Source of the DNA: an uncultured Burkholderiales bacterium
Lineage (GTDB): Bacteria > Pseudomonadota > Gammaproteobacteria > Burkholderiales > Thiobacteraceae
Assembly (NCBI GenBank): GCA_964445085.1
Contig: CAYUJV010000001.1
Coordinates: forward strand, 812-64,811
DNA length: 64,000 nucleotides
Reading direction: 5' to 3'
Shown: positions 1-64,000 of the stretch, one piece after another
Position numbering within the stretch: the first letter of the stretch is position 1
Layout: each line of letters starts with the position of its first letter
Made by a program: the position numbers and the translations under genes
Notes under the pieces: generated by a model
Told to the model about the DNA's origin: nothing
The model's input: the letters and a program-made list of their open reading frames with translations, nothing else
Databases searched by the model: none

Positions 1-97
1 CCATGCGGTCGTTCTTGCAGATGGCGAGGAACTCCTCGAGGGAATATTCCTCCTCTTCCCGACGGTAGCGCGCGATGTACTGATTGAACAGGCTCAT
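1..97 (-). CDS. prkA: PrkA/YeaG-family serine protein kinase, N-terminal fragment (continues beyond left edge)
   Basis: Minus-strand reading from ATG 97..95 gives MSLFNQYIARYRREEEEYSLEEFLAICKNDRM, a typical PrkA N-terminus. AGGAG (minus, 108..104) lies 6 nt upstream. Confidence 0.6.
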   Translation of the reverse strand, partial: MSLFNQYIARYRREEEEYSLEEFLAICKNDRM

Positions 98-144
98 ATG
101 CATCTCCTCTAGACAAGGCGGCGAGCCGCCTTAACCTTACTCAA

Positions 145-159
145 GCAACGGCTGTGCCA
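145..159 (-). promoter_or_regulatory. sigma54 (-24/-12) promoter for prkA
   Basis: Minus strand reads TGGCAC-agccg-TTGC about 48 bp upstream of the prkA ATG. Confidence 0.6.
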
Positions 160-260
160 ATCTGTTCCAGGCCCGCCCGCTATCGCTGTGACAGGTCGGC
201 GCCAAATTGGTGCCGTTACTGCTACCAATATGCTTGATCGGATTTAAGCGCAAGTCCTTT

Positions 261-317
261 AGCGCAATTGTGGTGCAAATTTTTTGTAATGCGCGAGTCG
301 CGCTGCAATCTGGTGCG
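261..317. promoter_or_regulatory. two NtrC-like enhancer sites upstream of the prkA sigma54 promoter
   Basis: AGCGCAATTGTGGTGCA (261-277) and CGCTGCAATCTGGTGCG (301-317) resemble TGCACC-N5-GGTGCA. They are 40 bp apart and 100-160 bp from the -24 element. Confidence 0.3.
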
Positions 318-774
318 GATTTTGTTGCCGCTTGCGGCAAATCCCGCCGGTGGTCCGAACTTCGGCCGGGGCGGCGCGACGCCGGCGGGCATGGAAGGTG
401 GAACGAGAATCGTTGGCGACAAGCCGCCGCGGACATGCGCGTCAGCCCGGCAAAGTCCCACCGTGATCTGGGCCCTCCCCCCTTGGGCCTGGCTGAGCCA
501 TCGCGCGTGCCGTCGCCGTGGGGTTCGACTCCCTCCACCGATTTCCCGGCGGCGGCGCCGGGAAACACGCCCTCCTGCGCCACCACCAGGCAATCAGCCA
601 AGCGGGCCGCCGCTGCGGCGCGCGGTTGCCAGGGATGCCGGGGTCGGCCGCCCGTCCGGTTGCTTGTCCGCAGCCGACCTGACGCGCCATCGGCAAGCGC
701 CTCGGAAACAAGGCCCCAATTTTGCTTATCTCTCGTCGGAAGGGCGATTTGTCGCAAACACTACAGGAGCACCC

Positions 775-1008
775 ATGCCCATATACGACTTTCGCTGCGG
801 GAAATGCGACTGCCAGTTCGAGTCGCTGATTCGCGGCACCGCCTCCCCTGCCTGCCCTGAATGCGGGAGTGCGCAGGTCGAGAAGCTGGTGTCTTTACCT
901 GCGGCGCAGGGAAAGAGCCGGGAAATCATCGCCGGCGCGCGCCGCCAGGCGGCGCGTGAGGGACATTTCAGCAACTATGCGCCGTCGGAGCGTCCCCGCC
1001 GCCGGTGA
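775..1008 (+). CDS. FmdB-family zinc-ribbon putative regulatory protein
   Basis: MPIYDFRCGKCDCQFE...CPECGS has two CxxC pairs and the hallmark FmdB N-terminus. AGGAG at 765-769. This is the internal ATG of ORF 268..1008. Confidence 0.75.
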   Translation: MPIYDFRCGKCDCQFESLIRGTASPACPECGSAQVEKLVSLPAAQGKSREIIAGARRQAAREGHFSNYAPSERPRRR

Positions 1009-1191
1009 CCGGCGCCTGCCGTGGGCGCAGGGGGCCGGCGTGCCGCCCTGGTGAGGAGGCCCGAGTTGGCGGGGAGCGCTTCCATGAAGACACGTCGCTT
1101 GTCGTTTGTGTGCTGGCTCGCCGGGCTCCTGGAAGGCCGCTCGTCCGCCCGGCCGCGCCATGCGACGCCACGTGATTACGGGAGTTTGCCT

Positions 1192-1563
1192 ATGTTCAAC
1201 GCTTCGCTGCTGTCCATCATCGAGGAGGCCGGTGTCGCCGTGCTCACCCTGACCGAAGGGCTGGAAAGGGACGAATTCCTTGCCTCCCGCCTGACCCGTG
1301 CGGAAACCTTGCGTCAGGTGCAAATCATCGCCGACTGTGCGGCCACCGTCCCGGCACAAACAAAGGCCGCGCTGCCCGAGGTGGACTGGCGCGGCTGGCA
1401 GACCATCGCGCGCCAGTTGGGCGAAGCCCCGACGCAGGGGGAAGCCTTGTGGTTCGGGGTGTGCTCCCTGGTGCCCGCCACGCTGATGTGGCTTCGCCTG
1501 TACCGCAAGGACCAGCCTGCGGTCTTCCAATGCAAGCCCGTGGCGCCGGGAGCGAGCACATGA
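1192..1563 (+). CDS. hypothetical protein, weak DUF86/HepT-like resemblance
   Basis: ATG 1192 follows GGGAG; 123 aa. The segment IIADCAATVPAQTKAALPEVDWRGWQTIARQL recalls the DUF86 helix pattern, but no RxxxxH motif is visible. GC3-rich frame. Confidence 0.45.
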   Translation: MFNASLLSIIEEAGVAVLTLTEGLERDEFLASRLTRAETLRQVQIIADCAATVPAQTKAALPEVDWRGWQTIARQLGEAPTQGEALWFGVCSLVPATLMWLRLYRKDQPAVFQCKPVAPGAST

Positions 1564-1690
1564 ACCTGCAGGCCGGGCGGCGCTCGCCAAACTGGGTGTT
1601 CAAGCGCCGCCCGGTTTTCCGTTGCATGGGGCCGGGGTAGGCCCCGATGGCGGAAACCTGTCCGGCATGAAACCCGTCCAGGAGTTGCAA

Positions 1691-1978
1691 ATGCAAGCCA
1701 ACCTTGCCTTCGAAGGCGAACACGTGCACCTGGCCTCGCCGGAGGAAATCGCCGCCGGCATCAGCGCTGCCCGTGAAGTCTTCGCGCGCCACAATGTCGA
1801 CCCGCTGACCTGCGCCCAAGCCAGCCGCAAGCTGGCCGCGGACGAACCGCTGAGCCGGGACGAGGCCCTGCTCTGCGTGATCTGGGATGCCGCCGACGAT
1901 AAGGCCTTCCGGGCCGTGACCCTGGGCTGGTTGGTACGCGACGTCGACATCCGCCTCGTGGCGGGCCCAGCGACGTGA
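1691..1978 (+). CDS. hypothetical protein (95 aa)
   Basis: ATG 1691 lies 6 nt after CAGGAG (1679-1684). It is in frame with ORF 1622..1978 and has no recognisable domain. Confidence 0.45.
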   Translation: MQANLAFEGEHVHLASPEEIAAGISAAREVFARHNVDPLTCAQASRKLAADEPLSRDEALLCVIWDAADDKAFRAVTLGWLVRDVDIRLVAGPAT

Positions 1979-1980
1979 CG

Positions 1981-2142
1981 ATGGCGCAGCTGATCGCGGC
2001 ATTGCGACAGATGCCTGCCGAGGCCGTGGTGCTGATCGAAGGCGATGCCGGCTACTCCGGCGTCGGCGGGCTGGAATTCGAGGCCAACGGCAACGGCATG
2101 CCGGATGAGGTGATCCTGCAGCCGTCGATGGACGATGACTGA
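1981..2142 (+). CDS. hypothetical small protein (53 aa, below the ORF-track cutoff)
   Basis: ATG 1981 starts 3 nt after the previous stop. Translation: MAQLIAALRQMPAEAVVLIEGDAGYSGVGGLEFEANGNGMPDEVILQPSMDDD. GC3-rich. Its stop overlaps the next start (ATGACTGA). Confidence 0.4.
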   Translation: MAQLIAALRQMPAEAVVLIEGDAGYSGVGGLEFEANGNGMPDEVILQPSMDDD

Positions 2143-2401
2143 GCCGGATGCCGCGAAGCGCTGGGTGCTCGCCGAAATGAACACCCACCACTTCATGTTC
2201 CGCGGCGCGGGACACAGCCGGGAAAGCGCCAGGACCGCCTTGCTGAATGCATGGCGCGCCCATCGTACGGCACTGCTGGAGCGCTACCCGGAGCGGGCGG
2301 ATTCCATTCCGGACGAGCACCACATCGAAGCCCACTTCAAGATCTACTACCTGGACTTTGCAGAGGGTACGGGATACCGCGATGGCGAGCGTATCTTCTA
2401 G
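2135..2401 (+). CDS. hypothetical protein (88 aa)
   Basis: ORF-track ORF. The start overlaps the upstream stop by 8 nt (translational coupling). No recognisable domain. Confidence 0.5.
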   Translation: MTEPDAAKRWVLAEMNTHHFMFRGAGHSRESARTALLNAWRAHRTALLERYPERADSIPDEHHIEAHFKIYYLDFAEGTGYRDGERIF

Positions 2402-2524
2402 GGAAGCTTTGCAAAAGTACTGCGCAGCCCGTCTGCCCGCCTGCGATGCTCGCTGTACTTCCTTGTACAGGTGCGCTTCTCGGCGGCCAGCCGGGCTTGC
2501 TCGCGACCTTTTGCAGAGCTTCCC
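2401..2524. repeat. long-range inverted repeat between convergent genes (possible bidirectional terminator or MITE-like element)
   Basis: GGGAAGCTTTGCAAAAG (2401-2417) pairs with CTTTTGCAGAGCTTCCC (2508-2524) at 16/17. An inner hairpin CTGTAC-ttcctt-GTACAG sits at 2453-2470. Confidence 0.5.
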
Positions 2525-2536
2525 TAGCCGTTTGGG

Positions 2537-2836
2537 CTAGATATCCTCCTCGATGACCTCCATGGCGATCAGCTGCTCACGCAGCGCCATGTGGGCGTAG
2601 AACCCGCCCTTCGGGTCCAGCAGCGGCTCGCGCTGCAAGGCCATGATCGCCGCCGCGTCGTCCAGGTAGATGCGACACGCCTTGAGACTCTGCGTCAGCC
2701 GCGCGACGCCGGCATCGAAGTCATCCAGCGGCTCCGCGCCATGGCTTGCCCGCACCTTGCGAACGAAATCGTCGCGGTCGAATGCGAACCAGGCATGGGG
2801 CCGGCCCTGGTGGGGGATCTCGACGACGTAGATCAT
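2537..2836 (-). CDS. hypothetical protein (99 aa), third gene of a putative NifA/sigma54 operon
   Basis: ORF-track ORF with strongly GC3-biased codons. It starts 6 bp after the upstream gene. No recognisable domain. Confidence 0.6.
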   Translation of the reverse strand: MIYVVEIPHQGRPHAWFAFDRDDFVRKVRASHGAEPLDDFDAGVARLTQSLKACRIYLDDAAAIMALQREPLLDPKGGFYAHMALREQLIAMEVIEEDI

Positions 2837-2842
2837 CGGCGT

Positions 2843-3151
2843 TCAGTCGCGTGCCGCCATGGCCTTCTTCTGGACCAGACGGATGCGCTCGGCGAGGCCC
2901 TCCGGGCTCGACTCGAAGGCGGCGCGCGCTGCCTTGAGCGCGGCATTCGCCGCCAGCGCCTGTTCCCACGTCAGCGGCACACGGCCCGCCATGTGGGTGG
3001 CGTCGGGGGCGACCTTGAGGATGTTTTCCCGGTTGGGATGGTAGATGACCGGATCCAGGTCATCGGCTTCCTTCACGCCGCCCAGGTAGATGGCGTTGCC
3101 GATGACTTCCAGCTTGCGTCCATCGGCAGTGGTCTTGATCAGGACTCCCAT
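2843..3151 (-). CDS. hypothetical protein (102 aa), second gene of a putative NifA/sigma54 operon
   Basis: ORF-track ORF, 21 bp after the upstream gene. No Cys and no recognisable domain. Confidence 0.6.
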   Translation of the reverse strand: MGVLIKTTADGRKLEVIGNAIYLGGVKEADDLDPVIYHPNRENILKVAPDATHMAGRVPLTWEQALAANAALKAARAAFESSPEGLAERIRLVQKKAMAARD

Positions 3152-3172
3152 GGTATTGCCTCTCCGGCCGGA

Positions 3173-3763
3173 TCAGACCGGCCGATTCTCGCCCGGGTCG
3201 CGCACCGGGCCCATGACTTTCAGGCCTTCCTCGTAGCTCATGCTGGGAAAGCTGGCGGAAAACTTCAGCGCGGTGTCGGCAACACGGTCCACCTTGCCCG
3301 CGGTGTCGAGCTTCTTCAGGTCGTTGCGCTCCAGATACAGCAGATCGAGCAGTTCGTTGTATACCGTCGCCTCGTCGATGGGCAATACGTAGAACGTTTT
3401 TCCGTCGTAGGGGACCTGATATTTCTTGCTCAGGTCGATGTTGTTGCAGTAGAGAAAATACTTGCCGTCGGGCTTGAGAGTCGGCCCGATCGCGTCCGCC
3501 AGCGGCTTCAGGTATTCGAAGGACAGCAGGTAGGCCGCCATGAAATCGAGGCCGGCGCCGCCTTCCTCGGCCACGGCGATCACCTGATCGGCGGTGATCT
3601 CGGGGGGGCGCGCCTCATCGGCCAGCTTGGGCGCGAACTTGATGGCGATCTCGCCGCGGAAGCCAAAGCGGCCGGGCTTGCCGGTGGCGCCCTTGAACAC
3701 CGGGTTCTGCAGGCGCTGCTCGGCTTCGAGCTGTTTGAAAGGAGTCTGGTCTAGCGTGGTCAT
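3173..3763 (-). CDS. hypothetical protein (196 aa), first gene of a putative NifA/sigma54 operon
   Basis: ORF-track ORF. A sigma54-type promoter lies about 50 bp upstream. No recognisable domain. Confidence 0.65.
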   Translation of the reverse strand: MTTLDQTPFKQLEAEQRLQNPVFKGATGKPGRFGFRGEIAIKFAPKLADEARPPEITADQVIAVAEEGGAGLDFMAAYLLSFEYLKPLADAIGPTLKPDGKYFLYCNNIDLSKKYQVPYDGKTFYVLPIDEATVYNELLDLLYLERNDLKKLDTAGKVDRVADTALKFSASFPSMSYEEGLKVMGPVRDPGENRPV

Positions 3764-3813
3764 GGCTGAGCTCTTTGCAAAGGTTGAAAAGGCATTCGAT
3801 CAACCCCGCTGAT

Positions 3814-3828
3814 GCAAGAGCGATGCCA
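3814..3828 (-). promoter_or_regulatory. sigma54 (-24/-12) promoter
   Basis: Minus strand reads TGGCAT-cgctc-TTGC, the same TGGCAT variant as the nifB promoter. Confidence 0.6.
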
Positions 3829-3890
3829 GCCGCCCACGCCAAGCCTAAGCCCATGATGCGACGATGGAATCCGCTGGCTCCGGGAACGAG

Positions 3891-3916
3891 GGGCTTGTCG
3901 CGAATGCGACAAGCCC
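3891..3916. promoter_or_regulatory. perfect palindrome containing a NifA-type UAS (could also be the terminator of the 97-aa gene)
   Basis: GGGCTTGTCGC-gaat-GCGACAAGCCC. The core TGTCGCGAATGCGACA (3896-3911) fits TGT-N10-ACA and is centred about 77 bp upstream of the -24 element at 3823-3828. Confidence 0.55.
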
Positions 3917-3919
3917 GCG

Positions 3920-4213
3920 TCAGGCAAGCAGCTGCCCCTGCTCGTCAAAGCGCATCACCCGCGGATCCTCATCCGCCTCGGTGATTTCCGCCTGCTTCAG
4001 GATGCCATTGCCGTGGTATTCGTAGCGATGTTGCAGCTCCACCTCGCCGTACACGATCTTCTCGCACCGCACCATGCGACCGGTCTGGTCGAACCAGGCA
4101 CGGAAATAAGTGTTGCGATTGGCGATGTCGGCCTCCGCCAGCGGGTTCACCAGCTTCAGTGGCAGCTTCACTCCGCTGTAGCTCACGTAATAGCGGCACT
4201 CGACAGGGTCCAT
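3920..4213 (-). CDS. hypothetical protein (97 aa; recalls a DUF6156-type family from memory)
   Basis: ORF-track ORF: MDPVECRYYVSYSGVKLPLKLVNPL...VYGEVELQHRYEYHGNG. TATAAT (minus, 4248..4243) lies about 30 bp upstream. Confidence 0.6.
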   Translation of the reverse strand: MDPVECRYYVSYSGVKLPLKLVNPLAEADIANRNTYFRAWFDQTGRMVRCEKIVYGEVELQHRYEYHGNGILKQAEITEADEDPRVMRFDEQGQLLA

Positions 4214-4273
4214 GGCGGGAGTCTCCGGATGAGGTGGCAGCGATTATAGCCACGGCCACGCCACACTGAACCG

Positions 4274-4289
4274 TGTCGCAAAGCATACA
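4274..4289. promoter_or_regulatory. NifA-type UAS upstream of iscS
   Basis: TGTCGCAAAGCATACA fits TGT-N10-ACA and carries the extended TGTCGCAA half-site. It is centred about 88 bp upstream of the -24 element. Confidence 0.65.
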
Positions 4290-4367
4290 AAGCCTACACA
4301 AGGCGGCGACCCCTTCAATCGCTGTTTCCCCGCGGTTTTTCAGCACATTAGCCACGCGCCGCGCCCA

Positions 4368-4382
4368 TGGCACATGAGTTGC
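4368..4382 (+). promoter_or_regulatory. sigma54 (-24/-12) promoter of the isc-type operon
   Basis: TGGCAC-atgag-TTGC, 68 bp upstream of the iscS ATG. Confidence 0.7.
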
Positions 4383-4449
4383 TAAGGGTGATGGCGAGAG
4401 CGCGGCATGCCGGGTTGCCGCGCAAGCGATGCCAGAAGCGAGATCAAGT

Positions 4450-5661
4450 ATGCCCAAGCTGCCGATCTACCTCGATTACTCCGCCACCACGCCGGTCGAC
4501 CCGCGCGTGGCGGAGCAGATGATTCCTTATCTGACGGAAAAGTTCGGCAACCCCGCCTCGCGCTCTCATTCCTACGGCTGGGAAGCGGAGAAGGCCGTGG
4601 AGCAGGCGCGGGAGGAAGTCGCCGGCCTGGTCAACGCCGATCCCAAGGAGATCGTCTGGACTTCCGGCGCGACCGAATCGGACAACCTCGCCCTCAAGGG
4701 CGCGGCCCAGTTCTACAAGGGCAAGGGCCGGCACCTGATCACCATGAAGACGGAACACAAGGCGGTGCTGGATCCCATGCGCGAGCTGGAGCGTCAGGGT
4801 TTCGAGGTTACCTACCTCGACCCCGAGCCGAACGGCCTGCTCGACCTCGACAAATTCGCAGCCGCGATCCGCCCCGACACCGTCCTCGCCTCGGTCATGC
4901 ACGTGAACAACGAGATCGGCGTGATCCAGGACATCGAGACGATCGGCGAGCTCTGCCGCGCCAAGGGCGTGCTGTTCCACGTGGATGCCGCGCAATCCAC
5001 CGGCAAGGCGCCCATTGATCTCGCCCGCTTGAAAGTCGACCTGATGTCCTTCTCCGCCCACAAGACCTATGGCCCGAAGGGCATCGGTGCCCTGTACGTG
5101 CGGCGCAAGCCCAGAGTCCGCCTGGAAGCGCAGATGCACGGCGGCGGCCATGAGCGCGGCCTGCGCTCCGGCACCCTGCCCACGCACCAGATCGTCGGCA
5201 TGGGCGCCGCCTTCCGCATCGCCGCCGAGGAGATGGCCACCGAAAACGAGCGCATCCGCATGCTGCGCGACAAGCTGTGGGCCGGCATCAGCACTTTGGA
5301 AGAAGTGCACCTCAACGGCGACATGCAGCGCCGCGTGCCCCACAACCTGAACGCGAGCTTCAACTTCGTCGAGGGAGAATCGCTGATGATGGCAATCAAG
5401 GACCTGGCGGTGTCCAGCGGCTCCGCCTGCACCTCGGCCAGCCTGGAGCCGTCCTATGTGCTCAAGGCGTTGGGCCGTAGTGACGAGCTGGCCCACAGTT
5501 CGATCCGCTTTTCCATCGGCCGCTTCACCACCGAGGAAGAGATCGACTACGCCATTTCGCTCATCCACAAGCACGTGGGCAAGCTGCGCGAGCTGTCGCC
5601 GCTGTGGGACATGCACTGCGCCGGCATCGACCTGAACACCGTGCAGTGGGCGGCACATTGA
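4450..5661 (+). CDS. iscS: cysteine desulfurase, IscS type
   Basis: [20 protein letters not shown]...[10 protein letters not shown]...[14 protein letters not shown]...SSGSACTS is colinear with IscS. Internal ATG of ORF 4429..5661. Confidence 0.95.
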
Positions 5662-5666
5662 GGGGC

Positions 5667-5733
5667 GGGTAGCCTGTAGCGATAAAGTCGCGCGCAGCGC
5701 GGCATCAAGTGCCACCCGCTACAAGCTACCGGC
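5667..5733. repeat. palindromic REP-like element, family 1 (GTAGCTTGTAGC type), copy A
   Basis: GGTAGCCTGTAGCG ... GTCGCGCGCAGCGCG ... CGCTACAAGCTACC, in the iscS-iscU gap. Confidence 0.7.
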
Positions 5734-5758
5734 CACCGGCTCAAGATAGGAGATTGCA

Positions 5759-6193
5759 ATGTCTTACAGCGACAAGGTACTGGACCACTACGAGAACCCG
5801 CGCAATGTCGGCGGCTTCGAGGCGGACGATGCATCGGTCGGCACCGGCATGGTGGGCGCCCCGGCCTGCGGCGACGTGATGAAGCTGCAGATCAAGGTGA
5901 ACGACGCTGGCGTGATCGAGGAAGCGCGCTTCAAGACCTACGGCTGCGGCTCGGCCATCGCTTCCAGTTCGCTGGTGACGGAATGGGTCAAGGGCAAGAC
6001 GCTGGACCAGGCGCTGGCGATCAAGAACACCGACATCGCCGAAGAGCTGGCCCTGCCGCCGGTGAAGATCCACTGCTCCATCCTGGCCGAGGACGCCATC
6101 AAGGCGGCCGTGGCCGACTACCGCAACAAGCACGAAGTCGCCGACGCCGGCTACGCCGCCTGCGACCCCAGTTCAGTATCTGGCGCCGCCTAA
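5759..6193 (+). CDS. iscU: Fe-S cluster assembly scaffold IscU
   Basis: [18 protein letters not shown]...[11 protein letters not shown]...[11 protein letters not shown]...[18 protein letters not shown]. Confidence 0.95.
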
Positions 6194-6210
6194 CACAGGA
6201 GATTAGACAG

Positions 6211-6555
6211 ATGGAAGCCGACACCATGAGCCCGATCAACTTCACCGACGCCGCCGCCAACAAGGTCAGGGAAATGATCGCCGACGAAGGCAACGCCGCG
6301 CTAAAACTGCGCGTCTACGTCTCCGGCGGCGGCTGTTCCGGTTTCCAGTACGGCTTCGCCTTCGACGAAAACCGCGCCGAGGACGACACCGTGGTGGAGA
6401 AATGCGGCGTGTCGCTGCTGATCGACCCGATGAGTTTCCAGTACCTGATGGGCGCGGAGATCGACTACCAGGAGAGCCTGGACGGTGCGCGCTTCGTGAT
6501 CAAGAACCCCAACGCCACCTCCACCTGCGGCTGCGGCAGTTCGTTCTCGATGTAA
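6211..6555 (+). CDS. erpA: A-type Fe-S carrier, ErpA-like
   Basis: [39 protein letters not shown]...[11 protein letters not shown] is near-colinear with ErpA as I recall it. Alternative start at 6226. Confidence 0.85.
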
Positions 6556-6566
6556 GGAAGCGAACC

Positions 6567-6890
6567 ATGGCCATCACACTGTCAGAACGCGCCGCCAACC
6601 GGGTCCAGAAGTTTCTTTCCCAGCGCGGCAAGGGCATCGGCCTGCGCCTGGGCGTGCGCACCAGCGGCTGCTCCGGCATGGCCTACACGCTGGAGTTCGT
6701 GGACGAGTCCGCCCCGGATGATCTCAGCTTTGAATCCCACGGCGTGACCGTGCTCATCGACCCCAAGAGCCTGCCTTTTCTCGATGGCACCGAACTGGAC
6801 TTCGTGCGCGAGGGCTTGAACGAGGGTTTCAAGTTCAACAATCCCAATGTGAAGAACACCTGCGGCTGCGGGGAAAGCTTCAACGTTTGA
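6567..6890 (+). CDS. iscA: A-type Fe-S carrier IscA
   Basis: [40 protein letters not shown]...[11 protein letters not shown]. Internal ATG of ORF 6402..6890. Confidence 0.9.
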
Positions 6891-6904
6891 GTGGAGGCCA
6901 CGGC

Positions 6905-7045
6905 ATGAACCACGACCGCAACATGATTCCTCCGGTGCTTGCAGCCGCCGCGATGACCGTCTGCCGGCAATACCTGCCCTTTGCCGTCTGCTCCGGCTTC
7001 GTGGCCCTGGTACTTCAGGTGGTGAGCGGATTGCGCTTTCACTAG
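6905..7045 (+). CDS. possible 46-aa hydrophobic peptide in the slot normally occupied by hscB
   Basis: [46 protein letters not shown]. Below the ORF-track cutoff, with no RBS evident. Confidence 0.2.
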
Positions 7046-7061
7046 ACAGAGCGAAGACATC

Positions 7062-8930
7062 ATGGCCCTCCTCCAGATCGCAGAACCCGGCTTGTGCGCC
7101 GATCCTCACCAGCATCGGCTCGCCATCGGCATTGATCTGGGCACCACCAACTCCCTGGTGGCCACGGTGCGCAGCGGCGAGACGACGGTGCTGGATGACG
7201 AAGCCGGTCGCCCCCTGCTGCCCTCGGTCGTGTGCTACCTTGACGACGGCCAGGTGGAAGTGGGCCACGCCGCCCAGGCGCGCCAGAGCGATGACCCCCA
7301 CAACACCATCGTGTCGGTGAAGCGCTTCATGGGGCGCGGCCTGAAGGACGTGCCGGACGCCGCATCCACACCCTACCGCTTCGTCGACACCCCGGGCATG
7401 GTGCGCCTGGAAACCCGTGCCGGCGTGAAGAGCCCGGTGGAGGTGTCGGCGGAAATCCTCAAGACCCTGCGCGCCCGCGCCGAAGCGGCCCTCGGCGGCG
7501 AACTCACCGGCGCGGTGATCACGGTGCCTGCCTATTTCGACGACGCCCAGCGCCAGGCGACCAAGGACGCGGCGCGGCTCGCCGGCATCAACGTGCTGCG
7601 GCTGCTCAACGAGCCCACCGCCGCCGCGGTGGCCTACGGGCTGGACAATGCCTCGCAGGGCACGTTCTGCGTCTACGACCTGGGCGGCGGCACCTTCGAC
7701 ATTTCCATCCTGCGCCTCAAGCAGGGCATCTTCGAAGTGGTGGCCACGAACGGCGATTCCACCCTCGGCGGCGACGACTTCGACGAACGCATCTACCGCT
7801 GGATCGTCGACCAGTGCGGCATGACCGGCCTCTCCGCCGGCGACATGCGCCTGCTCCTGAGCGCGGCGCGCAGGGCAAAGGAGGCCCTGACCGATGCCGA
7901 GGAAACCCGCATCGCCGTCACGCTCTCCTCCGGCCGGACCATCAACCTGAATTTGAGCGCAGACACGTTCTTCGCCCTCACCGCCGATCTCGTCGCGCGC
8001 ACCCTGGGACCGACGCGCAAGGCCCTGCGCGATGCCGGTCTGGCTGCCGAGGACATCGACGGCGTGGTGCTGGTCGGCGGTTCCACCCGCATGCGCCACG
8101 TGCGCGAGGCGGTGCAGAAATACTTCCACCGCGAGCCGCTCACCAATCTCGACCCGGACAAGGTGGTGGCCCTGGGCGCCGCCATGCAGGCCAACCTGCT
8201 GGTGGGCAACCGCAAGGCGGACGACTGGCTGCTGCTGGATGTGATCCCCCTGTCCCTGGGGCTGGAGACCATGGGCGGCCTGGCGGAGAAGGTCATTCCG
8301 CGCAATGCCACCATCCCCGTCGCACGGGCGCAGGAGTTCACCACCTTCAAGGACGGCCAGACCGCGATGAGCATCCACGTGGTGCAGGGCGAGCGCGAGC
8401 TGGTGAATGACTGCCGGTCCCTCGCCCGCTTCGAGCTGCGCGGGATTCCGCCCATGGTGGCGGGCGCGGCGCGCATCCGCGTCACCTTCCAGGTGGACGC
8501 CGACGGCCTGCTGTCCGTCTCGGCGCAGGAGCAGACCAGCGGTGTGCAGGCGACGATCGAGGTCAAGCCCTCCTATGGGCTCTCCGACGACGAGATCGCG
8601 CGCATGCTGCGGGAGTCCTACACCCATGCCCAGGATGACATGGACGCGCGCAACCTGCGCGAGCAGCGGGTGGACGGCCTGCGCCTGATCGAAGCGACCC
8701 AGGCGGCCCTGGACCAGGATGGCGCGGCCCTGCTGTCCGACACCGAGCGCGCCGGCATCGAACGGGCAATGGAAACGCTGCGGGTGCTGCTCAACGGCCC
8801 GGACTGGAATGCCATCAAGCGCGCCGCCGATTCGCTCAACCGCGTCACCACCCAGTTCGCCGCGCGGCGCATGGACGCGAGCGTCCAGCGCGCCCTGTCG
8901 GGACAGCGGCTGGATGCGATCGAGGTCTGA
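7062..8930 (+). CDS. hscA: Fe-S cluster assembly chaperone HscA (Hsp70 type)
   Basis: 622 aa. [13 protein letters not shown]...DLGGGTFD...[12 protein letters not shown], with an HscA-type N-terminus [10 protein letters not shown]. Confidence 0.95.
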
Positions 8931-8934
8931 AGCG

Positions 8935-9273
8935 ATGCCGCAGCTCATCGTGCTGCCCCACGAAACCCTGTGCCCGGACGGCGCCGCATTGGAGGCCCCA
9001 AGCGGCGCGACCATCTGCGACGCCCTGCTCGCCGCCGGCATCGAGCTCGACCACGCCTGCGAGCAGTCCTGCGCCTGCACCACCTGCCATGTCATCGTGC
9101 GCGAGGGCCTCGACTCGCTGAACCCAAGCACCGAGCAGGAGGACGACCTGCTCGACAAGGCCTGGGGGCTGGAGCCGGAATCGCGCCTCGCCTGCCAGGC
9201 CGTGGTCGATGGCACGGACTTGGTGATCGAGATACCTAAATACTCGATCAACATGGTCAAGGAAGGGCATTGA
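8935..9273 (+). CDS. fdx: ISC-system [2Fe-2S] ferredoxin
   Basis: MPQLIVLPHETLCPDG...ACEQSCACTTCHV...SRLACQ. Begins 5 nt after the hscA stop. Confidence 0.9.
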   Translation: MPQLIVLPHETLCPDGAALEAPSGATICDALLAAGIELDHACEQSCACTTCHVIVREGLDSLNPSTEQEDDLLDKAWGLEPESRLACQAVVDGTDLVIEIPKYSINMVKEGH

Positions 9274-9363
9274 GATGAGTCTGTCCTGGCCAGCGCGCTG
9301 TCACAAGAACAGGCTCTGCATCGTGCTGCGCGCATCGGGGATTCTGGTGCAGAAAATCGTGCT

Positions 9364-9394
9364 GTTCTCGGTGTTCTCCGTGCCGCTGTGGTGA
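9364..9394. repeat. REP-like element, family 2 (CTCTGTGCCTCTGTGGTGA type), single arm
   Basis: GTTCTCGGTGTTCTCCGTGCCGCTGTGGTGA resembles the arms at 15318-15446. Confidence 0.45.
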
Positions 9395-9487
9395 GTGGGA
9401 AGACGTCCCTCTCCGCCGGGGTGAGGGTGCGGCGATCCCAATCCCGCCCACCACGTTGAACGCCGGCCTTTTTTGCGGAGGTCCCTC

Positions 9488-10600
9488 ATGCGCATCGGCG
9501 TCCCGAAGGAAATCAAGGACCATGAATACCGTGTCGGCGTCACCCCTGCCGGCGTGAGCGCGTTCAAGGCCCACGGCCACGGCGTGCTGGTGGAAGCCGG
9601 GGCCGGCGCGCGCATCGGCTTCAGCGATGCCCTGTACGAGGCGGCGGGCGCCATGATCGCCGGCCGCAGCGAAGTCTACGCCTGCGACATGATCGTCAAG
9701 GTCAAGGAACCGCAGCCCACGGAGGTCTCCTTGCTGCGCGAGGGGCAGGTGCTGTTCTGCTACCTGCATCTCGCTCCCGAGCCGGAACTCACCCGCGGCC
9801 TGCTCGAACGCAAGGTCATCGGCATCGCCTACGAGACGGTCACCGACGCCCAGGGCGCCCTGCCGCTGCTCACGCCCATGTCGGAAGTCGCCGGCCGCCT
9901 CGCGGTGCAGGCCGGCGCCACGGCGCTGCAGATCGCCAACGGCGGCAGCGGCGTGCTGCTCGGCGGCGTGCCGGGCGTGGCGCCGGGCAAGGTGCTCGTC
10001 CTGGGCGGCGGCGTGTCGGGCATCAATGCCGCGAAGCTGGCGCTGGGTCTCGGTGCCGACGTCACCGTGCTCGACATCAACCTCGCGCGGCTGCGCTATC
10101 TGGACGACGTATTCGGCATGCGCCTGAAAACGCGCTTCTCCGAACCGGCCGCGCTCGCCGCGCTCACGCCCGAGGCCGACCTGGTCATCGGCGCCGTCCT
10201 CATCCCGGGCGGGCGCGCGCCGCAGCTGTTGACGCGCGAGATGATCAAGGCGATGAAGCCGGGCTCCGCTTTCGTGGACATCGCCATCGACCAGGGCGGC
10301 TGCGCCGAGACCTCGCGCCCCACCACCCATTCCGACCCGACCTATGTCGAGCATGGGGTGGTGCACTACTGCGTCACCAACATGCCCGGCGCCACCGCGC
10401 GCACCTCCACCCTGGCCCTGACCCAGGCCACGCTGCCGCTGGCGCTGGAGCTGGCGGACAAGGGCTACGCCCGCGCGCTCCTGGACAATCCCGGGCTGCA
10501 GGATGGGCTGAACGTGTTTCGCGGCCAGGTCACGCATCCGGCGGTGGCGGCGGATCTTGGCTATGCGCTGGAGCCGGTGGAGACGGCGTTGGCGGCATAG
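9488..10600 (+). CDS. ald: alanine dehydrogenase
   Basis: [23 protein letters not shown]...[14 protein letters not shown]...[19 protein letters not shown]. Confidence 0.9.
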
Positions 10601-10699
10601 TTGCGGTTGCGCGCTTCCCGTGCCTTCTTTCGGGCCGGGTGTGCCCCGGCGCCTGTCGAGACTCACATGACCGCCTGTCGGCCGCGTTTCCCGCGGCGA

Positions 10700-10762
10700 A
10701 ATCCTCCCTGTCCCCTCTTTTGCAAAGAGGGGAACCTGCTACACAAGGACTTAGCAGGTTCC
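10700..10762. repeat. REP-like double hairpin downstream of ald
   Basis: TCCCCTCTT-ttgca-AAGAGGGGA (10711-10733), followed by GGAACCTGCT-N12-AGCAGGTTCC (10731-10762). No T-run. Confidence 0.4.
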
Positions 10763-10866
10763 TCCCGTTGGCAAGGACAGAAGGGATTTCAGCGGCGCCA
10801 CTCGATCGGGTAATTTCCAACAAGACACTGCACGCCAACGCACCTCACCCGATCCGCAAATATCCC

Positions 10867-10882
10867 TGTCGCAATCCCTACA
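10867..10882. promoter_or_regulatory. NifA-type UAS upstream of nifV
   Basis: TGTCGCAATCCCTACA, centred about 93 bp upstream of the -24 element. Confidence 0.65.
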
Positions 10883-10965
10883 ATCCGCGACAAATGTCGC
10901 TTCCCCCTCCCCTGCGGTTTCCCATTCAAAGCGGTAACAGCCTGATTGGCGCCAGGAATTTCCGC

Positions 10966-10981
10966 TGGCACAGCCCTTGCT
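10966..10981 (+). promoter_or_regulatory. sigma54 (-24/-12) promoter of the nifV operon
   Basis: TGGCAC-agccc-TTGCT, 40 bp upstream of the nifV ATG. Confidence 0.7.
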
Positions 10982-11019
10982 CCATACCCAAGCGAAAGCG
11001 ATTCATCTTCGGAGCGAAC

Positions 11020-12162
11020 ATGGCCCAACCTTCGGTAGTCGTAAACGACACGACCCTGCGCGATGGCGAGCAGACCGCCGGCGTGGCCTTCACCGCCGAA
11101 GAGCGCATCGCCATCGCCCGCGCCCTGGCCGCGGCCGGGGTGCCGGAAATGGAGGTCGGCATTCCGGTGATGGGGCCGGACGAGCAAGAGAACATCCTCG
11201 CCATCGCCCGGCTCGGCCTGCCGTCGAATCTCATGGCGTGGGGCCGCATGTGCGACGCCGACCTGACCGCCGCCGCCAGCTGCGGCGTGCATATCGTCAA
11301 CCTGTCGATCCCGGTGTCCGACATCCAGATCCGCCACAAGCTGGGCCGCGACCGGGAATGGGTGCTCGACAGCATCACCCACTTCGTGAGCATGGCCCTG
11401 GATCTGGGCATGGACGTGTGCGTCGGCGGCGAGGACGCCTCGCGCGCCGACATGGATTTCCTGCTGCGGGTGGTCGACGCGGCCCAGGTCGCCGGCGCGC
11501 GCCGCTTCCGCTTCGCCGACACCCTGGGCCTGCTTGACCCGTTCACCACGTTCAAGCGCATCAACCAGCTGCGCGAGGCCACCGACCTGGAGCTGGAGAT
11601 GCATGCCCATAACGACCTCGGCCTGGCGACGGCCAACACCCTCGCCGCCGTGCTCGCCGGTGCCACGCACATCAACACCACGGTCAATGGCCTCGGCGAG
11701 CGCGCCGGCAACGCCGCGCTGGAGGAATCCGTCACCGCGATGCATCACCTGTACAACGTGCAGACCGGCATCGACACCCGCCACTTCCCGGAGATTTCGC
11801 GCCTCGTGGCGATCGCATCCGGTCGACCGGTCCCCGTGAACAAGAGCATCGTCGGCGACGGCGTGTTCACCCACGAGTCCGGCATCCACGTTGATGGCCT
11901 GATCAAGAACCCTCTCAACTACCAGGGCCTCCCCCCCGAGGAAGTCGGCCGCACCCACAAGCTGGTGCTCGGCAAGCATTCCGGCTCGAGCGCGGTCAGG
12001 CAGGCCTATGCCGGCATCGGCATCACGCTCACCGATTTCGAGGCCAAGACGCTGCTGGCCCGCATCCGCGAACACGCCGTGGCCACCAAGCGCACCCCGA
12101 CGCCGGCGGACCTGGAGCGCTTCTATCTCGAAGCGCTGCCCCGCGCGCTGGCGCGGTCCTGA
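11020..12162 (+). CDS. nifV: homocitrate synthase NifV
   Basis: VNDTTLRDGEQTAGVAF...HAHNDLGLATANTLAA...VNGLGERAGNAALEE. Internal ATG of ORF 10639..12162. Confidence 0.9.
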   Translation: MAQPSVVVNDTTLRDGEQTAGVAFTAEERIAIARALAAAGVPEMEVGIPVMGPDEQENILAIARLGLPSNLMAWGRMCDADLTAAASCGVHIVNLSIPVSDIQIRHKLGRDREWVLDSITHFVSMALDLGMDVCVGGEDASRADMDFLLRVVDAAQVAGARRFRFADTLGLLDPFTTFKRINQLREATDLELEMHAHNDLGLATANTLAAVLAGATHINTTVNGLGERAGNAALEESVTAMHHLYNVQTGIDTRHFPEISRLVAIASGRPVPVNKSIVGDGVFTHESGIHVDGLIKNPLNYQGLPPEEVGRTHKLVLGKHSGSSAVRQAYAGIGITLTDFEAKTLLARIREHAVATKRTPTPADLERFYLEALPRALARS

Positions 12163-12177
12163 GAGGAGCCAGAAACC

Positions 12178-12990
12178 ATGTCCGAGATGCTCGACCTCAA
12201 GACCCTGGCCAGCCGCGACGTGCAGTCGCCCATCGAGCCCACGCCCGGCCTTCTCGCCCTGCTGCGTGAAGACGTGGCCTGCGTGTTCGGGCGCGACCCG
12301 GCGGCGCGCACCACCTGGGAAGTCGTCACCACCTATCCCGGCATCCATGCGCTGATGTGGCACCGCATCAGCCATGCCCTGTGGAAGCGTGGGCTGCGCT
12401 ATCCGGCACGGTTCCTGAGTTTTCTCGCGCGCATGTTCACCCAGATCGATATTCATCCCGGCGCCACCATCGGCCGCCGCTTCTTCATCGATCACGGCTG
12501 CGGCGTGGTCATCGGCGAAACGGCAGAAATCGGTAACGACGTCACGCTCTATCACGGCGTCACCCTCGGCGGCGTCTCCTGGAATCCGGGCAAGCGCCAC
12601 CCGACTCTCGAAGACGGCGTGGTGGTGGGCGCCGGAGCCAAGATCCTTGGTCCGATCACCGTCGGCCGCGATGCGCGCGTCGGCGCCAACTCGGTGGTGA
12701 TCAACGACGTTCCCGCGACCATGACGGTGGTCGGCATTCCTGGCCGCGTCGTGCTGCCCGCCAGCCAGCGCCGCATCACCCGGCAGGGCATCGACCTCGA
12801 CCACCACCTGATGCCGGACCCGGTGGGCAAGGCGATCTCCTGCCTGCTCGACCGCATCGCGGTCCTGGAAAAGCAACTGGGCATTCCCGGCGACACGCCG
12901 GTGCTGCCGGCCACGACCGACTGCGTCACCTGCACCGAAACCTGCGACCCGGCCCACGTGGCCGCGGGACGCAATCGGGCCACTCACTGA
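12178..12990 (+). CDS. cysE: serine O-acetyltransferase (nif-cluster CysE/NifP type)
   Basis: Hexapeptide-repeat region [42 protein letters not shown]. Confidence 0.85.
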
Positions 12991-13000
12991 AGGAAACGCC

Positions 13001-13333
13001 ATGAGCGAACTGTTCAAGAAAATGGCCAGCTTTTCCGCCGCGGAGGACTTTCTCGACTTCTTCCAGGTGGACTACGACCAGGCCGTGGTCAACGTCAACC
13101 GCCTGCACATCCTCAAGCGCTTCAATCAATACCTGCGGGCGACCCCCGGCACGGCGGAAATGACCGACGACGCGCTGCGCAGCGTTTGCAAGGAACTGCT
13201 GACCAGAGCCTACGGCGACTTCGTCCGCTCGACCCCGGCGCAGGAAAAGGTCTTCAAGGTTTTCCAGGACGTGGACGGAAAGCAGCACGTCTCCATCGAC
13301 AGCCTGCGCACCGCCATGCCGACCCGCGGCTAA
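13001..13333 (+). CDS. nifW: nitrogenase-stabilizing/protective protein NifW
   Basis: SAAEDFLDFFQVDYDQAVVNVNRLHILKRFNQYL is the typical NifW N-terminal signature. Confidence 0.85.
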   Translation: MSELFKKMASFSAAEDFLDFFQVDYDQAVVNVNRLHILKRFNQYLRATPGTAEMTDDALRSVCKELLTRAYGDFVRSTPAQEKVFKVFQDVDGKQHVSIDSLRTAMPTRG

Positions 13334-13346
13334 GGAGCCAAGCACC

Positions 13347-14192
13347 ATGCACATCGTCGTCTGCATCAAGCAGGTTCCGGACAGCGCCCAAATCCGCGTG
13401 CATCCGGTGACCAACACCATCATGCGCCAGGGCGTGCCGGCCATCGTCAACCCCTACGACCTGTTCGCGCTGGAAGAGGCGCTGCGCCTGAAGGACCAGT
13501 ACGGCGCCCGCGTCACCGTGCTGTGCATGGGCCCGCCCCAGGCCGAGGCCGCGTTGAGGAAGGCCATCTCCTTCGGTGCCGACGACGCCATCCTGGTCAC
13601 CGACCGCGCCTTCGCCGGCTCCGACACCCTGGCCACCAGCTTCGCCCTGGCCTCCGCCATCAGGAAAATCCAGGAAGACATGCCGGTGGACATCGTGTTC
13701 GCCGGCAAGCAGACCATCGACGGCGACACCGCCCAGGTCGGACCCGGCATCGCCAAGCGCCTGGACCTGCAGCTGCTGACCTACGTGTCGAAGATCGTCG
13801 AGCTCGACCTGGAACGGCGCGAGATCACCCTGCACCGGCGCGCCGAAGGCGGCGTGCAGGTTCTGAAAACGCAACTGCCCTGCCTGATCACCATGCTCGA
13901 AGGCACCAACGAGATGCGTTTCGCCACCATGGCCAACATGTTCCGCGCCGCGCGCTATCCCTTGAAACAGTGGGACAAGGACGCCGCCGGCATCGAGGAC
14001 GTGAGCAAGATCGGCCTCAAGGGCTCGCCCACCATCGTGAGCAAGGTGTTCGCGCCGCAGCCCAAGTCGCAGCGTGCAGAGATGATCGACTGCGAAAGCC
14101 GCGAGCCGAAGGATTTGTCGGTCACCCTGCTGACGAAGATGTTCACCAAATTCCCGCACCTGGCCGAGGAAATCGGCAAGAACGGCGCATAG
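13347..14192 (+). CDS. fixA: electron transfer flavoprotein beta subunit FixA
   Basis: MHIVVCIKQVPDSAQIRVHP... is EtfB-like, directly upstream of fixBCX. Confidence 0.9.
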   Translation: MHIVVCIKQVPDSAQIRVHPVTNTIMRQGVPAIVNPYDLFALEEALRLKDQYGARVTVLCMGPPQAEAALRKAISFGADDAILVTDRAFAGSDTLATSFALASAIRKIQEDMPVDIVFAGKQTIDGDTAQVGPGIAKRLDLQLLTYVSKIVELDLERREITLHRRAEGGVQVLKTQLPCLITMLEGTNEMRFATMANMFRAARYPLKQWDKDAAGIEDVSKIGLKGSPTIVSKVFAPQPKSQRAEMIDCESREPKDLSVTLLTKMFTKFPHLAEEIGKNGA

Positions 14193-14216
14193 CGGACGGC
14201 ACCAGAGGATCAAGCC

Positions 14217-15308
14217 ATGAGCGAAACAACCGAACAGAAAAAACCCGCCGGGCGGCGCAAATTCGAGCTCGACCCGCGCCTGGCGTCATACAAGGGCGTG
14301 TGGGTCTTCGTCGAGCACGAGCGCGGCGTGGCCCACCCGGTGTCTTGGGAGCTGATGGGCGAAGGCCGCAAGCTGGCCGACAAACTCGGGGTGCCGCTGG
14401 CCGGCGTGGTGATGGGGGCGCCAGGCATCGCGACCCGCAAATTCTGTCAGGAGGCCTTCCACTACGGCGCCGACCTCTGCTACCTGATGGAAGACCCGCT
14501 GCTGTCCGACTACCGCAACCAGCCCTTCACCAAGGGGCTGACCGATCTGGTCAATGCCTATCAGCCTGAAATCCTGCTGCTGGGCGCAACGACACTCGGC
14601 CGCGACCTGGCCGGCAGCGTCGCCACCACCCTGCAGACCGGGCTCACCGCCGACTGCACCGAGCTCAACATCGACATGGAAAACCGCAGCCTGGCCGCGA
14701 CCCGCCCAACCTTCGGCGGCAGCCTGCTGTGCACCATCGTCACCCTGAACTACCGCCCGCAGATGGCCACCGTGCGGCCGCGGGTGATGAGCATGCCAAA
14801 GAAGGACGACACCCGCACCGGCAGCATCACCGAGCACCCGCTGGGCATGATTGAAACCGACATCGTCACCAAGGTGCTCGAATACATCCCCGACAACCTC
14901 GCCGGCAAGCCGCAGCTGCCCTTCGCCGACATCATCGTGTCCGGCGGGCGCGGCATGAAGCGCCCGGAGAATTTCCAGCTGATCTGGGACCTGGCCAAGG
15001 TGCTGGGGGCCGAAGTCGGCGCCACCCGGCCGGTGGTGCAGGCCGGCTGGGTGGAACTGGATCGCCAGGTTGGCCAGTCCGGCAAGACCGTGCGCCCCAA
15101 GCTCTACATCGCCGCCGGCATCTCCGGCGCGATCCAGCACCGCGTCGGCATGGAGGGCTCGGACGTGATCATCGCCATCAACACCGACGAGAACGCGCCG
15201 ATCTTTGACTTCGCCACCTACGGCATCGTCGGCAATGCGATGACGGTATTGCCGGCGCTGACCGAGGCGTTCCGGCAGCAATTGGCGACGGCAAAGGTGG
15301 CGGTTTGA
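14217..15308 (+). CDS. fixB: electron transfer flavoprotein alpha subunit FixB
   Basis: EtfA-like C-terminus: IVSGGRGMK...RPVVQAGW...[25 protein letters not shown]. Confidence 0.9.
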
Positions 15309-15317
15309 ACACCGATC

Positions 15318-15446
15318 TCACCACAGAGGCACAAAGACACAGAGAAATGCACAACCATTTTCATAAAATCAGTGCCAAGTCGCCTGAGTGGCCAGCAACG
15401 AGACACCGGTGTGGGTTTTCTCTGTGCCTCTGTGTCTCTGTGGTGA
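15318..15446. repeat. REP family 2 inverted pair in the fixB-fixC gap
   Basis: TCACCACAGAGGCACAAAGACACAGAGAA (15318-15346) and TTCTCTGTGCCTCTGTGTCTCTGTGGTGA (15418-15446) form an imperfect inverted repeat around a 71-bp AT-richer loop. Confidence 0.65.
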
Positions 15447-15463
15447 ACGCTAAGGAGTAATCA

Positions 15464-16762
15464 ATGGACGAAAAATTTGACGCAATCGTAGTCGGCGCCG
15501 GCCCGTCGGGCAATGCCGCGGCCTACACCCTGGCCAAGGCCGGTCTGAAGGTCTTGCAGATCGAGCGTGGCGAATACCCGGGCTCGAAGAACGTGCAGGG
15601 CGCGATCCTGTACTCCAAGGCGCTGGAGGAAATCATCCCCGACTTCCGCGAAGACGCGCCGCTGGAGCGCCACATCATCGAACAGCAGATGTGGGTGCTG
15701 GACGACGAGTCCTACGTCGGCTCCACCTACCGCTCCGCCGAGTTCAACAAGCAGCCCTACAACCGCTACACCATCATCCGCGCCCAGTTCGACAAGTGGT
15801 TCTCCAAGCGCGTGCAGGAGGCTGGCGCGCTGCTGGTGTGCGAGACCACCGTCACCAATCTGATCATGGACCGCGACCGCGTGATCGGCGTGCAGACCGA
15901 CCGCGAGGGCGGCTCGGTGTACGCGGATGTGGTCATCCTGGCCGATGGGGTGAACTCGCTGCTGGCGAAGAAGGCCGGCTTCCATCCCGAGCTCGAACCC
16001 AAGGACGTGGCGCTGGCGGTGAAGGAAATCCACTTCCTGCCGGAAGAAACCATCCAGACCCGCTTCAACATCGGCGAGGGCGAAGGCGTGGTGATCGAGA
16101 TGGCGGGCAAGATCACCCAGGGCATGATGGGCACCGGCTTCCTCTACACCAACAAGGACTCGCTCACCATCGGCGTCGGCTGCATGCTGTCCGACTTCAA
16201 GCAGCAGAAGACCACACCTTACATGCTGCTGGAGCAGATGAAGGCCCATCCCGCCATCAAGCCCCTGATCGCCGGTGGCGAGATGAAGGAATACACCGCG
16301 CACCTGATCCCGGAAGGCGGCTACAAGGCCATGCCCAGGCTCGTCGGCGAGGGCTGGATGATCGTCGGCGACTCTGGCATGTTCGTCAACGCGGTGCACC
16401 GCGAAGGCTCGAATCTCGCCATGACCACCGGGCGCCTCGCCGCCGAGACCGTGATCGACCTCAAGCAGAAGAACCTGCCGATGACCGCCGCCAACCTCGC
16501 CTACTACCAGGGCCGGCTGGAAGACAGTTTCGTCATGAAGGACCTGAAGAAGTACAAGAACATGCCGGAAATCTTTCATAAGAATAACCAGTTCTTCACC
16601 GACTATCCGGAGCTGGTGAACCGCGCCGCCCACACCATGCTGACCGTGGACGGCGTGGACAAGAAGACCAAGGAGCGCCAGATCCGCGAGAGCTTCCGGC
16701 AGCGGCGCTCGATGTTCGGCCTGATGGGCGATGCGTTCAAGTTTTGGAGGGCTTTCGAATGA
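15464..16762 (+). CDS. fixC: ETF-quinone oxidoreductase-like flavoprotein FixC
   Basis: FDAIVVGAGPSGNAAAYTLAKAG FAD-binding motif. 432 aa, in the fixABCX context. Confidence 0.9.
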   Translation: MDEKFDAIVVGAGPSGNAAAYTLAKAGLKVLQIERGEYPGSKNVQGAILYSKALEEIIPDFREDAPLERHIIEQQMWVLDDESYVGSTYRSAEFNKQPYNRYTIIRAQFDKWFSKRVQEAGALLVCETTVTNLIMDRDRVIGVQTDREGGSVYADVVILADGVNSLLAKKAGFHPELEPKDVALAVKEIHFLPEETIQTRFNIGEGEGVVIEMAGKITQGMMGTGFLYTNKDSLTIGVGCMLSDFKQQKTTPYMLLEQMKAHPAIKPLIAGGEMKEYTAHLIPEGGYKAMPRLVGEGWMIVGDSGMFVNAVHREGSNLAMTTGRLAAETVIDLKQKNLPMTAANLAYYQGRLEDSFVMKDLKKYKNMPEIFHKNNQFFTDYPELVNRAAHTMLTVDGVDKKTKERQIRESFRQRRSMFGLMGDAFKFWRAFE

Positions 16763-17052
16763 TCCCGGTGAAAGTAGAGGAAAAGCTGTTCCAGAACCGC
16801 TACCGCGTCGATCCCGGCCGGCCGCACATCAGCATCAGGAACCCCACCACCTGCCAGGTGGAATGCAAGACCCAGGAATGCACGGTCTGCTGTCCCGCCG
16901 GCTGCTACACCGCGGAAGGCAATGGCCAGGTGGTGCTGATCACCGATGGCTGCCTGGAATGCGGCACCTGCCGCATCATCTGCACCACCTACCGCAATGT
17001 GGACTGGGAGTATCCGCGCGGCGGATACGGCATCCTGTTCAAGTTTGGATGA
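16759..17052 (+). CDS. fixX: ferredoxin-like protein FixX
   Basis: MIPVKVEEKLFQNRYRVD...CPAGCY...CLECGTCRIIC. ATGA overlap with the fixC stop. Confidence 0.85.
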   Translation: MIPVKVEEKLFQNRYRVDPGRPHISIRNPTTCQVECKTQECTVCCPAGCYTAEGNGQVVLITDGCLECGTCRIICTTYRNVDWEYPRGGYGILFKFG

Positions 17053-17055
17053 TTG

Positions 17056-17145
17056 CTAGCTGGTAGCTTGTAGCTGGTAGCTTGTAGCGAAAAGCCGCGC
17101 TGCGCGCGACAAACAGCTACAAGCTACAGGCTACAAGCTACTGGC
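17056..17145. repeat. palindromic REP-like element, family 1, copy B (duplicated arms)
   Basis: CTAGCTGGTAGCTTGTAGCTGGTAGCTTGTAGCG ... GCCGCGCTGCGCGCGAC ... GCTACAAGCTACAGGCTACAAGCTACTGGC. Confidence 0.7.
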
Positions 17146-17174
17146 CATAACCCCCCTACCAGCTAAGGAATCTC

Positions 17175-17498
17175 ATGCCCAAACCCGAAAAACACGTCTT
17201 CGTCTGCGTTCAGAACCGCGGCCCCGGACACCCGCGCGGCTCCTGCGTGCAAAGCGGCGCCGCGGAAGTGTGGGAGGAATTTGCTTACAACTTCCAGCAG
17301 AAGGGCTTGAACGGCCGCTTCGCCCTGAGTAACACCGGCTGCCTCGGCCCCTGCAACGGCCCGCATGTGCTGGTCTATCCGGAAGGCGTGATGTACGGCA
17401 AGGTCACCAAGGATGACGTCGCGGCCATCGTGGAAGAACACCTGCTGGGCGGGACGCCGGTGGATCGGCTGAAGCTGCCGCCGGGTGTGTGGGATTGA
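17175..17498 (+). CDS. thioredoxin-like [2Fe-2S] ferredoxin (Shethna FeSI / clostridial 2Fe Fd type)
   Basis: HVFVCVQNRGPGHPRGSC...NTGCLGPCNGPHVLVYPEGVMYG has the Cys pattern and fold signature of this family. Confidence 0.8.
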   Translation: MPKPEKHVFVCVQNRGPGHPRGSCVQSGAAEVWEEFAYNFQQKGLNGRFALSNTGCLGPCNGPHVLVYPEGVMYGKVTKDDVAAIVEEHLLGGTPVDRLKLPPGVWD

Positions 17499-17534
17499 CC
17501 AGCCCAGGCGTGATGACGGAACAGCAGCGCTGCG

Positions 17535-17615
17535 CCCTCACCCTCGTTCCCTCTCCCCGAGGGAGAGGCAGGGATAAGCCCCCCGCCCCCTGGGAGAAGG
17601 GTTGGGGCGAGGACG
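17535..17615. repeat. GC-rich REP-like element (single copy in this window)
   Basis: CCTCTCCC-cga-GGGAGAGG hairpin (17550-17568) followed by GGGAGAAGGGTTGGGGCGAGG. Recalls a widespread proteobacterial intergenic repeat. Confidence 0.35.
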
Positions 17616-17646
17616 CAGCGTTTCCCCAATTTCACAATGTCCGATC

Positions 17647-18120
17647 ATGGCCACCGACCCCTTCGGCGTAGCCCTCGGGTTTGCGACACCGCCCCTCATC
17701 GACGCCACCCTGCGCCAGGCGGCCGACGCCTACGCCGACACCGAGAAGGCCGAGTTCCTGTTGTGGACGGCGCTGAAAGCCGACGAGGACTGCCTGGGCA
17801 GCTATTTCTCGCTGTACAAGTTCTATTTCTACAAGCGCATGCTGCCGCAGGCCGAGGAAGTGGCCCTGCTCGGCCTGGAAGTCGCCGCGCGTCAGGGCGG
17901 CTTCAGTCCCGACTGGACGCAGCTGGATGGCCACTCCACCGACTGGACGCGCGTGGACGCGCCGCAACACTTCTATCTGTTCACCCTCAAGGCGCTCGCC
18001 TTCATGCGCCTGCGCCTGGGACGGGCGCAGGAGAGCCACGAACTGCTGGCGAAACTGGAGGAGCTCGATCCCCGCGACAGCGTGGGCGCTTCGGTGATTC
18101 GGGATCTGGCCGCCGCCTGA
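17647..18120 (+). CDS. nif-associated TPR-like protein, paralog 1
   Basis: Shares LY[KR]FYFYK, FYLFTLKA, MRLGR and ELDP blocks with the gene at 40666..41232. Internal ATG of ORF 17602..18120. Confidence 0.7.
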   Translation: MATDPFGVALGFATPPLIDATLRQAADAYADTEKAEFLLWTALKADEDCLGSYFSLYKFYFYKRMLPQAEEVALLGLEVAARQGGFSPDWTQLDGHSTDWTRVDAPQHFYLFTLKALAFMRLRLGRAQESHELLAKLEELDPRDSVGASVIRDLAAA

Positions 18121-18124
18121 CGGT

Positions 18125-18742
18125 TCACGCCCCGGTCACGGCCTTTGTGATGAGGGGCACCAGCGGCTCGGGCAGCCGGATCTTGCCGCTGAGCGCGAAT
18201 TGATGGGCACGCTCCGACATCTTCTTCCACGTCTTGCGGATGATGTCCAGCCACTTTTCCTCGCTGTAATCGGGCTTCTGGCCGGCGAACTCCAGCATGT
18301 AGTGTTCGATGAAGACGAGGTCCACCACGTCCTCCATCAGCTGGGTCTCCGGGTTCAGCTTGAGGGCCTTCTTGCCGATGATGGTCCGCACCCGCTCGAT
18401 CATGTCGTGGTCGTACCCCACCTCCTGCATGAGCCGTGCCGCCGTCTCGGCGTGGTACTTGTAGAGCCCCGTGCGCCACTGCAGGTAGCCGTTCCGATCC
18501 ATGGGGTAACTGTCCCGCGGCACCTTCCAGCGCTCGATATGCTGGGCACGGCACGCCAGCTGCACCGCTTCCGAGGCATCCGGCGCGTAACGCTGGAGCA
18601 TTTCCGTCATGCGCCGGGCATAGAGCAGCTCGCGCGGCACCGGCTGCCCGTTCTCGTCGTCCTGGCGCGGGTCCAGCGCATTGGCGGCGTCGAAAAGCGC
18701 GATGGCCTTGTTGAAACGGGTGGGGTCGGAAATCGTTGTCAT
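18125..18742 (-). CDS. DUF4202 domain protein
   Basis: MTTISDPTRFNKAIALFDAANALDP...LLYARRMTEMLQRYAPDASEAVQLACRAQHIERWKVPR. Internal ATG of ORF 18125..19552. Confidence 0.7.
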   Translation of the reverse strand: MTTISDPTRFNKAIALFDAANALDPRQDDENGQPVPRELLYARRMTEMLQRYAPDASEAVQLACRAQHIERWKVPRDSYPMDRNGYLQWRTGLYKYHAETAARLMQEVGYDHDMIERVRTIIGKKALKLNPETQLMEDVVDLVFIEHYMLEFAGQKPDYSEEKWLDIIRKTWKKMSERAHQFALSGKIRLPEPLVPLITKAVTGA

Positions 18743-18903
18743 GGGGCATCTCCTAACACGGGACGCCATTATAGCGGCGGCGCGCCCGCCGCGCCCCCGG
18801 CCCGGAACGGGCGAGCGCCGGTGCCGGGCGCAAGCCCGCTCCGACGATGGCCGTAGCCGACAGCGGCCTGATGCCCCGCCTTCGGCCAAGCTGGGCAGCG
18901 CGG

Positions 18904-19545
18904 CTAGACGGCTTCCACCGCCGGCGCCGCCCGGCCGCTGGCCAGCGACAGGGCACCCAGTCCCGTGGCATCTTCCGGGCCGAAGCACTTGTGGTAGTCG
19001 TCGCACACCTGGCAGCTCGGCGCCTTGCACAGATTCACCTCGGCCCGGTCGCACAGCTGCTTGTAGAAGAACTTCTTCCACTTCATGTTGCCGACGTTCT
19101 TGTCGTGCAGGGTGGTGAAGTTGTTGCGCAGGATGTCGGACAGCGCCTGCCGCCCCGTAAGGCCCATGTCCTGCCACAGGTGGTTGCTGCCCATGCAGCC
19201 GGTGGCGATGGCATAGGCCAGCCAGGTCACCTCGTCGCGGTCGCTGGCACGGTGTTCCAGCAACAGGGCCACCAGATCCTGGATCTCGTCCTCGCGGAAC
19301 GCGGGACAGGAAGCCTGATCGTCTGCCAAGTCCCCTGTCATGAACAGCGCCTGCGTGGCGCCGGGGAAGTAGCGGTCGAGCAGGCAGCCGAACTGGGTTT
19401 CGGTCAGCCCGAAAAAGAATGCCGGAAAAACCCCCTGGGCGAAGGCAGTCCTGACGGCCCCTGCAAACGCCTGGGTCAACACATCGTCGGGCCGGGCGGC
19501 GTAGGCCATCAGCTGCTCGTGGCTCACCGGAACGTGCGCATCCAT
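18904..19545 (-). CDS. nifQ: nitrogen fixation protein NifQ (Mo processing)
   Basis: C-terminal CKAPSCQVCDDYHKC motif (Cx4Cx2Cx5C) and the NifQ-type block MKWKKFFYKQLC. Confidence 0.85.
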   Translation of the reverse strand: MDAHVPVSHEQLMAYAARPDDVLTQAFAGAVRTAFAQGVFPAFFFGLTETQFGCLLDRYFPGATQALFMTGDLADDQASCPAFREDEIQDLVALLLEHRASDRDEVTWLAYAIATGCMGSNHLWQDMGLTGRQALSDILRNNFTTLHDKNVGNMKWKKFFYKQLCDRAEVNLCKAPSCQVCDDYHKCFGPEDATGLGALSLASGRAAPAVEAV

Positions 19546-19561
19546 GCTGCATCCCCTTCGT

Positions 19562-19876
19562 TCATTCCGCGGGCATTGCCGCGTGCGTGTAGCAATCCTT
19601 CGGGCAGATCTTGGAGCACGCCTCGCAGCCGACACAGTTCATCTGGTTGGCGATGGTCATGACCTTGCGCTCGTATTCCTCGTCGTCGTCATCGTCGCTG
19701 CCGAGCTGCACCGGGATGAATTCGCCGTCCTCGGTCACTCCGACGAGTTGCAGCACGTCGCGGCCGCACACCCGGAAACAGCGGCCGCAGCCGATGCACT
19801 TCTCCTGATTGATCGCCCCGACAAATTTTGGCGTCCAGCTGCGCCCGTCGGGCATGGTGACAGTGACGAAGGCCAT
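19562..19876 (-). CDS. fdxB: nif-specific ferredoxin III (FdxB type, 2x[4Fe-4S])
   Basis: [14 protein letters not shown] ... acidic DDDDDEE linker ... [15 protein letters not shown]. Confidence 0.85.
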
Positions 19877-19886
19877 GACGGTTCCC

Positions 19887-20204
19887 CTAGCCAGCCGCCG
19901 CCAGCTTCTTGCGCGCCGCTTCCAGATTCTGGAAGGCGACCACCGTGGCCTGGGCCACCTCCATGACCTTCTCCAGACCCACCGGCAGTTCCTCGGACAG
20001 GTCGTGCAGGGCCATGCGCGCTTCCATGGCCCGCGCGTTGAGCTTCTTCACCTCGGCCTTGAGGGCTTCCTTGTCTTCCATATCCGCCTTTCCTTCAGAT
20101 TTCCCTGCAATATCGGCGAGCAGTGCCTCGATTTCCTCGCCTTCGATGATGTCCAGCCAGTGAGGCACATCCACTTCCATGTCACGCTCAAGAACGATCG
20201 CCAT
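19887..20204 (-). CDS. Rop-like DUF683 nitrogen-fixation protein
   Basis: [26 protein letters not shown] is the DUF683-type helical hairpin, in the usual position after the DUF269 gene. Confidence 0.7.
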
Positions 20205-20232
20205 GACTTACTCCTTTCGACTCCATGCGGTG

Positions 20233-20706
20233 TCATCCATATCTGGCCGCGTCCGGGAACTGCTCGATCATCGCGATCCCCGCCGCCACCTGCTTCTCCC
20301 CTTCTGCCGCGAGTTTCTCCATGCTCTCGAAGCCAAAGCGATGAACATCCCGCAGCTGCTTGTTGACCACCACCAGCCGACCCGCCAGCAGCACCATGCG
20401 GCCAAAGCCTTCGTGGTGCATCTTCAGCATCGGCGACACCATGATGCCGGTGGCGCGCTCGATGGCGAGGCCGATGGCGTTGTAGAACAGCTCCAGCCGC
20501 CACAAGGTCTCCGGGTCGGGGTCGCCGATGATGGGCATTTCCCGGCGCTGCTCCCTGGTGATGATGTAGGGTTCCAGCAGCTTGGCATCGCTCTTGCCTT
20601 CCCACGCGCCGTGGGCGTCCTGGGCGCGCCACTGCTTGATCAGTTCCTTGACGAACACCGACTCCATCGGGTCGGCTTCGACGACTGCGGCTTCGGTGCT
20701 GCCCAT
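20233..20706 (-). CDS. NifX-associated nitrogen fixation protein (DUF269)
   Basis: [27 protein letters not shown]...[36 protein letters not shown]. Confidence 0.85.
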
Positions 20707-20708
20707 GT

Positions 20709-21113
20709 TCAGACCTCTTCTTCCTCGAAATCGAATGTCTTTTCCTGGCCCTTCTGGATCGCCTTGCGCAGCCAGGGCGGCGGCGTGCCCTTCAGCACGT
20801 CCTGCAGCTTGACCAGGATCTCGTCGATGGCTTCCGGCTGCTGGACCTTGATGGGGTGGATGTTGTGGGCCACCACCCGTGCCGCGCCGGAGCCGCCGAT
20901 CGCCGCCACATACAGAATGGCGCAGTCCTTGATCGCCTCCAGCTTGGGGGCCAGCTTGTCCTCGTTGCCGTCTTCCTGGAGGTCGCCGTCGAACTGGATC
21001 GCCTCGACGAAGCGCGAGTCGCCGGACGACACATCGTAGATGGCGATGTTCTTCGCCCAGCCAAAGTGGGCATCCACCCGCTTCATGTCCTGTGTGCAGA
21101 ATGCGACTTTCAT
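20709..21113 (-). CDS. nifX: FeMo-cofactor precursor carrier NifX
   Basis: [28 protein letters not shown]. Internal ATG of ORF 20709..21182, 2 nt before the DUF269 gene start. Confidence 0.85.
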
Positions 21114-21150
21114 ATAGCCTCCGTTCAAGAAACTTTCACCCGTGCCGCTC

Positions 21151-22518
21151 TCAATGAGCCGCAGCCGACGCACAACTTCCACATGCCGCTCCCTCGGTTT
21201 CCGTCCTGCGCCAGTCGTCCGGCCCCGGCTCGTGGGCCTCGGCCATGAAGATGTTGGCGACCTGGAACAGCAGGTCGCGCGTGCCGCGGTAGCCGGCCGT
21301 CACCTGGTGCGCCGCGCCCAGGCGGTCGAACATGGGAATGCCCATGCGCAGGAAGGGAATGCCCAGGCGTTCTGCCATCTGCCGCCCGTGGGAATGCGTG
21401 ATCAGCAGGTCGCAGTCCTGCGATCGGTTTTCCAGATCCTCCAGGTCGCCGATCAGGACTTCCTGCGCCGGCAGTTTTTCCAAAATCGGGGATTGCGTGG
21501 TGGTCACCACGGCCGCGAGTTCCGCGCCCATGCCCGCGAGGAGGTTGCCGACGCCCCACAAGAGATCGGGCTCGGCGCCGATGGCGATCTTCCTGCCGCC
21601 GATGTGGAAGTGCGCGTCGAGCATGGCGTCCACCAGCTGGCTGCGCTGCCGGCGGTACTTATTCGGCGCCGGGCGGCCGGATTTCTCCGCCAGCAGGCTC
21701 ATCAGACGGTCGCAGGCGTCAAGGCCGGTCAGGGTTTCGAGCACCTCGAAAGGCACGCCGCATTTGTCGTTCAGCACCTGCGCCGCCTCGCGCATGTGTT
21801 CGCCGATGGCTACGCTGAATTCGGAGGCACCGGTGTTGCGCAGTTCGCTCAGCGTGGTGCCGCCCAGCGTGGTCGGGCTGAAGTTGTCGGGCACGTGGCC
21901 GTCCATGGAGCCGGAGAGGTCGGGCAGGATGATGGGCTTGAAGCCGAAGGCTTCCACGATCTCCCGCACTTCCTCGATGTCGCCGGGGGTGAGCTGGCTG
22001 CCGGCGAGCACGTTCACCTGCCCGGCGATTTTTGGGCCGGGCTCGGCCAGTTCCTTCACCAGCTTGGCCACCGCCTTGGCCCAGCCGTCCTGAAAGGCGC
22101 CGACGTAATCCGGAGTGGAGACGTACACCACCCCGAGTTCGGCCAGCTCGGGATGTTTTTGGCGGATGATTTGGAGGTAACCGTCCACATCGTCGCCCTT
22201 GGTCTCGGTCAGGCCCGTCGAGGCGATGCCGATGATGGCCGGCTTGGCGCGCTTGTGGATGTTGAGGATGGCCTGCTCCACGTTGTCCATGCCGCCCATG
22301 ATGGTGGTGGCCTCGTTCATGGCCGTGGTCTGCATCGGCACCGCCTCCTTGAAGTGGCGCACGAACAGCACCAGGCCGAAGGCAGTGCAGCCCTGGGAGC
22401 CGTGCAGTGTCGGCATGCAGTTGTCCAGGCCCATGAAGGCCAGGGCGGCGCCAATGGGTGCGCTCATCTTGAGCGGGTTGACTGCACAACTTTTCTTTAC
22501 ATGAGTCACTGTGGCCAT
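21151..22518 (-). CDS. nifN: nitrogenase MoFe cofactor biosynthesis protein NifN
   Basis: KSCAVNPLKMSAPIGAALAFMGLDNCMPTLHGSQGCTAF. Internal ATG of ORF 21151..22578. Confidence 0.9.
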   Translation of the reverse strand: MATVTHVKKSCAVNPLKMSAPIGAALAFMGLDNCMPTLHGSQGCTAFGLVLFVRHFKEAVPMQTTAMNEATTIMGGMDNVEQAILNIHKRAKPAIIGIASTGLTETKGDDVDGYLQIIRQKHPELAELGVVYVSTPDYVGAFQDGWAKAVAKLVKELAEPGPKIAGQVNVLAGSQLTPGDIEEVREIVEAFGFKPIILPDLSGSMDGHVPDNFSPTTLGGTTLSELRNTGASEFSVAIGEHMREAAQVLNDKCGVPFEVLETLTGLDACDRLMSLLAEKSGRPAPNKYRRQRSQLVDAMLDAHFHIGGRKIAIGAEPDLLWGVGNLLAGMGAELAAVVTTTQSPILEKLPAQEVLIGDLEDLENRSQDCDLLITHSHGRQMAERLGIPFLRMGIPMFDRLGAAHQVTAGYRGTRDLLFQVANIFMAEAHEPGPDDWRRTETEGAACGSCASAAAH

Positions 22519-22532
22519 TTCGTTCTTTCCGA

Positions 22533-22608
22533 GCTGGTAGGGAGTGGCTTGTAGCTCGATGTCGCGCTTCGCGCGCACCTTAAAGGCTACTGGCTGCCAG
22601 CTACACGC
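22533..22608. repeat. palindromic REP-like element, family 1, copy C, inside the nifE-nifN intercistronic gap
   Basis: GCTGGTAGGGAGTGGCTTGTAGC ... GTCGCGCTTCGCGCGCA ... GGCTACTGGCTGCCAGCTACACGC. The right arm touches the nifE stop codon. Confidence 0.65.
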
Positions 22609-23992
22609 TAACCAGATCCCACGGTGCCGGCTTGCGCACCTGTTCCCACATCGGGTTGTACAGCGCCTTGTCGATCTCCCGCACCAGGTTCACCATGCCG
22701 CTGTAGCCGGCATAGGCGTGGTGGCGTTCCTGGTTGATGTCGAGCCAGGGCATCTTGGCCTTGAGCGCGACGAACTGGGAACGGCCGCCGGAAAGCATGA
22801 TGTCGGCCTGCGCATCCTTGAGCATCCTGTACATCTCGCGCGGGGTCATGTCGTCGATCATGTGGGCGTCCTCGCCCATCAGTTCCTTGATCTTCTGCTT
22901 GTCCTCCAGGGTGGACTTCTTCACGCTGGTGCCGACGATCTCCATGCCCACTTCCTGCAGCGCGGACACCACCGACCAGGATTTCACGCCACCGGTGATG
23001 AGCAGCACCTTCACGCCCTTGAGGCGCTCCTTGTAGGGTTCCATCTGCGTCCAGAACCCGGCTTCCTCGCGCCGGATGATGGCTTCGGTGCGATCCAGCA
23101 GATCGGCCGGCGCGCCCTTTTCCACCAGCAGCCTGGCGATGTTGCGCAAGCTGTCGCTCATGTCGGAAATACCGTAGAACGAGCCCTCGAAGAATGGAAT
23201 CTGATAGCGCTCGTCCATCTTGCGGGCGATGTTGATCATTGCCTTGGAGCACACCATCATCGCGGCCTTGGCGCGATGGCTGTAGGCAACCTCCTTGTAC
23301 TTCGCGTCGCCGGAGATGCAGGACAGGATGCGCACGCCCATTTCGTCGAGCAGCGGCTTCACCTGCCACAGCTCCCCCGCGAGGTTGTACTCGCCGATGA
23401 TGTTGATGTCGTAGGGCGTCGTGGTCTCGGGCTCTTCGGTGCCGATGACGTAGTCGAGCAGCGCCTCGCCGGCGAGCTTGTTGCCGAGGTTCTTGTTGCC
23501 GACGAAGCCGGGCGCATTCACCGGAATCACCGGCTTGCCGAATTTCGCGCTGGCGGCCTTGCACACCGCCTCGATGTCGTCGCCGATCAACGCGGTGACG
23601 CAGGTCTGGTAGACGAAGATGGCGGGCGGGTCGTACTTGTCGACGATCTCCTTCACCGACTTGAACAGGCGCTTCTCGCCGCCGTAGACCACGTCGAGCT
23701 CGTTGATGTCGGTGGTGAAGCCGGTGCGGTAGAGGCGTGAGCCGGAGGACTTGGCGCCGCGGTTGTCCCAAGAGTTGCCTTCGCAGGCGATGGGGCCGTG
23801 CACCAGGTGCGCGACGTCGGTGATGGGCTGCAGCGCGATCTTTGCGCCGTCGAAGGCGCAGCCACCGGCGGCCGCGCCGGGCGCAAGCTGCTTGGTGCAA
23901 CCCTTCTTGCGATCCTTCTCCGACTTTGCCTGATTCTTGCCGCAGGCGGGTTCGTCGAAGACTTCCTGAACCTTTTTCGACAGTGCATCCAT
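22601..23992 (-). CDS. nifE: nitrogenase MoFe cofactor biosynthesis protein NifE
   Basis: GGCAFDGAKIALQPITDVAHLVHGPIACEGNSWDNRG; 463 aa. Confidence 0.92.
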   Translation of the reverse strand: MDALSKKVQEVFDEPACGKNQAKSEKDRKKGCTKQLAPGAAAGGCAFDGAKIALQPITDVAHLVHGPIACEGNSWDNRGAKSSGSRLYRTGFTTDINELDVVYGGEKRLFKSVKEIVDKYDPPAIFVYQTCVTALIGDDIEAVCKAASAKFGKPVIPVNAPGFVGNKNLGNKLAGEALLDYVIGTEEPETTTPYDINIIGEYNLAGELWQVKPLLDEMGVRILSCISGDAKYKEVAYSHRAKAAMMVCSKAMINIARKMDERYQIPFFEGSFYGISDMSDSLRNIARLLVEKGAPADLLDRTEAIIRREEAGFWTQMEPYKERLKGVKVLLITGGVKSWSVVSALQEVGMEIVGTSVKKSTLEDKQKIKELMGEDAHMIDDMTPREMYRMLKDAQADIMLSGGRSQFVALKAKMPWLDINQERHHAYAGYSGMVNLVREIDKALYNPMWEQVRKPAPWDLVSV

Positions 23993-24014
23993 GACCGCTC
24001 TCCGTCAGGAACCT

Positions 24015-24365
24015 TCAGAAGGCCACGAGGATCGGTTCGTCCCCGACCACGTATTGGCAGGCAAGGCGCCACAAGGGCGGCACGTCAGCGAGGACATCCG
24101 TTTCGTACTGTTGGCGCGAAATCTTGCCGCGCTTGAGAAGTGCGCGCTTTTCCCGGCCGCTCAGGGTTACGCGCCGGGCGCCCGGCCGCCCGGGCCTGGG
24201 CAGCACCTTGACGGCGCAGCTTCCGCACCTGCCCTCTTCGCACCGGCAGTAGCCGGGAATGCGAAACTCGCGCATCAGGCTCAGCAAGGTCCGCCGCTGG
24301 GCCGGGTCCACGTTCACCGTGTACCGGTCCGGCAGCTTCAGCGTCAAGAACGTCACTTCTGCCAT
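24015..24365 (-). CDS. plant-type [2Fe-2S] ferredoxin-like protein between nifK and nifE
   Basis: CEEGRCGSC (Cx4Cx2C) plus a distal LACQ. Confidence 0.7.
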   Translation of the reverse strand: MAEVTFLTLKLPDRYTVNVDPAQRRTLLSLMREFRIPGYCRCEEGRCGSCAVKVLPRPGRPGARRVTLSGREKRALLKRGKISRQQYETDVLADVPPLWRLACQYVVGDEPILVAF

Positions 24366-24429
24366 GGTCTCTCCCGCGTCCTGCTCCTGCTGCCGCCGGG
24401 CAGCCCGACGCCGCCCGGCCCGTACCGCC

Positions 24430-25968
24430 TTAACGAATGATGTCGTAGCTGTAGTCGGTCTTCGCCGGGACGATGGTGTTCTTGTCCATTTCGTCGAAGA
24501 TCTTGTCCAGCACCCACACCAGCACGTTCATCGCACCCTGGTAGCCCCACACCGGATAGCGGTGGTGATGGTGGCGATCGAACACCGGGAAGCCGATCCG
24601 GATCAGCGGCGTGCCGGTATCGCGCTCCAGGTACTTGCCGTAGGTGTTGCCGATGAGGAAGTCCACCGGCTCCGTGAACAGCAGGGAACGCATGTGCCAC
24701 AGGTCCTTGCCGGGGTAGGCCTTGCAGCCCTTGCCGAAGGGCGAGCTGTCGAACAGCGCCTGCATCTTCTTCTCCCAGTCGCCGTTGCCGTTGGTGGACA
24801 GCACGTGCACCGGCTCGGCGCCCAGCTCCAGCAGGAAGCCCGCCAGGCCCAGGCACAGGTCGGGGTCGCCGTAGATGGCGAACTTCTTGCCGTGGATGTG
24901 GGCGCTGGAATCGGCGATGGCGTCCACCAGGCGGCCGCGCTCCTTGGTCAAGGCCTCGGGAATGGCCTTGCCGGTGAGGCGGGAGATTTCCATCAGGAAC
25001 CTGTCGGTTGCCGCCACGCCCACCGGGTGGTTGAAGGCCACGACCTCCTGGCCCTTCTCGGCGATGTAGCCCAGGGTCTTCTCGGTGCAGAACTCCTGCA
25101 TGGAGACGGTGGCCTTGGCGTTGATCGCGGCCTTGGCGTCCTCCAGGGTGGTGCCCCCGTCGTACATGCGGAATTCGCCGTCGGCCGGGGTGTCCCACAC
25201 CTCGCTGTTGTCGGCGAGGATGGTGTGCTCGACCCCCATCAGGTCGAACATGCGCTTGATCTCGCGCAAGTTGCCCACGGTGTAGCCGTCGAAGCCACCG
25301 ATGAAGTTGATCTTCCCGTTCGGCGTGCGGTCCTTGCCCTCCCAGAAGTGGGAGACGATGCCCTTGAGCGCATTGTCGTAGCCGGTGATGTGGCTGCCGA
25401 CGAAGGCCGGGGTATGGGCGTAGGGTACGTCGAAGTCCTGCGGCACGCTGCCCTTGTTCTTGGCATTCTGGATGAAGCCGTTGAGGTCGTCGCCGATCAC
25501 CTCCGCCATGCAGGTGGTGGATACCGCGATCATCTTCGGCTTGTACATGTTGTAAGTGTTGGCCAGGCCGTCGATCATGTTGTTGAGGCCGCCAAACACC
25601 GCCGCGTCCTCGGTCATCGAGGACGACACGCAGGAGCTGGGCTCCTTGAAGTGGCGGCTGAAGTGACTGCGGTAGTAGGCGACGCAGCCCTGGGAGCCGT
25701 GCACGAAGGGCATGGTGCCCTCGAAGCCGACGGCGGCGAACACCGCGCCCAGCGGCTGGCAGGCTTTGGCGGGGTTGACCGTGAGCGAGTCGCGGGCGAA
25801 GTTCTTCTCGCGGTATTCCCAGGTCTTGGTCCACTCCCGCACTTCCTCGACCTTTTCGTCGGGGTGGGGGTTCTCGAAATTCTTCTTCTTGTTCGCGAAC
25901 ATCTCGGTGTATTCCGGTCCGCGGAACAGGTTGAAGTGGTCGATTACGTTCTCTACGTTCTGGGTCAT
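24430..25968 (-). CDS. nifK: nitrogenase MoFe protein beta chain NifK
   Basis: [39 protein letters not shown]. Internal ATG of ORF 24430..26022, with an AGGAGAAC RBS. Confidence 0.95.
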
Positions 25969-26060
25969 CTTGGTTCTCCTAATTCGAGGCTGGAGGCTGG
26001 GGGCTGGAACCTGCGTGGGCAATCCGGCCCCGGCTTGCTAGCCCCTGGTTGCCTGCTTCA

Positions 26061-27512
26061 TTACTTCCAGGGCGCCTTGGTCAGGCCCCATACCGGGTTG
26101 TTGATCGCCATGTCCATGTCGCGGGCGAAGATGGCGAAGCCGTCGTAGCCGTGGTACGGACCCGAGTAGTCCCAGGAGTGCATCTGGCGGAAGGGCACGC
26201 CCATCTTCTGGAACACGTACTTTTCCTTGATGCCGGAGCCGACCAGGTCGGGCTGGATTTTCTCGACGAACTTCTCGAACTCGTAGCCGGTGACGTCGTC
26301 GTAGATCAGCGTGCCGTCTTTGACGTAGTGCGTCGTGCGCTGGTAGTCGTCGTTGTGGCCGAATTCGTAGCCGGTGCCGACGATGTTCATGCCCAGGTCC
26401 TCGTAGGCGCCGATGACGTGGCGCGGGCGCAGACCGCCCACGAAGAGCATCACCGTCTTGCCCTCCAGGCGCGGCTTGTACTTGTCGATCACCGCCTGCA
26501 TCATCGGCTGGTACTTGGCGATCACGCGCTCAGCGCCCTCCTTGATCTTGTCGTCGAAGTGGCTGGCGATCTCGCGCAGCGATGCGGCGATCTTGGTGGG
26601 GCCGAAGAAGTTGTACTCGACCCAGGGGATGCCGTACTTCTCTTCCATGTGGCGGCTGATGTAGTTCATCGAGCGGTAGCAGTGCAGCACGTTGAGCTTG
26701 GCTTTCGGCGTGTTCTCCAGCTCGGCGATGGAGCCGTCGCCGGACCACTGCGCGATCACGCGCAGGCCCATTTCCTCGAGCAGGATGCGGGACGACCAGG
26801 CGTCGCCGCCGATGTTGTAGTCGCCGATGATGGCCACGTCGTAGGGCGTGCTCTCGAAGCTGGAGGCCTTGCCGTCCTGCTTGTCGAACACCCAGTCGCG
26901 GATGGTGTCGTTGGCGACGCGGTGGCCCAGCGACTGGGACACGCCGCGGCAGCCCTCGCAGCGCACCGGCACGATGGTCTTGCCGCCGAATTCCTTGGAC
27001 TTTTTCTTCGAGACCGCTTCGATGTCGTCCCCGATGAGGCCGATGGGGCACTCGGACTGCACGGTGATGCCCTTGTTCAGCGGGAACAGGTCCTGGATCT
27101 CGTCCATGATCTTTTCCAGCTTCTTGTCGCCGCCGAAGACGATGTCCTTCTCCTGGAAGTCGGAGGTGAACTGCATGGTGACGAAGGTGTCCACGCCGGT
27201 GGTGCCGATGTAGTAGTTGCGGCGGGCCGCCCAGGAATACTGGCCGCAGCCCACCGGGCCATGGCTGATGTGGATCATGTCCTTGATCGGGCCCCACACC
27301 ACGCCCTTGGAGCCGGCATAGGCACAGCCACGGATGGTCATCACGCCGGGAATGGACTTGACGTTGGATTTGACGCCGCAATCCGGCTTGCCTTCCTCGA
27401 AGGTGCCCAGGTGCTTGGCGCGGCGCTTGGCGGTTTTTTCCGGGTACACTTCCAGCACCTCCTTGATGAGGTCCTGGTTTCTCGCTTTGACTTGCTCGAC
27501 TGTGAGGCTCAT
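26061..27512 (-). CDS. nifD: nitrogenase MoFe protein alpha chain NifD
   Basis: [37 protein letters not shown]...[12 protein letters not shown]...GVSQSLGH. Internal ATG of ORF 26061..27590. Confidence 0.95.
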
Positions 27513-27611
27513 TTCGCCCTCCTGGTTGGTGTGAACGTAAAACCGGTTTTCCGGTGGCCGGGAAAACTCTGCGAACGGCACCGCCCCCATGACGGGCGAC
27601 CATGCCCTTGG

Positions 27612-27656
27612 CAGAGGTTTCCCTCTGGCCGTCGCCGCCGCGCACGGCGGCGACGG
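27612..27656 (-). promoter_or_regulatory. two stem-loops in the nifH-nifD intercistronic region
   Basis: CAGAGG-tttcc-CCTCTG (27612-27628) and a perfect 11-bp stem CCGTCGCCGCC-gcgcac-GGCGGCGACGG (27629-27656), right after the nifH stop. Confidence 0.5.
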
Positions 27657-27664
27657 AACCTTGC

Positions 27665-29309
<1,645 letters not shown>

Positions 29310-29338
29310 GTCGGCCCTTGCGTGTCGATTCCATCGAA

Positions 29339-29353
29339 GCAACGCCTGTGCCA
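29339..29353 (-). promoter_or_regulatory. sigma54 (-24/-12) promoter of the Rrf2 gene
   Basis: Minus strand reads TGGCAC-aggcg-TTGC, 30 bp upstream of the Rrf2 ATG. Confidence 0.55.
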
Positions 29354-29420
29354 CGTCCCCGCACCTCGCTCCCCCTGACCTCGCGCCCCGGGGCTGCGGC
29401 CGCCAGGCCGCGGCCTGCCT

Positions 29421-29436
29421 TGTCGCAAACCATACA
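29421..29436. promoter_or_regulatory. NifA-type UAS shared by divergent promoters
   Basis: TGTCGCAAACCATACA. Centred about 77 bp from the minus-strand -24 and about 93 bp from the plus-strand -24. Confidence 0.6.
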
Positions 29437-29519
29437 CTCCGGCCCGGCTTGTCCGACATGCGACAGGCTTGGGTGGCGCGCCACCGCGCCAGGCCGCATG
29501 CCGACGAGGCCTGTGCGAT

Positions 29520-29535
29520 CGGAACACTTCTTGCT
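29520..29535 (+). promoter_or_regulatory. sigma54-like promoter (CGGAAC variant) of the receiver-draTG operon
   Basis: CGGAAC-acttc-TTGCT keeps the GG-N10-GC spacing. The same CGGAAC-N5-TTGC variant precedes amt. Confidence 0.45.
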
Positions 29536-29572
29536 CCACCCGTTTCCGCACAAGACACTCGGGAGAACAGAC

Positions 29573-29995
29573 ATGCAAATCGGCGTCGAAACCGCCAAGG
29601 CGGTGGACAACAAGCGCCTGTTCGTCGTGGCCAACGACGAGATCACCCGCATGGCGCTGCAGTTCATGCTGCACGACGAGAACGAGACCCACGACCTGCC
29701 CACGCTGGAGGCGGCCTTCGACAAGAGCATCGAGTGGAAGCCGGACCTGCTGCTGTTGGGCGTCGACATCGTGCAGGAGCGCGGCGTGGAAGTGCTCGCG
29801 CTCATCCGCTCGCGGCTGGCGGAAACGAAAATCCTGCTCGTGGGGGACACGCGCGACGATCCGCTGGTGGCCGCCTGCCAGCAGGCCGGGATCGACGGCC
29901 AGCTGTTCAAGCCGCTGACGGTGGAGGACGTGCGCAGAAAGGTGGACGGGCTGCTGGGGCGCAAGCGCGCCTCCATTCCGATTCACGCACTATGA
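29573..29995 (+). CDS. stand-alone response-regulator receiver domain protein
   Basis: CheY-like pattern: LFVVANDE ... PDLLLLGVD ... ILLVGDT ... LFKPL. 140 aa. Internal ATG of ORF 29318..29995. Confidence 0.7.
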   Translation: MQIGVETAKAVDNKRLFVVANDEITRMALQFMLHDENETHDLPTLEAAFDKSIEWKPDLLLLGVDIVQERGVEVLALIRSRLAETKILLVGDTRDDPLVAACQQAGIDGQLFKPLTVEDVRRKVDGLLGRKRASIPIHAL

Positions 29996-30810
29996 CCGTC
30001 GCCGCGCTGCGGGGACACAGCGCCAACCTGGTGGGCGTTCCCACCGGCCTGCTGGCGAGCGTCGCGTTCAACGAAGATCCGCTCCCTCTGCACATCCACG
30101 GCGTGCGTGCCGGCCATGCGCGGCTGTTCGATCTCCTGGCGACGGCGACCACACCCGCGGAGGCGGGGAAACGGTTTCAGGACTATATGGACGAGAGTTT
30201 CGACTTGCGCCCGAGGCAGACATCAGCCGGTGACGGCACCGTGCGCCGCTTCCGCGCCAGCTACCTGCGCCTGCTCAAGGGCTGGGGTTTCGACGCCAAC
30301 AGCCGCGAAGGGGCCGTCATCAAAGGCTGGGCGGAGAGCCGCTTCGGCCTGTTTCCGACCTTCCACAAGACAACACTCACGCGCTTTGGCTCCCAGGCCT
30401 GGGCGCGCTACGTGGAGGAGAAAATGTCCAGCCGCTTCCACAACAACGACATCTTCGGCCAGCTGGACCTGCTGTACGAATTTTGCCAGTGGTCGCTCGG
30501 CCGCTGGTTCCAGCCGGGACGGCGCCATGTGCGCCTGTACCGCGGCGTCAACGACTTCAGCGAGGACAGCCTGCTGCGCGGGCAGCCGAAGCCGCGCAGC
30601 GGGCCGGCCCTGGTGCGGCTGAACAACGTCGTCTCCTTCACCGCCCACCGCAGCATTGCCTGCGAATTCGGCGACTACATCCTGGAGGCCCTCGTGCCCA
30701 CCGTGAAGATCCTGTTCTTCAACGACCTGCTGCCGCGCCACGCGCTCAAGGGCGAAGCCGAATATCTGGCGATCGGCGGCGAGTACCGCGTCATGGTCAG
30801 CTATCTCTGA
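29992..30810 (+). CDS. draT: NAD+--dinitrogen-reductase ADP-D-ribosyltransferase DraT
   Basis: SANLVGVPTGLLASVAFNEDPLPLHIHGVR...FQDYMDESF...LYEFCQWS. ATGA overlap with the receiver gene. Confidence 0.85.
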   Translation: MTVAALRGHSANLVGVPTGLLASVAFNEDPLPLHIHGVRAGHARLFDLLATATTPAEAGKRFQDYMDESFDLRPRQTSAGDGTVRRFRASYLRLLKGWGFDANSREGAVIKGWAESRFGLFPTFHKTTLTRFGSQAWARYVEEKMSSRFHNNDIFGQLDLLYEFCQWSLGRWFQPGRRHVRLYRGVNDFSEDSLLRGQPKPRSGPALVRLNNVVSFTAHRSIACEFGDYILEALVPTVKILFFNDLLPRHALKGEAEYLAIGGEYRVMVSYL

Positions 30811-30819
30811 GAAGCGGCC

Positions 30820-31749
30820 GTGATCGGGGACGACGTGCAGGAACGCGCGCTGGGCGCCTATCTGGGCTTCGCCGTCGGCGACGCCCTGGGAGCAACGGTC
30901 GAATTCATGACAGCCGCCGAGATTCAACACAACTACGGCATGCACCGCGACATGATCGGTGGCGGCTGGCTCAAGCTCAGGCCGGGCGAGGTCACCGACG
31001 ACACGCAGATGTCCCTGGCGCTGGGACAGGCCATCGTCGACAGCGGCGGCTGGAATGCGCGCGCCGCCGCCGATGCTTTCGCCGCGTGGCTCAAGTCCAA
31101 ACCCATCGACGTGGGCAACACCTGCCGCCGCGGGATTCAGCGCTACATCATGGAGGGTACGCTGGCCGGCCCGCCCAACGAAGGCGACGCCGGCAACGGC
31201 GCCTGCATGCGCAACCTGCCGCTGGCGCTCGCGACGCTGACTGATGACGAAGCATTCGCGCGCGCGACCTTGGAGCAGTGCCACCTCACCCACCACCATC
31301 CCTTGTCGGACGCCGCCACGCTGGCCTTCGGAAGAATGACGCGCACCCTGATCCGCGGCGGCGGCTTCAGGGACTGCCGGGCGGAGGCGAACCGCCTGAT
31401 CGATGCGTTTCCGGTGTTCCGCTTCGACCCCTATCCCAGGCGCGCCTCGGGCTATATCGTCGATACGACCCAGACGGTGCTGCACTATTTTTTCCGCACC
31501 GACAACTTCGAGGATTGCGTGACCGAGGTGGTGAACCGCGGCGAGGACGCGGACACCAACGGCGCGCTGGCCGGCATGCTGGCGGGCGCCGCCTATGGCG
31601 TATCGGACATTCCGGGCTACTGGCTGAAGAAGCTGGACAAGAAAGTCCGGGCGCGCATCGAGGAGCAGACCGAGGCGCTGCTGGGCATCGCCGCCACAAT
31701 ACCCAAGGGGCAAGAATCGAGTCGGAAGCCCCGGCAACCTGCGCCCTGA
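30820..31749 (+). CDS. draG: ADP-ribosyl-[dinitrogen reductase] glycohydrolase DraG
   Basis: GTG start. ALGAYLGFAVGDALGATVEF...EVTDDTQM...GEDADTNGALAGMLAGA (ARH family signatures). Confidence 0.85.
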   Translation: MIGDDVQERALGAYLGFAVGDALGATVEFMTAAEIQHNYGMHRDMIGGGWLKLRPGEVTDDTQMSLALGQAIVDSGGWNARAAADAFAAWLKSKPIDVGNTCRRGIQRYIMEGTLAGPPNEGDAGNGACMRNLPLALATLTDDEAFARATLEQCHLTHHHPLSDAATLAFGRMTRTLIRGGGFRDCRAEANRLIDAFPVFRFDPYPRRASGYIVDTTQTVLHYFFRTDNFEDCVTEVVNRGEDADTNGALAGMLAGAAYGVSDIPGYWLKKLDKKVRARIEEQTEALLGIAATIPKGQESSRKPRQPAP

Positions 31750-31777
31750 ACCTTGTAATTTGAACTTTCGTGCCACC

Positions 31778-33826
31778 ATGGCCACTTTGATTTTTTATGA
31801 AAAGCCCGGCTGCGCGAACAATGCACGGCAGAAGCGGCTGCTGCTCGATGCCGGGCACGAACTCATCGTCCGCGACCTGCTGAGCGAGCCGTGGACGGCG
31901 CAGCGCCTGCTGACATTCTTCGACGGCCTGCCAGTCGCCGAGTGGTTCAACCGCGCCGCGCCGCAGGTGAAATCCGGCGAGATCGACCCGGCGCGCGTTG
32001 GGGCCGAGGCGGCGCTGAAACTGATGCTGAGCAATCCATTGCTGATCCGGCGTCCGCTGATCGAAGGGAACGGCTGGCGGCTTGCGGGCTTCGACGCCGA
32101 GTTCGTACGCAGGCACCTGGGCGTGGCACCGGACGATGCGCCGCGCGACCTCGAGTCCTGCCGCCGTCCACCTGGCGCGGCCCCCTGCCCCGCGCCCCAG
32201 GACAGCCGGCGCGCGGAGGTGGCGCTCGCCTACCACGAGCGCACCAAGCATCGCCCTGAGCGCTACGCCGCCGGTCCGGAGACCCTGGACTGGACGGGCC
32301 AGCCGGACCCGTTCCGTACATTCAAGGGAAGTCCCACCCTCCGCCTGCCGCTGTGCGGCGGGCGCCTGGCCACCTCCTTCGCCGGCATCTATACGCCAGA
32401 GGAAGTCTGGTCGCCGGCGCTATCGCTGGATGCGCTGGGCGCGCTGCTGGAACTGTCGCTCGGCCTGTCGGCGTGGAAGGAATACGGCCCGGACCGCTGG
32501 GCGCTGCGCTGCAACCCCTCCAGCGGCAACCTGCACCCGACCGAGGCCTACGTGATCGCGCGTGGCATCGCGGGACTGGATGACGGCCTCTATCACTACG
32601 CGAGCCGCAGCCACGCGCTGGAGCAACGCTGTCGCGCACCAGCGGATGGAGCGGCGAGCGAGCACGGGCTGTGGATCGGGCTCTCCTCGATCCACTGGCG
32701 CGAGGCGTGGAAATACGGCGAGCGTGCCTTTCGCTATTGCCAGCTCGACGTGGGCCATGCCCTGGCCGCGCTGCGCTACGCCGCCGGCGTGCTCGGCTGG
32801 CGGCTGCGCCTGGTGACGGCCTGCGAGCACTCGCATCTGGCGCGGCTGCTGGGCCTCGATCGGGTCGAGGATTTTCCCGGCGCGGAACGGGAGGACGCCG
32901 ACCTGCTGGTGCAGGTGCTGCCACGAACCGAACCCAAACTGACTGCCGCGGCGCCTGAGCCCTGGCCGGACGCGCACTCGATGTGGATGGGCCAGGCGAA
33001 TACCCTCGATCCCCATCCCATGTACAGCTGGCCGGTCATCGACGAAGTCGCGGCCGCCACGAAAAAAACCGGGCAGGCGACGGAAGCACCCGCGCGCAGC
33101 CAGTATCCGCCCGCGACCCCCGCCGCCGGGCTGCCCGCCGCCCAGGTCATCCTCGGCCGGCGCAGCGCGCAGCGTTTCGATCCGCAGTTCGTCCTGCCAG
33201 CCAAGGACTTTTTCCACCTGCTCGACAGCCTGCTTCACCGGCCGCACGCGCCGTGGGACGTATGGGACCATGGGCCCAGGGTTCATCCCGTTCTGTTCGT
33301 GCACCGCGTGGAGAGCATCGCGCCCGGGCTTTACATCCTGGTGCGTGCGCCGGACGCGGAGGTGCGGTTGCGCACGGCAATGAGCGATGAGTTCGAATGG
33401 GAACGCGTGCAAGGCTGCCCGGCACACCTTCCCCTGTTCCGCCTGCAGCCCGGCAAGTGGCACAAGGTCGCGCGCGCGGTGAGCTGCCAGCAGGCCATCG
33501 CCGCCGACAGCTGCTTCTCGCTGGGCATGCTGGCAGAGTTCGAACCCACCCTGCGGGAGGACGCCTGGCGCTACCGCCAGTTGCACTGGGAAGCAGGTCT
33601 GCTGGGGCACGTGCTGTATCTCGAAGCGGAAACGCTGGAGCTGCGCGGCACCGGCATCGGCTGCTTCCTCGACGATGCGTTCCACGAACTGCTGGGGCTG
33701 AAGGACCGCAGCTTCCAGTCCCTCTACCACTTCACGGTGGGCCGCGCGCTCAGCGACACGCGCATCACCACCCTGCCGCCTTACCCGGACCGCGAGGCGG
33801 TGCCCGACACGGAGCCCATGCCATGA
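31778..33826 (+). CDS. fusion protein: ArsC/Spx-fold 'nitrogenase-associated protein' domain plus tandem SagB/nitroreductase-like dehydrogenase domains
   Basis: N-terminus MATLIFYEKPGCANNARQKRLLLDAGHELIVRDLLSEPWT...WFNRAAPQVKSGEI. After a Pro/Ala linker comes AYHERTKHRPERYAAGPETLDWTGQPDPFR...CNPSSGNLHPTE...GIGCFLDD. Confidence 0.75.
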   Translation: MATLIFYEKPGCANNARQKRLLLDAGHELIVRDLLSEPWTAQRLLTFFDGLPVAEWFNRAAPQVKSGEIDPARVGAEAALKLMLSNPLLIRRPLIEGNGWRLAGFDAEFVRRHLGVAPDDAPRDLESCRRPPGAAPCPAPQDSRRAEVALAYHERTKHRPERYAAGPETLDWTGQPDPFRTFKGSPTLRLPLCGGRLATSFAGIYTPEEVWSPALSLDALGALLELSLGLSAWKEYGPDRWALRCNPSSGNLHPTEAYVIARGIAGLDDGLYHYASRSHALEQRCRAPADGAASEHGLWIGLSSIHWREAWKYGERAFRYCQLDVGHALAALRYAAGVLGWRLRLVTACEHSHLARLLGLDRVEDFPGAEREDADLLVQVLPRTEPKLTAAAPEPWPDAHSMWMGQANTLDPHPMYSWPVIDEVAAATKKTGQATEAPARSQYPPATPAAGLPAAQVILGRRSAQRFDPQFVLPAKDFFHLLDSLLHRPHAPWDVWDHGPRVHPVLFVHRVESIAPGLYILVRAPDAEVRLRTAMSDEFEWERVQGCPAHLPLFRLQPGKWHKVARAVSCQQAIAADSCFSLGMLAEFEPTLREDAWRYRQLHWEAGLLGHVLYLEAETLELRGTGIGCFLDDAFHELLGLKDRSFQSLYHFTVGRALSDTRITTLPPYPDREAVPDTEPMP

Positions 33827-34614
33827 GCCACGAAAAACCCTTTCAGCGCATCGACGCCGAAGCCGCGCGCCGCCTGCTCGCCCGCGGCAAGGTGCTGGTG
33901 CTGGATTCCCGCGACCAGGTTCGCTTCGACCTGGCGCACATTCCCACGGCGCGGCACCTGACCAGCGGCAATCTGGACGCCTTCGTGCTCGCCACGCCGA
34001 AAACCACGCCGGTGCTGATCTACTGCTACCACGGCAACGCGAGCCAAACCCACGCCCAGACCTTCGCCGACTTCGGCTTTGGCGAGGTCTACAGCCTGGA
34101 TGGCGGCTTCGCCGCTTGGCAGCGGGCGCAGCCGAAATCGTCCCCGCCCACGCTCACGCTGCGGCTTGCCCAATGGCTGCGGGAACATGGCTATCCCGCC
34201 GACGACCTCGACGCGGTGGCAGAACACGGCATGACGCCCCTGATGCGCGCCGCCAAGCTGGGCGACACGGCGATCGTGTTCGAACTGATCCAGAGCGGCG
34301 CCGCCCTCGACGCCACCAACGTGGACGGCAATACCGCGCTGTGGCTGGCCTGCGTGGGCGAAAGCCTGGAGGCCATCGACCTTCTCATCCGCGCCGGCGC
34401 GAACCCGGACCACCAGAACGATAACGGTGCCACCTGTCTGATGTATGCCGCCTCGACGGGAAAGCATCGGGTGGTGGAGCAGTTGCTGGCGTCCGGGGCG
34501 GACCCGCGGCTGAAGAGCCTGGACGATTTCACCGCGCTGGACATGGCGGCGACGATCGAGTGCCTGCGGACGTTGCGGAAGGCAACGAAAGACCCCACGC
34601 CGATGGCGGGCTGA
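33823..34614 (+). CDS. rhodanese (GlpE-type) - ankyrin-repeat fusion protein
   Basis: Active-site loop CYHGNAS and DGGFAAW, followed by ankyrin repeats (GMTPLMRAAKLGDTAIVFELIQSGAALDATNVDGNTALWLA...). ATGA overlap with the upstream gene. Confidence 0.75.
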   Translation: MSHEKPFQRIDAEAARRLLARGKVLVLDSRDQVRFDLAHIPTARHLTSGNLDAFVLATPKTTPVLIYCYHGNASQTHAQTFADFGFGEVYSLDGGFAAWQRAQPKSSPPTLTLRLAQWLREHGYPADDLDAVAEHGMTPLMRAAKLGDTAIVFELIQSGAALDATNVDGNTALWLACVGESLEAIDLLIRAGANPDHQNDNGATCLMYAASTGKHRVVEQLLASGADPRLKSLDDFTALDMAATIECLRTLRKATKDPTPMAG

Positions 34615-34705
34615 TGCCAGGCGGCGACGTCACGCGGTGTGCATTGCGTGGACGCCGGGCAGGCGGCCCAGCTCCGGCTCGCCGACCACGACGCCTTCGA
34701 GCACG

Positions 34706-35572
34706 TCAGCCTGCGGCGGCCACGGGCTCGGGAGTCTGCGCGCCGCTCAACACGCTTTGAAACACCTCGAGCGGCATATCCAGCCGTTGGATATTCTGCT
34801 CCGCCAGGAAGCGCGCCTCGTTTTTGGTCAGTTCGCCCGGGAGCACGGCCCAGTGCACGTCGGAGGAACGCTTCATGATCTGGCGCGCGAAGGTCCGTTC
34901 CAACTGGTTGCGGAAGCGGCAGCCGAGGAAAAGGAAATGGCGGCCGGTGCGCAATTGCTGCACCACCTCCGGAATCGGGGTCTGGATGTCGATCTCGGTG
35001 AGCACTTCCACGAAGTCGGTGTCCGAGACCAGGAAATTCTTCGCCGGGCTGATCCCACCGAGGGGCTTGTACAGCAGCACCGGCCAGGTATCGGCTTCCT
35101 CGGGGTCGCCCTGGGCGCCATCCTGGCGGAAGTAGTGGGTCCAGGTGCCGAAGTGCTCGGACTGGCTGACGCCCTGCACCTGCCCCCACAGCAGCCGCGA
35201 CTGCAGCGCGGTCCCCATGGCGTTGTCGTACCAGGCGTCGACGATCAGCAGCGGCTCGCGCCGGATGGCGGCGATGGTGTGGTGCAGCACGGTGGGCGCC
35301 ACCGCGGGGGCAAAGGCCTCCGCCATGATTCCCACCAGGGTCTTGCGGTGCTTGAAGTTCTCGATGTACTGGGCGGCCGCCGTCAGGTTGCCGCGAATCT
35401 TGTGCGGCACGCTCGACTTCGCCACCAGGCGCTGCACCAGTTCTTCCGGCGACTTGGGCACCGGGCTTCCCCCCGGGACCAGATCGAGCATGCCCGGCCC
35501 CAGATAAGGCACGACGCTGCCCTCTTCCAGGTAGGCGGAAATCTCCTTCAGCAGCGCCGTAGTCTTGTCCAT
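34706..35572 (-). CDS. SIR2_2-like (SIR2-fold) protein, last gene of the nifB operon (tentative family call)
   Basis: By-eye match to the SIR2_2 pattern: VVPYLGPGM, LLIVDAWYDNAM, LLYKPLGG...FLVSDTDF, RHFLFLGCRF. 288 aa. Confidence 0.6.
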   Translation of the reverse strand: MDKTTALLKEISAYLEEGSVVPYLGPGMLDLVPGGSPVPKSPEELVQRLVAKSSVPHKIRGNLTAAAQYIENFKHRKTLVGIMAEAFAPAVAPTVLHHTIAAIRREPLLIVDAWYDNAMGTALQSRLLWGQVQGVSQSEHFGTWTHYFRQDGAQGDPEEADTWPVLLYKPLGGISPAKNFLVSDTDFVEVLTEIDIQTPIPEVVQQLRTGRHFLFLGCRFRNQLERTFARQIMKRSSDVHWAVLPGELTKNEARFLAEQNIQRLDMPLEVFQSVLSGAQTPEPVAAAG

Positions 35573-35584
35573 GATCGCTTCTCC

Positions 35585-35797
35585 TCAGGCCGCAGACGAT
35601 TTCAGTTGATCGATCTGCTGGCGCGGGATCCGGAAGATGGCACGCCCGCCGGACAGGACTTCATAGCAGTCGGTGGTGGCGCGGGTGAGCAGGTTGAACC
35701 AGTCCTGCGCACTGAGCGTACCCGGGCGCTCGCCGATTTCGGTGACGCTGCCGTTGGGGGCGAAGCGTACGTGGATCATGACCTTGTCGTTGTCCAT
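35585..35797 (-). CDS. hypothetical protein (70 aa)
   Basis: ORF-track ORF with a GGAGAG RBS, 16 bp after the ferredoxin gene. No recognisable domain. Confidence 0.55.
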   Translation of the reverse strand: MDNDKVMIHVRFAPNGSVTEIGERPGTLSAQDWFNLLTRATTDCYEVLSGGRAIFRIPRQQIDQLKSSAA

Positions 35798-35813
35798 GGT
35801 GTCTCTCCGCGAC

Positions 35814-36119
35814 TCACAGGCCGGAACCGAAGCCCAGCAGCTCCACCGTCACGTCCTCGCTGCCCAGCTTCGCCTGGCAGGCCAGCCGCGACTTGGATCC
35901 GACGCCGACGATGCTGTCGAGCTTTTCGTTCTCGGCGCGCTGGATTTTGGACAGGCTCTTGCGTCCATCGTGGACGAAGATGTGACACGCACCGCAGTCG
36001 GCCTTGCCCCCACACTTGCTGCCGATTTTTTCGCCGGCGGCGAGCAGGGCTTCGAGGATGCTCATGCCCTCGGCGGACTGCACGGTCTTGCCGGAGGGAT
36101 TGATTGTCAACAGTGGCAT
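35814..36119 (-). CDS. [2Fe-2S] ferredoxin
   Basis: MPLLTINPSGKTV...CGGKADCGAC...RLACQ. Strong AAGGAG RBS. Internal ATG of ORF 35814..36161. Confidence 0.75.
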   Translation of the reverse strand: MPLLTINPSGKTVQSAEGMSILEALLAAGEKIGSKCGGKADCGACHIFVHDGRKSLSKIQRAENEKLDSIVGVGSKSRLACQAKLGSEDVTVELLGFGSGL

Positions 36120-36157
36120 GGCTTTGCTCCTTGGGTGTCGGGTGAGTCGTAGATAAG

Positions 36158-37309
36158 TCATAGGTAAATGGCCGAGCCCGCCCCGATGTTCACCGAGGCG
36201 TCCTTGGCGGTCTGCACGATGAAGCCGATCTGGTCCTCGCTCAGATGGGCGTGGAACGGCAGCGCGATGATGCGGTCGGCCACCTTCTCCGTAACCAGAA
36301 AGTCGCCCTTGCGGTAGCCCAGATTGGTGTAGAAGGCCTGCAGGTGCTGCGGCTGGCAGTAGGCCGCGGCTTCGATCTTCTCCGTGTGCAGGTCATTCAC
36401 GATGGCGTCGCGGCTGCTCCGCGTGAAGCGCGTGCCCAGATGCACCAGGTACAGGAACCAGTGCACCTCGGTCACGTCCGGCCCGATGTAGGGGTCCTTG
36501 ATGCCCTCGAAGGATTTCACGTAGTCGTAGTAGATCTGCTCCACCTGCTTGCGCCGGGCGAGGATCTGGTCGATGCGCTGCAGTTGGGTCAGGCCGATCG
36601 CCGCCGTCATTTCGTTCATGCCCGCCTGATACGGCAGGCTGCCGGTGATCACGATGGAAAAGCGTTCGTCCATCCTCCGGCTGCGCAGGTAGCGCAGCTT
36701 GCTCGCCAGTTCCGGATCGTCGGTCACGGCCATGCCGCCTTCGCCGCAGGTGAGCGCACCCGGCTGGGAGAAATCGAAGATGGCGACGTCGCCGAAGCCC
36801 CCCACGCGGCGCCCCTGGTAGGTGGAGCCGATGGCCTCGGTGGAGTCCTCGATGAGCTTGAGGCCGTGACGCGTGGCCATGTCGCGCAGTGCCGCCCATG
36901 GCGCGGGATGGCCATTGGTGTTCCCGGCCAGGATGGCACGGGTGGCGGGGGTGATTTTCGCCTCGACCTTCTCCGCCGCCAGCGTGCCGGACCAGTAGTC
37001 GATGTCGGCGAAGACGGGTCTGGCACCGGCGAGCGCGATCGCATGGGAGATCTGATGCCAGCTGTAGGGCGAGGCGATGACCTCGTCACCCGGTCCAATG
37101 CCCATCGCCTTCAGTGCCAGCAGCAGGCCCAGGGTGCCGCTGGCGACGGCCACGCCGTGCCTGCGGTCGGTGTAGGCCGCGAAGGCCGCCTCGAAGGACG
37201 CGACCGCCGGACCCTGGCTCAGGCGCGGCGACTTGAGGATGTCGGCGACCGCATCCAGTTCCAGCAGACTGATGTCGGGATCGGACAGGGGAATCCAGCC
37301 TTCGGTCAT
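36158..37309 (-). CDS. DegT/DnrJ/EryC1/StrS-fold aminotransferase-like protein lacking the Schiff-base lysine
   Basis: Family-typical GTLGLLLALKAMGIGPGDEVI, LIEDSTEAIGS and FDFSQPGALTCGEGG. In the last block the position normally held by the PLP-binding Lys (FSFxxxKxxTxGEGG) is Gly. Confidence 0.8.
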   Translation of the reverse strand: MTEGWIPLSDPDISLLELDAVADILKSPRLSQGPAVASFEAAFAAYTDRRHGVAVASGTLGLLLALKAMGIGPGDEVIASPYSWHQISHAIALAGARPVFADIDYWSGTLAAEKVEAKITPATRAILAGNTNGHPAPWAALRDMATRHGLKLIEDSTEAIGSTYQGRRVGGFGDVAIFDFSQPGALTCGEGGMAVTDDPELASKLRYLRSRRMDERFSIVITGSLPYQAGMNEMTAAIGLTQLQRIDQILARRKQVEQIYYDYVKSFEGIKDPYIGPDVTEVHWFLYLVHLGTRFTRSSRDAIVNDLHTEKIEAAAYCQPQHLQAFYTNLGYRKGDFLVTEKVADRIIALPFHAHLSEDQIGFIVQTAKDASVNIGAGSAIYL

Positions 37310-37318
37310 CGCCTGTCC

Positions 37319-37579
37319 TCAGTTGCGCGCCGCCACCACGATGCCGGTCGCAGCCCCCGGATCGTCGGTGATGCGCCAGCAGTGTTCCCGGCCATCCACC
37401 AGATAGAGGTCGAATTTCGGATACGCCCGAAACGGCTCCTCGCCGCTCATGTCCTGCGCGTCACAGCGGGTGAGCGACAGACCGGGAAAGCGGGCGCGAA
37501 AATCGGCGAGGGGATTCGCCTCCGCCGGCGGTGTCGCCAGCAGGTCGTCGAGGTGCGCAAGATCGTCCTGGGTGATCAT
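37319..37579 (-). CDS. hypothetical small nif-cluster protein (86 aa)
   Basis: MITQDDLAHLDDLLATPP... Internal ATG of ORF 37319..37699, 11 bp after nifT. Confidence 0.55.
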   Translation of the reverse strand: MITQDDLAHLDDLLATPPAEANPLADFRARFPGLSLTRCDAQDMSGEEPFRAYPKFDLYLVDGREHCWRITDDPGAATGIVVAARN

Positions 37580-37590
37580 GTCTGTTCCCC

Positions 37591-37800
37591 CTACTCTCCG
37601 AGCCGGCGCGCTTCCACCGTGATCGGCAGGGTGGTCTCCGGCGCCATCGCCGGCAGTTCCAGGCGCCAGCCATTGGCCAGCGTCACCACCCCGCCCCACA
37701 TGCCCGCCTGCTCCATGGCGACGATGGGCTCTTCCAGATCCTTCTTCGCCACGTAGGCGGACAGGGTGCCTTGGGCATCTTTTCTGATCATCACTTTCAC
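37591..37800 (-). CDS. nifT: nitrogen fixation protein NifT/FixU
   Basis: MKVMIRKDAQGTLSAYVAKKDLEEPIV...WGGVVTLANGWRLELP...LPITVEA. Confidence 0.85.
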   Translation of the reverse strand: MKVMIRKDAQGTLSAYVAKKDLEEPIVAMEQAGMWGGVVTLANGWRLELPAMAPETTLPITVEARRLGE

Positions 37801-37827
37801 AGCATTTCCTTCAGGTTGAGCAAGCCT

Positions 37828-38982
37828 TCATGCCGCCTCGGCGGTCAGTCGTTTGACGATGGAACCCAGCGCATCGAGCACGCGGTCGATCTCTGCCTCA
37901 GTCGTGTAGCGGCTCAGGGAGAAGCGAATGGTCGCCAGTGCCTCCGCCTCGCTCAGCCCCATGGCGGTCAGCACGTGCGACGGCACATTGCCGCCGGCGG
38001 TGCACGCCGCGCCGGAGGAGGCGCAGATGTGCGCCTTGTCCAGGCGGTCGAGGATCACCTCGGCCTGCAGCCCGCCGAAGCAGATGCTGCTGGTGTTGCC
38101 GATGCGCGGGGCCAGCCCGCCGTTGAGGGTGGTGCCCGGGATGCGCATGAGCACGCCGGTCTCGAGCCGGTCGCGCAGGGCAGTGGTCTGCCTGGCTTTC
38201 GCCTGCAGCTCGGCGGCGGCGAGCTCGCAGGCGACGCCCAGGCCGACGATGGCCGGCACGTTCTCCGTCCCGCCGCGGCGCCTGCGCTCCTGGTGGCCAA
38301 ACAGCAGGGGCGGAAATTTCAGCCCCTTGCGCACGAACAGGGCGCCAACCCCCTTGGGCGCGTGCAGCTTGTGGCCGGAGAGGGAAAGCAGGTCGGCCGG
38401 TATCTGCGCCAGGTCGATGGGCGCCTTGCCCGCCGCTTGCACGGCATCGGTGTGGAACAGCACGCCCTTGGATTTGGCGATACGCGCCGCCTCCGCTATG
38501 GGGAACAGTACCCCGGTTTCGTTGTTGGCCCACATCAGGGACACCAGGGCGGTGTCGGCGGTGATCGCCCGCTCCAGCGCCATGAGGTCGAGCATGCCTT
38601 CGCCGTTGACGGGCAGCCGGGTCACGCGCAGGCCACCGCGCTCCAGCTGCGCCAGCAGTTCCAGGCTGGAGGGATGCTCCACCGCGCTCACCACCACGTG
38701 CGACTTGCCCGGGCATGCGGCCAGCGCCCCGAGAATGGCAAGGTGGTTGGATTCCGTGCCGCAGGAGGTGAACACGATCTCCGCCGGCGCCGCATTGAGC
38801 AGGCGCGCCACGGCGCGCCGCGCCTGTTCCACCTGCTCCCTGGCGGCCACACCCGCGGCGTGTTTGCTGGACGGATTGCCGTAGAGATCGCGCAGGCAGC
38901 GCAAGACCGGCTCCACGCATTCCGGCGCCAAGGCCGTGGTGGCGTTGTTGTCCAGATACACGATGGGGTCCTGATCCGTCAT
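37828..38982 (-). CDS. nifS: cysteine desulfurase NifS
   Basis: VYLDNNATT...TSCGTESNHLA...LSLSGHKLHAPKGVGALF...SSGAACT. 384 aa. Internal ATG of ORF 37828..39537. Confidence 0.9.
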   Translation of the reverse strand: MTDQDPIVYLDNNATTALAPECVEPVLRCLRDLYGNPSSKHAAGVAAREQVEQARRAVARLLNAAPAEIVFTSCGTESNHLAILGALAACPGKSHVVVSAVEHPSSLELLAQLERGGLRVTRLPVNGEGMLDLMALERAITADTALVSLMWANNETGVLFPIAEAARIAKSKGVLFHTDAVQAAGKAPIDLAQIPADLLSLSGHKLHAPKGVGALFVRKGLKFPPLLFGHQERRRRGGTENVPAIVGLGVACELAAAELQAKARQTTALRDRLETGVLMRIPGTTLNGGLAPRIGNTSSICFGGLQAEVILDRLDKAHICASSGAACTAGGNVPSHVLTAMGLSEAEALATIRFSLSRYTTEAEIDRVLDALGSIVKRLTAEAA

Positions 38983-39299
38983 TGCCAGAAAATCCGGTCC
39001 GGGTCGTGATTCAGCACGTCGAGCACGGTGCCCAGGGAGCGGAACTCGCCGTACAGCAGCCATGAACGCTCTGCATGGTCCTTGCGATAGAGACGCCAGG
39101 CGCGCTTGCCTTCCATATACTCCAGGCGGGCGATGTCGATCACGCCGCCCTCCGGGTCCACATTGCGGGAGCAGCAGGGGCTCTGTATCCAGTACCCCGT
39201 GTCGGCCGGCTTCACCGCGGGTGACACGTAGCGATAGCGCCTGCGCGCTGCCAGTGCGCGTTCGATGCGTTTGCGGTCGATGTCGTTCGGATGCTGCAC
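38979..39299 (-). CDS. DUF3024-like protein
   Basis: GTG start. RYRYVSP...WIQSPCCSRNVDPEGG...WRLYRKDHAERSW. Its stop overlaps the nifS start (ATGA). Confidence 0.55.
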   Translation of the reverse strand: MQHPNDIDRKRIERALAARRRYRYVSPAVKPADTGYWIQSPCCSRNVDPEGGVIDIARLEYMEGKRAWRLYRKDHAERSWLLYGEFRSLGTVLDVLNHDPDRIFWQ

Positions 39300-39326
39300 A
39301 CCTTGCCTCCGTGCCCTTGCGCCGCG

Positions 39327-39566
39327 CTACAGCGGCGCGATCTCTTCCTCGAGGCAGCCCACCACCCGGCCCTCCGGGAATTCCACCAGGTAGACCGGCA
39401 GGTTCAGTTCCTCGTGATGCCCGACGTTGACGATCTCGCCCTGGGTGCCGTTGCTCACCAGCAGCGCGTCCGGTTCGCGATCCGGGTAGGTGCCGTCGTT
39501 GAACAGGTCGGTGGTGGCCACGACCGGCTGGCCCCACTGGTATTTCGCTTCCCGCAGTTCGATCAT
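39327..39566 (-). CDS. nifZ: NifZ-domain protein (paralog 2)
   Basis: YQWGQPVVATTDLFNDGTYPD...LLVSNGTQGEIVNVG...VYLVEFPEGRVVGC. Confidence 0.8.
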   Translation of the reverse strand: MIELREAKYQWGQPVVATTDLFNDGTYPDREPDALLVSNGTQGEIVNVGHHEELNLPVYLVEFPEGRVVGCLEEEIAPL

Positions 39567-39880
39567 GCTGCCTCCCCGCTCAGTGCGGCATCGCCGGCCG
39601 GCTTCTCGTCCTCGACCGCTTCCAGCTCCTTGCCCCGCATGCCGACCCGGTGGCCGGTGTCGATGAAATCCACGGCATAGATGTAGAACTGCTGCAAGAA
39701 CGTGCCGATGCTGGTGACGTAGCCGATGTCGCCCTTGCGCACCAGTATTTCGCCGATGTCCTTGCCGGCGTAGGTGCCGTCGTTGCGCACGGTCTTGGTG
39801 GAGCGCACCTTCTGGCCGTAGTCGAAGATCGGGTCGGCGGTGAGTTCCACGATGTCGCTGTCACGACTGATTTTTGCCAT
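39563..39880 (-). CDS. nifZ: NifZ-domain protein (paralog 1)
   Basis: FDYGQKVRSTKTVRNDGTYAG...ILVRKGDIGYVTSIG...IYAVDFIDTGHRVGM. 4-nt overlap with paralog 2. Confidence 0.8.
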   Translation of the reverse strand: MAKISRDSDIVELTADPIFDYGQKVRSTKTVRNDGTYAGKDIGEILVRKGDIGYVTSIGTFLQQFYIYAVDFIDTGHRVGMRGKELEAVEDEKPAGDAALSGEAA

Positions 39881-39893
39881 GGCTGCCCCCTGC

Positions 39894-40673
39894 CTATACG
39901 AGAGTCAGAACCGGTTCATCCTGCCCGCCACTGCCGGATGCCAGGCGGGCGGCGGCCAGCTCGCGGACCATGGGGTCCGCGTCGTCCCGCATGCGGGTGA
40001 GCGCCTTGCCGGAGATGCGGCCCGCCACTTCGTAGCGCACGCGCCAGTCCGGATCGTCGGCCAGCAGGTGCAGCTGCCCGTCCTTGAGCCGCTTGGCCAC
40101 CTCCTGACGCACGGCCGCATCCTCGTCGTGGACCATGTGCGTGAGCCAGCCTTCTGCGATACGGCGCGCGACGGTGCAGCGCACGGAAACGTCCGGGTCG
40201 CGCACCATCAGCGGCAGCAGCGCTTCCGGGATGCGGCGCGCCACCACCTGGCGCACGTAGTAATCCGGGTCATTGATCATGGCGCCGAGGTCGCGCGGCT
40301 CGAGGCGCGCGGCCACGCGGATGCGCACCTCCCGGTGCGGGTCGTTGATGAGCGTCAGCAAATGCTTGGGCGGCAGGCGCATGGCGGCGCTCCAGCGCAC
40401 CGTTTCGTCGGGGTCGTACATCATGCGCGGCAGATGGAACACGTCCACGTGCTTGGCTGCCACCGCACGCACTTCGAAATAGGGGTGATCCAGAAAATTC
40501 CGGGCGCGATCCGGGTTCCAGTCGAAGAAGCGGTCGATGTGCTTGGCATAGCGGTCCTCGACGCAGGCGTGGCCCAGCCGGCAGCGGTCCTGCGCAAGCA
40601 GTTCCCGGCAGGCGCACGCGCCGCAGTCGATTCTGTCTCCCGGCCAGTTCAGGGGCGGGCCAATGTCATTCAT
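39894..40673 (-). CDS. leucine-rich-variant (LRV) [4Fe-4S] protein
   Basis: N-terminal Cys cluster CGACACRELLAQDRCRLGHAC followed by repeated DPDxxVRxxVAxRL helices. Confidence 0.8.
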   Translation of the reverse strand: MNDIGPPLNWPGDRIDCGACACRELLAQDRCRLGHACVEDRYAKHIDRFFDWNPDRARNFLDHPYFEVRAVAAKHVDVFHLPRMMYDPDETVRWSAAMRLPPKHLLTLINDPHREVRIRVAARLEPRDLGAMINDPDYYVRQVVARRIPEALLPLMVRDPDVSVRCTVARRIAEGWLTHMVHDEDAAVRQEVAKRLKDGQLHLLADDPDWRVRYEVAGRISGKALTRMRDDADPMVRELAAARLASGSGGQDEPVLTLV

Positions 40674-41232
40674 CGTCGTCCTCCCGGCCGTGGCGGGCGA
40701 GCACCTGGAGCAGGACGGTGGCGTTCAGTTTGTCGCTCGGGTCCAGCTCCAGCATTTTGGTGAGCGCGGCATGGCTTTCCTCCAGCCGCCCGAGGCGCAT
40801 CTGCAGGTAGCCGTAGGCTTTCAGGGTGAACAGATAGAAGCGCGGCAGGATCGCATCGTAGCTACCGAAATCGGCATCGCTCCGATGCACGGCACGCCAG
40901 TCCTCGTTCAGGCGGTTGTCCCGCGCCGCCTTCGCCAGGACACGCCTGGCCACCAGCAACGCATCCGTCAGGCGCCCCTTGTAGAAATAGAAGCGGTACA
41001 GCGCGATCAGCACGGCGGCATGCCCCGGCGCAAGCGCCTGGGCCTGGAACAGGTGGCTCTCCGCCACCGCGTCGTGCGCGTAATTGAGCCCCGCCAGGCG
41101 CAGGTGCAGTTCAGCCTGCTCCGGCAGGTGCCCGCCGAGACAGGCACGCTCCAGCCAGTCCGGGTTGATGTCCTCCGGTGCGTCGGCGGTGCTCATCGGC
41201 CGGCCCTCCCCTGTCACGCGCACCGTTGCCAT
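40666..41232 (-). CDS. nif-associated TPR-like protein, paralog 2
   Basis: LYRFYFYK, FYLFTLKA, MRLGR and ELDP blocks are shared with 17647..18120. Alternative start at 41196 (GGGGAGGG RBS). 8-nt overlap with the LRV gene. Confidence 0.7.
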   Translation of the reverse strand: MATVRVTGEGRPMSTADAPEDINPDWLERACLGGHLPEQAELHLRLAGLNYAHDAVAESHLFQAQALAPGHAAVLIALYRFYFYKGRLTDALLVARRVLAKAARDNRLNEDWRAVHRSDADFGSYDAILPRFYLFTLKAYGYLQMRLGRLEESHAALTKMLELDPSDKLNATVLLQVLARHGREDDDE

Positions 41233-41250
41233 CGCATCCCCCGCGCCGCC

Positions 41251-41616
41251 TCAGTGCTTGCGCCCGATGCTGGAGATATCGACGCTGGCGACGCCGCCGC
41301 TCGAACTGCTGCAGCCGCAGGAGGGCGAATTCGGCGTGACGAAGGTCAGGCCGCTGTTGGTCGGCGTGTCGGCGAAGTCCATGGTAGCGCCTTCCAGCAG
41401 CAGGCGACTTTCCGCCGGCAGGAAGAACTTCACGCCGTTGACCTCGACCACCGCATCGCCCTCTTTCGGCGCCGCTTCCACGGTGAATTCGGACGCGAGT
41501 CCGGAACAGCCGCCGGCGCTGACCATCAGGCGAAAGCCGGCGTTCTCGCCCGCACCGCCGAAGCGGATCATGCGGCGCACGAACTTCTCGGCGGCGGGCG
41601 TCATCGTGAACTGCAT
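41251..41616 (-). CDS. HesB/IscA-family Fe-S carrier (IscA-nif type)
   Basis: FRLMVSAGGCSGLASEF ... SCGCSSS C-terminal Cys pair. Confidence 0.8.
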   Translation of the reverse strand: MQFTMTPAAEKFVRRMIRFGGAGENAGFRLMVSAGGCSGLASEFTVEAAPKEGDAVVEVNGVKFFLPAESRLLLEGATMDFADTPTNSGLTFVTPNSPSCGCSSSSGGVASVDISSIGRKH

Positions 41617-41625
41617 CGTCCTCTC

Positions 41626-41847
41626 CTAGGCCGCCTGATAGCGCGGGTAGCTGTTGTCGATGATGCAGGTGTTGTCCACCGGGCACACGGCGACGCACTG
41701 CGGCTCGTCGAAATAGCCGATGCACTCGGTGCATTTCTCCGGCTTGATGATGAAGGTGCCGTCCTTTTCGCGGATGGCGTTGTTGGGGCACTCCGGTTCG
41801 CACGCCGAGCAGGCGGTGCATTGGGAAGCGACGATCTTGTAAGCCAT
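41626..41847 (-). CDS. fdxN: 2x[4Fe-4S] ferredoxin FdxN
   Basis: [16 protein letters not shown] ... [19 protein letters not shown], directly downstream of nifB. Confidence 0.85.
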
Positions 41848-41879
41848 GGTCTTGCTCTCCTAGCTGTTGCTTGAAAATC

Positions 41880-43439
41880 TCATGCCGCGATGAAGGCGCC
41901 CTGGCGGATGCTCGCGTCGCCGCGCTCCTGGTGCACGATCTCGCCGCTCTTCACCTTTTCCAGGTAGTCCTTGAAGTAGCGCAGGGCAGACTGTTCGATG
42001 TACTCGTTGGCGTACTGGTCCACCGCGTCGATGCCGGCGGCCTTCAGGTCGGCCTTGGGACAGCCGCCGATCTTGGCCACGAACACCGCATGGCAGTCGT
42101 TGATGGCGCGGATCACCGTGGCGAGCGTGTCCTCCTCGCCGAAGCCGCCCTGGCAGTACATGTCCACCCGGCGATGGCCGACGAACTTGGCGCCGGACGT
42201 CGAGAGTTCGTAGATCTGAAACTCGTGGGCGTGCCCGAAGTGCTCGTTGATGCGGCCGCTGCCCTTGGTGGCGACGGCCACCAGCATCCTGAGGCCGGCG
42301 AATTCGCCGGACATGTCTTCCAGTTCCGCCTGCCGCGCCTCGACCTTGGCCTGGCGTTCCTTCTCCACGGCTTCCTGGTAGGCCTTGCGGCCCTCCAGGT
42401 CATAGGTGACTTCCATCGCTTCGATCTTTTCGGTGGTGAACTCGGCGCTGCGGTCCTCGCCCAGCAGGCCGACGGCGTCGGCCCGGCACTGGCGGCAGTG
42501 GCGCATCATGTTCATCTCGCCCTCGCACTGGTCCTGCAGGGCCTTGAGCTCCTGCGCGGTGGGGCCGCGCTGGCCGTTGAGGCCGAACACGGTGCCGTGC
42601 TCCGGTGCCGAGATGAGCGGCATGATGTTGTGCAGGAAGGCGCCGCGGGATTTCACCGCCCTGTTCACCTCGACCAGGTGCTGGTCGTTGATGCCGGGGA
42701 TCATCACCGAGTTGACCTTGCACAGGATGCCGCGCTCGGTCAGCATCTCCAGGCCGCGCAGCTGGTGCTCGCTCAGGATGCGCGCCGCGTCGATGCCCTT
42801 CCAGCGCTTGTTCTTCCAGAAGATCCACGGGTAGATGTGCTGCCCCACTTCCGGATCGACCATGTTGATGGTGATGGTGACGTGGTCGATGTTGTACTGG
42901 GACAGGCGATCGACGTGCTCGGGCAGCGCCAGACCATTGGTGGACACGCACAGCTTGATGTCCGGTGCGGTCTTGGCCACCAGCTCGAAGGTCTTGAAGG
43001 TCTTTTCGGGATTGGCGAGGGGGTCTCCGGGGCCGGCGATGCCCAGCACCGTCATCTGCGGAATGGTGGAGGCCACCGCCAGCACCTTCTTCGCCGCCTG
43101 CTCCGGCGTGAGCTTCTCGCTCACCACACCGGGACGCGACTCGTTGGCGCAATCGTACTTGCGGTTGCAGTAGTTGCACTGGATGTTGCAGGCCGGCGCC
43201 ACGGCCACGTGCATGCGTGCGTAATGGTGATGGGCCTCCTCGCTGTAGCAGGGATGGTTCTTCACCTTCTCCCAGATTTCCGGCGGCAGGTCGTTCTGCC
43301 CCGCGCCCGAGCCGCAGCTGGCCTTGCCGCTGCCGCCCGAGGTGCCGCAGCCCTTGTGCTCGGCCATCTGCTGCATGATCTGATCGAGAGGCTTGATCTG
43401 ATCGATGCCCACGCTCGCCACACTTGCCTGATTGTCCAT
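41880..43439 (-). CDS. nifB: FeMo-cofactor biosynthesis radical-SAM protein NifB (with C-terminal NifX-like domain)
   Basis: [28 protein letters not shown] and C-terminal [25 protein letters not shown]. The ATG at 43439 was chosen because the sigma54 promoter lies inside the longer ORF 41880..43535. Confidence 0.9.
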
Positions 43440-43519
43440 GCCCTGGCTCCTGTCCGGTTCAACCGCTGGCGATCGCGCCAGCGACCGCCCGTCAAATGAG
43501 TTCGTACACGAGCCGTTCA

Positions 43520-43534
43520 GCAACAAGCATGCCA
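43520..43534 (-). promoter_or_regulatory. sigma54 (-24/-12) promoter of nifB
   Basis: Minus strand reads TGGCAT-gcttg-TTGC, about 80 bp upstream of the nifB ATG. Confidence 0.7.
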
Positions 43535-43591
43535 CTCGAAGATTTCAACGAAATGCCGCAGGATTGAGGCACTTGGCGTGCCTGAGGCGTT

Positions 43592-43607
43592 TGTCGCAAC
43601 TGCTACA
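43592..43607. promoter_or_regulatory. NifA-type UAS upstream of nifB
   Basis: TGTCGCAACTGCTACA, centred about 67 bp from the -24 element. Confidence 0.65.
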
Positions 43608-43775
43608 AATGGAGACCGGCGGGGAGGGAATTGTCGGGAAGACTACAGCAGTGGAAGCAATGCAATGGTTTGCGCCGCCAACGTGGCCTTTCGTGGGGAA
43701 ATGCGGCGCGCCGGCCGAGTGCGCAATGGGAAGCGCGGATGCGAACTCGGTCCGCGCTGGTTTTGCAGCCCACTG

Positions 43776-45392
43776 CTAAAGGCGTTTGACTTCGATGTTG
43801 TACTTCTGCAGCGCGTAGCCGATCTGACGGGGCGTCAGATTCAGCAGGCGCGCGGCCTTCGCCTGCACCCAGCCGCACTGCTCCATCGCCCACACCAGGC
43901 GCTCGCGTTCCGTCGTGAAGACTGGTTCTTCCGTGCCGGCAGGCTCGTCGGTTGCGCCCGGCGGAGCGCTTCGGGCAGCGGCCGCGACCGGGGCGATCGA
44001 AACCACCTGCTGCGCCTGACCGTAGTGCTGCAGCACCTGCGAGAAGCACTTGTTCTGCTGGCAGGGCAGGTCCACGTCCTGGATCACATTGCCCCGGGTC
44101 ATGGTGGCGGTGCGCTCGACGCAGTTCTCCAGCTCCCGCACATTGCCGGGCCAGTTGCACTTGAGCATGACTTCCAGCGCCTCGGGCGAAATGGACAGCT
44201 TGCGTTCGTTCTCCTTGTTGAACTTGTCCAGGAAGTGCTCCACCAGCAGCGGAATGTCTTCCCGCCGCTCGCGCAGGGGCGGCAGGAAGATGCTCACCAC
44301 GTTGACGCGGTAATAGAGGTCGGCGCGAAAGGTGCCCTTCGCCACATCTTCTTCCATGTTGCGGTTGGTGGCGGCGATCAGGCGCACATCGACCTTGATC
44401 GACTTGTTCCCGCCCACGCGTTCGAACTCCCGCTCCTGCAGCACGCGCAGCAGCTTGGTCTGGAACGACGGCGAGATTTCCCCCAGCTCATCCAGAAACA
44501 GCGTGCCGCCCTGGGCCATTTCGAAGCGGCCCTTGCGTTCCTGCGTGGCGCCGGTGAAGGACCCTTTTTCGTGGCCGAACAGTTCGGACTCGAGCAGCGT
44601 CTCGGACAGGGCGGCGCAGTTGACCTTGATGAAGGGGGCGTCCTTGCGCGGGCTCAGGTAGTGGATCGAGCGGGCGATCACCTCTTTGCCGGTGCCGCTC
44701 TCGCCGCGCAGGAGCACGGTCGACTTGCCCGGTGCCGCCTGGTGCACCTCGGCGAAGACTTCCTGCATGCGCTTGCTGCGGCCGATGACGTTGTCCAGGC
44801 GGTACCTGCCCTGCAGTTCCTTCTGCAGGCGATGCTGGTACTGCATCAGTTCCTCGCGCTCGGCAGCGACGTTGTCGTGCAGGCGGGTGATCTGGCCGAT
44901 CAGGTTGGCGATCATGGCCAGGAAGCGCACGTCCGCTTCGAAGTTGACCGGGCCGCCGTCCACCTCGCGGTCCACGCTCAACACCCCCACGGTTTCGCGC
45001 CCCACCTTGATCGGCACGCCGATGAAGGCGACCACGCGCCCTTCCGCCATGCTGCGCGAGCCGGTTCGGTTGAGGAACAGGGGCTCCTTCGCCACGTCCG
45101 GTATCACCATGGGCATGCCGGTCTCGAGGATCCGCCCGGTGATGCCCTCCCCTTTGCGGAAACGCCCGCGTTGCGCCGCCTCGGCCGACATGCCCGTTGC
45201 CTCAACTACGTGCAGGTCGCCGGATGCCTGCACCAAACTGATCATGCCGCGCCGCATCTTGAGGTGCGACGAAAGCACGCCGAGCACCTCTCTCGCCGTC
45301 TTGTTCAGGTCGAGGGAGGAACTCAGTATCTTGCTGATTTCATATATGGTTGCGAGCTCGATGCTCGCCTCGTGCGTCGGAAATGCGCCCAT
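43776..45392 (-). CDS. nifA: sigma54-dependent nif-specific activator NifA
   Basis: GAF N-terminus, AAA+ core ([14 protein letters not shown]-like [14 protein letters not shown]), an inter-domain C-X11-C-X19-C-X4-C motif ([13 protein letters not shown]...CQQNKC) and a C-terminal HTH. The ORF-track start at 45428 is TTG, so ATG 45392 is preferred. Confidence 0.9.
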
Positions 45393-45464
45393 ATCAGCCA
45401 ACCCCGCTGGGCCGGATGACGGCCCCAAGAAACAACAATGGTGACACCATGGTCATTTCAGGGA

Positions 45465-45479
45465 GCAAGTAGCGTGCCA
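45465..45479 (-). promoter_or_regulatory. sigma54 (-24/-12) promoter of nifA
   Basis: Minus strand reads TGGCAC-gctac-TTGC, about 70 bp upstream of ATG 45392. Confidence 0.6.
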
Positions 45480-45561
45480 AAGAGCCGTGGCCGTCCCGAC
45501 CTCGGCGCGCCCGTTTCCCAAAGGAACAGCGCCTGGAGCCGGTGGCTCCACTCGTCACGGA

Positions 45562-48108
45562 TCACCGCTGCCACAGAATGTGCGCGGCTTCCAGCGGCAC
45601 CGCCACGCCGTCGCGCCGCGGTATCATCCGCGGCGTGTAATCCGACGCCGCACGGGCTGCAGGCACCGCTGCGCCATAGGCATAGCCGTTGGCCGCGCCT
45701 ACCAGTTGCCGCACGCGCGTCATCTCCACCCGCTCGGCTTCGGCGCCGCCGCGGCCATCGGCATAGAGCTCGACCCGCACCATTTCCGGATCGAGGTCGT
45801 CCAGATACACCTGCACTTCGAACAGGTGCTGCCCGCCCCGGCTCTCCAACTTCAGCTCGCCGAAGCGCAGCGCACCCCAGGTTTGCGCCAGCATATGGCG
45901 CCAGTCGACGATTTCGGCGCCGGTGGCGCCGTTGGCGGCGGCCCGCCCGCGGTAGGCTGCGGCGGCCGGGAGATAATGGGCTTCGGTATATTCGCGCACC
46001 GCGCGGTTGGTGGAAAAGCGCGGCGTCAGGCGGGCCATGCTCTCCCGCATCCGCGCCACCCAGGCGGTGGGGATGCCCTGTTCGTCGCGGCTATAGAATT
46101 CGGGGATCACCTCGCGTTCCAGCAGGTCGTAGAGCGCGGCCGCCTCGCTGGCGTCCCAGGCGGGATCATCGTCATGCTCCAGGCGGTCGCCCAGCGCCCA
46201 GCCGACTTCCGGCGCGTAGGCTTCCGCCCACCAGCCGTCCAGCTCGGACAGGTTGATGCCGCCGTTGACCAGCACCTTCATGCCGCTGGTTCCGCAGGCT
46301 TCCCACGGGCGCCGCGGCGTGTTGAGCCACACATCCACCCCCTGCACCAGCTGCTCGGTCAGCTGCATGTCGTAGTCGCTGAGGAAGATCGCGTGGGGAC
46401 GCACCTCGGGTCTGCGGATGAAGCGCGTCCATTCCCGGATCAGGGCCTGACCCTCCTGGTCTGCGGGATGGGCCTTGCCGGCGATGATGATCTGCACCGG
46501 GCGCTGCGGATGGGTCAGCAGGCGCAGCAATCGCTCCGGGTCGTGCAGCAGCAGGTTGGGGCGCTTGTAGCTCGCGAAGCGGCGCGCAAACCCGAGCGTC
46601 AGGATGTTGGGGTCGAACAGATGCCTGGCCGCCTCGACCGCCGCCGGCGATGCGCCGGAGGCGGCGAGTTGCCGGGACAGGCGTTGGCGCGCGTACTCGA
46701 CCAGGGCGGTGCTGGCCGCGGTGCGAAACTGCCACAGCCTGGCGTCGGGAATGGCACGGATGCCCTGCTCCAGACTCTCCACCGCCCCCAGCCAGCGGTT
46801 CTTGCCGCAGGCTTCCGTCCACAGCGCATCCGCGGCTGCCGAGTCCCAGGTCGGCATGTGCACGCCATTGGTCACGTGGCCGACCGGGATTTCGTCCTGC
46901 GGCCAGCGCGGGAACAGCGGCGCGAACAGGCGCCGGCTCACCCTGCCGTGCAGGCGGCTCACGCCATTGACCGCGCCGCTACCGCGGATCGCCAGGTAGG
47001 CCATGTTGAACGGCTCCAGCGCATCCTGCGGGTTCCGCCGGCCCAGGGCCAGCAGATCGTGTCGGGAGATGCCGAGCTGCTGCTCGGCATAGGCACCGAG
47101 ATACTGCTCGATGAGCGCCGGCGCGAAGCGATCGAAGCCGGCCGCCACCGCCGTGTGCGTGGTGAACAGGTTGCCCGCCCGGGTGACGGCCAGCGCGACC
47201 TCGAAGCTGCGCCCGCTTGCCGCCATGAAGCTGCGCGCGCGCTCCAGCACCGCGAACGCGGCATGCCCTTCGTTCAGATGGCAGACTTCCGGCTCGACGC
47301 CGAGCGCCGCGAGCAGGCGCCAGCCGCCGATGCCCAGCAGCAATTCCTGCTTCAGGCGCAGCTCCGGCCCGCCGCCATACAGCTCGCTGGTGATGCCGCG
47401 ATGCGCCGGGTAGTTCGCGGCATCGTTGCTGTCCAGCAGGTACAGCTTCACGCGGCCGACCTGCACCTGCCAGGCGCGCAGCCACACCGAGTAGCCGGGC
47501 AGGTCGATCTCCAGGCGCAGCCACTCCCCGTCCGCCTTGCGCAGAGGCGTGATCGGCAACTGCCCGGGGTCGTTGTAGGGGAACAGCGCCTGTTGCGCGC
47601 CGTCCTGGTCGATCACCTGGCGGAAATAGCCCTGCTGGTAGAGCAGCCCCACGCCGACCACCGGGACGCCCAGGTCGCTGGCGGCCTTGAGCTGGTCGCC
47701 GGCCACGTTGCCCAGCCCGCCCGAGTAGATGGGCAGGGCGTCGCTCAGCATGAATTCCATGCTGAAATACGCCACCCCGCCGAGGACAGCCTCGGGATGG
47801 GCCTGCTGAAACCACGCCGGCGCCGCCGCCGCGTCCCGCCTGGCGTGCACCAGATCCTCGACGTCCTTGCGGAAAGCGGGATCGGCCAGGACACGCTGGA
47901 GGGTCTCCCGCGACACCGTCTGCAGCACGACCCAGGGGTTGTGCGTCAGTTCCCACAACACGGGATCCAGCCGCCGCCACACCTGGTCGGTGGCGTGGTT
48001 CCACGCCGAACGCAGGTCCAGGGCAAGCTCGGACAGGGCATCGAATCCCTCCACATCCGCGGACAGGATGCGCTGCTTCGGGTGCCTGCCTCGTGTTGCT
48101 TCGCTCAC
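45562..48108 (-). CDS. glgP: alpha-glucan (glycogen/maltodextrin) phosphorylase family protein
   Basis: 848 aa. [53 protein letters not shown] is typical of the alpha-glucan phosphorylase clade. Confidence 0.85.
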
Positions 48109-48141
48109 CGCCGCTCCTCCGAATTCGGACGCCCTGCCCCG

Positions 48142-49800
48142 CTACTGCGCCGGCGCCGCCAGCGCGGCGCTGACGATGGCCTGCGCTTCCTCTTCGATGC
48201 GGCGCAGATGGTCGGCGTCGCGGAAGCTCTCGGCATAGATCTTGTAGATGTCCTCGGTGCCCGAGGGACGCGCGGCGAACCAGCCGCTCTCGGCGACCAC
48301 CTTCACGCCGCCGAGGGGCGCGCCGTTGCCCGGCGCGTGGGTGAGGATGCGCTGGATCTGTTCGCCCGCCAGCTCGGTGGATTTCACCTGCTGCGTCGAG
48401 AGCCGCGCCAGCACCTGCTTTTGCGCCGGCGTCGCCGGCGCCTCCATGCGATCGTAGACCGGTTCGCCCAGTTCGCGCGTCAGCGCGCGGTAGATTTCGC
48501 CGGGATCGCGCCCCATGCGCGCGGTGATCTCCGCCGCCAGCAAGGCCGGAATCATGCCGTCCTTGTCCGTCGTCCACACGCTGCCATCCCGCCGCACGAA
48601 CGACGCGCCCGCGCTCTCCTCGCCGCCGAAGCCCAGCGTGCCGTCGTGCAAGCCCTGGACGAACCACTTGAAGCCGACCGGCACTTCGTAGAGCGTGCGG
48701 CCGAGCCTGGCGGCGACCCGGTCGATCATCTGGCTGCTGACCATGGTCTTGCCCACCGCCGCATCCCGGCGCCAGTCGGGTCGATGCTGGAACAGGTAGA
48801 AAATGGCGACCGCGAGGTAATGGTTGGGCGGCAGCAGGCCCGCGTTTCTGGTGACGACGCCGTGGCGGTCGTGATCGGTGTCGCAGGCGAAGGCGATGTC
48901 GTAGCGATCCTTGAGGCCGATCAAGCTCTGCATGGCCCAGGACGAGGACGGGTCCATGCGAATCCGGCCGTCCCAATCCACCGTCATGAAGCGGAAGGTC
49001 GGATCGACGGCCTCGTTCACCACCGTGAGGTCGAGGCCGTAGCGCTCGGCGATCGCGCCCCAGTAGCGGACGCCGGCGCCGCCCAGGGGGTCCACCGCCA
49101 TGTGCAGCGTCGCGTCGCGGATCGCCCGCATGTCGAGCACGCGGGCGAGATCGCCGACGTAGGCGTTGAGAAAGTCATGGCGGTGCGTGGTCGCCGCGCG
49201 CCTGGCCTGTTCGAAGGCCATTCTTTTCACGCCCTTCAGGCCGCCTTCCAGCAGCGCGTTGGCGCGGGCTTCGATCCATGCCGTGACGTCCTTGTCCGCC
49301 GGCCCGCCGTTGGGCGGGTTGTACTTGAAGCCGCCGCTGTCGGGCGGATTGTGCGAGGGCGTGATGACGATGCCGTCCGCCAGTCCGGAAACGCGGCCGC
49401 GGTTGTGCACCAGGATGGCATGGGAAATCGCCGGCGTGGGCGTGTATTCGTCCTGCTCCGCGAGCATGACTTCCACGCCATTGGCCGCCAGCACTTCGAG
49501 CGCGCTGGCGAAGGCCGGCTCCGACAGCGCGTGGGTGTCGATCCCGAGAAACAGCGGGCCGTCGATGCCCTGCTGCCGCCGGTAGTCGCAGATGGCCTGG
49601 CTGATGGCGAGCACATGCCACTCGTTGAAGCTGTTGTCGAAGGCGGAGCCGCGATGCCCCGACGTGCCGAACGCGACCCGCTGCCCGGGCAGCGCCGGGT
49701 CGGGTGTGTTGCTGTAGTAGGCGGTGACGAGCCGCGCCACATTGACCAGCATCGCGGCCGGAGCGGGCTTGCCCGCCAGGGGGCTGGTTTGCGTGTCCAT
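48142..49800 (-). CDS. pgm: phosphoglucomutase, alpha-D-glucose phosphate-specific
   Basis: [10 protein letters not shown] active-site Ser loop, ITPSHNPP and GGEESAG. Internal ATG of ORF 48142..50040. Confidence 0.9.
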
Positions 49801-49816
49801 GAGCGATCCGCCTCGT

Positions 49817-51886
49817 TCAGTGATCAAGGGAATGACAACGCGCCAGCAAGGCCCTCGCCCGCGCGCAGACGTTGTCGACGGTGAAGCCGTATTCGCGCAG
49901 CAGGGCCGCCGCCGGCGCGGAGGCGCCGAAGCGTTCCACGCCGAGGATGTCGCCGCGCGCGCCCACATAGCGCTCCCAGCCTTGCGGCACGCCCAGTTCC
50001 ACCGCGAGCCGCGCCGCCACCGAGGGCGGCAGCACCGCATCGCGCTCGGCCTGGGGCAAGGCCTCGAACAGCTCCCAGCTTGGCATCGACACGCAGCGCA
50101 CGGCGATGCCCTCCACCTGCAGACGTTGCGCAGCGGCCACGATCAGGCTGACTTCGGAACCGCTGGCGATCAGGATCAGCTCGGGCCTGCCGTTCGCCGC
50201 ATCGCTCAACACATAGGCACCGCGCCGCAATCCGTCCGCGGTGGCATAGCGGCTGCGATCGAGTGTGGGCAGTTCCTGCCGGCTCAGTGCCAGCAGCACC
50301 GGCCGGCCGCGGGTTTCCAGCGCGACGCGCCAGGCGACCGCGGTTTCGTTGGCATCGGCGGGACGGATCACGATCAGATTCGGGATCGCGCGCAGGCTCG
50401 CCAGCTGCTCCACCGGCTGGTGGGTGGGGCCGTCCTCGCCCACGGCGATGCTGTCGTGGGTGAAGACATGGATGACGTGCAGACCCATCAATGCCGCCAG
50501 CCGCAGCGAGGGGCGCATGTAGTCGGAGAAGATGAGGAAGGTGGCGCCATAGGGGATGAAGCCGCCGTGGGCGGCGAGGCCGTTGACGATGGCGCCCATG
50601 GCGTGTTCGCGCACGCCGAAGTGCAGATTGCGTCCGGCATGGCTCCAGTCGCCGGTGGAGCCTTGCCGGTCCGCATCCTCCGCCGCCGGCGGGTGGAAAT
50701 CGCCCAGGCCCGCCAGGGCCGTCTTCGTCGACGGGTCGAGGTCGGCGGAGCCGCCGGTCAGCGCCGGCAGCCTGGGCGCGATGGCATTCATCACCTTGCC
50801 GGACGCCTCGCGGGTGGCCAGCCCCTTGGCATCGGCGCCGAAGGCCGGGATGTCCGCATCCCACCCCGGCGGCAGTTCCCCGCGCAGGCGGTGCTGCAGT
50901 TCCTCGGCGAGATCCGGAAATGCCTTGGCGTAGGCACCCAGCGCCGCGTTCCACGCCGCCTCGTGCTGCGCGCCGCGGGTGGCGATTTCGCGGAAACGCG
51001 CCCGCACCGCGTCCGGGATCAGGAAGTCAGGCTCCAGCGGCCAGCCCAGGGCCTGCTTGGTTTTGCGCACGTGCTCTGCGCCGAGCGGCGAGCCGTGCGC
51101 CTTGAAACTGTCCTGTTCGGGCGAGCCGTAGCCGAGGTGCGTGCGCACCAGGATCAGCGACGGCCGCGCCGTTTCCGCCCGCGCCGCGGCCAGGGCGGCG
51201 TCGATGGCGCCAAGGTCGTTGCCGTCGGCCACCGAAACGGTGTGCCAGCCGTAGGCCTCGAACCGGCGGGCGCGGTCTTCGGCGAAGGTGAGGTCGGTGG
51301 CAGCGGCGAGGGTGACGCGGTTGTCGTCGTAGAGACAGATGAGCTTGCCGAGCTTGAGCTGGCCGGCGAGCGAGGCCGCTTCGGACGCCACGCCCTCCAT
51401 CAGGTCGCCGTCGCTGACGAGGGCGTAGGTGTGGTGGTCGATGAGCGCGTGGCCGGGGCGGTTGTAGCGTGCCGCGAGCTGCGCCTCGGCGATCGCCATG
51501 CCCACCGCGTTGCCGAAGCCCTGCCCCAAGGGGCCGGTGGTGGTTTCCACGCCCGGCGTGTGTCCGCGCTCGGGATGTCCGGGCGTCTTGCTGCCCCATT
51601 GGCGGAACTGCCGGAGATCGTCCAGCGTGAGGGCGTAGCCGGCCAGGTGCAACAGACCGTAGAGCAGTGCCGAGCCGTGTCCGGCGGAGAGCACGAAGCG
51701 GTCGCGATTGGCCCAGTTCGGATTCTCCGGGTTGACCCTGAGCCAGCGCGCCCACAGCATGTAGGCCATGGGCGCGGCGCCGAGGGGCAGGCCCGGATGC
51801 CCGCTGTTGGCCTGCTGCACCATGTCCAGCGCGAGGAAGCGCAGGGTGTTGATGCACTGCTGGTCGAGCTGCGGTTCGGCTGTCAT
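49817..51886 (-). CDS. tkt: transketolase
   Basis: [16 protein letters not shown]...[10 protein letters not shown]...[14 protein letters not shown]...SDGDLMEG. Internal ATG of ORF 49817..51946. Confidence 0.9.
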
Positions 51887-51973
51887 GTTCGTGTTCCTTC
51901 GGGCCGTGTTGCTGGCAATGTTGGTCTCAGCATAGGCATCGGCCATCCCGCTTGCCAGCAGGTGCCGCTGCAG

Positions 51974-53386
51974 TCACTTGCCCGCCGTTGCGAGCACCGG
52001 GTTGTGCCAGCCGCCATCGGCCGCAATCAGCGCGTCCGCCTGCTTCGGCCCCCAGCTGCCGCGCCGGTAGGGGTGCGCCGGCTGGTGCGCCGCCAGGACC
52101 GGGTCGACCACGGCCCAGGCCGCCTCGATCGCGTCCTCGCGCGTGAACAGCGCGCCGTTGCCGGCCATGGCGTCACCCAACAGCCGCGCATAGGGCGGCT
52201 GCACCCCCGGCTGCTCCTCCGACAGGTAGAGCTCGCGCTGCTCGCCGACGAATTCCTCGCCCGGGCGCTTGACCCTTGCGGCGAGGGCGACGGCGGAGTC
52301 CGGCGAGATGCGGAAGCGCAGATAATTGGCCCGCCCCCGCGCCGGCATTGAATCGTCGAACAGGCGCTGCGGCGGCGGCTTCAGTTGCACCAGCACCTCG
52401 GCCGCCGTCGCCGCCAGGCATTTGCCGGAACGCAGGTACCACGGCACCCCTTGCCAGCGCCAGGAATCGATGAACAGCCGCAGGGCGCAGAAGGTCTCGA
52501 CGTCGGACCCCTTCGCCACGCCCGGCTCCCTGCGGTAGCCGACGTACTGGCCGCGCACCACGTCGTCTGGCCGCAGCGGGCGCATGGCCTGGAACACCTT
52601 GGCCTTCTCGCTGTGCACGGCGCCATAGCCCTGGTAGGCCGGCGGCTCCATGGCCAGCAGCGCGACGATCTGGAACAAATGATTCTGGATCACGTCGCGC
52701 AGGCAGCCGGCGCTTTCGTAGAACGCGCCGCGGCCCTTCACGCCGAAGTCCTCGGCCAGGGTGATCTGCACGCTGGAGATGCAGTTGCGGTTCCAGATCG
52801 GCTCGAGGAAGGAATTGGCGAAACGGAAATAGAGGATGTTCATGATCGCCTCCTTTCCGAGATAGTGGTCGATGCGGAAGATCGCATCCTCCGCGAACAC
52901 CGACCGCGCGATGCGGTTGAGCTCCCGCGCCGAAGCCAGATCGCGCCCGAACGGCTTTTCGACGATCACGCGCCCTCCATCGGCCAGCCCCGCCGCCCCG
53001 AGCCCCTTGATCACCGTGGCGAACAGCGCGGGCGGGATGGCAAGGTAGTGTGCCGGGCGCCGGGCATTGCCCAGGACCTGTTTGAGCGCCTGGAACGTCG
53101 CGGGCTCGTTGTAGTCGCCGCCCACGTACCGGAGCAGCGACAGGAGATGGTCGAGGGCGGCGCGGTCGTCGATCTTCCCGGCTTGCCTGATGCCGTCCGC
53201 CACCCGCCTGCGCAGCTGCGCCAGGCTCCACGGCGAACCCGCGACCCCGACCACCGGCACATCGAGCGTGCCGCTCCTCGCCATCGCATAGAGCGCCGGA
53301 AAAATCATCTTGTGGGCGAGATCGCCGGTGACGCCGAAAACCACCAGCGCATCGGCCGGCATCAGGCGGCTGTGGGTATTGAGCAT
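51974..53386 (-). CDS. zwf: glucose-6-phosphate 1-dehydrogenase
   Basis: [27 protein letters not shown] and RIDHYLGKE motifs. The start is uncertain (53422, 53386 or 53362). Confidence 0.88.
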
Positions 53387-53519
53387 CGCGGCGCCTTGCT
53401 TTCCTTCGAGTTCGCGCAGCATGGGGTACTACATGAGTACACTCGGCGCCAGGGAAGTTCCGGCCTGCGGGCCTCAGGCCGGCGGGGCGCCGGTTGGGCA
53501 CCAGGGAAACCGCCGGCTT

Positions 53520-54932
53520 TCACATGAGTTTAGCCAACACCAACAGAGCCCGCTCCAGACGCGCGTCCCATGTGCGGGCGCTGGAGAGACGCACAAAATG
53601 CCCATACTTGCCGCTCGCCGAGAAAATCGGGCCGGGCGCGGTACTCACTCCTTCACGGAGCGCACGGCGTGCCAGATTGAAACTGTCTGTTCCCTCCGGC
53701 AACTCTACCCACAGGACAAAACCGCCCCGCGGCTGTGAGATGCGCGTTCCGTCCGGAAAAATCCCCATGACAGCATCGCTCATGCGCGCCACAGCACTCG
53801 CATATCGGCCACGCACCTCGCGCAGGTAACGCTCATAGCGGCCGCTTGCCAGCAACTCAGCCACGGCCAGCTGCGGCGCGGTGGGACTTGCGATACTGGT
53901 GACATATTTCAGATATTCGATGCGTTCCCGCCGCGCCCCGGTTGCCGCCACCCAGCCGACGCGCAATCCGGGCGCCAGCGTCTTCGAAAACGAACTGCAA
54001 TAGAGGATGTCCGCGCGGGGGGCGAGGCTCTTGCAAGTCGCTGGCCGGCGCTGGTCGAACCCAAGGTCGCCGTACACGTCATCCTCGATGAGGGGCACCT
54101 TGTGCTTGCCGAGCAGGCGAACCAGAGCACGCTTGGCCTCGTCCGACATGCAGCAGCCGAGCGGATTGCTGTAATTCGGGGAAAGCACGCAGGCTTTCAC
54201 CGGCCAGCGATCAAGCGCGAAGGCCAGGGTGTCGAGCACAATGCCGTCGCGCGGGTGAGACGGGATTTCCAGTGCTTCCAGCCCGAGCGACTCCAATACA
54301 TGCAACAGGCCATAGAACGTCGGTGATTCAACGGCAACGATATCGCCCGGCTCGGTCACCGCTCGCAATGCGAGGCTCAGCGCCTCCTGGCAGCCGGTGG
54401 TGATGACGACGTCGTCAGCCGAAACGGAGCTTCCCGATTCGCTCATGCGCCGGGCGATCTGGCGGCGCAATTCCGGCGCGCCGGGTGGCATCATGTAGCC
54501 GGCAGCCTGAACGCGCTGGCTGTGCATGACGTGGGACAGCGCCCGCGCAATCGCCTGGGTCGGCAGAAATGACGGATCGGGCACTGCCGCGCCGAGCTGC
54601 ACGATACCCGGATCGTTGGCTGCCTTGATCAGGGCCATCGCCATCGCCTGCCCGGTAACAAGCCTTGGCGGTGTCGCCTTCGCGGTGGTTTGCGGCTCAA
54701 TGGGATGAATGGCCTGGCGCGCGCTCACGTAATAGCCAGAACGTGGCCGCGCCTCGATATGTCCCTTATCAGCAAGCATCTGGTAGGCAGCGACTGCCGT
54801 GGCCACGCTCACGCCACGGCTGCGTGCAAGGCCACGCACACCGGGCAGGCGGTCACCCGGGACATACACCCCGCGGGCAATGTGTTGCGCGATCTCCTCA
54901 GCGACCTGCTGATAGAGCAATTCCATGGACAT
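53520..54932 (-). CDS. MocR-type regulator (GntR HTH fused to a PLP aminotransferase-like domain)
   Basis: N-terminal LPGVRGLARSRGVSVATAVAAYQML HTH and a C-terminal fold-type-I domain with SFSKTLAPGLRVGW. Confidence 0.85.
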   Translation of the reverse strand: MSMELLYQQVAEEIAQHIARGVYVPGDRLPGVRGLARSRGVSVATAVAAYQMLADKGHIEARPRSGYYVSARQAIHPIEPQTTAKATPPRLVTGQAMAMALIKAANDPGIVQLGAAVPDPSFLPTQAIARALSHVMHSQRVQAAGYMMPPGAPELRRQIARRMSESGSSVSADDVVITTGCQEALSLALRAVTEPGDIVAVESPTFYGLLHVLESLGLEALEIPSHPRDGIVLDTLAFALDRWPVKACVLSPNYSNPLGCCMSDEAKRALVRLLGKHKVPLIEDDVYGDLGFDQRRPATCKSLAPRADILYCSSFSKTLAPGLRVGWVAATGARRERIEYLKYVTSIASPTAPQLAVAELLASGRYERYLREVRGRYASAVARMSDAVMGIFPDGTRISQPRGGFVLWVELPEGTDSFNLARRALREGVSTAPGPIFSASGKYGHFVRLSSARTWDARLERALLVLAKLM

Positions 54933-54985
54933 CTCCCAGGCAGTACAGAACCCAGCGACACAACATGTACAGCAATCAAACCATC

Positions 54986-55024
54986 GAATCTGTACCGCAA
55001 CTAAATATCAAAGCTGAATCTGTA
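54986..55024. promoter_or_regulatory. direct repeat GAATCTGTA x2 in the MocR/cupin divergent intergenic region (candidate operator)
   Basis: GAATCTGTA at 54986-54994 and 55016-55024, 30 bp start to start, in an AT-richer spacer. Confidence 0.35.
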
Positions 55025-55084
55025 TTGTTAATCACTTTGGCCTCTAAACTGGAGCAAGTCAACCAATGCCAGGGGTACAAGCGA

Positions 55085-55561
55085 ATGACAAAAGATGGCC
55101 TTGTTGCAATCAATGCGGGTGAAGCACCTTTGCGTGCCAGGCCTTCGGTCTACCCGCCGATGCTGGCAGCCAGAGTCAAGGGGCGAGAGAAGCGCTCCCT
55201 CGGTGATCCATTTGGCTTGAGCCACTTTGGCGTCAATCTGACCCGGCTCCCTCCTGGCGCAGCTTCCTCGTTGCGACACGCCCACACAAGGCAGGACGAA
55301 TTCGTCTACGTCCTCCAGGGAAATCCGACCCTGCATACCAATGAGGGCAAGCTGGAGCTGCGCCCCGGGATGTGCGCGGGCTTCAAGGCCGGGACCGGAA
55401 ATGCCCATTCGCTGATCAATGAAACCGTCGAAGACGTTATTTTCCTGGAGATCGGCGATAGAACGGATGGGGACGAAGTAATCTATCCGGACGACGATTT
55501 GATGGCGCGCTTTGCCGGTGGCGCATGGGCCTTCTCCCACAAGGATGGAACACCCTATTGA
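55085..55561 (+). CDS. cupin domain protein
   Basis: RHAHTRQDEFVYVLQG...GMCAGFKAGTGNAHSLIN (cupin motifs). Internal ATG of ORF 54665..55561. Confidence 0.75.
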   Translation: MTKDGLVAINAGEAPLRARPSVYPPMLAARVKGREKRSLGDPFGLSHFGVNLTRLPPGAASSLRHAHTRQDEFVYVLQGNPTLHTNEGKLELRPGMCAGFKAGTGNAHSLINETVEDVIFLEIGDRTDGDEVIYPDDDLMARFAGGAWAFSHKDGTPY

Positions 55562-55608
55562 TTGCCCGCCTTCATTCGCCAAACCAAGCAATGCGTGCGG
55601 CCAGGTGA

Positions 55609-55779
55609 ATGGATCCCGAGGAGGCAGGACGCCGAGCAACACGCCGTACCGAGGGCGGCTCCATCGATATCGAGTATTACGCCAAACGAGCACGGAAACT
55701 GCGTACCCGACAGATGGGGCTGTGGTTGCGCTGGCTGATGAGCCTGGCTTCCCGGCTTGGAAGGGGGCTCAAACAATGA
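55609..55779 (+). CDS. possible small basic protein (56 aa)
   Basis: MDPEEAGRRATRRTEGGSIDIEYYAKRARKLRTRQMGLWLRWLMSLASRLGRGLKQ. The IDxxYYxxRARxLR motif recalls a family of small alpha/beta-proteobacterial proteins. Below the ORF-track cutoff. Confidence 0.35.
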   Translation: MDPEEAGRRATRRTEGGSIDIEYYAKRARKLRTRQMGLWLRWLMSLASRLGRGLKQ

Positions 55780-55866
55780 GACGGCGGACCCTCATGGTGA
55801 TGCGAGCGCATTGGCAACGCCCGTCCGCGGATTTGACAGCTGCCAACAGACAAAGGAGGGCAGAAC

Positions 55867-56235
55867 ATGACATCACTGGCCCCACGACAGCCGCGTGAAT
55901 TCGCCGAACGCTGGATCGAGGCCTGGAACCGCCATGACCTCGATGCGGTACTCGCGCTCTTTAGTGACGATTTCGAATTCTCTTCGCCATTGATCCAGAC
56001 GTTTGCAGGTGAGTCCTCGGGCCGCCTGATCGGCAAGAACGCCGTGCGGACATACTGGCAGACCGGCCTGTCTCGCCTGCCCGATCTCCATTTCGAGCTG
56101 GTCGACGTGCTGCTCAGCATGGACAGCTTGGCGATTCTGTATCAAGGCCATCGTGGGATTACAGCAGAGGTGCTCACTTTCGGACCAGACGGCCGCGCAG
56201 TGCGTGGGCAGGCCTTTTACCTAGCGGGCACGTAA
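55867..56235 (+). CDS. SnoaL/NTF2-like domain protein
   Basis: FAERWIEAWNRHDLDAVLALFSDDFEFSSP is the typical SnoaL-like opening. Confidence 0.7.
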   Translation: MTSLAPRQPREFAERWIEAWNRHDLDAVLALFSDDFEFSSPLIQTFAGESSGRLIGKNAVRTYWQTGLSRLPDLHFELVDVLLSMDSLAILYQGHRGITAEVLTFGPDGRAVRGQAFYLAGT

Positions 56236-56381
56236 TGCTTGTCTTTGGACCTCACCGCCCCCTCGGCGCCGCGAAGCGGCGCGGACAAGCGGGCCGTCGC
56301 CAGCCTCGCCCGCGTCAAAGGATTTGATCGCTCCACCCCGCGCATCGAGGTCTGAGGGCCGGCGCCACCCGTGACGGAAAC

Positions 56382-56981
56382 ATGATTTATCCGGCCGATA
56401 CCCTTTTGGGACTGATGTCGTACACCGTGGTCATGACGATCACCCCGGGGCCGAACAATCTTCTGCTGTTGTCTTCGGGTTTGAACTTCGGGCTGCGCCG
56501 CACCGGTTGGCATATGGCGGGCATCCTGTCCGGCGTACTGCTGCAAATCTGCATCACTGGCGTTGGATTGGGGGCGCTGTTCGCCCTGGTGCCTGAATTG
56601 CAAACCCTGCTCAAAATGGCAGGCAGTCTTTACATGATCTGGCTTGCGCGAAGGCTATGGCTCACGGACACACTGCAAGCTGCCTCCGCGACCCAAGGCA
56701 TCGGGTACGTGGAGGCGCTGGTCTTCCAGTTCGTGAACCCGAAGACCTGGATCATGGCCACCACCGTGATCGCTGTCTTCGTGCCCGCAGGCGATAGCTA
56801 CGGCGAACGGGTCGTGATGTCGGGTTTGGTCTTCGTTGGCGTCGCGCTGCCATGCATCAGTGTGTGGGCGGCAAGTGGCGCCGGGTTACGCGCGTGCATA
56901 GAAGAATCCGCGGCATTGCGGCAGATAAATCGTGGCTTGGCTTTCCTGTCAGCCGTGACTGCGGGCCTGTTCTGGATTTAG
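56382..56981 (+). CDS. LysE/RhtB-family amino-acid exporter
   Basis: ITPGPNNLLLLSSGLNFG signature. About 6 hydrophobic segments, 199 aa. Confidence 0.8.
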   Translation: MIYPADTLLGLMSYTVVMTITPGPNNLLLLSSGLNFGLRRTGWHMAGILSGVLLQICITGVGLGALFALVPELQTLLKMAGSLYMIWLARRLWLTDTLQAASATQGIGYVEALVFQFVNPKTWIMATTVIAVFVPAGDSYGERVVMSGLVFVGVALPCISVWAASGAGLRACIEESAALRQINRGLAFLSAVTAGLFWI

Positions 56982-57095
56982 CTGAGCGCATGTATGCACA
57001 GTTCACATACGAACAAGGCTAGACGGACGGCGTTTACAGCCTGGCGCCTGAGCCGCGTATTTCAGTCATCCAGCACCACTTCGTCAGGAGAAATT

Positions 57096-57572
57096 ATGAC
57101 CGCCAGGCTTCCCACCCTCGATTACCTGCAACAACTGGTGTCCGGCACCTTGCCAGCCGGCACCATCTCGGAAATGCGATATCCGACCGCCATCTCGCAG
57201 TTGCTGGGTTTCCGGATCGTCGATATAGGGAAGGCATATGCCCGCCTGGAAATGGATGTCGACGCCGATATTCACGGCAACCAGCAAGGCACGGTGCATG
57301 GCGGTCTCTTGAGCGAGTTGGCTGACGCCACCATTGGCACGGCCCACTCGACTGCCATCGAATCGGGCGAGACCTTCACGAGCATCGATCTTCGAGTCAG
57401 CTTCTTCCGGCCGGTGTGGAAGTCTGTTCTGACCGCCACGGCCCGCCCTGTCCAGATCGGTCGGACCATTACTCATTATCAGTGTGAAATTGCCCGTGAA
57501 GACGGCAAGCTGATCGCCATGGCTGCCGGAACAGTCATGACGCTGCGGGGCAGTGCCGCCACAGGGCGCTAA
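57096..57572 (+). CDS. PaaI-family hotdog-fold thioesterase
   Basis: HGNQQGTVHGGLLSELADATIG signature. GGAG RBS. Internal ATG of ORF 56994..57572. Confidence 0.8.
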   Translation: MTARLPTLDYLQQLVSGTLPAGTISEMRYPTAISQLLGFRIVDIGKAYARLEMDVDADIHGNQQGTVHGGLLSELADATIGTAHSTAIESGETFTSIDLRVSFFRPVWKSVLTATARPVQIGRTITHYQCEIAREDGKLIAMAAGTVMTLRGSAATGR

Positions 57573-57798
57573 CGTCGTACAAGCCCAACAGAGGGGTCGG
57601 GAACGTGCCCGCGGCCGCCGCTCACGACGATACGCCGCCAAGGCCCGGCAAAGCGGGCACTCCAGGTCTCAGCCGGTCGCCCGTTGCAGGCGTAGCCGGC
57701 CGACATCGGCGCTGCATCGTGAGGATGCCTAGCGCCACGCTCGGGCCCAACGGCGACAACTGCTTTTGGTTTGAGTCCGTGTTTTCCAGAGACAGGCC

Positions 57799-59001
57799 CT
57801 ACCAGGCCGATTCCTTCTCCGGCGTGGAGGAAATCCTGTGGATCGAGAGGTCGGCGCCATTGAACTCCTGCTCCTGATCGAGGCGGATGCCGACGGTGGC
57901 CTTGAGCAGGCCATACACCAGGAAGCCGCCGACCAGGGCGATGGCGACGCCCAGCAGTGTCCCCGCGATCTGCGCGCCCAGCGTCACGCCGCCCAGGCCG
58001 CCCATGGCCTTGAGGCCGAAGATGCCGGCGGCGATGCCGCCCCGGGCGCCGCACAGGCCGTGCAGCGGCCATACGCCGAGGACGTCGTCGATCTTCCATT
58101 TGTTCTGGGTCAAGGTGAACATCCAGACGAACAGCCCGCCGGCGATGCCGCCGGTCACCAGCGCGCCCACCGGGTGCATGATGTCGGAGCCGGCGCACAC
58201 CGCCACCAGTCCCGCCAGCGGGCCGTTGTGCACGAAGCCCGGGTCGTTGCGGCCGGCGAGCAGGGCCGCCAGGGTGCCGCCGACCATGGCCATGAGCGAG
58301 TTCACGGCCACGAGGCCGCTGATCTTGTCGATGGCCTGGGCCGACATGACGTTGAAGCCGAACCAGCCGACGGTCAGGATCCACGCGCCGAGGGCGAGGA
58401 AAGGAATGCTCGACGGGGGATGCGCGGTCATCGCGCCGTCCTTGCGGTAGCGCCCGTGACGGGCCCCCAGCATCAGCACGGCGGCAAGCCCGATCCAGCC
58501 GCCCACGGCGTGCACCACCACCGACCCGGCGAAGTCATGGAACTCGGCGCCCAGGGTCGCCGCCGACCAGCCCTGGAAGCCGAGGTTCCGGTTCCAGACC
58601 AGGCCCTCGAAGAACGGATAGACGAAGCCCACGAGCAGGAAGGTCGCGGCAAGCTGCGGATGGAATTTGGCGCGCTCGGCAATGCCGCCCGAGACGATGG
58701 CCGGGATGGCTGCGGCGAAGGTAAGCAGGAAGAAGAACTTGACGAGTTCGTAGCCGTTTTTCTGCGCGAGCACCTCGGCACCGGACAGGAAGTGCACGCC
58801 GTAGGCGATGCCGTAGCCGATGAAGAAGTAGGCGACGGTCGATACGCAGAAATCGGTGAGAATCTTGACCAGCGCATTCACCTGATTTTTCTGGCGCACC
58901 GTCCCCAGCTCGAGGAAGGCGAATCCGGCGTGCATTGCCAGGACCATGACGGCCCCCAGCAGCACGAAAAGTGTGTCCGTCCCCAATTTCACGGCATCCA
59001 T
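57799..59001 (-). CDS. amt: ammonium transporter (Amt family)
   Basis: AMHAGFAFLELG, DFAGSVVVHAVGGW and VWPLHGLCG signatures. 400 aa. Confidence 0.92.
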   Translation of the reverse strand: MDAVKLGTDTLFVLLGAVMVLAMHAGFAFLELGTVRQKNQVNALVKILTDFCVSTVAYFFIGYGIAYGVHFLSGAEVLAQKNGYELVKFFFLLTFAAAIPAIVSGGIAERAKFHPQLAATFLLVGFVYPFFEGLVWNRNLGFQGWSAATLGAEFHDFAGSVVVHAVGGWIGLAAVLMLGARHGRYRKDGAMTAHPPSSIPFLALGAWILTVGWFGFNVMSAQAIDKISGLVAVNSLMAMVGGTLAALLAGRNDPGFVHNGPLAGLVAVCAGSDIMHPVGALVTGGIAGGLFVWMFTLTQNKWKIDDVLGVWPLHGLCGARGGIAAGIFGLKAMGGLGGVTLGAQIAGTLLGVAIALVGGFLVYGLLKATVGIRLDQEQEFNGADLSIHRISSTPEKESAW

Positions 59002-59035
59002 GGCTGAGCTCCCGAAAAAAATTCACCAACCCTAA

Positions 59036-59050
59036 GCAAGTTTTGTTCCG
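59036..59050 (-). promoter_or_regulatory. sigma54-like promoter (CGGAAC variant) of amt
   Basis: Minus strand reads CGGAAC-aaaac-TTGC, 35 bp upstream of the amt ATG. Confidence 0.45.
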
Positions 59051-59114
59051 TTTTCGCAACTCGCTGTAGATACGGTATTTTCTGGGTTTTTTTTGGGCGT
59101 CTGGGCAAGGCGTA

Positions 59115-59161
59115 CGATCCATTCTGGTGCGCCGACAAAAAATCTGCCCCGCTTTGGTGCC
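59115..59161. promoter_or_regulatory. two NtrC-like sites upstream of amt
   Basis: CGATCCATTCTGGTGCG (59115-59131) and TGCCCCGCTTTGGTGCC (59145-59161) resemble TGCACC-N5-GGTGCA, 65-110 bp from the -24 element. Confidence 0.35.
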
Positions 59162-59243
59162 GCCCTTTCCAAAAGTTAACCTAAAGATTGTTATGACATG
59201 TGCGTTATAAGTGACTCTTGCCCCAGACCATTGATGCCAGACC

Positions 59244-60569
59244 ATGTCCTGGAAATTCATCACCGCCGCGCGTCACGCAGGGCCGCAACATGCCCCCCAG
59301 CCATCCGAGGATGGGCGCGCGGAAGGCCGTGCGACGGGCAGCCGCGCACGGCTGACGGAGGAGGCGGTATTCATCGCGCGCCAGCCGATCTTCGACGCGA
59401 GCGAGCGCGTGGCGGGCTACCACTTGCTGTTTCGGAACTCCGGCCTGACGCCGGAGAAAGCGCCGGACTCCAGCAGCGAAGCCGCAAACCTGCTGGTGAA
59501 CATTCTGAACCGCTTCGGCGTCGCCCAGGCGTTGGGCGACAAGCGCGCGTTTCTGCAAGTGGATGCGGACATGCTTGCCAGCGACCTGATCGAGCTGGTG
59601 CCGCGAGAGCGCTTCGTTCTCGAATATCCGTCCGCACTGCTGGCCACGCCGGAGCTGACTGCGCGTTGCGCGCACCTGAAAATGCAGGGCTACCTCCTGG
59701 CGCGCACGGTCGGACCGGGGGAAACCGATCTCGCCAACGCGGCCGCGACGAGCACCTTCGTGGTATACGACCTGGCCCTGCAGCCCCTGCAGGAAATCCT
59801 GCGACTGGACCGCAGCGCCAAGACGCACAAGCAGCAGCGCCTGGTGCGCAGCGTCAACACCCGCGCCGATCTCGACAGCTGCAAGACCTTCTCCTTCGAC
59901 CTGTATCAGGGCCGCCTGTTTGCGCGGCCGGAGACGCTGTCGATGAATCGCCTGGACCCCGGGCGGGCGCGGGTGATGGAGATCTTCAACCTCGTGATCA
60001 ACCGGGCCGACATCGGCGAGATCGAGGACGCCTTCAAGCACGATGTCGCCCTGTGCTACGGCCTGTTGTGCTACATCAATTCGGTCGGCATCGGGCTGCA
60101 ATACAAGGTGTCCTCGATCCGCGATGCGGTGATGCTGCTGGGCTACGACTTCCTCTGGCGCTGGCTGAGCCTGCTGATCTTCGCCGGCGTCGATCTGACC
60201 GCCGCCCAGCGCGTGCTGCTCAACACCGCCGTGATCCGCGGCCGGCTGACGGAACTGCTGGGGCAGAGCAAGCTGTCCAGCAAGGATGGCAACTTCCTAT
60301 TCATCGTCGGCATCTTCTCGATGCTCGACGCACTGCTGGGCGTTCCCCTCGAGGACGTCGCCGCCAGGCTGCACCTGCCGCAGGAAGTATCGGACGCGCT
60401 GCTGACGCGTTCCGGTCGCTATGCGCCCTATCTGGAGCTGACGCTCGCCTTCGAAACGGACAATCTCGCACGCGCCCGCCAGCTGTGCGCCGAGCTGGAC
60501 ATCGATTTGAGCAGCGCCAGCCAGGCGCATCTGGCCGCGATCGAATGGGCGGGCGTGCTGGCCAAGTAG
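59244..60569 (+). CDS. EAL-like plus HDOD domain signalling protein
   Basis: FIARQPIFDASERVAGYHLLFR (EAL-type opening) and a C-terminal HDOD-like region (LLGYDFLWRWLSLL...). The start may be downstream of 59244. Confidence 0.7.
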   Translation: MSWKFITAARHAGPQHAPQPSEDGRAEGRATGSRARLTEEAVFIARQPIFDASERVAGYHLLFRNSGLTPEKAPDSSSEAANLLVNILNRFGVAQALGDKRAFLQVDADMLASDLIELVPRERFVLEYPSALLATPELTARCAHLKMQGYLLARTVGPGETDLANAAATSTFVVYDLALQPLQEILRLDRSAKTHKQQRLVRSVNTRADLDSCKTFSFDLYQGRLFARPETLSMNRLDPGRARVMEIFNLVINRADIGEIEDAFKHDVALCYGLLCYINSVGIGLQYKVSSIRDAVMLLGYDFLWRWLSLLIFAGVDLTAAQRVLLNTAVIRGRLTELLGQSKLSSKDGNFLFIVGIFSMLDALLGVPLEDVAARLHLPQEVSDALLTRSGRYAPYLELTLAFETDNLARARQLCAELDIDLSSASQAHLAAIEWAGVLAK

Positions 60570-60581
60570 GCGCAAGCCGCT

Positions 60582-60899
60582 TCAGACCGCCAGCCCGTTG
60601 CGGTGGGTCTTGTTGATCAGTTCGAGCAGGCCGCGGAACGGCATGAAGCGGCCGTACTGCTTCACCAAAGCCATGAACGGCAGGTCGGAGTCCGCCGGAA
60701 ACTGGTAGCGTCCGGCGGTCATGGCGTCGTAGAGTTCCCGCAGCTGCAGGTCGAGTTGGCCGACGTACTGGTTGTACATGGCCGTGTCGTCCATGTCCTC
60801 CTCTTCCATCATGCACGCGCGCAGCTCGTCCACCTCGTACACCGCCTGGTGCACGAGGTCCAGGTATTCGTCCCAGGTCGTCGGGCCTCTCATCTGCAT
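60582..60899 (-). CDS. hypothetical protein (105 aa) downstream of hdrB
   Basis: ORF 60582..60923; ATG 60899 preferred (MQMRGPTTWDEYLDLV...). Acidic, with no recognisable domain. Confidence 0.5.
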   Translation of the reverse strand: MQMRGPTTWDEYLDLVHQAVYEVDELRACMMEEEDMDDTAMYNQYVGQLDLQLRELYDAMTAGRYQFPADSDLPFMALVKQYGRFMPFRGLLELINKTHRNGLAV

Positions 60900-60969
60900 G
60901 GTCTTTCCTCTCCACAAAAGCACAGGGGCGGTTCGAGAACCGCCCCTGCCGATTCAACAACCCTGAATA

Positions 60970-61875
60970 TTATTTCTTCGCCGCGAACGCTTCCAGCTTG
61001 GGCGCCCTGATCAGCTGGCCGTCGAGGCCGGCGTCCTTGGCGGAACCGCCGTAGGCCAGGGTCATCAGCTGGCTGTAATACAGCACCGGGATGTTGAACT
61101 TGGTGCCGTAGCGCTTGTTGACGTCGCCCTGGTAGATCTCCACGTTCGCCTGACACAGCGGGCACGGCGTGACGATCATCTCGGCGCCGTGGTCGTAGGC
61201 CGACTCGACGATGTCCTTGATCTGCTTCTGCGCCTTTTCCGGCTCGGAGAATGCCAGCGCGCCGCCGCAGCAGGTCACTTTCTGGTCGTAGGCCACCGCT
61301 TCGCCGCCCATGGCCTCCACCAGCTTGTCCAGGTAGACCGGGTTCTCGAAGGACTCGCCCTGGATGCCGAACGGGCGGTTGGTCTGGCAGCCGACGTAGC
61401 CGGCGAACTTCATGCCCTCCAGCGGCTTCACCACGGGCTTCTTCAGCTCGTCGTAGCCGAAGTCCTCCACCAGCACTTCCACCATGTGGCGCACTTCGGC
61501 CTTGCCCTGGTACTGCAGGCCGGCTTCCTTGAGCGCTTCGTTGGCGTCGTTGCGCAGGGTCTCGCTGTGGTCGAGGCGCTCCTTGGTCTCGCGCGCGGAC
61601 AGCCAGCAGGCGGCGCAGGTCGCCACAACCTGCTGCCCGGCCAGCTCCTTCTCGGCCATGGCCAGGTTGCGCGCGTTCATCACGTGGCGCGGCAGCTCGC
61701 CGCCTTCGGCGTAGCCGATGGAGGCGCCGCAGCAGTTCCAGTCGGGAATCTCGTTGAGCTTGATGTCCAGGGTCTTGCACATGGACTCGACCGAGGTCAG
61801 GTAGTTGGATGCCGACGCCCCTTTCTGCGACGAGCAGCCGGGATAAAACGCGTATTCTTTCTTCGCCATTTCCAT
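60970..61875 (-). CDS. hdrB: heterodisulfide reductase subunit B-like protein (two CCG domains)
   Basis: YPGCSS...NCCGAS and GYVGCQ...TCCGG...PCPLCQ CCG-domain motifs. Confidence 0.85.
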   Translation of the reverse strand: MEMAKKEYAFYPGCSSQKGASASNYLTSVESMCKTLDIKLNEIPDWNCCGASIGYAEGGELPRHVMNARNLAMAEKELAGQQVVATCAACWLSARETKERLDHSETLRNDANEALKEAGLQYQGKAEVRHMVEVLVEDFGYDELKKPVVKPLEGMKFAGYVGCQTNRPFGIQGESFENPVYLDKLVEAMGGEAVAYDQKVTCCGGALAFSEPEKAQKQIKDIVESAYDHGAEMIVTPCPLCQANVEIYQGDVNKRYGTKFNIPVLYYSQLMTLAYGGSAKDAGLDGQLIRAPKLEAFAAKK

Positions 61876-61881
61876 GTCTCC

Positions 61882-62508
61882 TTAGGCCGCGAAGCCCTTG
61901 CGCTTGGCCTCGATTTCCTGGGCCTTTTTCAGCATGGCATGAATGCCCTTGGTGTCCTTGCAGCTGTGGCCCTTGAAGAATTCCATCGGGCTCAGGCGGC
62001 CGGCCTTCATCAGGCCGAGACCGACGTCCTTCATCGCGAGGCCGGTCTTGATGCCGCTGGCCAGGCCATCCTTGAAGTACAGGCCGAGGGACAGCTTCAG
62101 CTCGTTCACGCGGCCGGTCTTGACGATGTTGTCCCAGAACAGCTTGGCGAACTGGCGCGTCGGCTGGTTCTTGGGCGCCAGCCCGAGGCGGTGGGCGTAA
62201 TTGGCCAGGCCGTGCATGATGTGGGTGATGGGCAGCTTGCGCGGGCAGCGCACGATGCAGTTGTAGCAGGAGGTGCACATCCACATCGAGTCGGAGGTCA
62301 GCACCTCCTCGCGCTTGCCGGCGCGGATCATCATGAAGATTTCCTGGGGCGGATGCGCCCAGTGCGGGCCGAAGGGGCAGGAGCCCGAGCACACGCCGCA
62401 CTGCATGCACATCTTGACCCAGTCGCCCTCCTCGACGTTGGCCTCGACCTCTTTCAGGAAATTGTTGCCGTATTTCTTGACGGCTTGGGCATTCAGATCG
62501 CTCATCAT
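61882..62508 (-). CDS. hdrC: heterodisulfide reductase subunit C-like protein
   Basis: CMQCGVCSGSCP and CTSCYNCIVRCP [4Fe-4S] motifs. Confidence 0.85.
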   Translation of the reverse strand: MMSDLNAQAVKKYGNNFLKEVEANVEEGDWVKMCMQCGVCSGSCPFGPHWAHPPQEIFMMIRAGKREEVLTSDSMWMCTSCYNCIVRCPRKLPITHIMHGLANYAHRLGLAPKNQPTRQFAKLFWDNIVKTGRVNELKLSLGLYFKDGLASGIKTGLAMKDVGLGLMKAGRLSPMEFFKGHSCKDTKGIHAMLKKAQEIEAKRKGFAA

Positions 62509-62515
62509 CCGGCTC

Positions 62516-64000
62516 CTAGAACTTGAACGGGCTCATGCCGATTTCCATGATCTTGGCGGCATAGTCGTTGATCAGTTGCGGCACGCGCTCGATGTCGGTG
62601 ATGGCGACCTCGTAGTTCTGCACCCGCTCGGTTTCCAGGTTCAGGCTCTTCAGCGTCTCGTCCACCTTGGACAGGCGCACGCTGGCGATTTCGGAACCCT
62701 TCACGAAATGGCACTGGTACTGGTCGCCGTGCTTGCAGCCCATGAGCATCACGCCGTCGTAGCCGCTGTTGAGCGCGTCGGTGATCCAGATCAGGTTGGT
62801 CGAACCCAGGCAGCGCACCGGGATGACGCGCACGAAGGCGCTGTACTCGTTCTTCGCCATCCCTGCCATGTCCAGCGCCGGGTAGGCGTCGTTCTCGCAG
62901 GCGAGGATCAGGATGCGCGGCTTCTCGGAGAACTCGTCCGGCATGTCCACCGCCTTGATCTGCGAACCCACGGTGTCGATGGAGTAGTTCTCGAAGGAGA
63001 TCACGCGCACCGGGCAGGCGCCCATGCAGGTGCCGCAGCGGCGGCAGCGGGATTCGTTGAACACCGGGTAGCGCTTTTCGTCCTCGTCGATCGCGCCGAA
63101 GGGGCACTCCACCGTGCAGCGCTTGCACTGGGTGCAGCCCTCGAGGCGAACGCTCGGGAAGGACAGGTCGCCGGAGCGCGGGTGCGCCGCGCGGCCTACC
63201 GACGCGTTCTCGATGGCCTGGATCGCCTTCATCGCGGCGCCGGTGGCGTCTTCCATGGCCTGCGGGATGTCCATCGGCCGGCGCACCGGGCCCGCGGGAT
63301 AGATGCCGGTGCGGCGCGATTCGTAGGGGAAGCAGATGAAGTGCGAATCGGCGAAGCCGTTCACCAGCTGCGGCACGTCCGGACCCTGGCGGTAGTTCAG
63401 GTTGAGGATGGAGATGGGTTTCACTTCCACCCCTTCCTCCTGCTTGGCGTCGATGTTGACGCCGGAATTCGCCACCTGGCCGGTGGCCAGCACCACCAGG
63501 TCGGCGTCGATGCTGGCGTTCTCGTCGTTGAGGATCAGGTCGTGGAAGCTCACCTTGAGGCCGTTGCCGGCGGCATCCACGCTCTTCACCTTGCCCTTGG
63601 TGAAGGTCACGCCCTTCTGCTGGGCGCTGCGGTAGAAGTCCTCGCCATTGCCCGGGGTGCGCAGATCGTCGAACATCACCACGGTGTCCACGTTCGGGTT
63701 CTGGTCCTTGAAGTACATGGCCTGCTTGATGCTGGTCAGGCAGCAGGAGCCCGAGCAGTAGGGCAAATGCTGGCCGGTGGTGTCGCGCTGGCCCGCGCAC
63801 TGCACGAACACCACGCTTTTCACCTCGGTGCCGTCGGCGCGCTTGATCGGACCGCCGTTCGCCGCTTTCGCCAGCGCTTCCAGGCCCAGCTGATCGACCA
63901 CGTTGGCCTTGCCGCCGCCGAGTTCGGGGAGCTTGGCGATGTCGTAGGTGGTGAAGCCGGAGGCCTGCACGATGGAGCCGGCGTGCTCCTGGGTGATGCT
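62516..64000 (-). CDS. QmoB/HdrA-like flavoprotein with ferredoxin and MvhD-like C-terminal domains, partial (N-terminus beyond right edge)
   Basis: CTQCKRCTVECPFGAI, CRRCGTCMGACPV and the MvhD-like ILILACENDAYPALDMAG...VRCLGS...GYDGVMLMGCKHGDQYQCHF. The reading frame stays open to position 64000. Confidence 0.8.
   Translation of the reverse strand, partial: SITQEHAGSIVQASGFTTYDIAKLPELGGGKANVVDQLGLEALAKAANGGPIKRADGTEVKSVVFVQCAGQRDTTGQHLPYCSGSCCLTSIKQAMYFKDQNPNVDTVVMFDDLRTPGNGEDFYRSAQQKGVTFTKGKVKSVDAAGNGLKVSFHDLILNDENASIDADLVVLATGQVANSGVNIDAKQEEGVEVKPISILNLNYRQGPDVPQLVNGFADSHFICFPYESRRTGIYPAGPVRRPMDIPQAMEDATGAAMKAIQAIENASVGRAAHPRSGDLSFPSVRLEGCTQCKRCTVECPFGAIDEDEKRYPVFNESRCRRCGTCMGACPVRVISFENYSIDTVGSQIKAVDMPDEFSEKPRILILACENDAYPALDMAGMAKNEYSAFVRVIPVRCLGSTNLIWITDALNSGYDGVMLMGCKHGDQYQCHFVKGSEIASVRLSKVDETLKSLNLETERVQNYEVAITDIERVPQLINDYAAKIMEIGMSPFKF

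Follow-up and report, generated by a model that had tools for sequence, protein, structure and literature searches.

Nitrogenase operons carry at their ends several small, conserved genes whose functions are poorly understood, among them nifT/fixU, nifZ, nifW and anfO/anfR. Other families also appear in published nif clusters: a SIR2 gene belongs to those of Zymomonas mobilis (ZMO1821) and Pseudomonas stutzeri (PST_1325), SIR2 family genes are listed for Thalassolituus and Paenirhizobium, and one preprint lists DUF6129 within a nif cluster. These SIR2 genes are stand-alone and encode a SIR2_2 domain; they adjoin nifT in Rhodobacter capsulatus and rhizobia, whereas those of P. stutzeri and Thalassolituus lie beside nifH rather than after nifT (their orthology being assigned by annotation and context). 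Two papers speculate on its role, calling the gene regulatory or proposing deacetylation, without experiment, and our literature search found no functional study of the genes discussed below. The R. capsulatus SIR2 family protein Rcc03262, encoded beside NifT (Rcc03263), is missing from a nifA1-A2 deletion strain (PMC6925177).

We analyzed a tail of five genes downstream of nifT in a window of 64,000 nucleotides (the whole stretch of DNA analyzed) from an uncultured Burkholderiales bacterium. The tail genes belong to protein families other than those of nifT, nifZ, nifW and anfO/anfR, and form the end of the following minus-strand string:

43592-43607 and 43632-43647, upstream of the nifB sigma54 promoter: two NifA-type upstream activator sites (UAS), TGT-N10-ACA
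43519-43534, minus strand: sigma54 (-24/-12) promoter of the nifB operon, exact match to TGGYRY-N5-TTGCW
37828-43400, minus strand: upstream ORFs of the string, nifB, fdxN, iscA-like, TPR-like, LRV, nifZ, nifZ, DUF3024 and nifS
37591-37800, minus strand: nifT (fixU), 69 aa, anchor gene of the tail (PF06988, 9e-32; TIGR02934, 2e-33)
37319-37579, minus strand: 86-aa DUF6129-family protein (PF19624, 22.2 bits, slightly under the 23.6-bit cut-off)
36158-37309, minus strand: 383-aa DegT-fold protein (full-length PF01041, DegT_DnrJ_EryC1, 6e-96)
35814-36119, minus strand: 101-aa adrenodoxin/ISC-type [2Fe-2S] ferredoxin (Fer2, 8e-12)
35585-35797, minus strand: 70-aa conserved orphan protein with no Cys (alignment of homologues)
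34706-35572, minus strand: 288-aa stand-alone SIR2_2-fold protein (PF13289, 2e-19)

A preliminary description of this DNA had reported the five ORFs (34706-37579), their 9-38 nt gaps and their GC3 bias, all of which we reproduced (GC3 0.79-0.89; start and stop codons rechecked). Recomputed gaps are 27 nt from nifS to nifT, 11 to the 86-aa gene, 9 to the DegT-like gene, 38 to the ferredoxin gene, 16 to the 70-aa gene and 12 to the SIR2-like gene. Ribosome-binding sites had been seen for at least two tail genes; a purine-rich Shine-Dalgarno-like stretch is now evident in every tail gap (GGGGAA, GGACAGG, AAGGAG, GGAGAG, GGAGAAG). The earlier domain calls for NifT and for the DegT-like, ferredoxin and SIR2-like proteins hold at the E-values given above, and conserved homologues, numbering tens to thousands per gene, place the tail genes far beyond chance ORFs.

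Exact sigma54 sites number nine in the window against 0.77 expected (relaxed matches with two mismatches occur at chance frequency), and the nifB site is the sole one upstream of the tail on its own strand, with no second exact site on the minus strand between 43500 and 34706. As previously described, the string contains no minus-strand terminator-like site (the total count of such sites is at chance level), and neither a composition break nor mobility genes occur at the tail. No convincing intrinsic terminator was found 3' of the SIR2-like gene, the last of the string (fold z = +0.85); the operon end is marked solely by a convergent rhodanese-ankyrin gene. The draT-draG pair lies convergently downstream in the same genome. 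The tail thus looks like the distal part of a 15-gene, NifA/sigma54-driven nifB operon, and its co-transcription from the nifB promoter, as previously proposed, appears likely from the single promoter with its UAS and the short gaps. The NifA dependence implied by that proposal agrees with the loss of Rcc03262 from the R. capsulatus nifA1-A2 mutant.

Nif linkage extends well beyond this genome. With the SIR2-like gene serving as anchor, we retrieved 80 genome loci, which as best matches to the query are biased towards similar architectures. NifB, nifT or nifZ was present in 74 of the 80, and the remaining six were incomplete or carried other nif-type genes. Of 74 loci with sufficient upstream sequence, 70 had nifT ahead of the SIR2-like gene. 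This neighborhood check, suggested in the preliminary description, indicates that the tail is nif-linked and syntenic in many diazotrophs. The order found in the window, NifT-P86-DegT-Fdx-P70-SIR2 (P86 and P70 being the 86- and 70-aa proteins), was the commonest of 20 distinct tail arrangements (30/83 loci), with NifT-P86-DegT-SIR2 in 11 loci and NifT-SIR2 in seven. The upstream order from nifB to nifS also recurs in Methylococcus and Paraburkholderia records and among the called genes of locus L084. In most loci, the tail genes travel with nifB, nifS and nifZ (cofactor/cluster biosynthesis), not nifHDK. The position after nifT is repeated across three proteobacterial classes, and identified hosts were all Alpha-, Beta- or Gammaproteobacteria except two oddly labelled MAGs. 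Only 75 of 72,556 plasmids held a relative; all of these belong to Rhizobium, Sinorhizobium, Mesorhizobium, Paraburkholderia, Bradyrhizobium, Methylococcus or Microvirga.

The tail is a mosaic of three separable sub-modules: NifT with the SIR2-like protein, DUF6129 with the DegT-like protein, and the ferredoxin with or without the 70-aa protein. NifT and the stand-alone SIR2-fold protein are the near-universal core of the block. On rhizobial symbiotic plasmids the SIR2-like gene persists in a minimal string, nifB-fdxN-nifZ-nifT-SIR2, whose surroundings lack dra genes, and Bradyrhizobium carries nifS-nifT-SIR2 apart from nifB...DUF6129-DegT. At least 13 loci have the DegT gene but no ferredoxin gene, and six have the ferredoxin but no DegT; the five genes are therefore not one obligate module, which argues against the earlier suggestion of a dedicated electron carrier.

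The SIR2-like protein shares its fold and Gly-rich N-terminal loop with ThsA of Thoeris, DSR2, KomC and sirtuins (Foldseek matches of the AF2 model to ThsA/DSR2/KomC, TM 0.57-0.67, E about 5e-10), and the retained G25-P26-G27 leaves room for nucleotide binding. It differs from defence SIR2 NADases and sirtuins in sequence (13-16% identity) and in both catalytic residues: the Asn position, from profile alignment to ThsA, is Trp (W114) in 51/51 orthologues, and the His position (L171) is L, I, F or W in 50 of 51. Trp here would probably obstruct the nicotinamide/ribose pocket. Also unlike the defence NADases, it has no sensor/effector partner domain and no PADLOC match, sits in a nif context and carries an invariant, acidic, family-specific loop (N179..SD.D.VEVLTEIDIQTPIP201). 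Residues 185-195, within this loop, are the most conserved stretch yet the only internal part modelled with low confidence (the model is otherwise good, pLDDT 88 overall; the C-terminus is also low), behavior typical of a segment folding on a partner.

The DegT-like protein was correctly described as Lys-less: in the alignment, its FDFSQPGALTCGEGG stands opposite FSFFGNKIITTGEGG of perosamine synthetase, with G184 at the PLP lysine. The Schiff-base Lys is missing from all 39 orthologues (Ser in 22, Gly in 15, Leu and Ala in one each), among which D179 (Lys-5), D155 and E158 are invariant, as are the active-site motifs FDFSQP, EDSTEA and N.NGHPA.W; the C-terminus, N(V/I)GAG(A/S)AIYL, is also conserved. 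With sugar aminotransferases (perosamine synthetase 3BN1, ArnB 1MDO) it shares PF01041, GHPA.W and parts of the PLP site, namely the pyridine-N Asp (D155), stacking aromatic (W84) and S57-G58-T59 loop, so non-covalent PMP binding could persist. It departs from them in lacking the Lys, in its C-terminal NVGAGAAIYL, in its nif/anf context, and in having Asp for the Lys-5 Ser, which, from ArnB and PseC structures, we take to bind the cofactor phosphate. The nearest Lys-containing sister clade (FAFYPNKQITTGEGG) shows about 35-41% identity, and some of its members are fused to sugar-transferase-like and acetyltransferase-like domains. More distant Lys-less relatives follow nifT directly (P0430), nifT-DUF6129 (P0364) or anfH-D-G-K-anfO (P0399); in the anf case the gene lies directly after anfO and an AIG2-like gene. 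The clade accompanies Mo and Fe-only nitrogenase operons alike, so its role is not Mo-specific.

The ferredoxin start was set at 36119, behind AAGGAG, in preference to a longer ORF from 36161. Among PDB entries it comes closest to E. coli ISC Fdx (1I7H, 1e-12), with which, as with adrenodoxin and putidaredoxin, it shares aligned Cys-x5-Cys-x2-Cys...Cys ligands. Its TIGR02007 score of 71 bits falls short of the 132-bit equivalog cut-off, and its gene sits in the nifB operon instead of following hscA. A separate IscS-like/HscA cluster with its own preceding sigma54 site lies in the same window, leaving the ferredoxin partner uncertain. Among the matches listed for the 86-aa protein, all 120 homologues carry PF19624; TRCD...D and H66-C67 are invariant, and its AF2 model (pLDDT 82.6) matches no PDB fold at E<1. 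The 70-aa protein conserves IHVRF..G.V.EI.ERP..Q.WF..LSGGRG.FR; none of 270 homologues has a Pfam domain, the window protein has no family either, no PDB sequence matches it, and hhalign finds it unrelated to NifT or DUF6129.

The Lys-less DegT family members known so far depend on PMP and on Fe-S reductases (E1/E3, SpnQ), and E1 and SpnQ need [2Fe-2S] electron carriers. The tail might similarly encode a small-molecule pathway, with the DegT-like protein acting like E1, ColD or SpnQ, the ferredoxin feeding a radical or redox step, and a metabolite for nitrogenase or its cofactor being made or edited. The shared fold, mostly retained PLP-site scaffold and invariant motifs are consistent with a working pocket, and the ferredoxin gene often adjoins the DegT gene, as in the commonest arrangement. 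However, the PMP dehydrases' His never occupies the Lys position, the single conserved Cys means that an E1-type Fe-S cluster is absent, Asp replaces the presumed phosphate-binding Ser, and aminotransferases (about 1e-57) are closer relatives than dehydrases (1e-22 to 1e-26). No sugar-nucleotide genes lie near the DegT-like gene, and inheritance of the ferredoxin gene is not strictly tied to that of the DegT gene, making this pathway unlikely. We consider NAD-linked regulation rather improbable: the NAD-binding fold, Gly-rich loop, downstream draT-draG and published labels would suit a sensor of NAD+, ADP-ribose or a related nucleotide, or a deacylase or ADP-ribosyltransferase acting on a nif protein, that tunes nitrogenase activity or maturation, but the labels lack experiments, Trp would probably block the pocket, and the rhizobial minimal string lacks nearby dra genes. 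Small-molecule modification and NAD-linked control, both suggested previously, fit poorly with a SIR2-like protein lacking both catalytic residues and a DegT-like protein lacking the Lys, the His and an E1-type Fe-S site.

The near-confinement to proteobacteria and the occurrence of the Lys-less DegT clade with both Mo and Fe-only operons could reflect protection or electron supply, the ferredoxin serving nitrogenase or an O2-scavenging route and the other proteins stabilizing nitrogenase in aerobic or microaerobic hosts. This is improbable, as we know of no ISC/adrenodoxin-type ferredoxin that is a direct NifH donor, the protein is not FeSII-like, and most loci pair the tail with nifB, nifS and nifZ rather than nifHDK. 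The closest solved structures, anti-phage NADases and sugar aminotransferases, might instead suggest genes outside N2 fixation that hitch-hike after nifT, such as a defence-type NADase and a polysaccharide aminotransferase. Synteny across three classes effectively refutes this reading; PADLOC models match none of the four tail proteins tested, plasmid relatives are confined to diazotroph replicons, mobility genes and composition breaks are absent, and the R. capsulatus protein is NifA-dependent.

The reading we favor, with a probability of roughly one half, is that the tail is a three-sub-module nitrogenase maturation/support set with remodelled pockets, distal in the nifB operon. The SIR2-like and DegT-like proteins keep their folds, but their pockets, invariant and remodelled, lack the residues required for NAD+ cleavage or deacylation in the first case and for PLP transamination in the second. 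Both would most likely be ligand- or partner-binding factors that help metalloclusters mature, rather than a deacetylase and a sugar aminotransferase, and the ferredoxin would most likely pass electrons to the upstream-encoded Fe-S assembly proteins NifS, IscA-like and NifB/FdxN. We infer binding rather than catalysis only from the absence of the canonical residues; invariance of a remodelled pocket may also signal new chemistry. The preliminary interpretation stands for nif linkage, synteny and NifA/sigma54 layout but not for an enzyme module, given the missing residues and separable sub-modules; its view that this is not a described nif system holds for function, while the SIR2 gene and DUF6129 were already listed. 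Our analysis sharpens a tail partly listed in nif clusters rather than revealing a new system, and suggests that the SIR2-like and DegT-like proteins, lacking key catalytic residues, are candidate nitrogenase helpers and not ordinary enzymes.

The tail of the nifB operon is a mosaic of nitrogenase-specific genes arranged as in an operon; two of its products are fold look-alikes with invariant, remodelled pockets. Its five genes lie directly downstream of nifT on the same strand:

37591-37800, minus strand, nifT, directly upstream of the tail
37319-37579, minus strand, 86-aa protein gene (DUF6129)
36158-37309, minus strand, 383-aa DegT-like protein gene
35814-36119, minus strand, 101-aa ferredoxin gene
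35585-35797, minus strand, 70-aa protein gene
34706-35572, minus strand, 288-aa SIR2-like protein gene

Counted from nifT on, the recomputed gaps are 11, 9, 38, 16 and 12 nt (27 nt between nifS and nifT), in agreement with the gene positions and the 9-38 nt spacing of the preliminary description, and a purine-rich, Shine-Dalgarno-like stretch is present in every tail gap, where ribosome-binding sites had been noted for at least two genes. The GC3-biased codon usage reported earlier is borne out (GC3 0.79-0.89, GC2 0.42-0.48, the same as in flanking nif genes), as is the absence of a composition break at the tail. The ferredoxin reading frame could also begin further upstream, with an in-frame start at 36161; the 36119 start lies 7 nt behind an AAGGAG and agrees with the gene annotated on an identical contig (L084).

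Upstream of the tail, the string nifB-fdxN-iscA-TPR-LRV-nifZ-nifZ-DUF3024-nifS-nifT is unbroken and is preceded by an exact sigma54 -24/-12 site (43519-43534), accompanied by two TGT-N10-ACA sites at 43592 and 43632. No second exact sigma54 site was found from there down to 34706, and relaxed matches (two mismatches) occurred at chance frequency only, so an internal sigma54 promoter was rejected. The minus strand likewise holds no terminator-like site between the nifB promoter and 34706, in line with the initial reading of the string as uninterrupted. With its -24/-12 promoter, its TGT-N10-ACA sites and neither an internal terminator nor an internal promoter, the tail is predicted to belong to a NifA/sigma54-dependent nif operon. 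A further TGT-N10-ACA site resembling a NifA upstream activator sequence (37450-37465, within the DUF6129 gene) is probably a chance occurrence, since no exact sigma54 site lies nearby. Downstream of the SIR2-like gene, where the string runs up to a convergent rhodanese-ankyrin gene, there is no convincing intrinsic terminator; Rfam and repeat scans gave no result.

That convergent gene (33823-34614, plus strand) encodes a GlpE-like rhodanese with ankyrin repeats, and its start overlaps the stop of a preceding gene for a 688-aa fusion (31760-33826, plus strand) of an ArsC-like "nitrogenase-associated protein" (TIGR01616, 2e-45) with SagB-type nitroreductase-like domains. The fusion gene comes after draG (30820-31749), which on the identical contig L084 has draT upstream of it. 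The fusion and rhodanese-ankyrin genes recur together in five collected loci (L004, L006, L009, L012 and L071). Paraburkholderia pBN1 carries two ankyrin-repeat genes at the place equivalent to the rhodanese-ankyrin gene. Other exact sigma54 sites in the window precede nifA directly (45464-45479, minus strand, with a glycogen-phosphorylase-like gene beyond it at 45562-48108) and an Rrf2-family regulator gene just upstream of nifH (gene 28854-29353, minus strand; site 29338-29353, with TGT-N10-ACA sites nearby). Another, at 4368-4383 on the plus strand, is followed by an IscS/NifS-like desulfurase gene (4429-5661), a 144-aa reading frame and HscA (7062-8930); this ISC-like machinery (4368-8930) appears to be under a nif-type promoter and separate from the nifS of the nifB operon.

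The association of the tail with nitrogen fixation extends well beyond the window. A scan of the SIR2-like alignment against one genome per GTDB species returned at least 520 relatives, the best 80 of which were tabulated with tblastn; because these were chosen as best matches to the query, they are biased towards the architecture of the window. The nif-linked synteny that the preliminary description had put forward as a check was found, with nifB, nifT or nifZ within 10 kb in 74/80 of these best loci; of the remaining six, four are truncated upstream and two have other nif-type genes. Thiobacillus and Sulfuriferula-type MAGs supplied the loci nearest to the window among these 80 tabulated best matches. 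Of the 74 loci that extend 3.5 kb or more upstream, 70 have NifT, 63 DUF6129, 57 the DegT-like protein, 49 the ferredoxin and 40 the 70-aa protein. Across 83 loci the arrangement found in the window, NifT-P86-DegT-Fdx-P70-SIR2 (P86, P70 and Fdx being the 86-aa, 70-aa and ferredoxin proteins), occurred 30 times, NifT-P86-DegT-SIR2 11 times and NifT-SIR2 seven times, and the ferredoxin and 70-aa genes differed in both presence and order.

On plasmids, SIR2-like relatives were found in 75 of 72,556 records, from diazotroph genera only. In DNA searches of plasmids, Methylococcus sp. EFPC2 carries the tail after nifS-nifT in identical order and Paraburkholderia aromaticivorans has nifT-hyp-DegT-SIR2-Fdx; the minimal form nifB-fdxN-nifZ-nifT-SIR2 occurs on symbiotic plasmids of Rhizobium, Sinorhizobium and Mesorhizobium. 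In Bradyrhizobium sp. BWA-3-5 the parts lie apart, with nifS-nifT-SIR2 upstream of nifB and DUF6129 plus the DegT-like gene after nifZ-DUF3024. The DegT-like gene on this plasmid (L085:6000-7116) is frameshifted over two frames and missing from the record's gene table, with an intact DUF6129 gene beside it; this symbiont may be losing the DegT-like gene or be able to do without it. Two loci from MAGs labelled Acidobacteriota and "Candidatus Velthaea" (L053 and L064) have SIR2-like genes of proteobacterial type (~61% identity) next to nif genes, reflecting either lateral transfer or binning contamination.

The 383-aa protein matches PF01041 (DegT/DnrJ/EryC1/StrS) over its full length (6e-96 across 351 residues), its PDB relatives reach 2e-57, with perosamine synthetase and ArnB the closest solved, and it has the sequence and fold of a fold-type I sugar aminotransferase. 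At the Schiff-base lysine site, FSFFGNKIITTGEGG of perosamine synthetase corresponds to FDFSQPGALTCGEGG in the window, placing G184 at the lysine position; among 39 nif-linked orthologues this position is S in 22, G in 15, L in 1 and A in 1, and lysine in none. Five residues before it, all 39 have Asp (Asp179) where canonical enzymes have Ser. In ArnB and PseC structures that Ser contacts the cofactor phosphate. Other parts of the pocket are kept, including the Asp that pairs with the pyridine nitrogen (D155, 39/39), the ring-stacking aromatic (W84 position: W31/F7/Y1), E158 and the SGT loop, and the C-terminus N(V/I)GAG(A/S)AIYL is almost invariant. The context differs from that of sugar aminotransferases as well: dehydratase and glycosyltransferase genes are absent, and the neighbours are nifT, DUF6129, ferredoxin and the SIR2-like gene. 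By comparison, an ordinary Azospirillum plasmid DegT reads FSFYANKIVTTGEGG at the same site and sits in a glycosyltransferase cluster; as a lysine-containing enzyme in that setting, it was rejected as a nif-type member.

A phmmer search with the DegT-like protein, run in full over 1.84 billion cluster representatives, recovered a compact nif-type clade (fragments and a single full-length member at 60% identity), with the next matches at 47% identity or less. Lysine-containing matches in this next tier read FAFYPNKQITTGEGG, and some carry fusions resembling sugar transferase-like and acetyltransferase-like domains. Three lysine-less representatives at 42-45% identity retain FD(F/L)S, EDS.EA and N.NGHPA.W. 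Genomic context was read for three lysine-less representatives (P0399, P0430 and P0364), with P0401 left out for its short contigs. P0430 lies immediately 3' of nifT and P0364 after nifT-DUF6129. P0399 (42% identity, FDLSSPGPLSCGEGG) follows anfH-anfD-anfG-anfK-anfO and an AIG2/GGACT-like gene on two metagenome contigs, at the end of an Fe-only nitrogenase operon:

L087:6335-7417, P0399 gene, metagenome contig
L089:4116-5198, P0399 gene, metagenome contig

No paper mentioning such a gene after anfO was found. The lysine-less clade accompanies both Mo and Fe-only nitrogenase operons, which suggests a role shared by different nitrogenases. The idea that small reading frames upstream of the distant lysine-less genes are hidden DUF6129 members was unsupported.

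The 288-aa protein is a stand-alone SIR2_2 domain (PF13289, 2.3e-19). Its AF2 model (pLDDT 88, pTM 0.88) is closest by Foldseek to the NADase domains of ThsA, DSR2 and KomC (E ~5e-10, TM 0.57-0.67, 13-16% identity), and a SIR2 Rossmann-type fold is predicted accordingly from the model. The Pfam matches uphold the DegT-like, [2Fe-2S] ferredoxin and SIR2-like labels of the initial reading. When a profile of 51 orthologues was aligned to ThsA (SeThsA 7UXT), the ThsA TTNYD corresponded to VDAWYD, with the catalytic, ribose-binding Asn replaced by Trp in 51/51, and KLHG corresponded to KPLGG, with L34/I9/F5/W2/H1 at the position of the catalytic His (H171 in DSR2); the sole His is in Rhizobium etli. 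In the Gly-rich loop PYLGPG, a putative counterpart of the dinucleotide-binding GAGxS judged from the orthologue alignment, G25 is kept in 51/51 and G27 in 40/51, and the Ser of GAGxS is absent. The strongest family motif is N179..SD.D.VEVLTEIDIQTPIP201, the core of which (185-195, SD.D.VEVLTEIDIQTPIP) is the sole internal stretch of the model at pLDDT <50, the behaviour expected of a segment that would become ordered on a partner or ligand.

The 86-aa protein scores 22.2 bits against DUF6129 (PF19624), slightly below the 23.6 cut-off; an identical copy on contig L084 is tagged PF19624, as are 120/120 homologues among the matches listed (down to 52% identity), and by these matches the protein is assigned to DUF6129. 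It has invariant R38-C39-D40, D43 and H66-C67, and its confident AF2 model (pLDDT 82.6) found no PDB fold match at E<1. The 70-aa protein, for which the PDB gave no sequence match, comes from an orphan family (270 homologues) that lacks both a Pfam domain and a conserved Cys; neither small protein has significant PDB sequence or fold relatives. Kinship among NifT, DUF6129 and the 70-aa protein was rejected (hhalign probability <1%). The 101-aa protein (Fer2, 8e-12) is an adrenodoxin/ISC-type [2Fe-2S] ferredoxin whose Cys-x5-Cys-x2-Cys...Cys ligands match those of E. coli ISC Fdx (1I7H, its best PDB match at 1e-12) and of 3AH7, which also aligned. It differs from ISC ferredoxins in scoring 71.3 bits against TIGR02007 (fdx_isc equivalog), where the cut-off is 132.1, and in being encoded in the nifB operon rather than an isc operon. 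A second Fer2 gene, distinct from this ISC-type ferredoxin, lies between nifK and nifE (24015-24365, minus strand).

The SIR2 component has appeared in published nif cluster maps. In R. capsulatus, the SIR2 family gene Rcc03262 adjoins that of NifT (Rcc03263) in the nif cluster, and its protein was detected in wild type but not in a nifA1-A2 deletion strain (PMC6925177). Published clusters also include Z. mobilis ZMO1821, P. stutzeri PST_1325 (beside nifH), and SIR2-like genes of Thalassolituus (with DUF6129) and Paenirhizobium; two nif-cluster papers called the SIR2 gene "regulatory" or suggested deacetylation, without experiments. Our literature search found no relevant paper on a DegT-like gene with nif or anf genes, and none on the 70-aa protein or on any DUF6129 function. 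The view that the tail was undescribed therefore holds for the DegT-like gene and for functions, but not for the presence in nif clusters of the SIR2 gene and, in one preprint, of DUF6129.

The SIR2-like and DegT-like sites have been remodelled and then frozen, not decayed, which speaks for a new function, in binding or in catalysis, and against pseudogenes. We consider it about an even chance (probability about 0.5) that the tail products are maturation or support factors that would work through ligand or partner binding. The SIR2-fold protein would have NifT as its partner and the DegT-fold protein DUF6129, and the ISC-type ferredoxin would pass electrons to the Fe-S assembly proteins that the upstream genes encode. 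A fuller proposal, which we regard as tentative and rather unlikely in its entirety, is that the lysine-less DegT fold (with DUF6129) and the catalytically stripped SIR2 fold (with NifT) are neofunctionalised. Their remodelled former cofactor pockets would bind a ligand or partner particular to nitrogenase, for which iron, a precursor of the cluster or an intermediate on NifB or NifEN would be candidates, and would define an unrecognised metallocluster maturation step common to Mo and Fe-only nitrogenases in proteobacteria.

A genuine enzymatic step dependent on PMP and ferredoxin is similarly doubtful. The retained D155, W84 aromatic and SGT loop favour it, but the His found at the lysine position of PMP 3-dehydrases (E1/AscC, ColD, SpnQ) occurs in 0/39 orthologues, and an E1-type Fe-S site is absent because C188 is the sole well-conserved Cys (35/39), C175 and C318 each being present in 24/39, so that the E1/E3-like dehydrase reading failed its test. 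As to a dedicated Fe-S/flavin reductase partner, the ferredoxin gene often adjoins the DegT gene without being strictly inherited with it, and a flavin reductase is absent from the block. NAD- or ADPR-linked regulation by the SIR2-like protein is distinctly improbable, given the loss of the catalytic Asn in every orthologue and of the His, to hydrophobic residues, in 50/51. The preliminary idea of one module for small-molecule modification or NAD-linked control accordingly keeps its nif linkage but loses its chemistry, the catalytic residues being absent, and its unity, the parts being separable across the 83 loci. Protection or electron supply by the tail is a little less probable again. Hitch-hiking or defence genes are very improbable: anti-phage SIR2 systems (Thoeris, DSR, SIR2-HerA) have a sensor or effector partner, whereas this 288-aa protein stands alone with nif neighbours only, and nif-only synteny, the lack of any PADLOC defence model match at E<=0.01 and diazotroph-only plasmid relatives led us to reject a defence island.

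The tail is thus real and conserved but not categorically new, comprising nif accessory genes with a DegT subfamily that lacks the lysine and a SIR2 subfamily stripped of its catalytic residues. It ranks as a "conserved unknown" akin to several other nif-cluster reading frames, with parts already in published maps. As guides to chemistry, the database labels "SIR2 family NAD-dependent protein deacylase" and "DegT aminotransferase" are misleading. Moving nitrogen fixation into crops needs the full helper gene set of aerobic bacteria, and our analysis delimits a widespread nitrogenase-specific gene set that splits into three sub-modules (NifT with the SIR2-like protein, DUF6129 with the DegT-like protein, and the ferredoxin with or without the 70-aa protein), each of which can be deleted or co-expressed separately.

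Follow-up and report, generated by a model that had tools for sequence, protein, structure and literature searches.

A DegT-fold protein lacking the Schiff-base lysine in a nifB operon of an uncultured Burkholderiales bacterium

Organization of the nifB operon

The window, the whole stretch of 64,000 nucleotides that was analyzed, carries a nifB operon on its minus strand, to which all coordinates below refer. Read from the sequence, two NifA UAS-like sites of the established form TGT-N10-ACA (43607-43592 and 43647-43632) and a putative sigma-54 type -24/-12 promoter, TGGCAT-N5-TTGC (43520..43534), lie upstream of nifB, and the exact pattern TGGCAC-N5-TTGC is enriched in the window, with 6 matches against 0.21 expected. 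The first gene, nifB (41880..43439, ATG at 43439), scores above the curated cut-off (TIGR01290, E 2e-209). It is followed by genes for an IscA/SufA-like Fe-S carrier (41251..41616; TIGR00049, E 8e-20, above cut-off), a TPR protein with weak TPR Pfam matches that is conserved in the loci (40666..41232), an LRV Fe4S4 repeat protein (39894..40673; PF01816, PF05484), two tandem nifZ products (39563-39880 and 39327-39566; PF04319, E 9e-33 and 3e-27) and a DUF3024 protein (38979..39299; PF11225, E 2e-22), the stop codon of which overlaps the start of nifS (ATGA). The nifS-like cysteine desulfurase (37828..38982; PF00266) has its best match in TIGR03402, with E 3e-149 and 497 bits, slightly under the 531-bit cut-off; its gene is not adjoined by a nifU. 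Next comes nifT/fixU (37591..37800; TIGR02934, E 2e-33).

The distal part of the operon is made up of five genes. An 86 aa DUF6129-like protein (37319..37579; PF19624, E 1e-4, below cut-off) shows conserved Cys39, His66 and Cys67 in the alignment, and its predicted fold (pLDDT 87) has no PDB match in Foldseek (best E 1.2). Its gene ends 9 bp before that of the DegT-like protein that is the subject of this work (36158..37309, 383 aa). As the initial annotation had noted, a [2Fe-2S] ferredoxin gene (35814..36119) starts 38 bp past the DegT stop codon, and it is preceded by an AAGGAG ribosome-binding site. The product is of the ISC/adrenodoxin type (PF00111; TIGR02007, E 6.5e-20, below cut-off; E 1e-12 to E. 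coli Fdx, 1i7h), with four conserved cysteines in the pattern Cys36-X5-Cys42-X2-Cys45-X35-Cys81. A conserved 70-aa ORF (35585..35797) with the motifs HvRF, ERP, WF, GGR and FR is present in 72 of 80 loci and has no Pfam or NCBIfam match. The last gene encodes a SIR2_2-like protein (34706..35572; PF13289, E 2e-19), likewise conserved in the loci; a consensus scan places a terminator-like hairpin 3' of it (34594..34610). Gaps of 9-38 bp, the ATGA overlap, the sigma-54/NifA-type motifs and this hairpin together give the anatomy of an operon.

Fold of the DegT-like protein and loss of the Schiff-base lysine

The ORF at 36158-37309 belongs to PF01041 (DegT_DnrJ_EryC1) over residues 16-366 (E 6e-96, 322 bits against a gathering cut-off of 19.8 bits). 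Its AF2 monomer model (pLDDT 92.4) superimposes on GDP-perosamine synthase (3bn1/3dr4) with a TM score of 0.89-0.94 and an rmsd of 1.9 Å in Foldseek, which places it in fold-type I (aspartate aminotransferase-like). The nearest solved structures are sugar aminotransferases, and databases name the protein perosamine synthetase or dTDP-4-amino-4,6-dideoxygalactose transaminase. It falls, however, below every NCBIfam equivalog cut-off, the comparison including the characterized transaminase equivalogs PseC, ArnB, DesI, WecE and LegC; PseC is best, with 238 bits against 423.5. Matches in the protein atlas are confined to its own cluster and generic DegT clusters.

The family blocks GDEVI and IEDSTEAIGS reported in the initial annotation and the stretch FDFSQPGALTCGEGG are all present in the ORF, and the glycine that it placed at the Schiff-base position is borne out by alignment. 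In phmmer, G184 (codon 36760-36758) aligns with Lys186 of 3bn1 and with the mutated Lys188 of ArnB K188A (4oca), and a MAFFT alignment agrees: at this column five Lys-bearing relatives have their Lys, three RfbH/E1 equivalogs have His, and clade members have Gly or Ser. The glycine is due neither to chance nor to a strain-specific mutation: in 189 non-identical orthologues column 184 holds neither Lys nor His in any sequence, whereas 92 of 92 selected outgroups have Lys. Within the clade Gly is commonest and Ser next, and Ala, Phe and Leu occur too. Without the lysine no internal aldimine can form, so the DegT-like protein is not a transaminase, in agreement with the initial annotation; the clade-wide absence shows that the annotation of this clade as sugar aminotransferases is wrong. 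We considered a relocated lysine, but the clade-conserved Lys114, 271, 342 and 369 are predicted by homology to lie outside the cofactor strands, and nothing favors relocation.

Three singletons (P0156, P0158 and P0187), each a single metagenome sequence, are also Lys-less and carry the clade signature at 40-45% identity; a metagenome scan with P0156 recovered main-clade loci alone.

A remodeled but conserved pocket

The gene is intact and strongly conserved. Across the 189 orthologues, which span three proteobacterial classes, conservation reaches 95% or more at 147 of 383 positions, and in the metagenome loci identity to the window protein (57-68%) is higher for the DegT-like protein than for NifS (47-60%). 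A decaying pseudogene or relic is excluded, as the reading frame is intact and the sequence highly conserved in ~190 sequences.

Conservation extends to the pocket. Asp155 and Glu158 are kept in 189/189 orthologues, Asp155 being invariant in the outgroup too; Trp84 is invariant in the clade, Gly58 is found in 187/189 and Thr59 in 175/189. To these the clade adds an invariant set of its own, consisting of His89, Asn130, Asn132, His134, Asp179, Gln182-Pro183 and Cys188, with Asn130 and His134 in all 189 orthologues and Asp179, Pro183 and Cys188 in 188 each. These new residues are predicted to line the pocket by strand-by-strand homology to aspartate aminotransferase. Divergent members lack Thr59, Glu190, Cys188 and His89. 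The query has two cysteines, Cys188 and Cys318.

Other family features are lost. The phosphate-binding Ser that stands five residues before the Lys corresponds to Ser194 in Spr1654 (family residue roles according to PMC5936713). Position 179 (codon 36775-36773) is Asp in 188/189 clade members, whereas 89/92 outgroups have Ser, Ala or Gly there, and in the NxR loop the family-conserved Asn228 and Arg230 are replaced by Gln and by Gly or Ala, respectively. The clade also has features of its own: residues 371-382 form a conserved C-terminal tail, and a loop carries an insertion with Arg216 and Pro226. As the ring residues and the new Asn/His set are invariant, the pocket appears remodeled but conserved; with the phosphate Ser turned into an invariant Asp and the Asn and Arg of the NxR loop lost, even the binding of PMP is uncertain.

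Synteny and restriction to nitrogen fixers

The gene order DUF6129-like, DegT-like, ferredoxin, 70-aa ORF, SIR2-like recurs in ~100 loci from Alpha-, Beta- and Gammaproteobacteria, including at least 12 metagenome loci. The DUF6129-like gene lies immediately upstream of the DegT-like gene in 80 of 80 loci, and in the loci examined the latter is always within nif operons. Carriers include such well-studied diazotrophs as Bradyrhizobium, Azorhizobium, Xanthobacter, Methylosinus/Methylocystis, Nitrospirillum and Thiobacillus/Sulfuricella. Among the sampled genomes the DegT-like protein occurs in 5 of 30 with nifD and in 0 of 569 without, a count that leaves out the two center genomes. The proposed tie to nitrogenase genes is supported, and by operon membership and restriction to nifD+ genomes, as an operational definition, the DegT-like protein is a nif accessory; it represents a nif-restricted subfamily of the DegT fold. 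Loss of the Lys in all relatives, together with occurrence in nitrogen fixers only, argues for a nitrogenase helper and not an aminotransferase. Full-length NifU is absent from 6/7 carrier genomes and from 11/25 non-carrier nifD+ genomes, a weak trend (p 0.09) that is confounded by shared ancestry.

The ferredoxin gene lies directly downstream of the DegT-like gene in 73 of the 77 loci with enough downstream DNA, and where the gene order differs it stays beside the DegT-like gene and not beside nifS. The pairing has exceptions: the ferredoxin is missing beside the orthologues in L043, L061, L069, G017 and G286, symbiotic-type Bradyrhizobium being among such cases, and in L077 it has lost two Cys ligands. 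In G017 and G286 the DegT-like and SIR2-like genes are nevertheless kept together, G017 lacking both small genes and G286 the 70-aa ORF. Prediction of a complex between a DegT-like dimer and the ferredoxin gave a score of 0.00, which is evidence neither way. Judging from the sequences, a ferredoxin that is ISC-type and missing beside some orthologues might be coupled to the DegT-like protein by redox chemistry, though not obligatorily.

Possible roles of the pocket

Tentatively, and on the basis of residue conservation, we favor the view that the former cofactor pocket may be a working ligand site for non-covalent B6 (PMP) or a related ligand, serving nitrogenase metallocluster maturation. The ring-holding residues of the family are retained, with Asp155 facing N1, Glu158 facing O3' and Trp84 beside the ring, as is the phosphate loop Ser57-Gly58-Thr59, and the new invariant residues would surround these kept ones. 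A B6 cofactor or related small ligand would probably be held non-covalently, and the protein could perform Lys-independent chemistry on, or sense, a small molecule needed for maturation of the metalloclusters, perhaps with electrons from the adjacent ferredoxin where one is present. The case for a B6 site is weakened by the divergent members, in which Thr59, Glu190 and Cys188 are not kept, and the change from Ser to an invariant Asp would be expected to repel a phosphate. The replacement of Asn228 and Arg230 and the free variation of a Lys column that offers no obvious catalytic base also count against this reading.

Part of this evidence fits a pseudoenzyme or adaptor, a non-catalytic scaffold or ligand sensor that would assemble with the SIR2-like protein, the ferredoxin and the small Cys/His protein; the assembly would have a chaperoning, protective or regulatory role in the maturation of nitrogenase. 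Four family active-site residues are lost together (columns Lys184, Ser179, Asn228 and Arg230), the first of these columns tolerates five different residues, and the DegT-like/SIR2-like pair persists without the ferredoxin and small genes. The C-terminal tail and the loop insertion could be interaction surfaces. Moreover, the SIR2-like protein, with the sequences DAWYD and YKPLGG, lacks the usual catalytic motifs of its family, which agrees with the block as a whole being non-catalytic. A pure scaffold would not, however, need a pocket so conserved, the new invariant polar set included, and in the absence of a ring ligand there is no obvious structural reason for invariant Asp155 and Glu158; we regard such a role as possible but doubtful. 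For an ordinary glycan sugar aminotransferase that sits in the nif region by chance, or its decaying relic, the database names and the closest solved relatives speak, but the clade-wide loss of Lys, the equivalog scores and the confinement to nif operons of nifD+ genomes contradict it, and we consider it extremely improbable.

The remaining two readings are both unlikely. The initial annotation proposed a redox-coupled PMP enzyme. On this reading, as in E1 or SpnQ, a keto substrate would be bound by PMP as a Schiff base, and electrons from the adjacent ferredoxin would reduce the intermediate. The pairing with the ferredoxin did prove strongly conserved and follows the DegT-like gene rather than nifS, the residues contacting the B6 ring are kept, and SpnQ itself takes electrons from general ferredoxin or flavodoxin systems (PMC8987622). 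The analogy to ColD and E1, on the other hand, is not supported: no orthologue has the His, and the four-Cys [2Fe-2S] motif is missing from the query. The ferredoxin, absent or defective in the exceptions listed above, could equally serve NifS/IscA-type Fe-S assembly, which is plausible especially because most carriers are without full-length NifU. We find it no more probable that Asp155, Glu158, Asp179, His134, His89, Asn130, Asn132 and Cys188 bind a metal ion or Fe-S/Mo species in place of B6. Relative to the family, the site has lost a positive charge (Lys to Gly), gained a negative one (Ser to Asp) and acquired His, Asn and Cys side chains that are invariant in the main clade, and the DUF6129-like partner has conserved Cys and His residues. 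Such a carrier, acting alongside the ferredoxin and the small Cys/His protein, would fill the role that NifU has elsewhere, in keeping with the lower frequency of full-length NifU among carriers. Yet Cys188 and His89 are lost in divergent members, the NifU trend is weak and confounded as stated, and no other fold-type I PLP pocket is known to us to have become a metal site. There is only a slight chance that the DegT-like protein, with its pocket so converted, belongs to a new maturation machine made up of it, its two neighbors of the small Cys/His and SIR2-like kinds and the ISC-type ferredoxin, which would replace NifU-type functions in the many proteobacterial nif systems without full-length NifU.

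If the block is needed for maturation or protection of nitrogenase in NifU-less systems, its genes would be new nif accessory parts, and the list of nif accessory factors matters for moving nitrogen fixation into other hosts.

Comparison with known systems

A pair of the same kind as the DegT-like protein and its ferredoxin, with no difference expected, is BRADO5411/BRADO5410 of Bradyrhizobium sp. ORS278, whose products, a DegT-family protein and a 2Fe-2S ferredoxin, a gene table assigns to nitrogen fixation (PMC3899966); orthologues in Bradyrhizobium loci are 64-69% identical to the DegT-like protein. Other nif-cluster genes annotated as DegT/DnrJ/EryC1/StrS aminotransferases are of this kind too. 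Such genome-table listings are all that the freely searchable literature yielded; it contained neither a functional study nor any remark on the absent Lys, and the gene is unmentioned in papers on Zymomonas (PMC8594446), Methylacidiphilum (PMC3404531) and Mesorhizobium (PMC3538637).

The DegT-family sugar aminotransferases GDP-perosamine synthase (Per, 3bn1/3dr4) and ArnB have the same fold at 34% identity, and share the Asp to the pyridine N1, the Glu three residues on, the Ser-Gly-Thr phosphate loop and the GEGG turn. In the DegT-like protein, however, Gly184 replaces their Lys186/188, Asp179 replaces the phosphate-binding Ser and the NxR loop reads QxG, while the preceding strand ends in Asn-x-Asn-x-His instead of His-x-Phe-x-Gln. 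Unlike Per and ArnB, the protein has an extra conserved C-terminal tail and stands in a nif context instead of glycan synthesis.

ColD (GDP-4-keto-6-deoxymannose 3-dehydratase), the gene of which is at home in O-antigen gene clusters, resembles the DegT-like protein in having a DegT fold without the Schiff-base Lys. At the Lys column ColD has a catalytic His (PMC8987622), which is never found in the DegT-like clade (Gly, Ser, Ala, Phe or Leu). With the PMP and [2Fe-2S] 3-dehydrases E1 (RfbH/AscC) and SpnQ the DegT-like protein shares the Lys-less DegT fold; those enzymes have a [2Fe-2S] electron carrier, and the DegT-like protein is associated with one through gene adjacency. The RfbH equivalogs (L109-L111) combine His at the Lys column with the [2Fe-2S] motif Cys-X57-Cys-X1-Cys-X7-Cys; the query lacks this motif, neither Cys188 nor Cys318 aligning to it, and scores 133 bits against RfbH NF011936, under the 423-bit cut-off. 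The partner of E1 is E3, a flavoprotein reductase, whereas the DegT-like protein neighbors a small ISC-type ferredoxin. The DegT-like protein would join ColD and E1 as a third type of DegT-fold protein without the Lys, differing from both in mechanism.

A DegT-fold protein without the Schiff-base lysine

The open reading frame at 36158-37309 (minus strand, 383 residues) matches PF01041 (DegT_DnrJ_EryC1) of Pfam over nearly its full length (E 6e-96), and its AF2 model (pLDDT 92.4) superposes on perosamine synthase with a TM score of 0.89-0.94. It falls below the cut-off of every NCBIfam equivalog of a characterized sugar transaminase or dehydrase (bits against cut-off: PseC 238/423.5, ArnB 215/631, RfbH 133/423). 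Against solved structures, phmmer pairs FDFSQPGALTCGEGG, with no gap, with FSFFGNKIITTGEGG in GDP-perosamine synthase (3bn1) and matches it to the K188A mutant of ArnB (4oca) as well; by both alignments, Gly184 occupies the Schiff-base lysine column. The ferredoxin gene (Fdx, 35814-36119) starts 38 bp past the stop of the DegT-like gene, with an AAGGAG site ahead. The initial annotation, which had described a glycine in the lysine column and a [2Fe-2S] ferredoxin at this distance downstream, was right in all details.

Searching 5.8 billion proteins yielded 120 orthologues (71-100% identity), all with a motif lacking the lysine. Representatives of 50%-identity clusters show a sharp break: the clade, at or above roughly 50% identity, has Gly or Ser, whereas Lys is found in 123/135 of the relatives below it. 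When 189 non-identical clade sequences (proteins and translated loci) were aligned with 92 selected Lys-bearing outgroup sequences, column 184 of the clade was mainly Gly, with Ser second and Ala, Phe or Leu in a few cases; neither Lys nor His occurred in any of the 189. Distant members from whole genomes (50-63% identity) have Gln, Gly or Ser. The absence of Lys from the 120 orthologues and the 189 aligned sequences rules out that the glycine is a strain-specific mutation. With the Schiff-base lysine missing clade-wide, the protein cannot be a transaminase. Three Lys-less metagenome singletons at 40-45% identity (P0156, P0158, P0187) retain Trp84, Asn130, Asn132, His134, Asp155, Glu158, Asp179 and Cys188, and the Ser-Gly-Thr phosphate loop is degenerate in P0158 and P0187.

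A remodelled cofactor pocket

In aspartate aminotransferase, three strands carry Asn194, Asp222/Tyr225 and Ser255/Lys258. By strand-for-strand homology, positions 130-134, 155-158 and 179-188 of the DegT-like protein are presumably the C-terminal ends of these strands, which would place them along the cofactor pocket. We compared outgroup-conserved residues (92 sequences) with their state in the clade (189 sequences). Besides the family Lys184 (Gly, Ser, Ala, Phe or Leu in the clade), Asn228 is replaced by Gln, Arg230 by Gly or Ala, Asn89 by His, His130 by Asn (189/189), Phe132 by Asn (188/189) and Thr188 by Cys (188/189), and position 134, variable in the family, is His in all 189. The position five before the lysine, which in the wider family is Ser, Ala or Gly, is Asp179 in 188/189; the Ser found there in Spr1654 is the phosphate-binding Ser194 (PMC5936713). 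Retained are the invariant Asp155 (pyridine N1 contact) and Glu158 (O3' contact), the phosphate loop Ser57-Gly58-Thr59, the Trp or Phe that flanks the ring at position 84, Glu190-Gly191 and His322. Divergent members maintain Asp155, Glu158, Asp179, Asn130, His134, His322 and His353, and sometimes lose Thr59, Cys188, His89 or Glu190. The pocket is therefore remodelled yet strictly constrained.

Operon context and distribution

The DegT-like gene lies inside a long minus-strand operon headed by nifB, in the order nifB, IscA-like, TPR, LRV, nifZ, nifZ, DUF3024, nifS, nifT, followed by a tail block of DUF6129-like (86 aa), DegT-like, Fdx, a 70-aa ORF and SIR2-like genes with intergenic gaps of 9-38 bp. 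Ahead of nifB lie an element of sigma-54 type (TGGCAT-N5-TTGC) and a pair of NifA sites (TGT-N10-ACA), and past the SIR2-like gene there is a terminator-like hairpin. The DUF3024 gene (38979-39299, minus strand), conserved in position in most related loci, overlaps the nifS start with its stop (ATGA). Exact sigma-54 type TGGCAC-N5-TTGC sites number 6 in the window against 0.21 expected (145-159, 4368-4382, 10966-10980, 28698-28712, 29339-29353 and 45465-45479); as some of them lie upstream of nifH and nifA, several units in the window depend on sigma-54. Converging on the operon end, a gene at 33397-34614 (plus strand) encodes a rhodanese domain fused to ankyrin repeats, its true start probably well inside the listed ORF; in a long ORF at 31760-33826 (plus strand), an ArsC-family N-terminus occurs together with segments of the nitroreductase family.

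The window's proteins were compared by tblastn with 80 loci from named genomes, which include Thiobacillus, Sulfuricella, Sulfuriferula, Gallionella, Bradyrhizobium, Xanthobacter, Azorhizobium, Methylocapsa, Methylocella, Methylosinus, Methylocystis, Nitrospirillum, Rhodomicrobium and Methylomagnum. In all 80 loci the DUF6129-like gene immediately precedes the DegT-like gene; the 70-aa ORF is found in 72, and Fdx lies downstream in 73/77 with sufficient downstream DNA. In Alphaproteobacteria, nifS-nifT are placed elsewhere and Fdx remains with the DegT-like gene; in many of them the SIR2-like gene is upstream of nifB. Gallionella-like loci and 12 metagenome loci have the order DegT-like, SIR2-like, Fdx. 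Three Bradyrhizobium loci (L043, L061, L069) have no Fdx match in the ~350 bp between the DegT-like and 70-aa genes; they keep these two and the DUF6129-like gene, with nifS-nifT-SIR2-like upstream of nifB. The SIR2-like gene still accompanies the DegT-like gene where Fdx is missing together with one or both of the small ORFs (genomes G017 and G286); G017 has only nifS, nifT, DegT-like and SIR2-like.

In the 86-aa DUF6129-like protein (37319-37579, minus strand), Arg28 and Cys67 are invariant and Cys39, Asp40, Asp43 and His66 nearly so; these residues could form a metal or Fe-S ligand set; its predicted fold is confident (pLDDT 87), and Foldseek found no match to the model in the PDB.

Among 300 genomes sampled evenly across the window's class, nifD occurs in 24 and the DegT-like gene in 5, all nifD+; in a second set of 301, sampled around a Methylocapsa genome, nifD occurs in 8 and the gene in 2, both nifD+. 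Excluding the two centre genomes, the gene occurs in 5/30 nifD+ and 0/569 nifD- genomes, an association whose p value overstates the case as the sampled relatives are non-independent. On these counts the gene is limited to nif-carrying genomes, and to a minority of them; its product is an accessory, not a core, factor. Full-length NifU occurs in 1/7 carriers versus 14/25 non-carriers among 32 nifD+ genomes (p 0.09), a weak and ancestry-confounded trend. Here nifS (37828-38982, minus strand) has no adjoining nifU, and NifU-model matches in the whole genome (G000) are only IscU-length, one at about 5760-6170 of the window.

Possible functions and comparison with known lysine-less enzymes

The DegT-like protein is an intact, selected, nif-operon member of the DegT fold, and we infer that its former cofactor pocket is still a ligand site. 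Our tentative preference, held at somewhat less than even confidence, is that it would hold a B6 cofactor or related ligand non-covalently and perform Lys-independent chemistry or sensing on a small molecule. A non-catalytic adaptor acting with the SIR2-like protein is rather unlikely, though a serious candidate. In active proteins of the SIR2_2/ThsA type, an Asn and a His are catalytic; the SIR2_2-like product of the operon's last gene (34706-35572, minus strand) reads DAWYD and YKPLGG at what we take to be these places, in line with an adaptor. That the pocket is a metal or cluster site seems quite improbable.

The initial annotation had proposed ferredoxin-coupled PMP chemistry by analogy with ColD and E1. 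The neighbouring gene encodes an ISC/adrenodoxin-type [2Fe-2S] ferredoxin (best solved relative E. coli Fdx 1i7h, E 1e-12) with ligands Cys36-X5-Cys42-X2-Cys45-X35-Cys81, which could just as well serve in NifS/IscA-type Fe-S assembly. The Fdx gene beside the DegT-like gene of Xanthobacter tagetidis (L077:7242-7535) is conserved except that two of its four cluster Cys (Cys36 region, Cys45) are gone. In Bradyrhizobium ORS278, BRADO5410 (2Fe-2S ferredoxin) and BRADO5411 (DegT-family aminotransferase) are tabulated under nitrogen fixation (PMC3899966), the sole mention found in the searchable literature, where neither a functional study of the DegT-like nif gene nor a comment on its missing lysine turned up.

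A catalytic His replaces the lysine in ColD, E1 and SpnQ, and E1 and SpnQ have an additional four-Cys [2Fe-2S] motif around PMP (PMC8987622). Three RfbH (E1) equivalogs above the NCBIfam cut-off, aligned with the query, carry His at column 184 in the stretch LSFYPAHHITMGEGG, and all contain Cys-X57-Cys-X1-Cys-X7-Cys. The query, in contrast, has Gly at this column and only two Cys (188 and 318), both outside that motif. With the hallmark His and the four-Cys motif both absent, the analogy fails, and the proposed PMP chemistry appears improbable. Membership of either known Lys-less class is likewise rejected: unlike ColD, the clade never has His at the lysine column (189 sequences), and unlike E1, the query has neither the His nor the four Cys, so that, judged by its sequence, the DegT-like protein is neither ColD-like nor E1-like.
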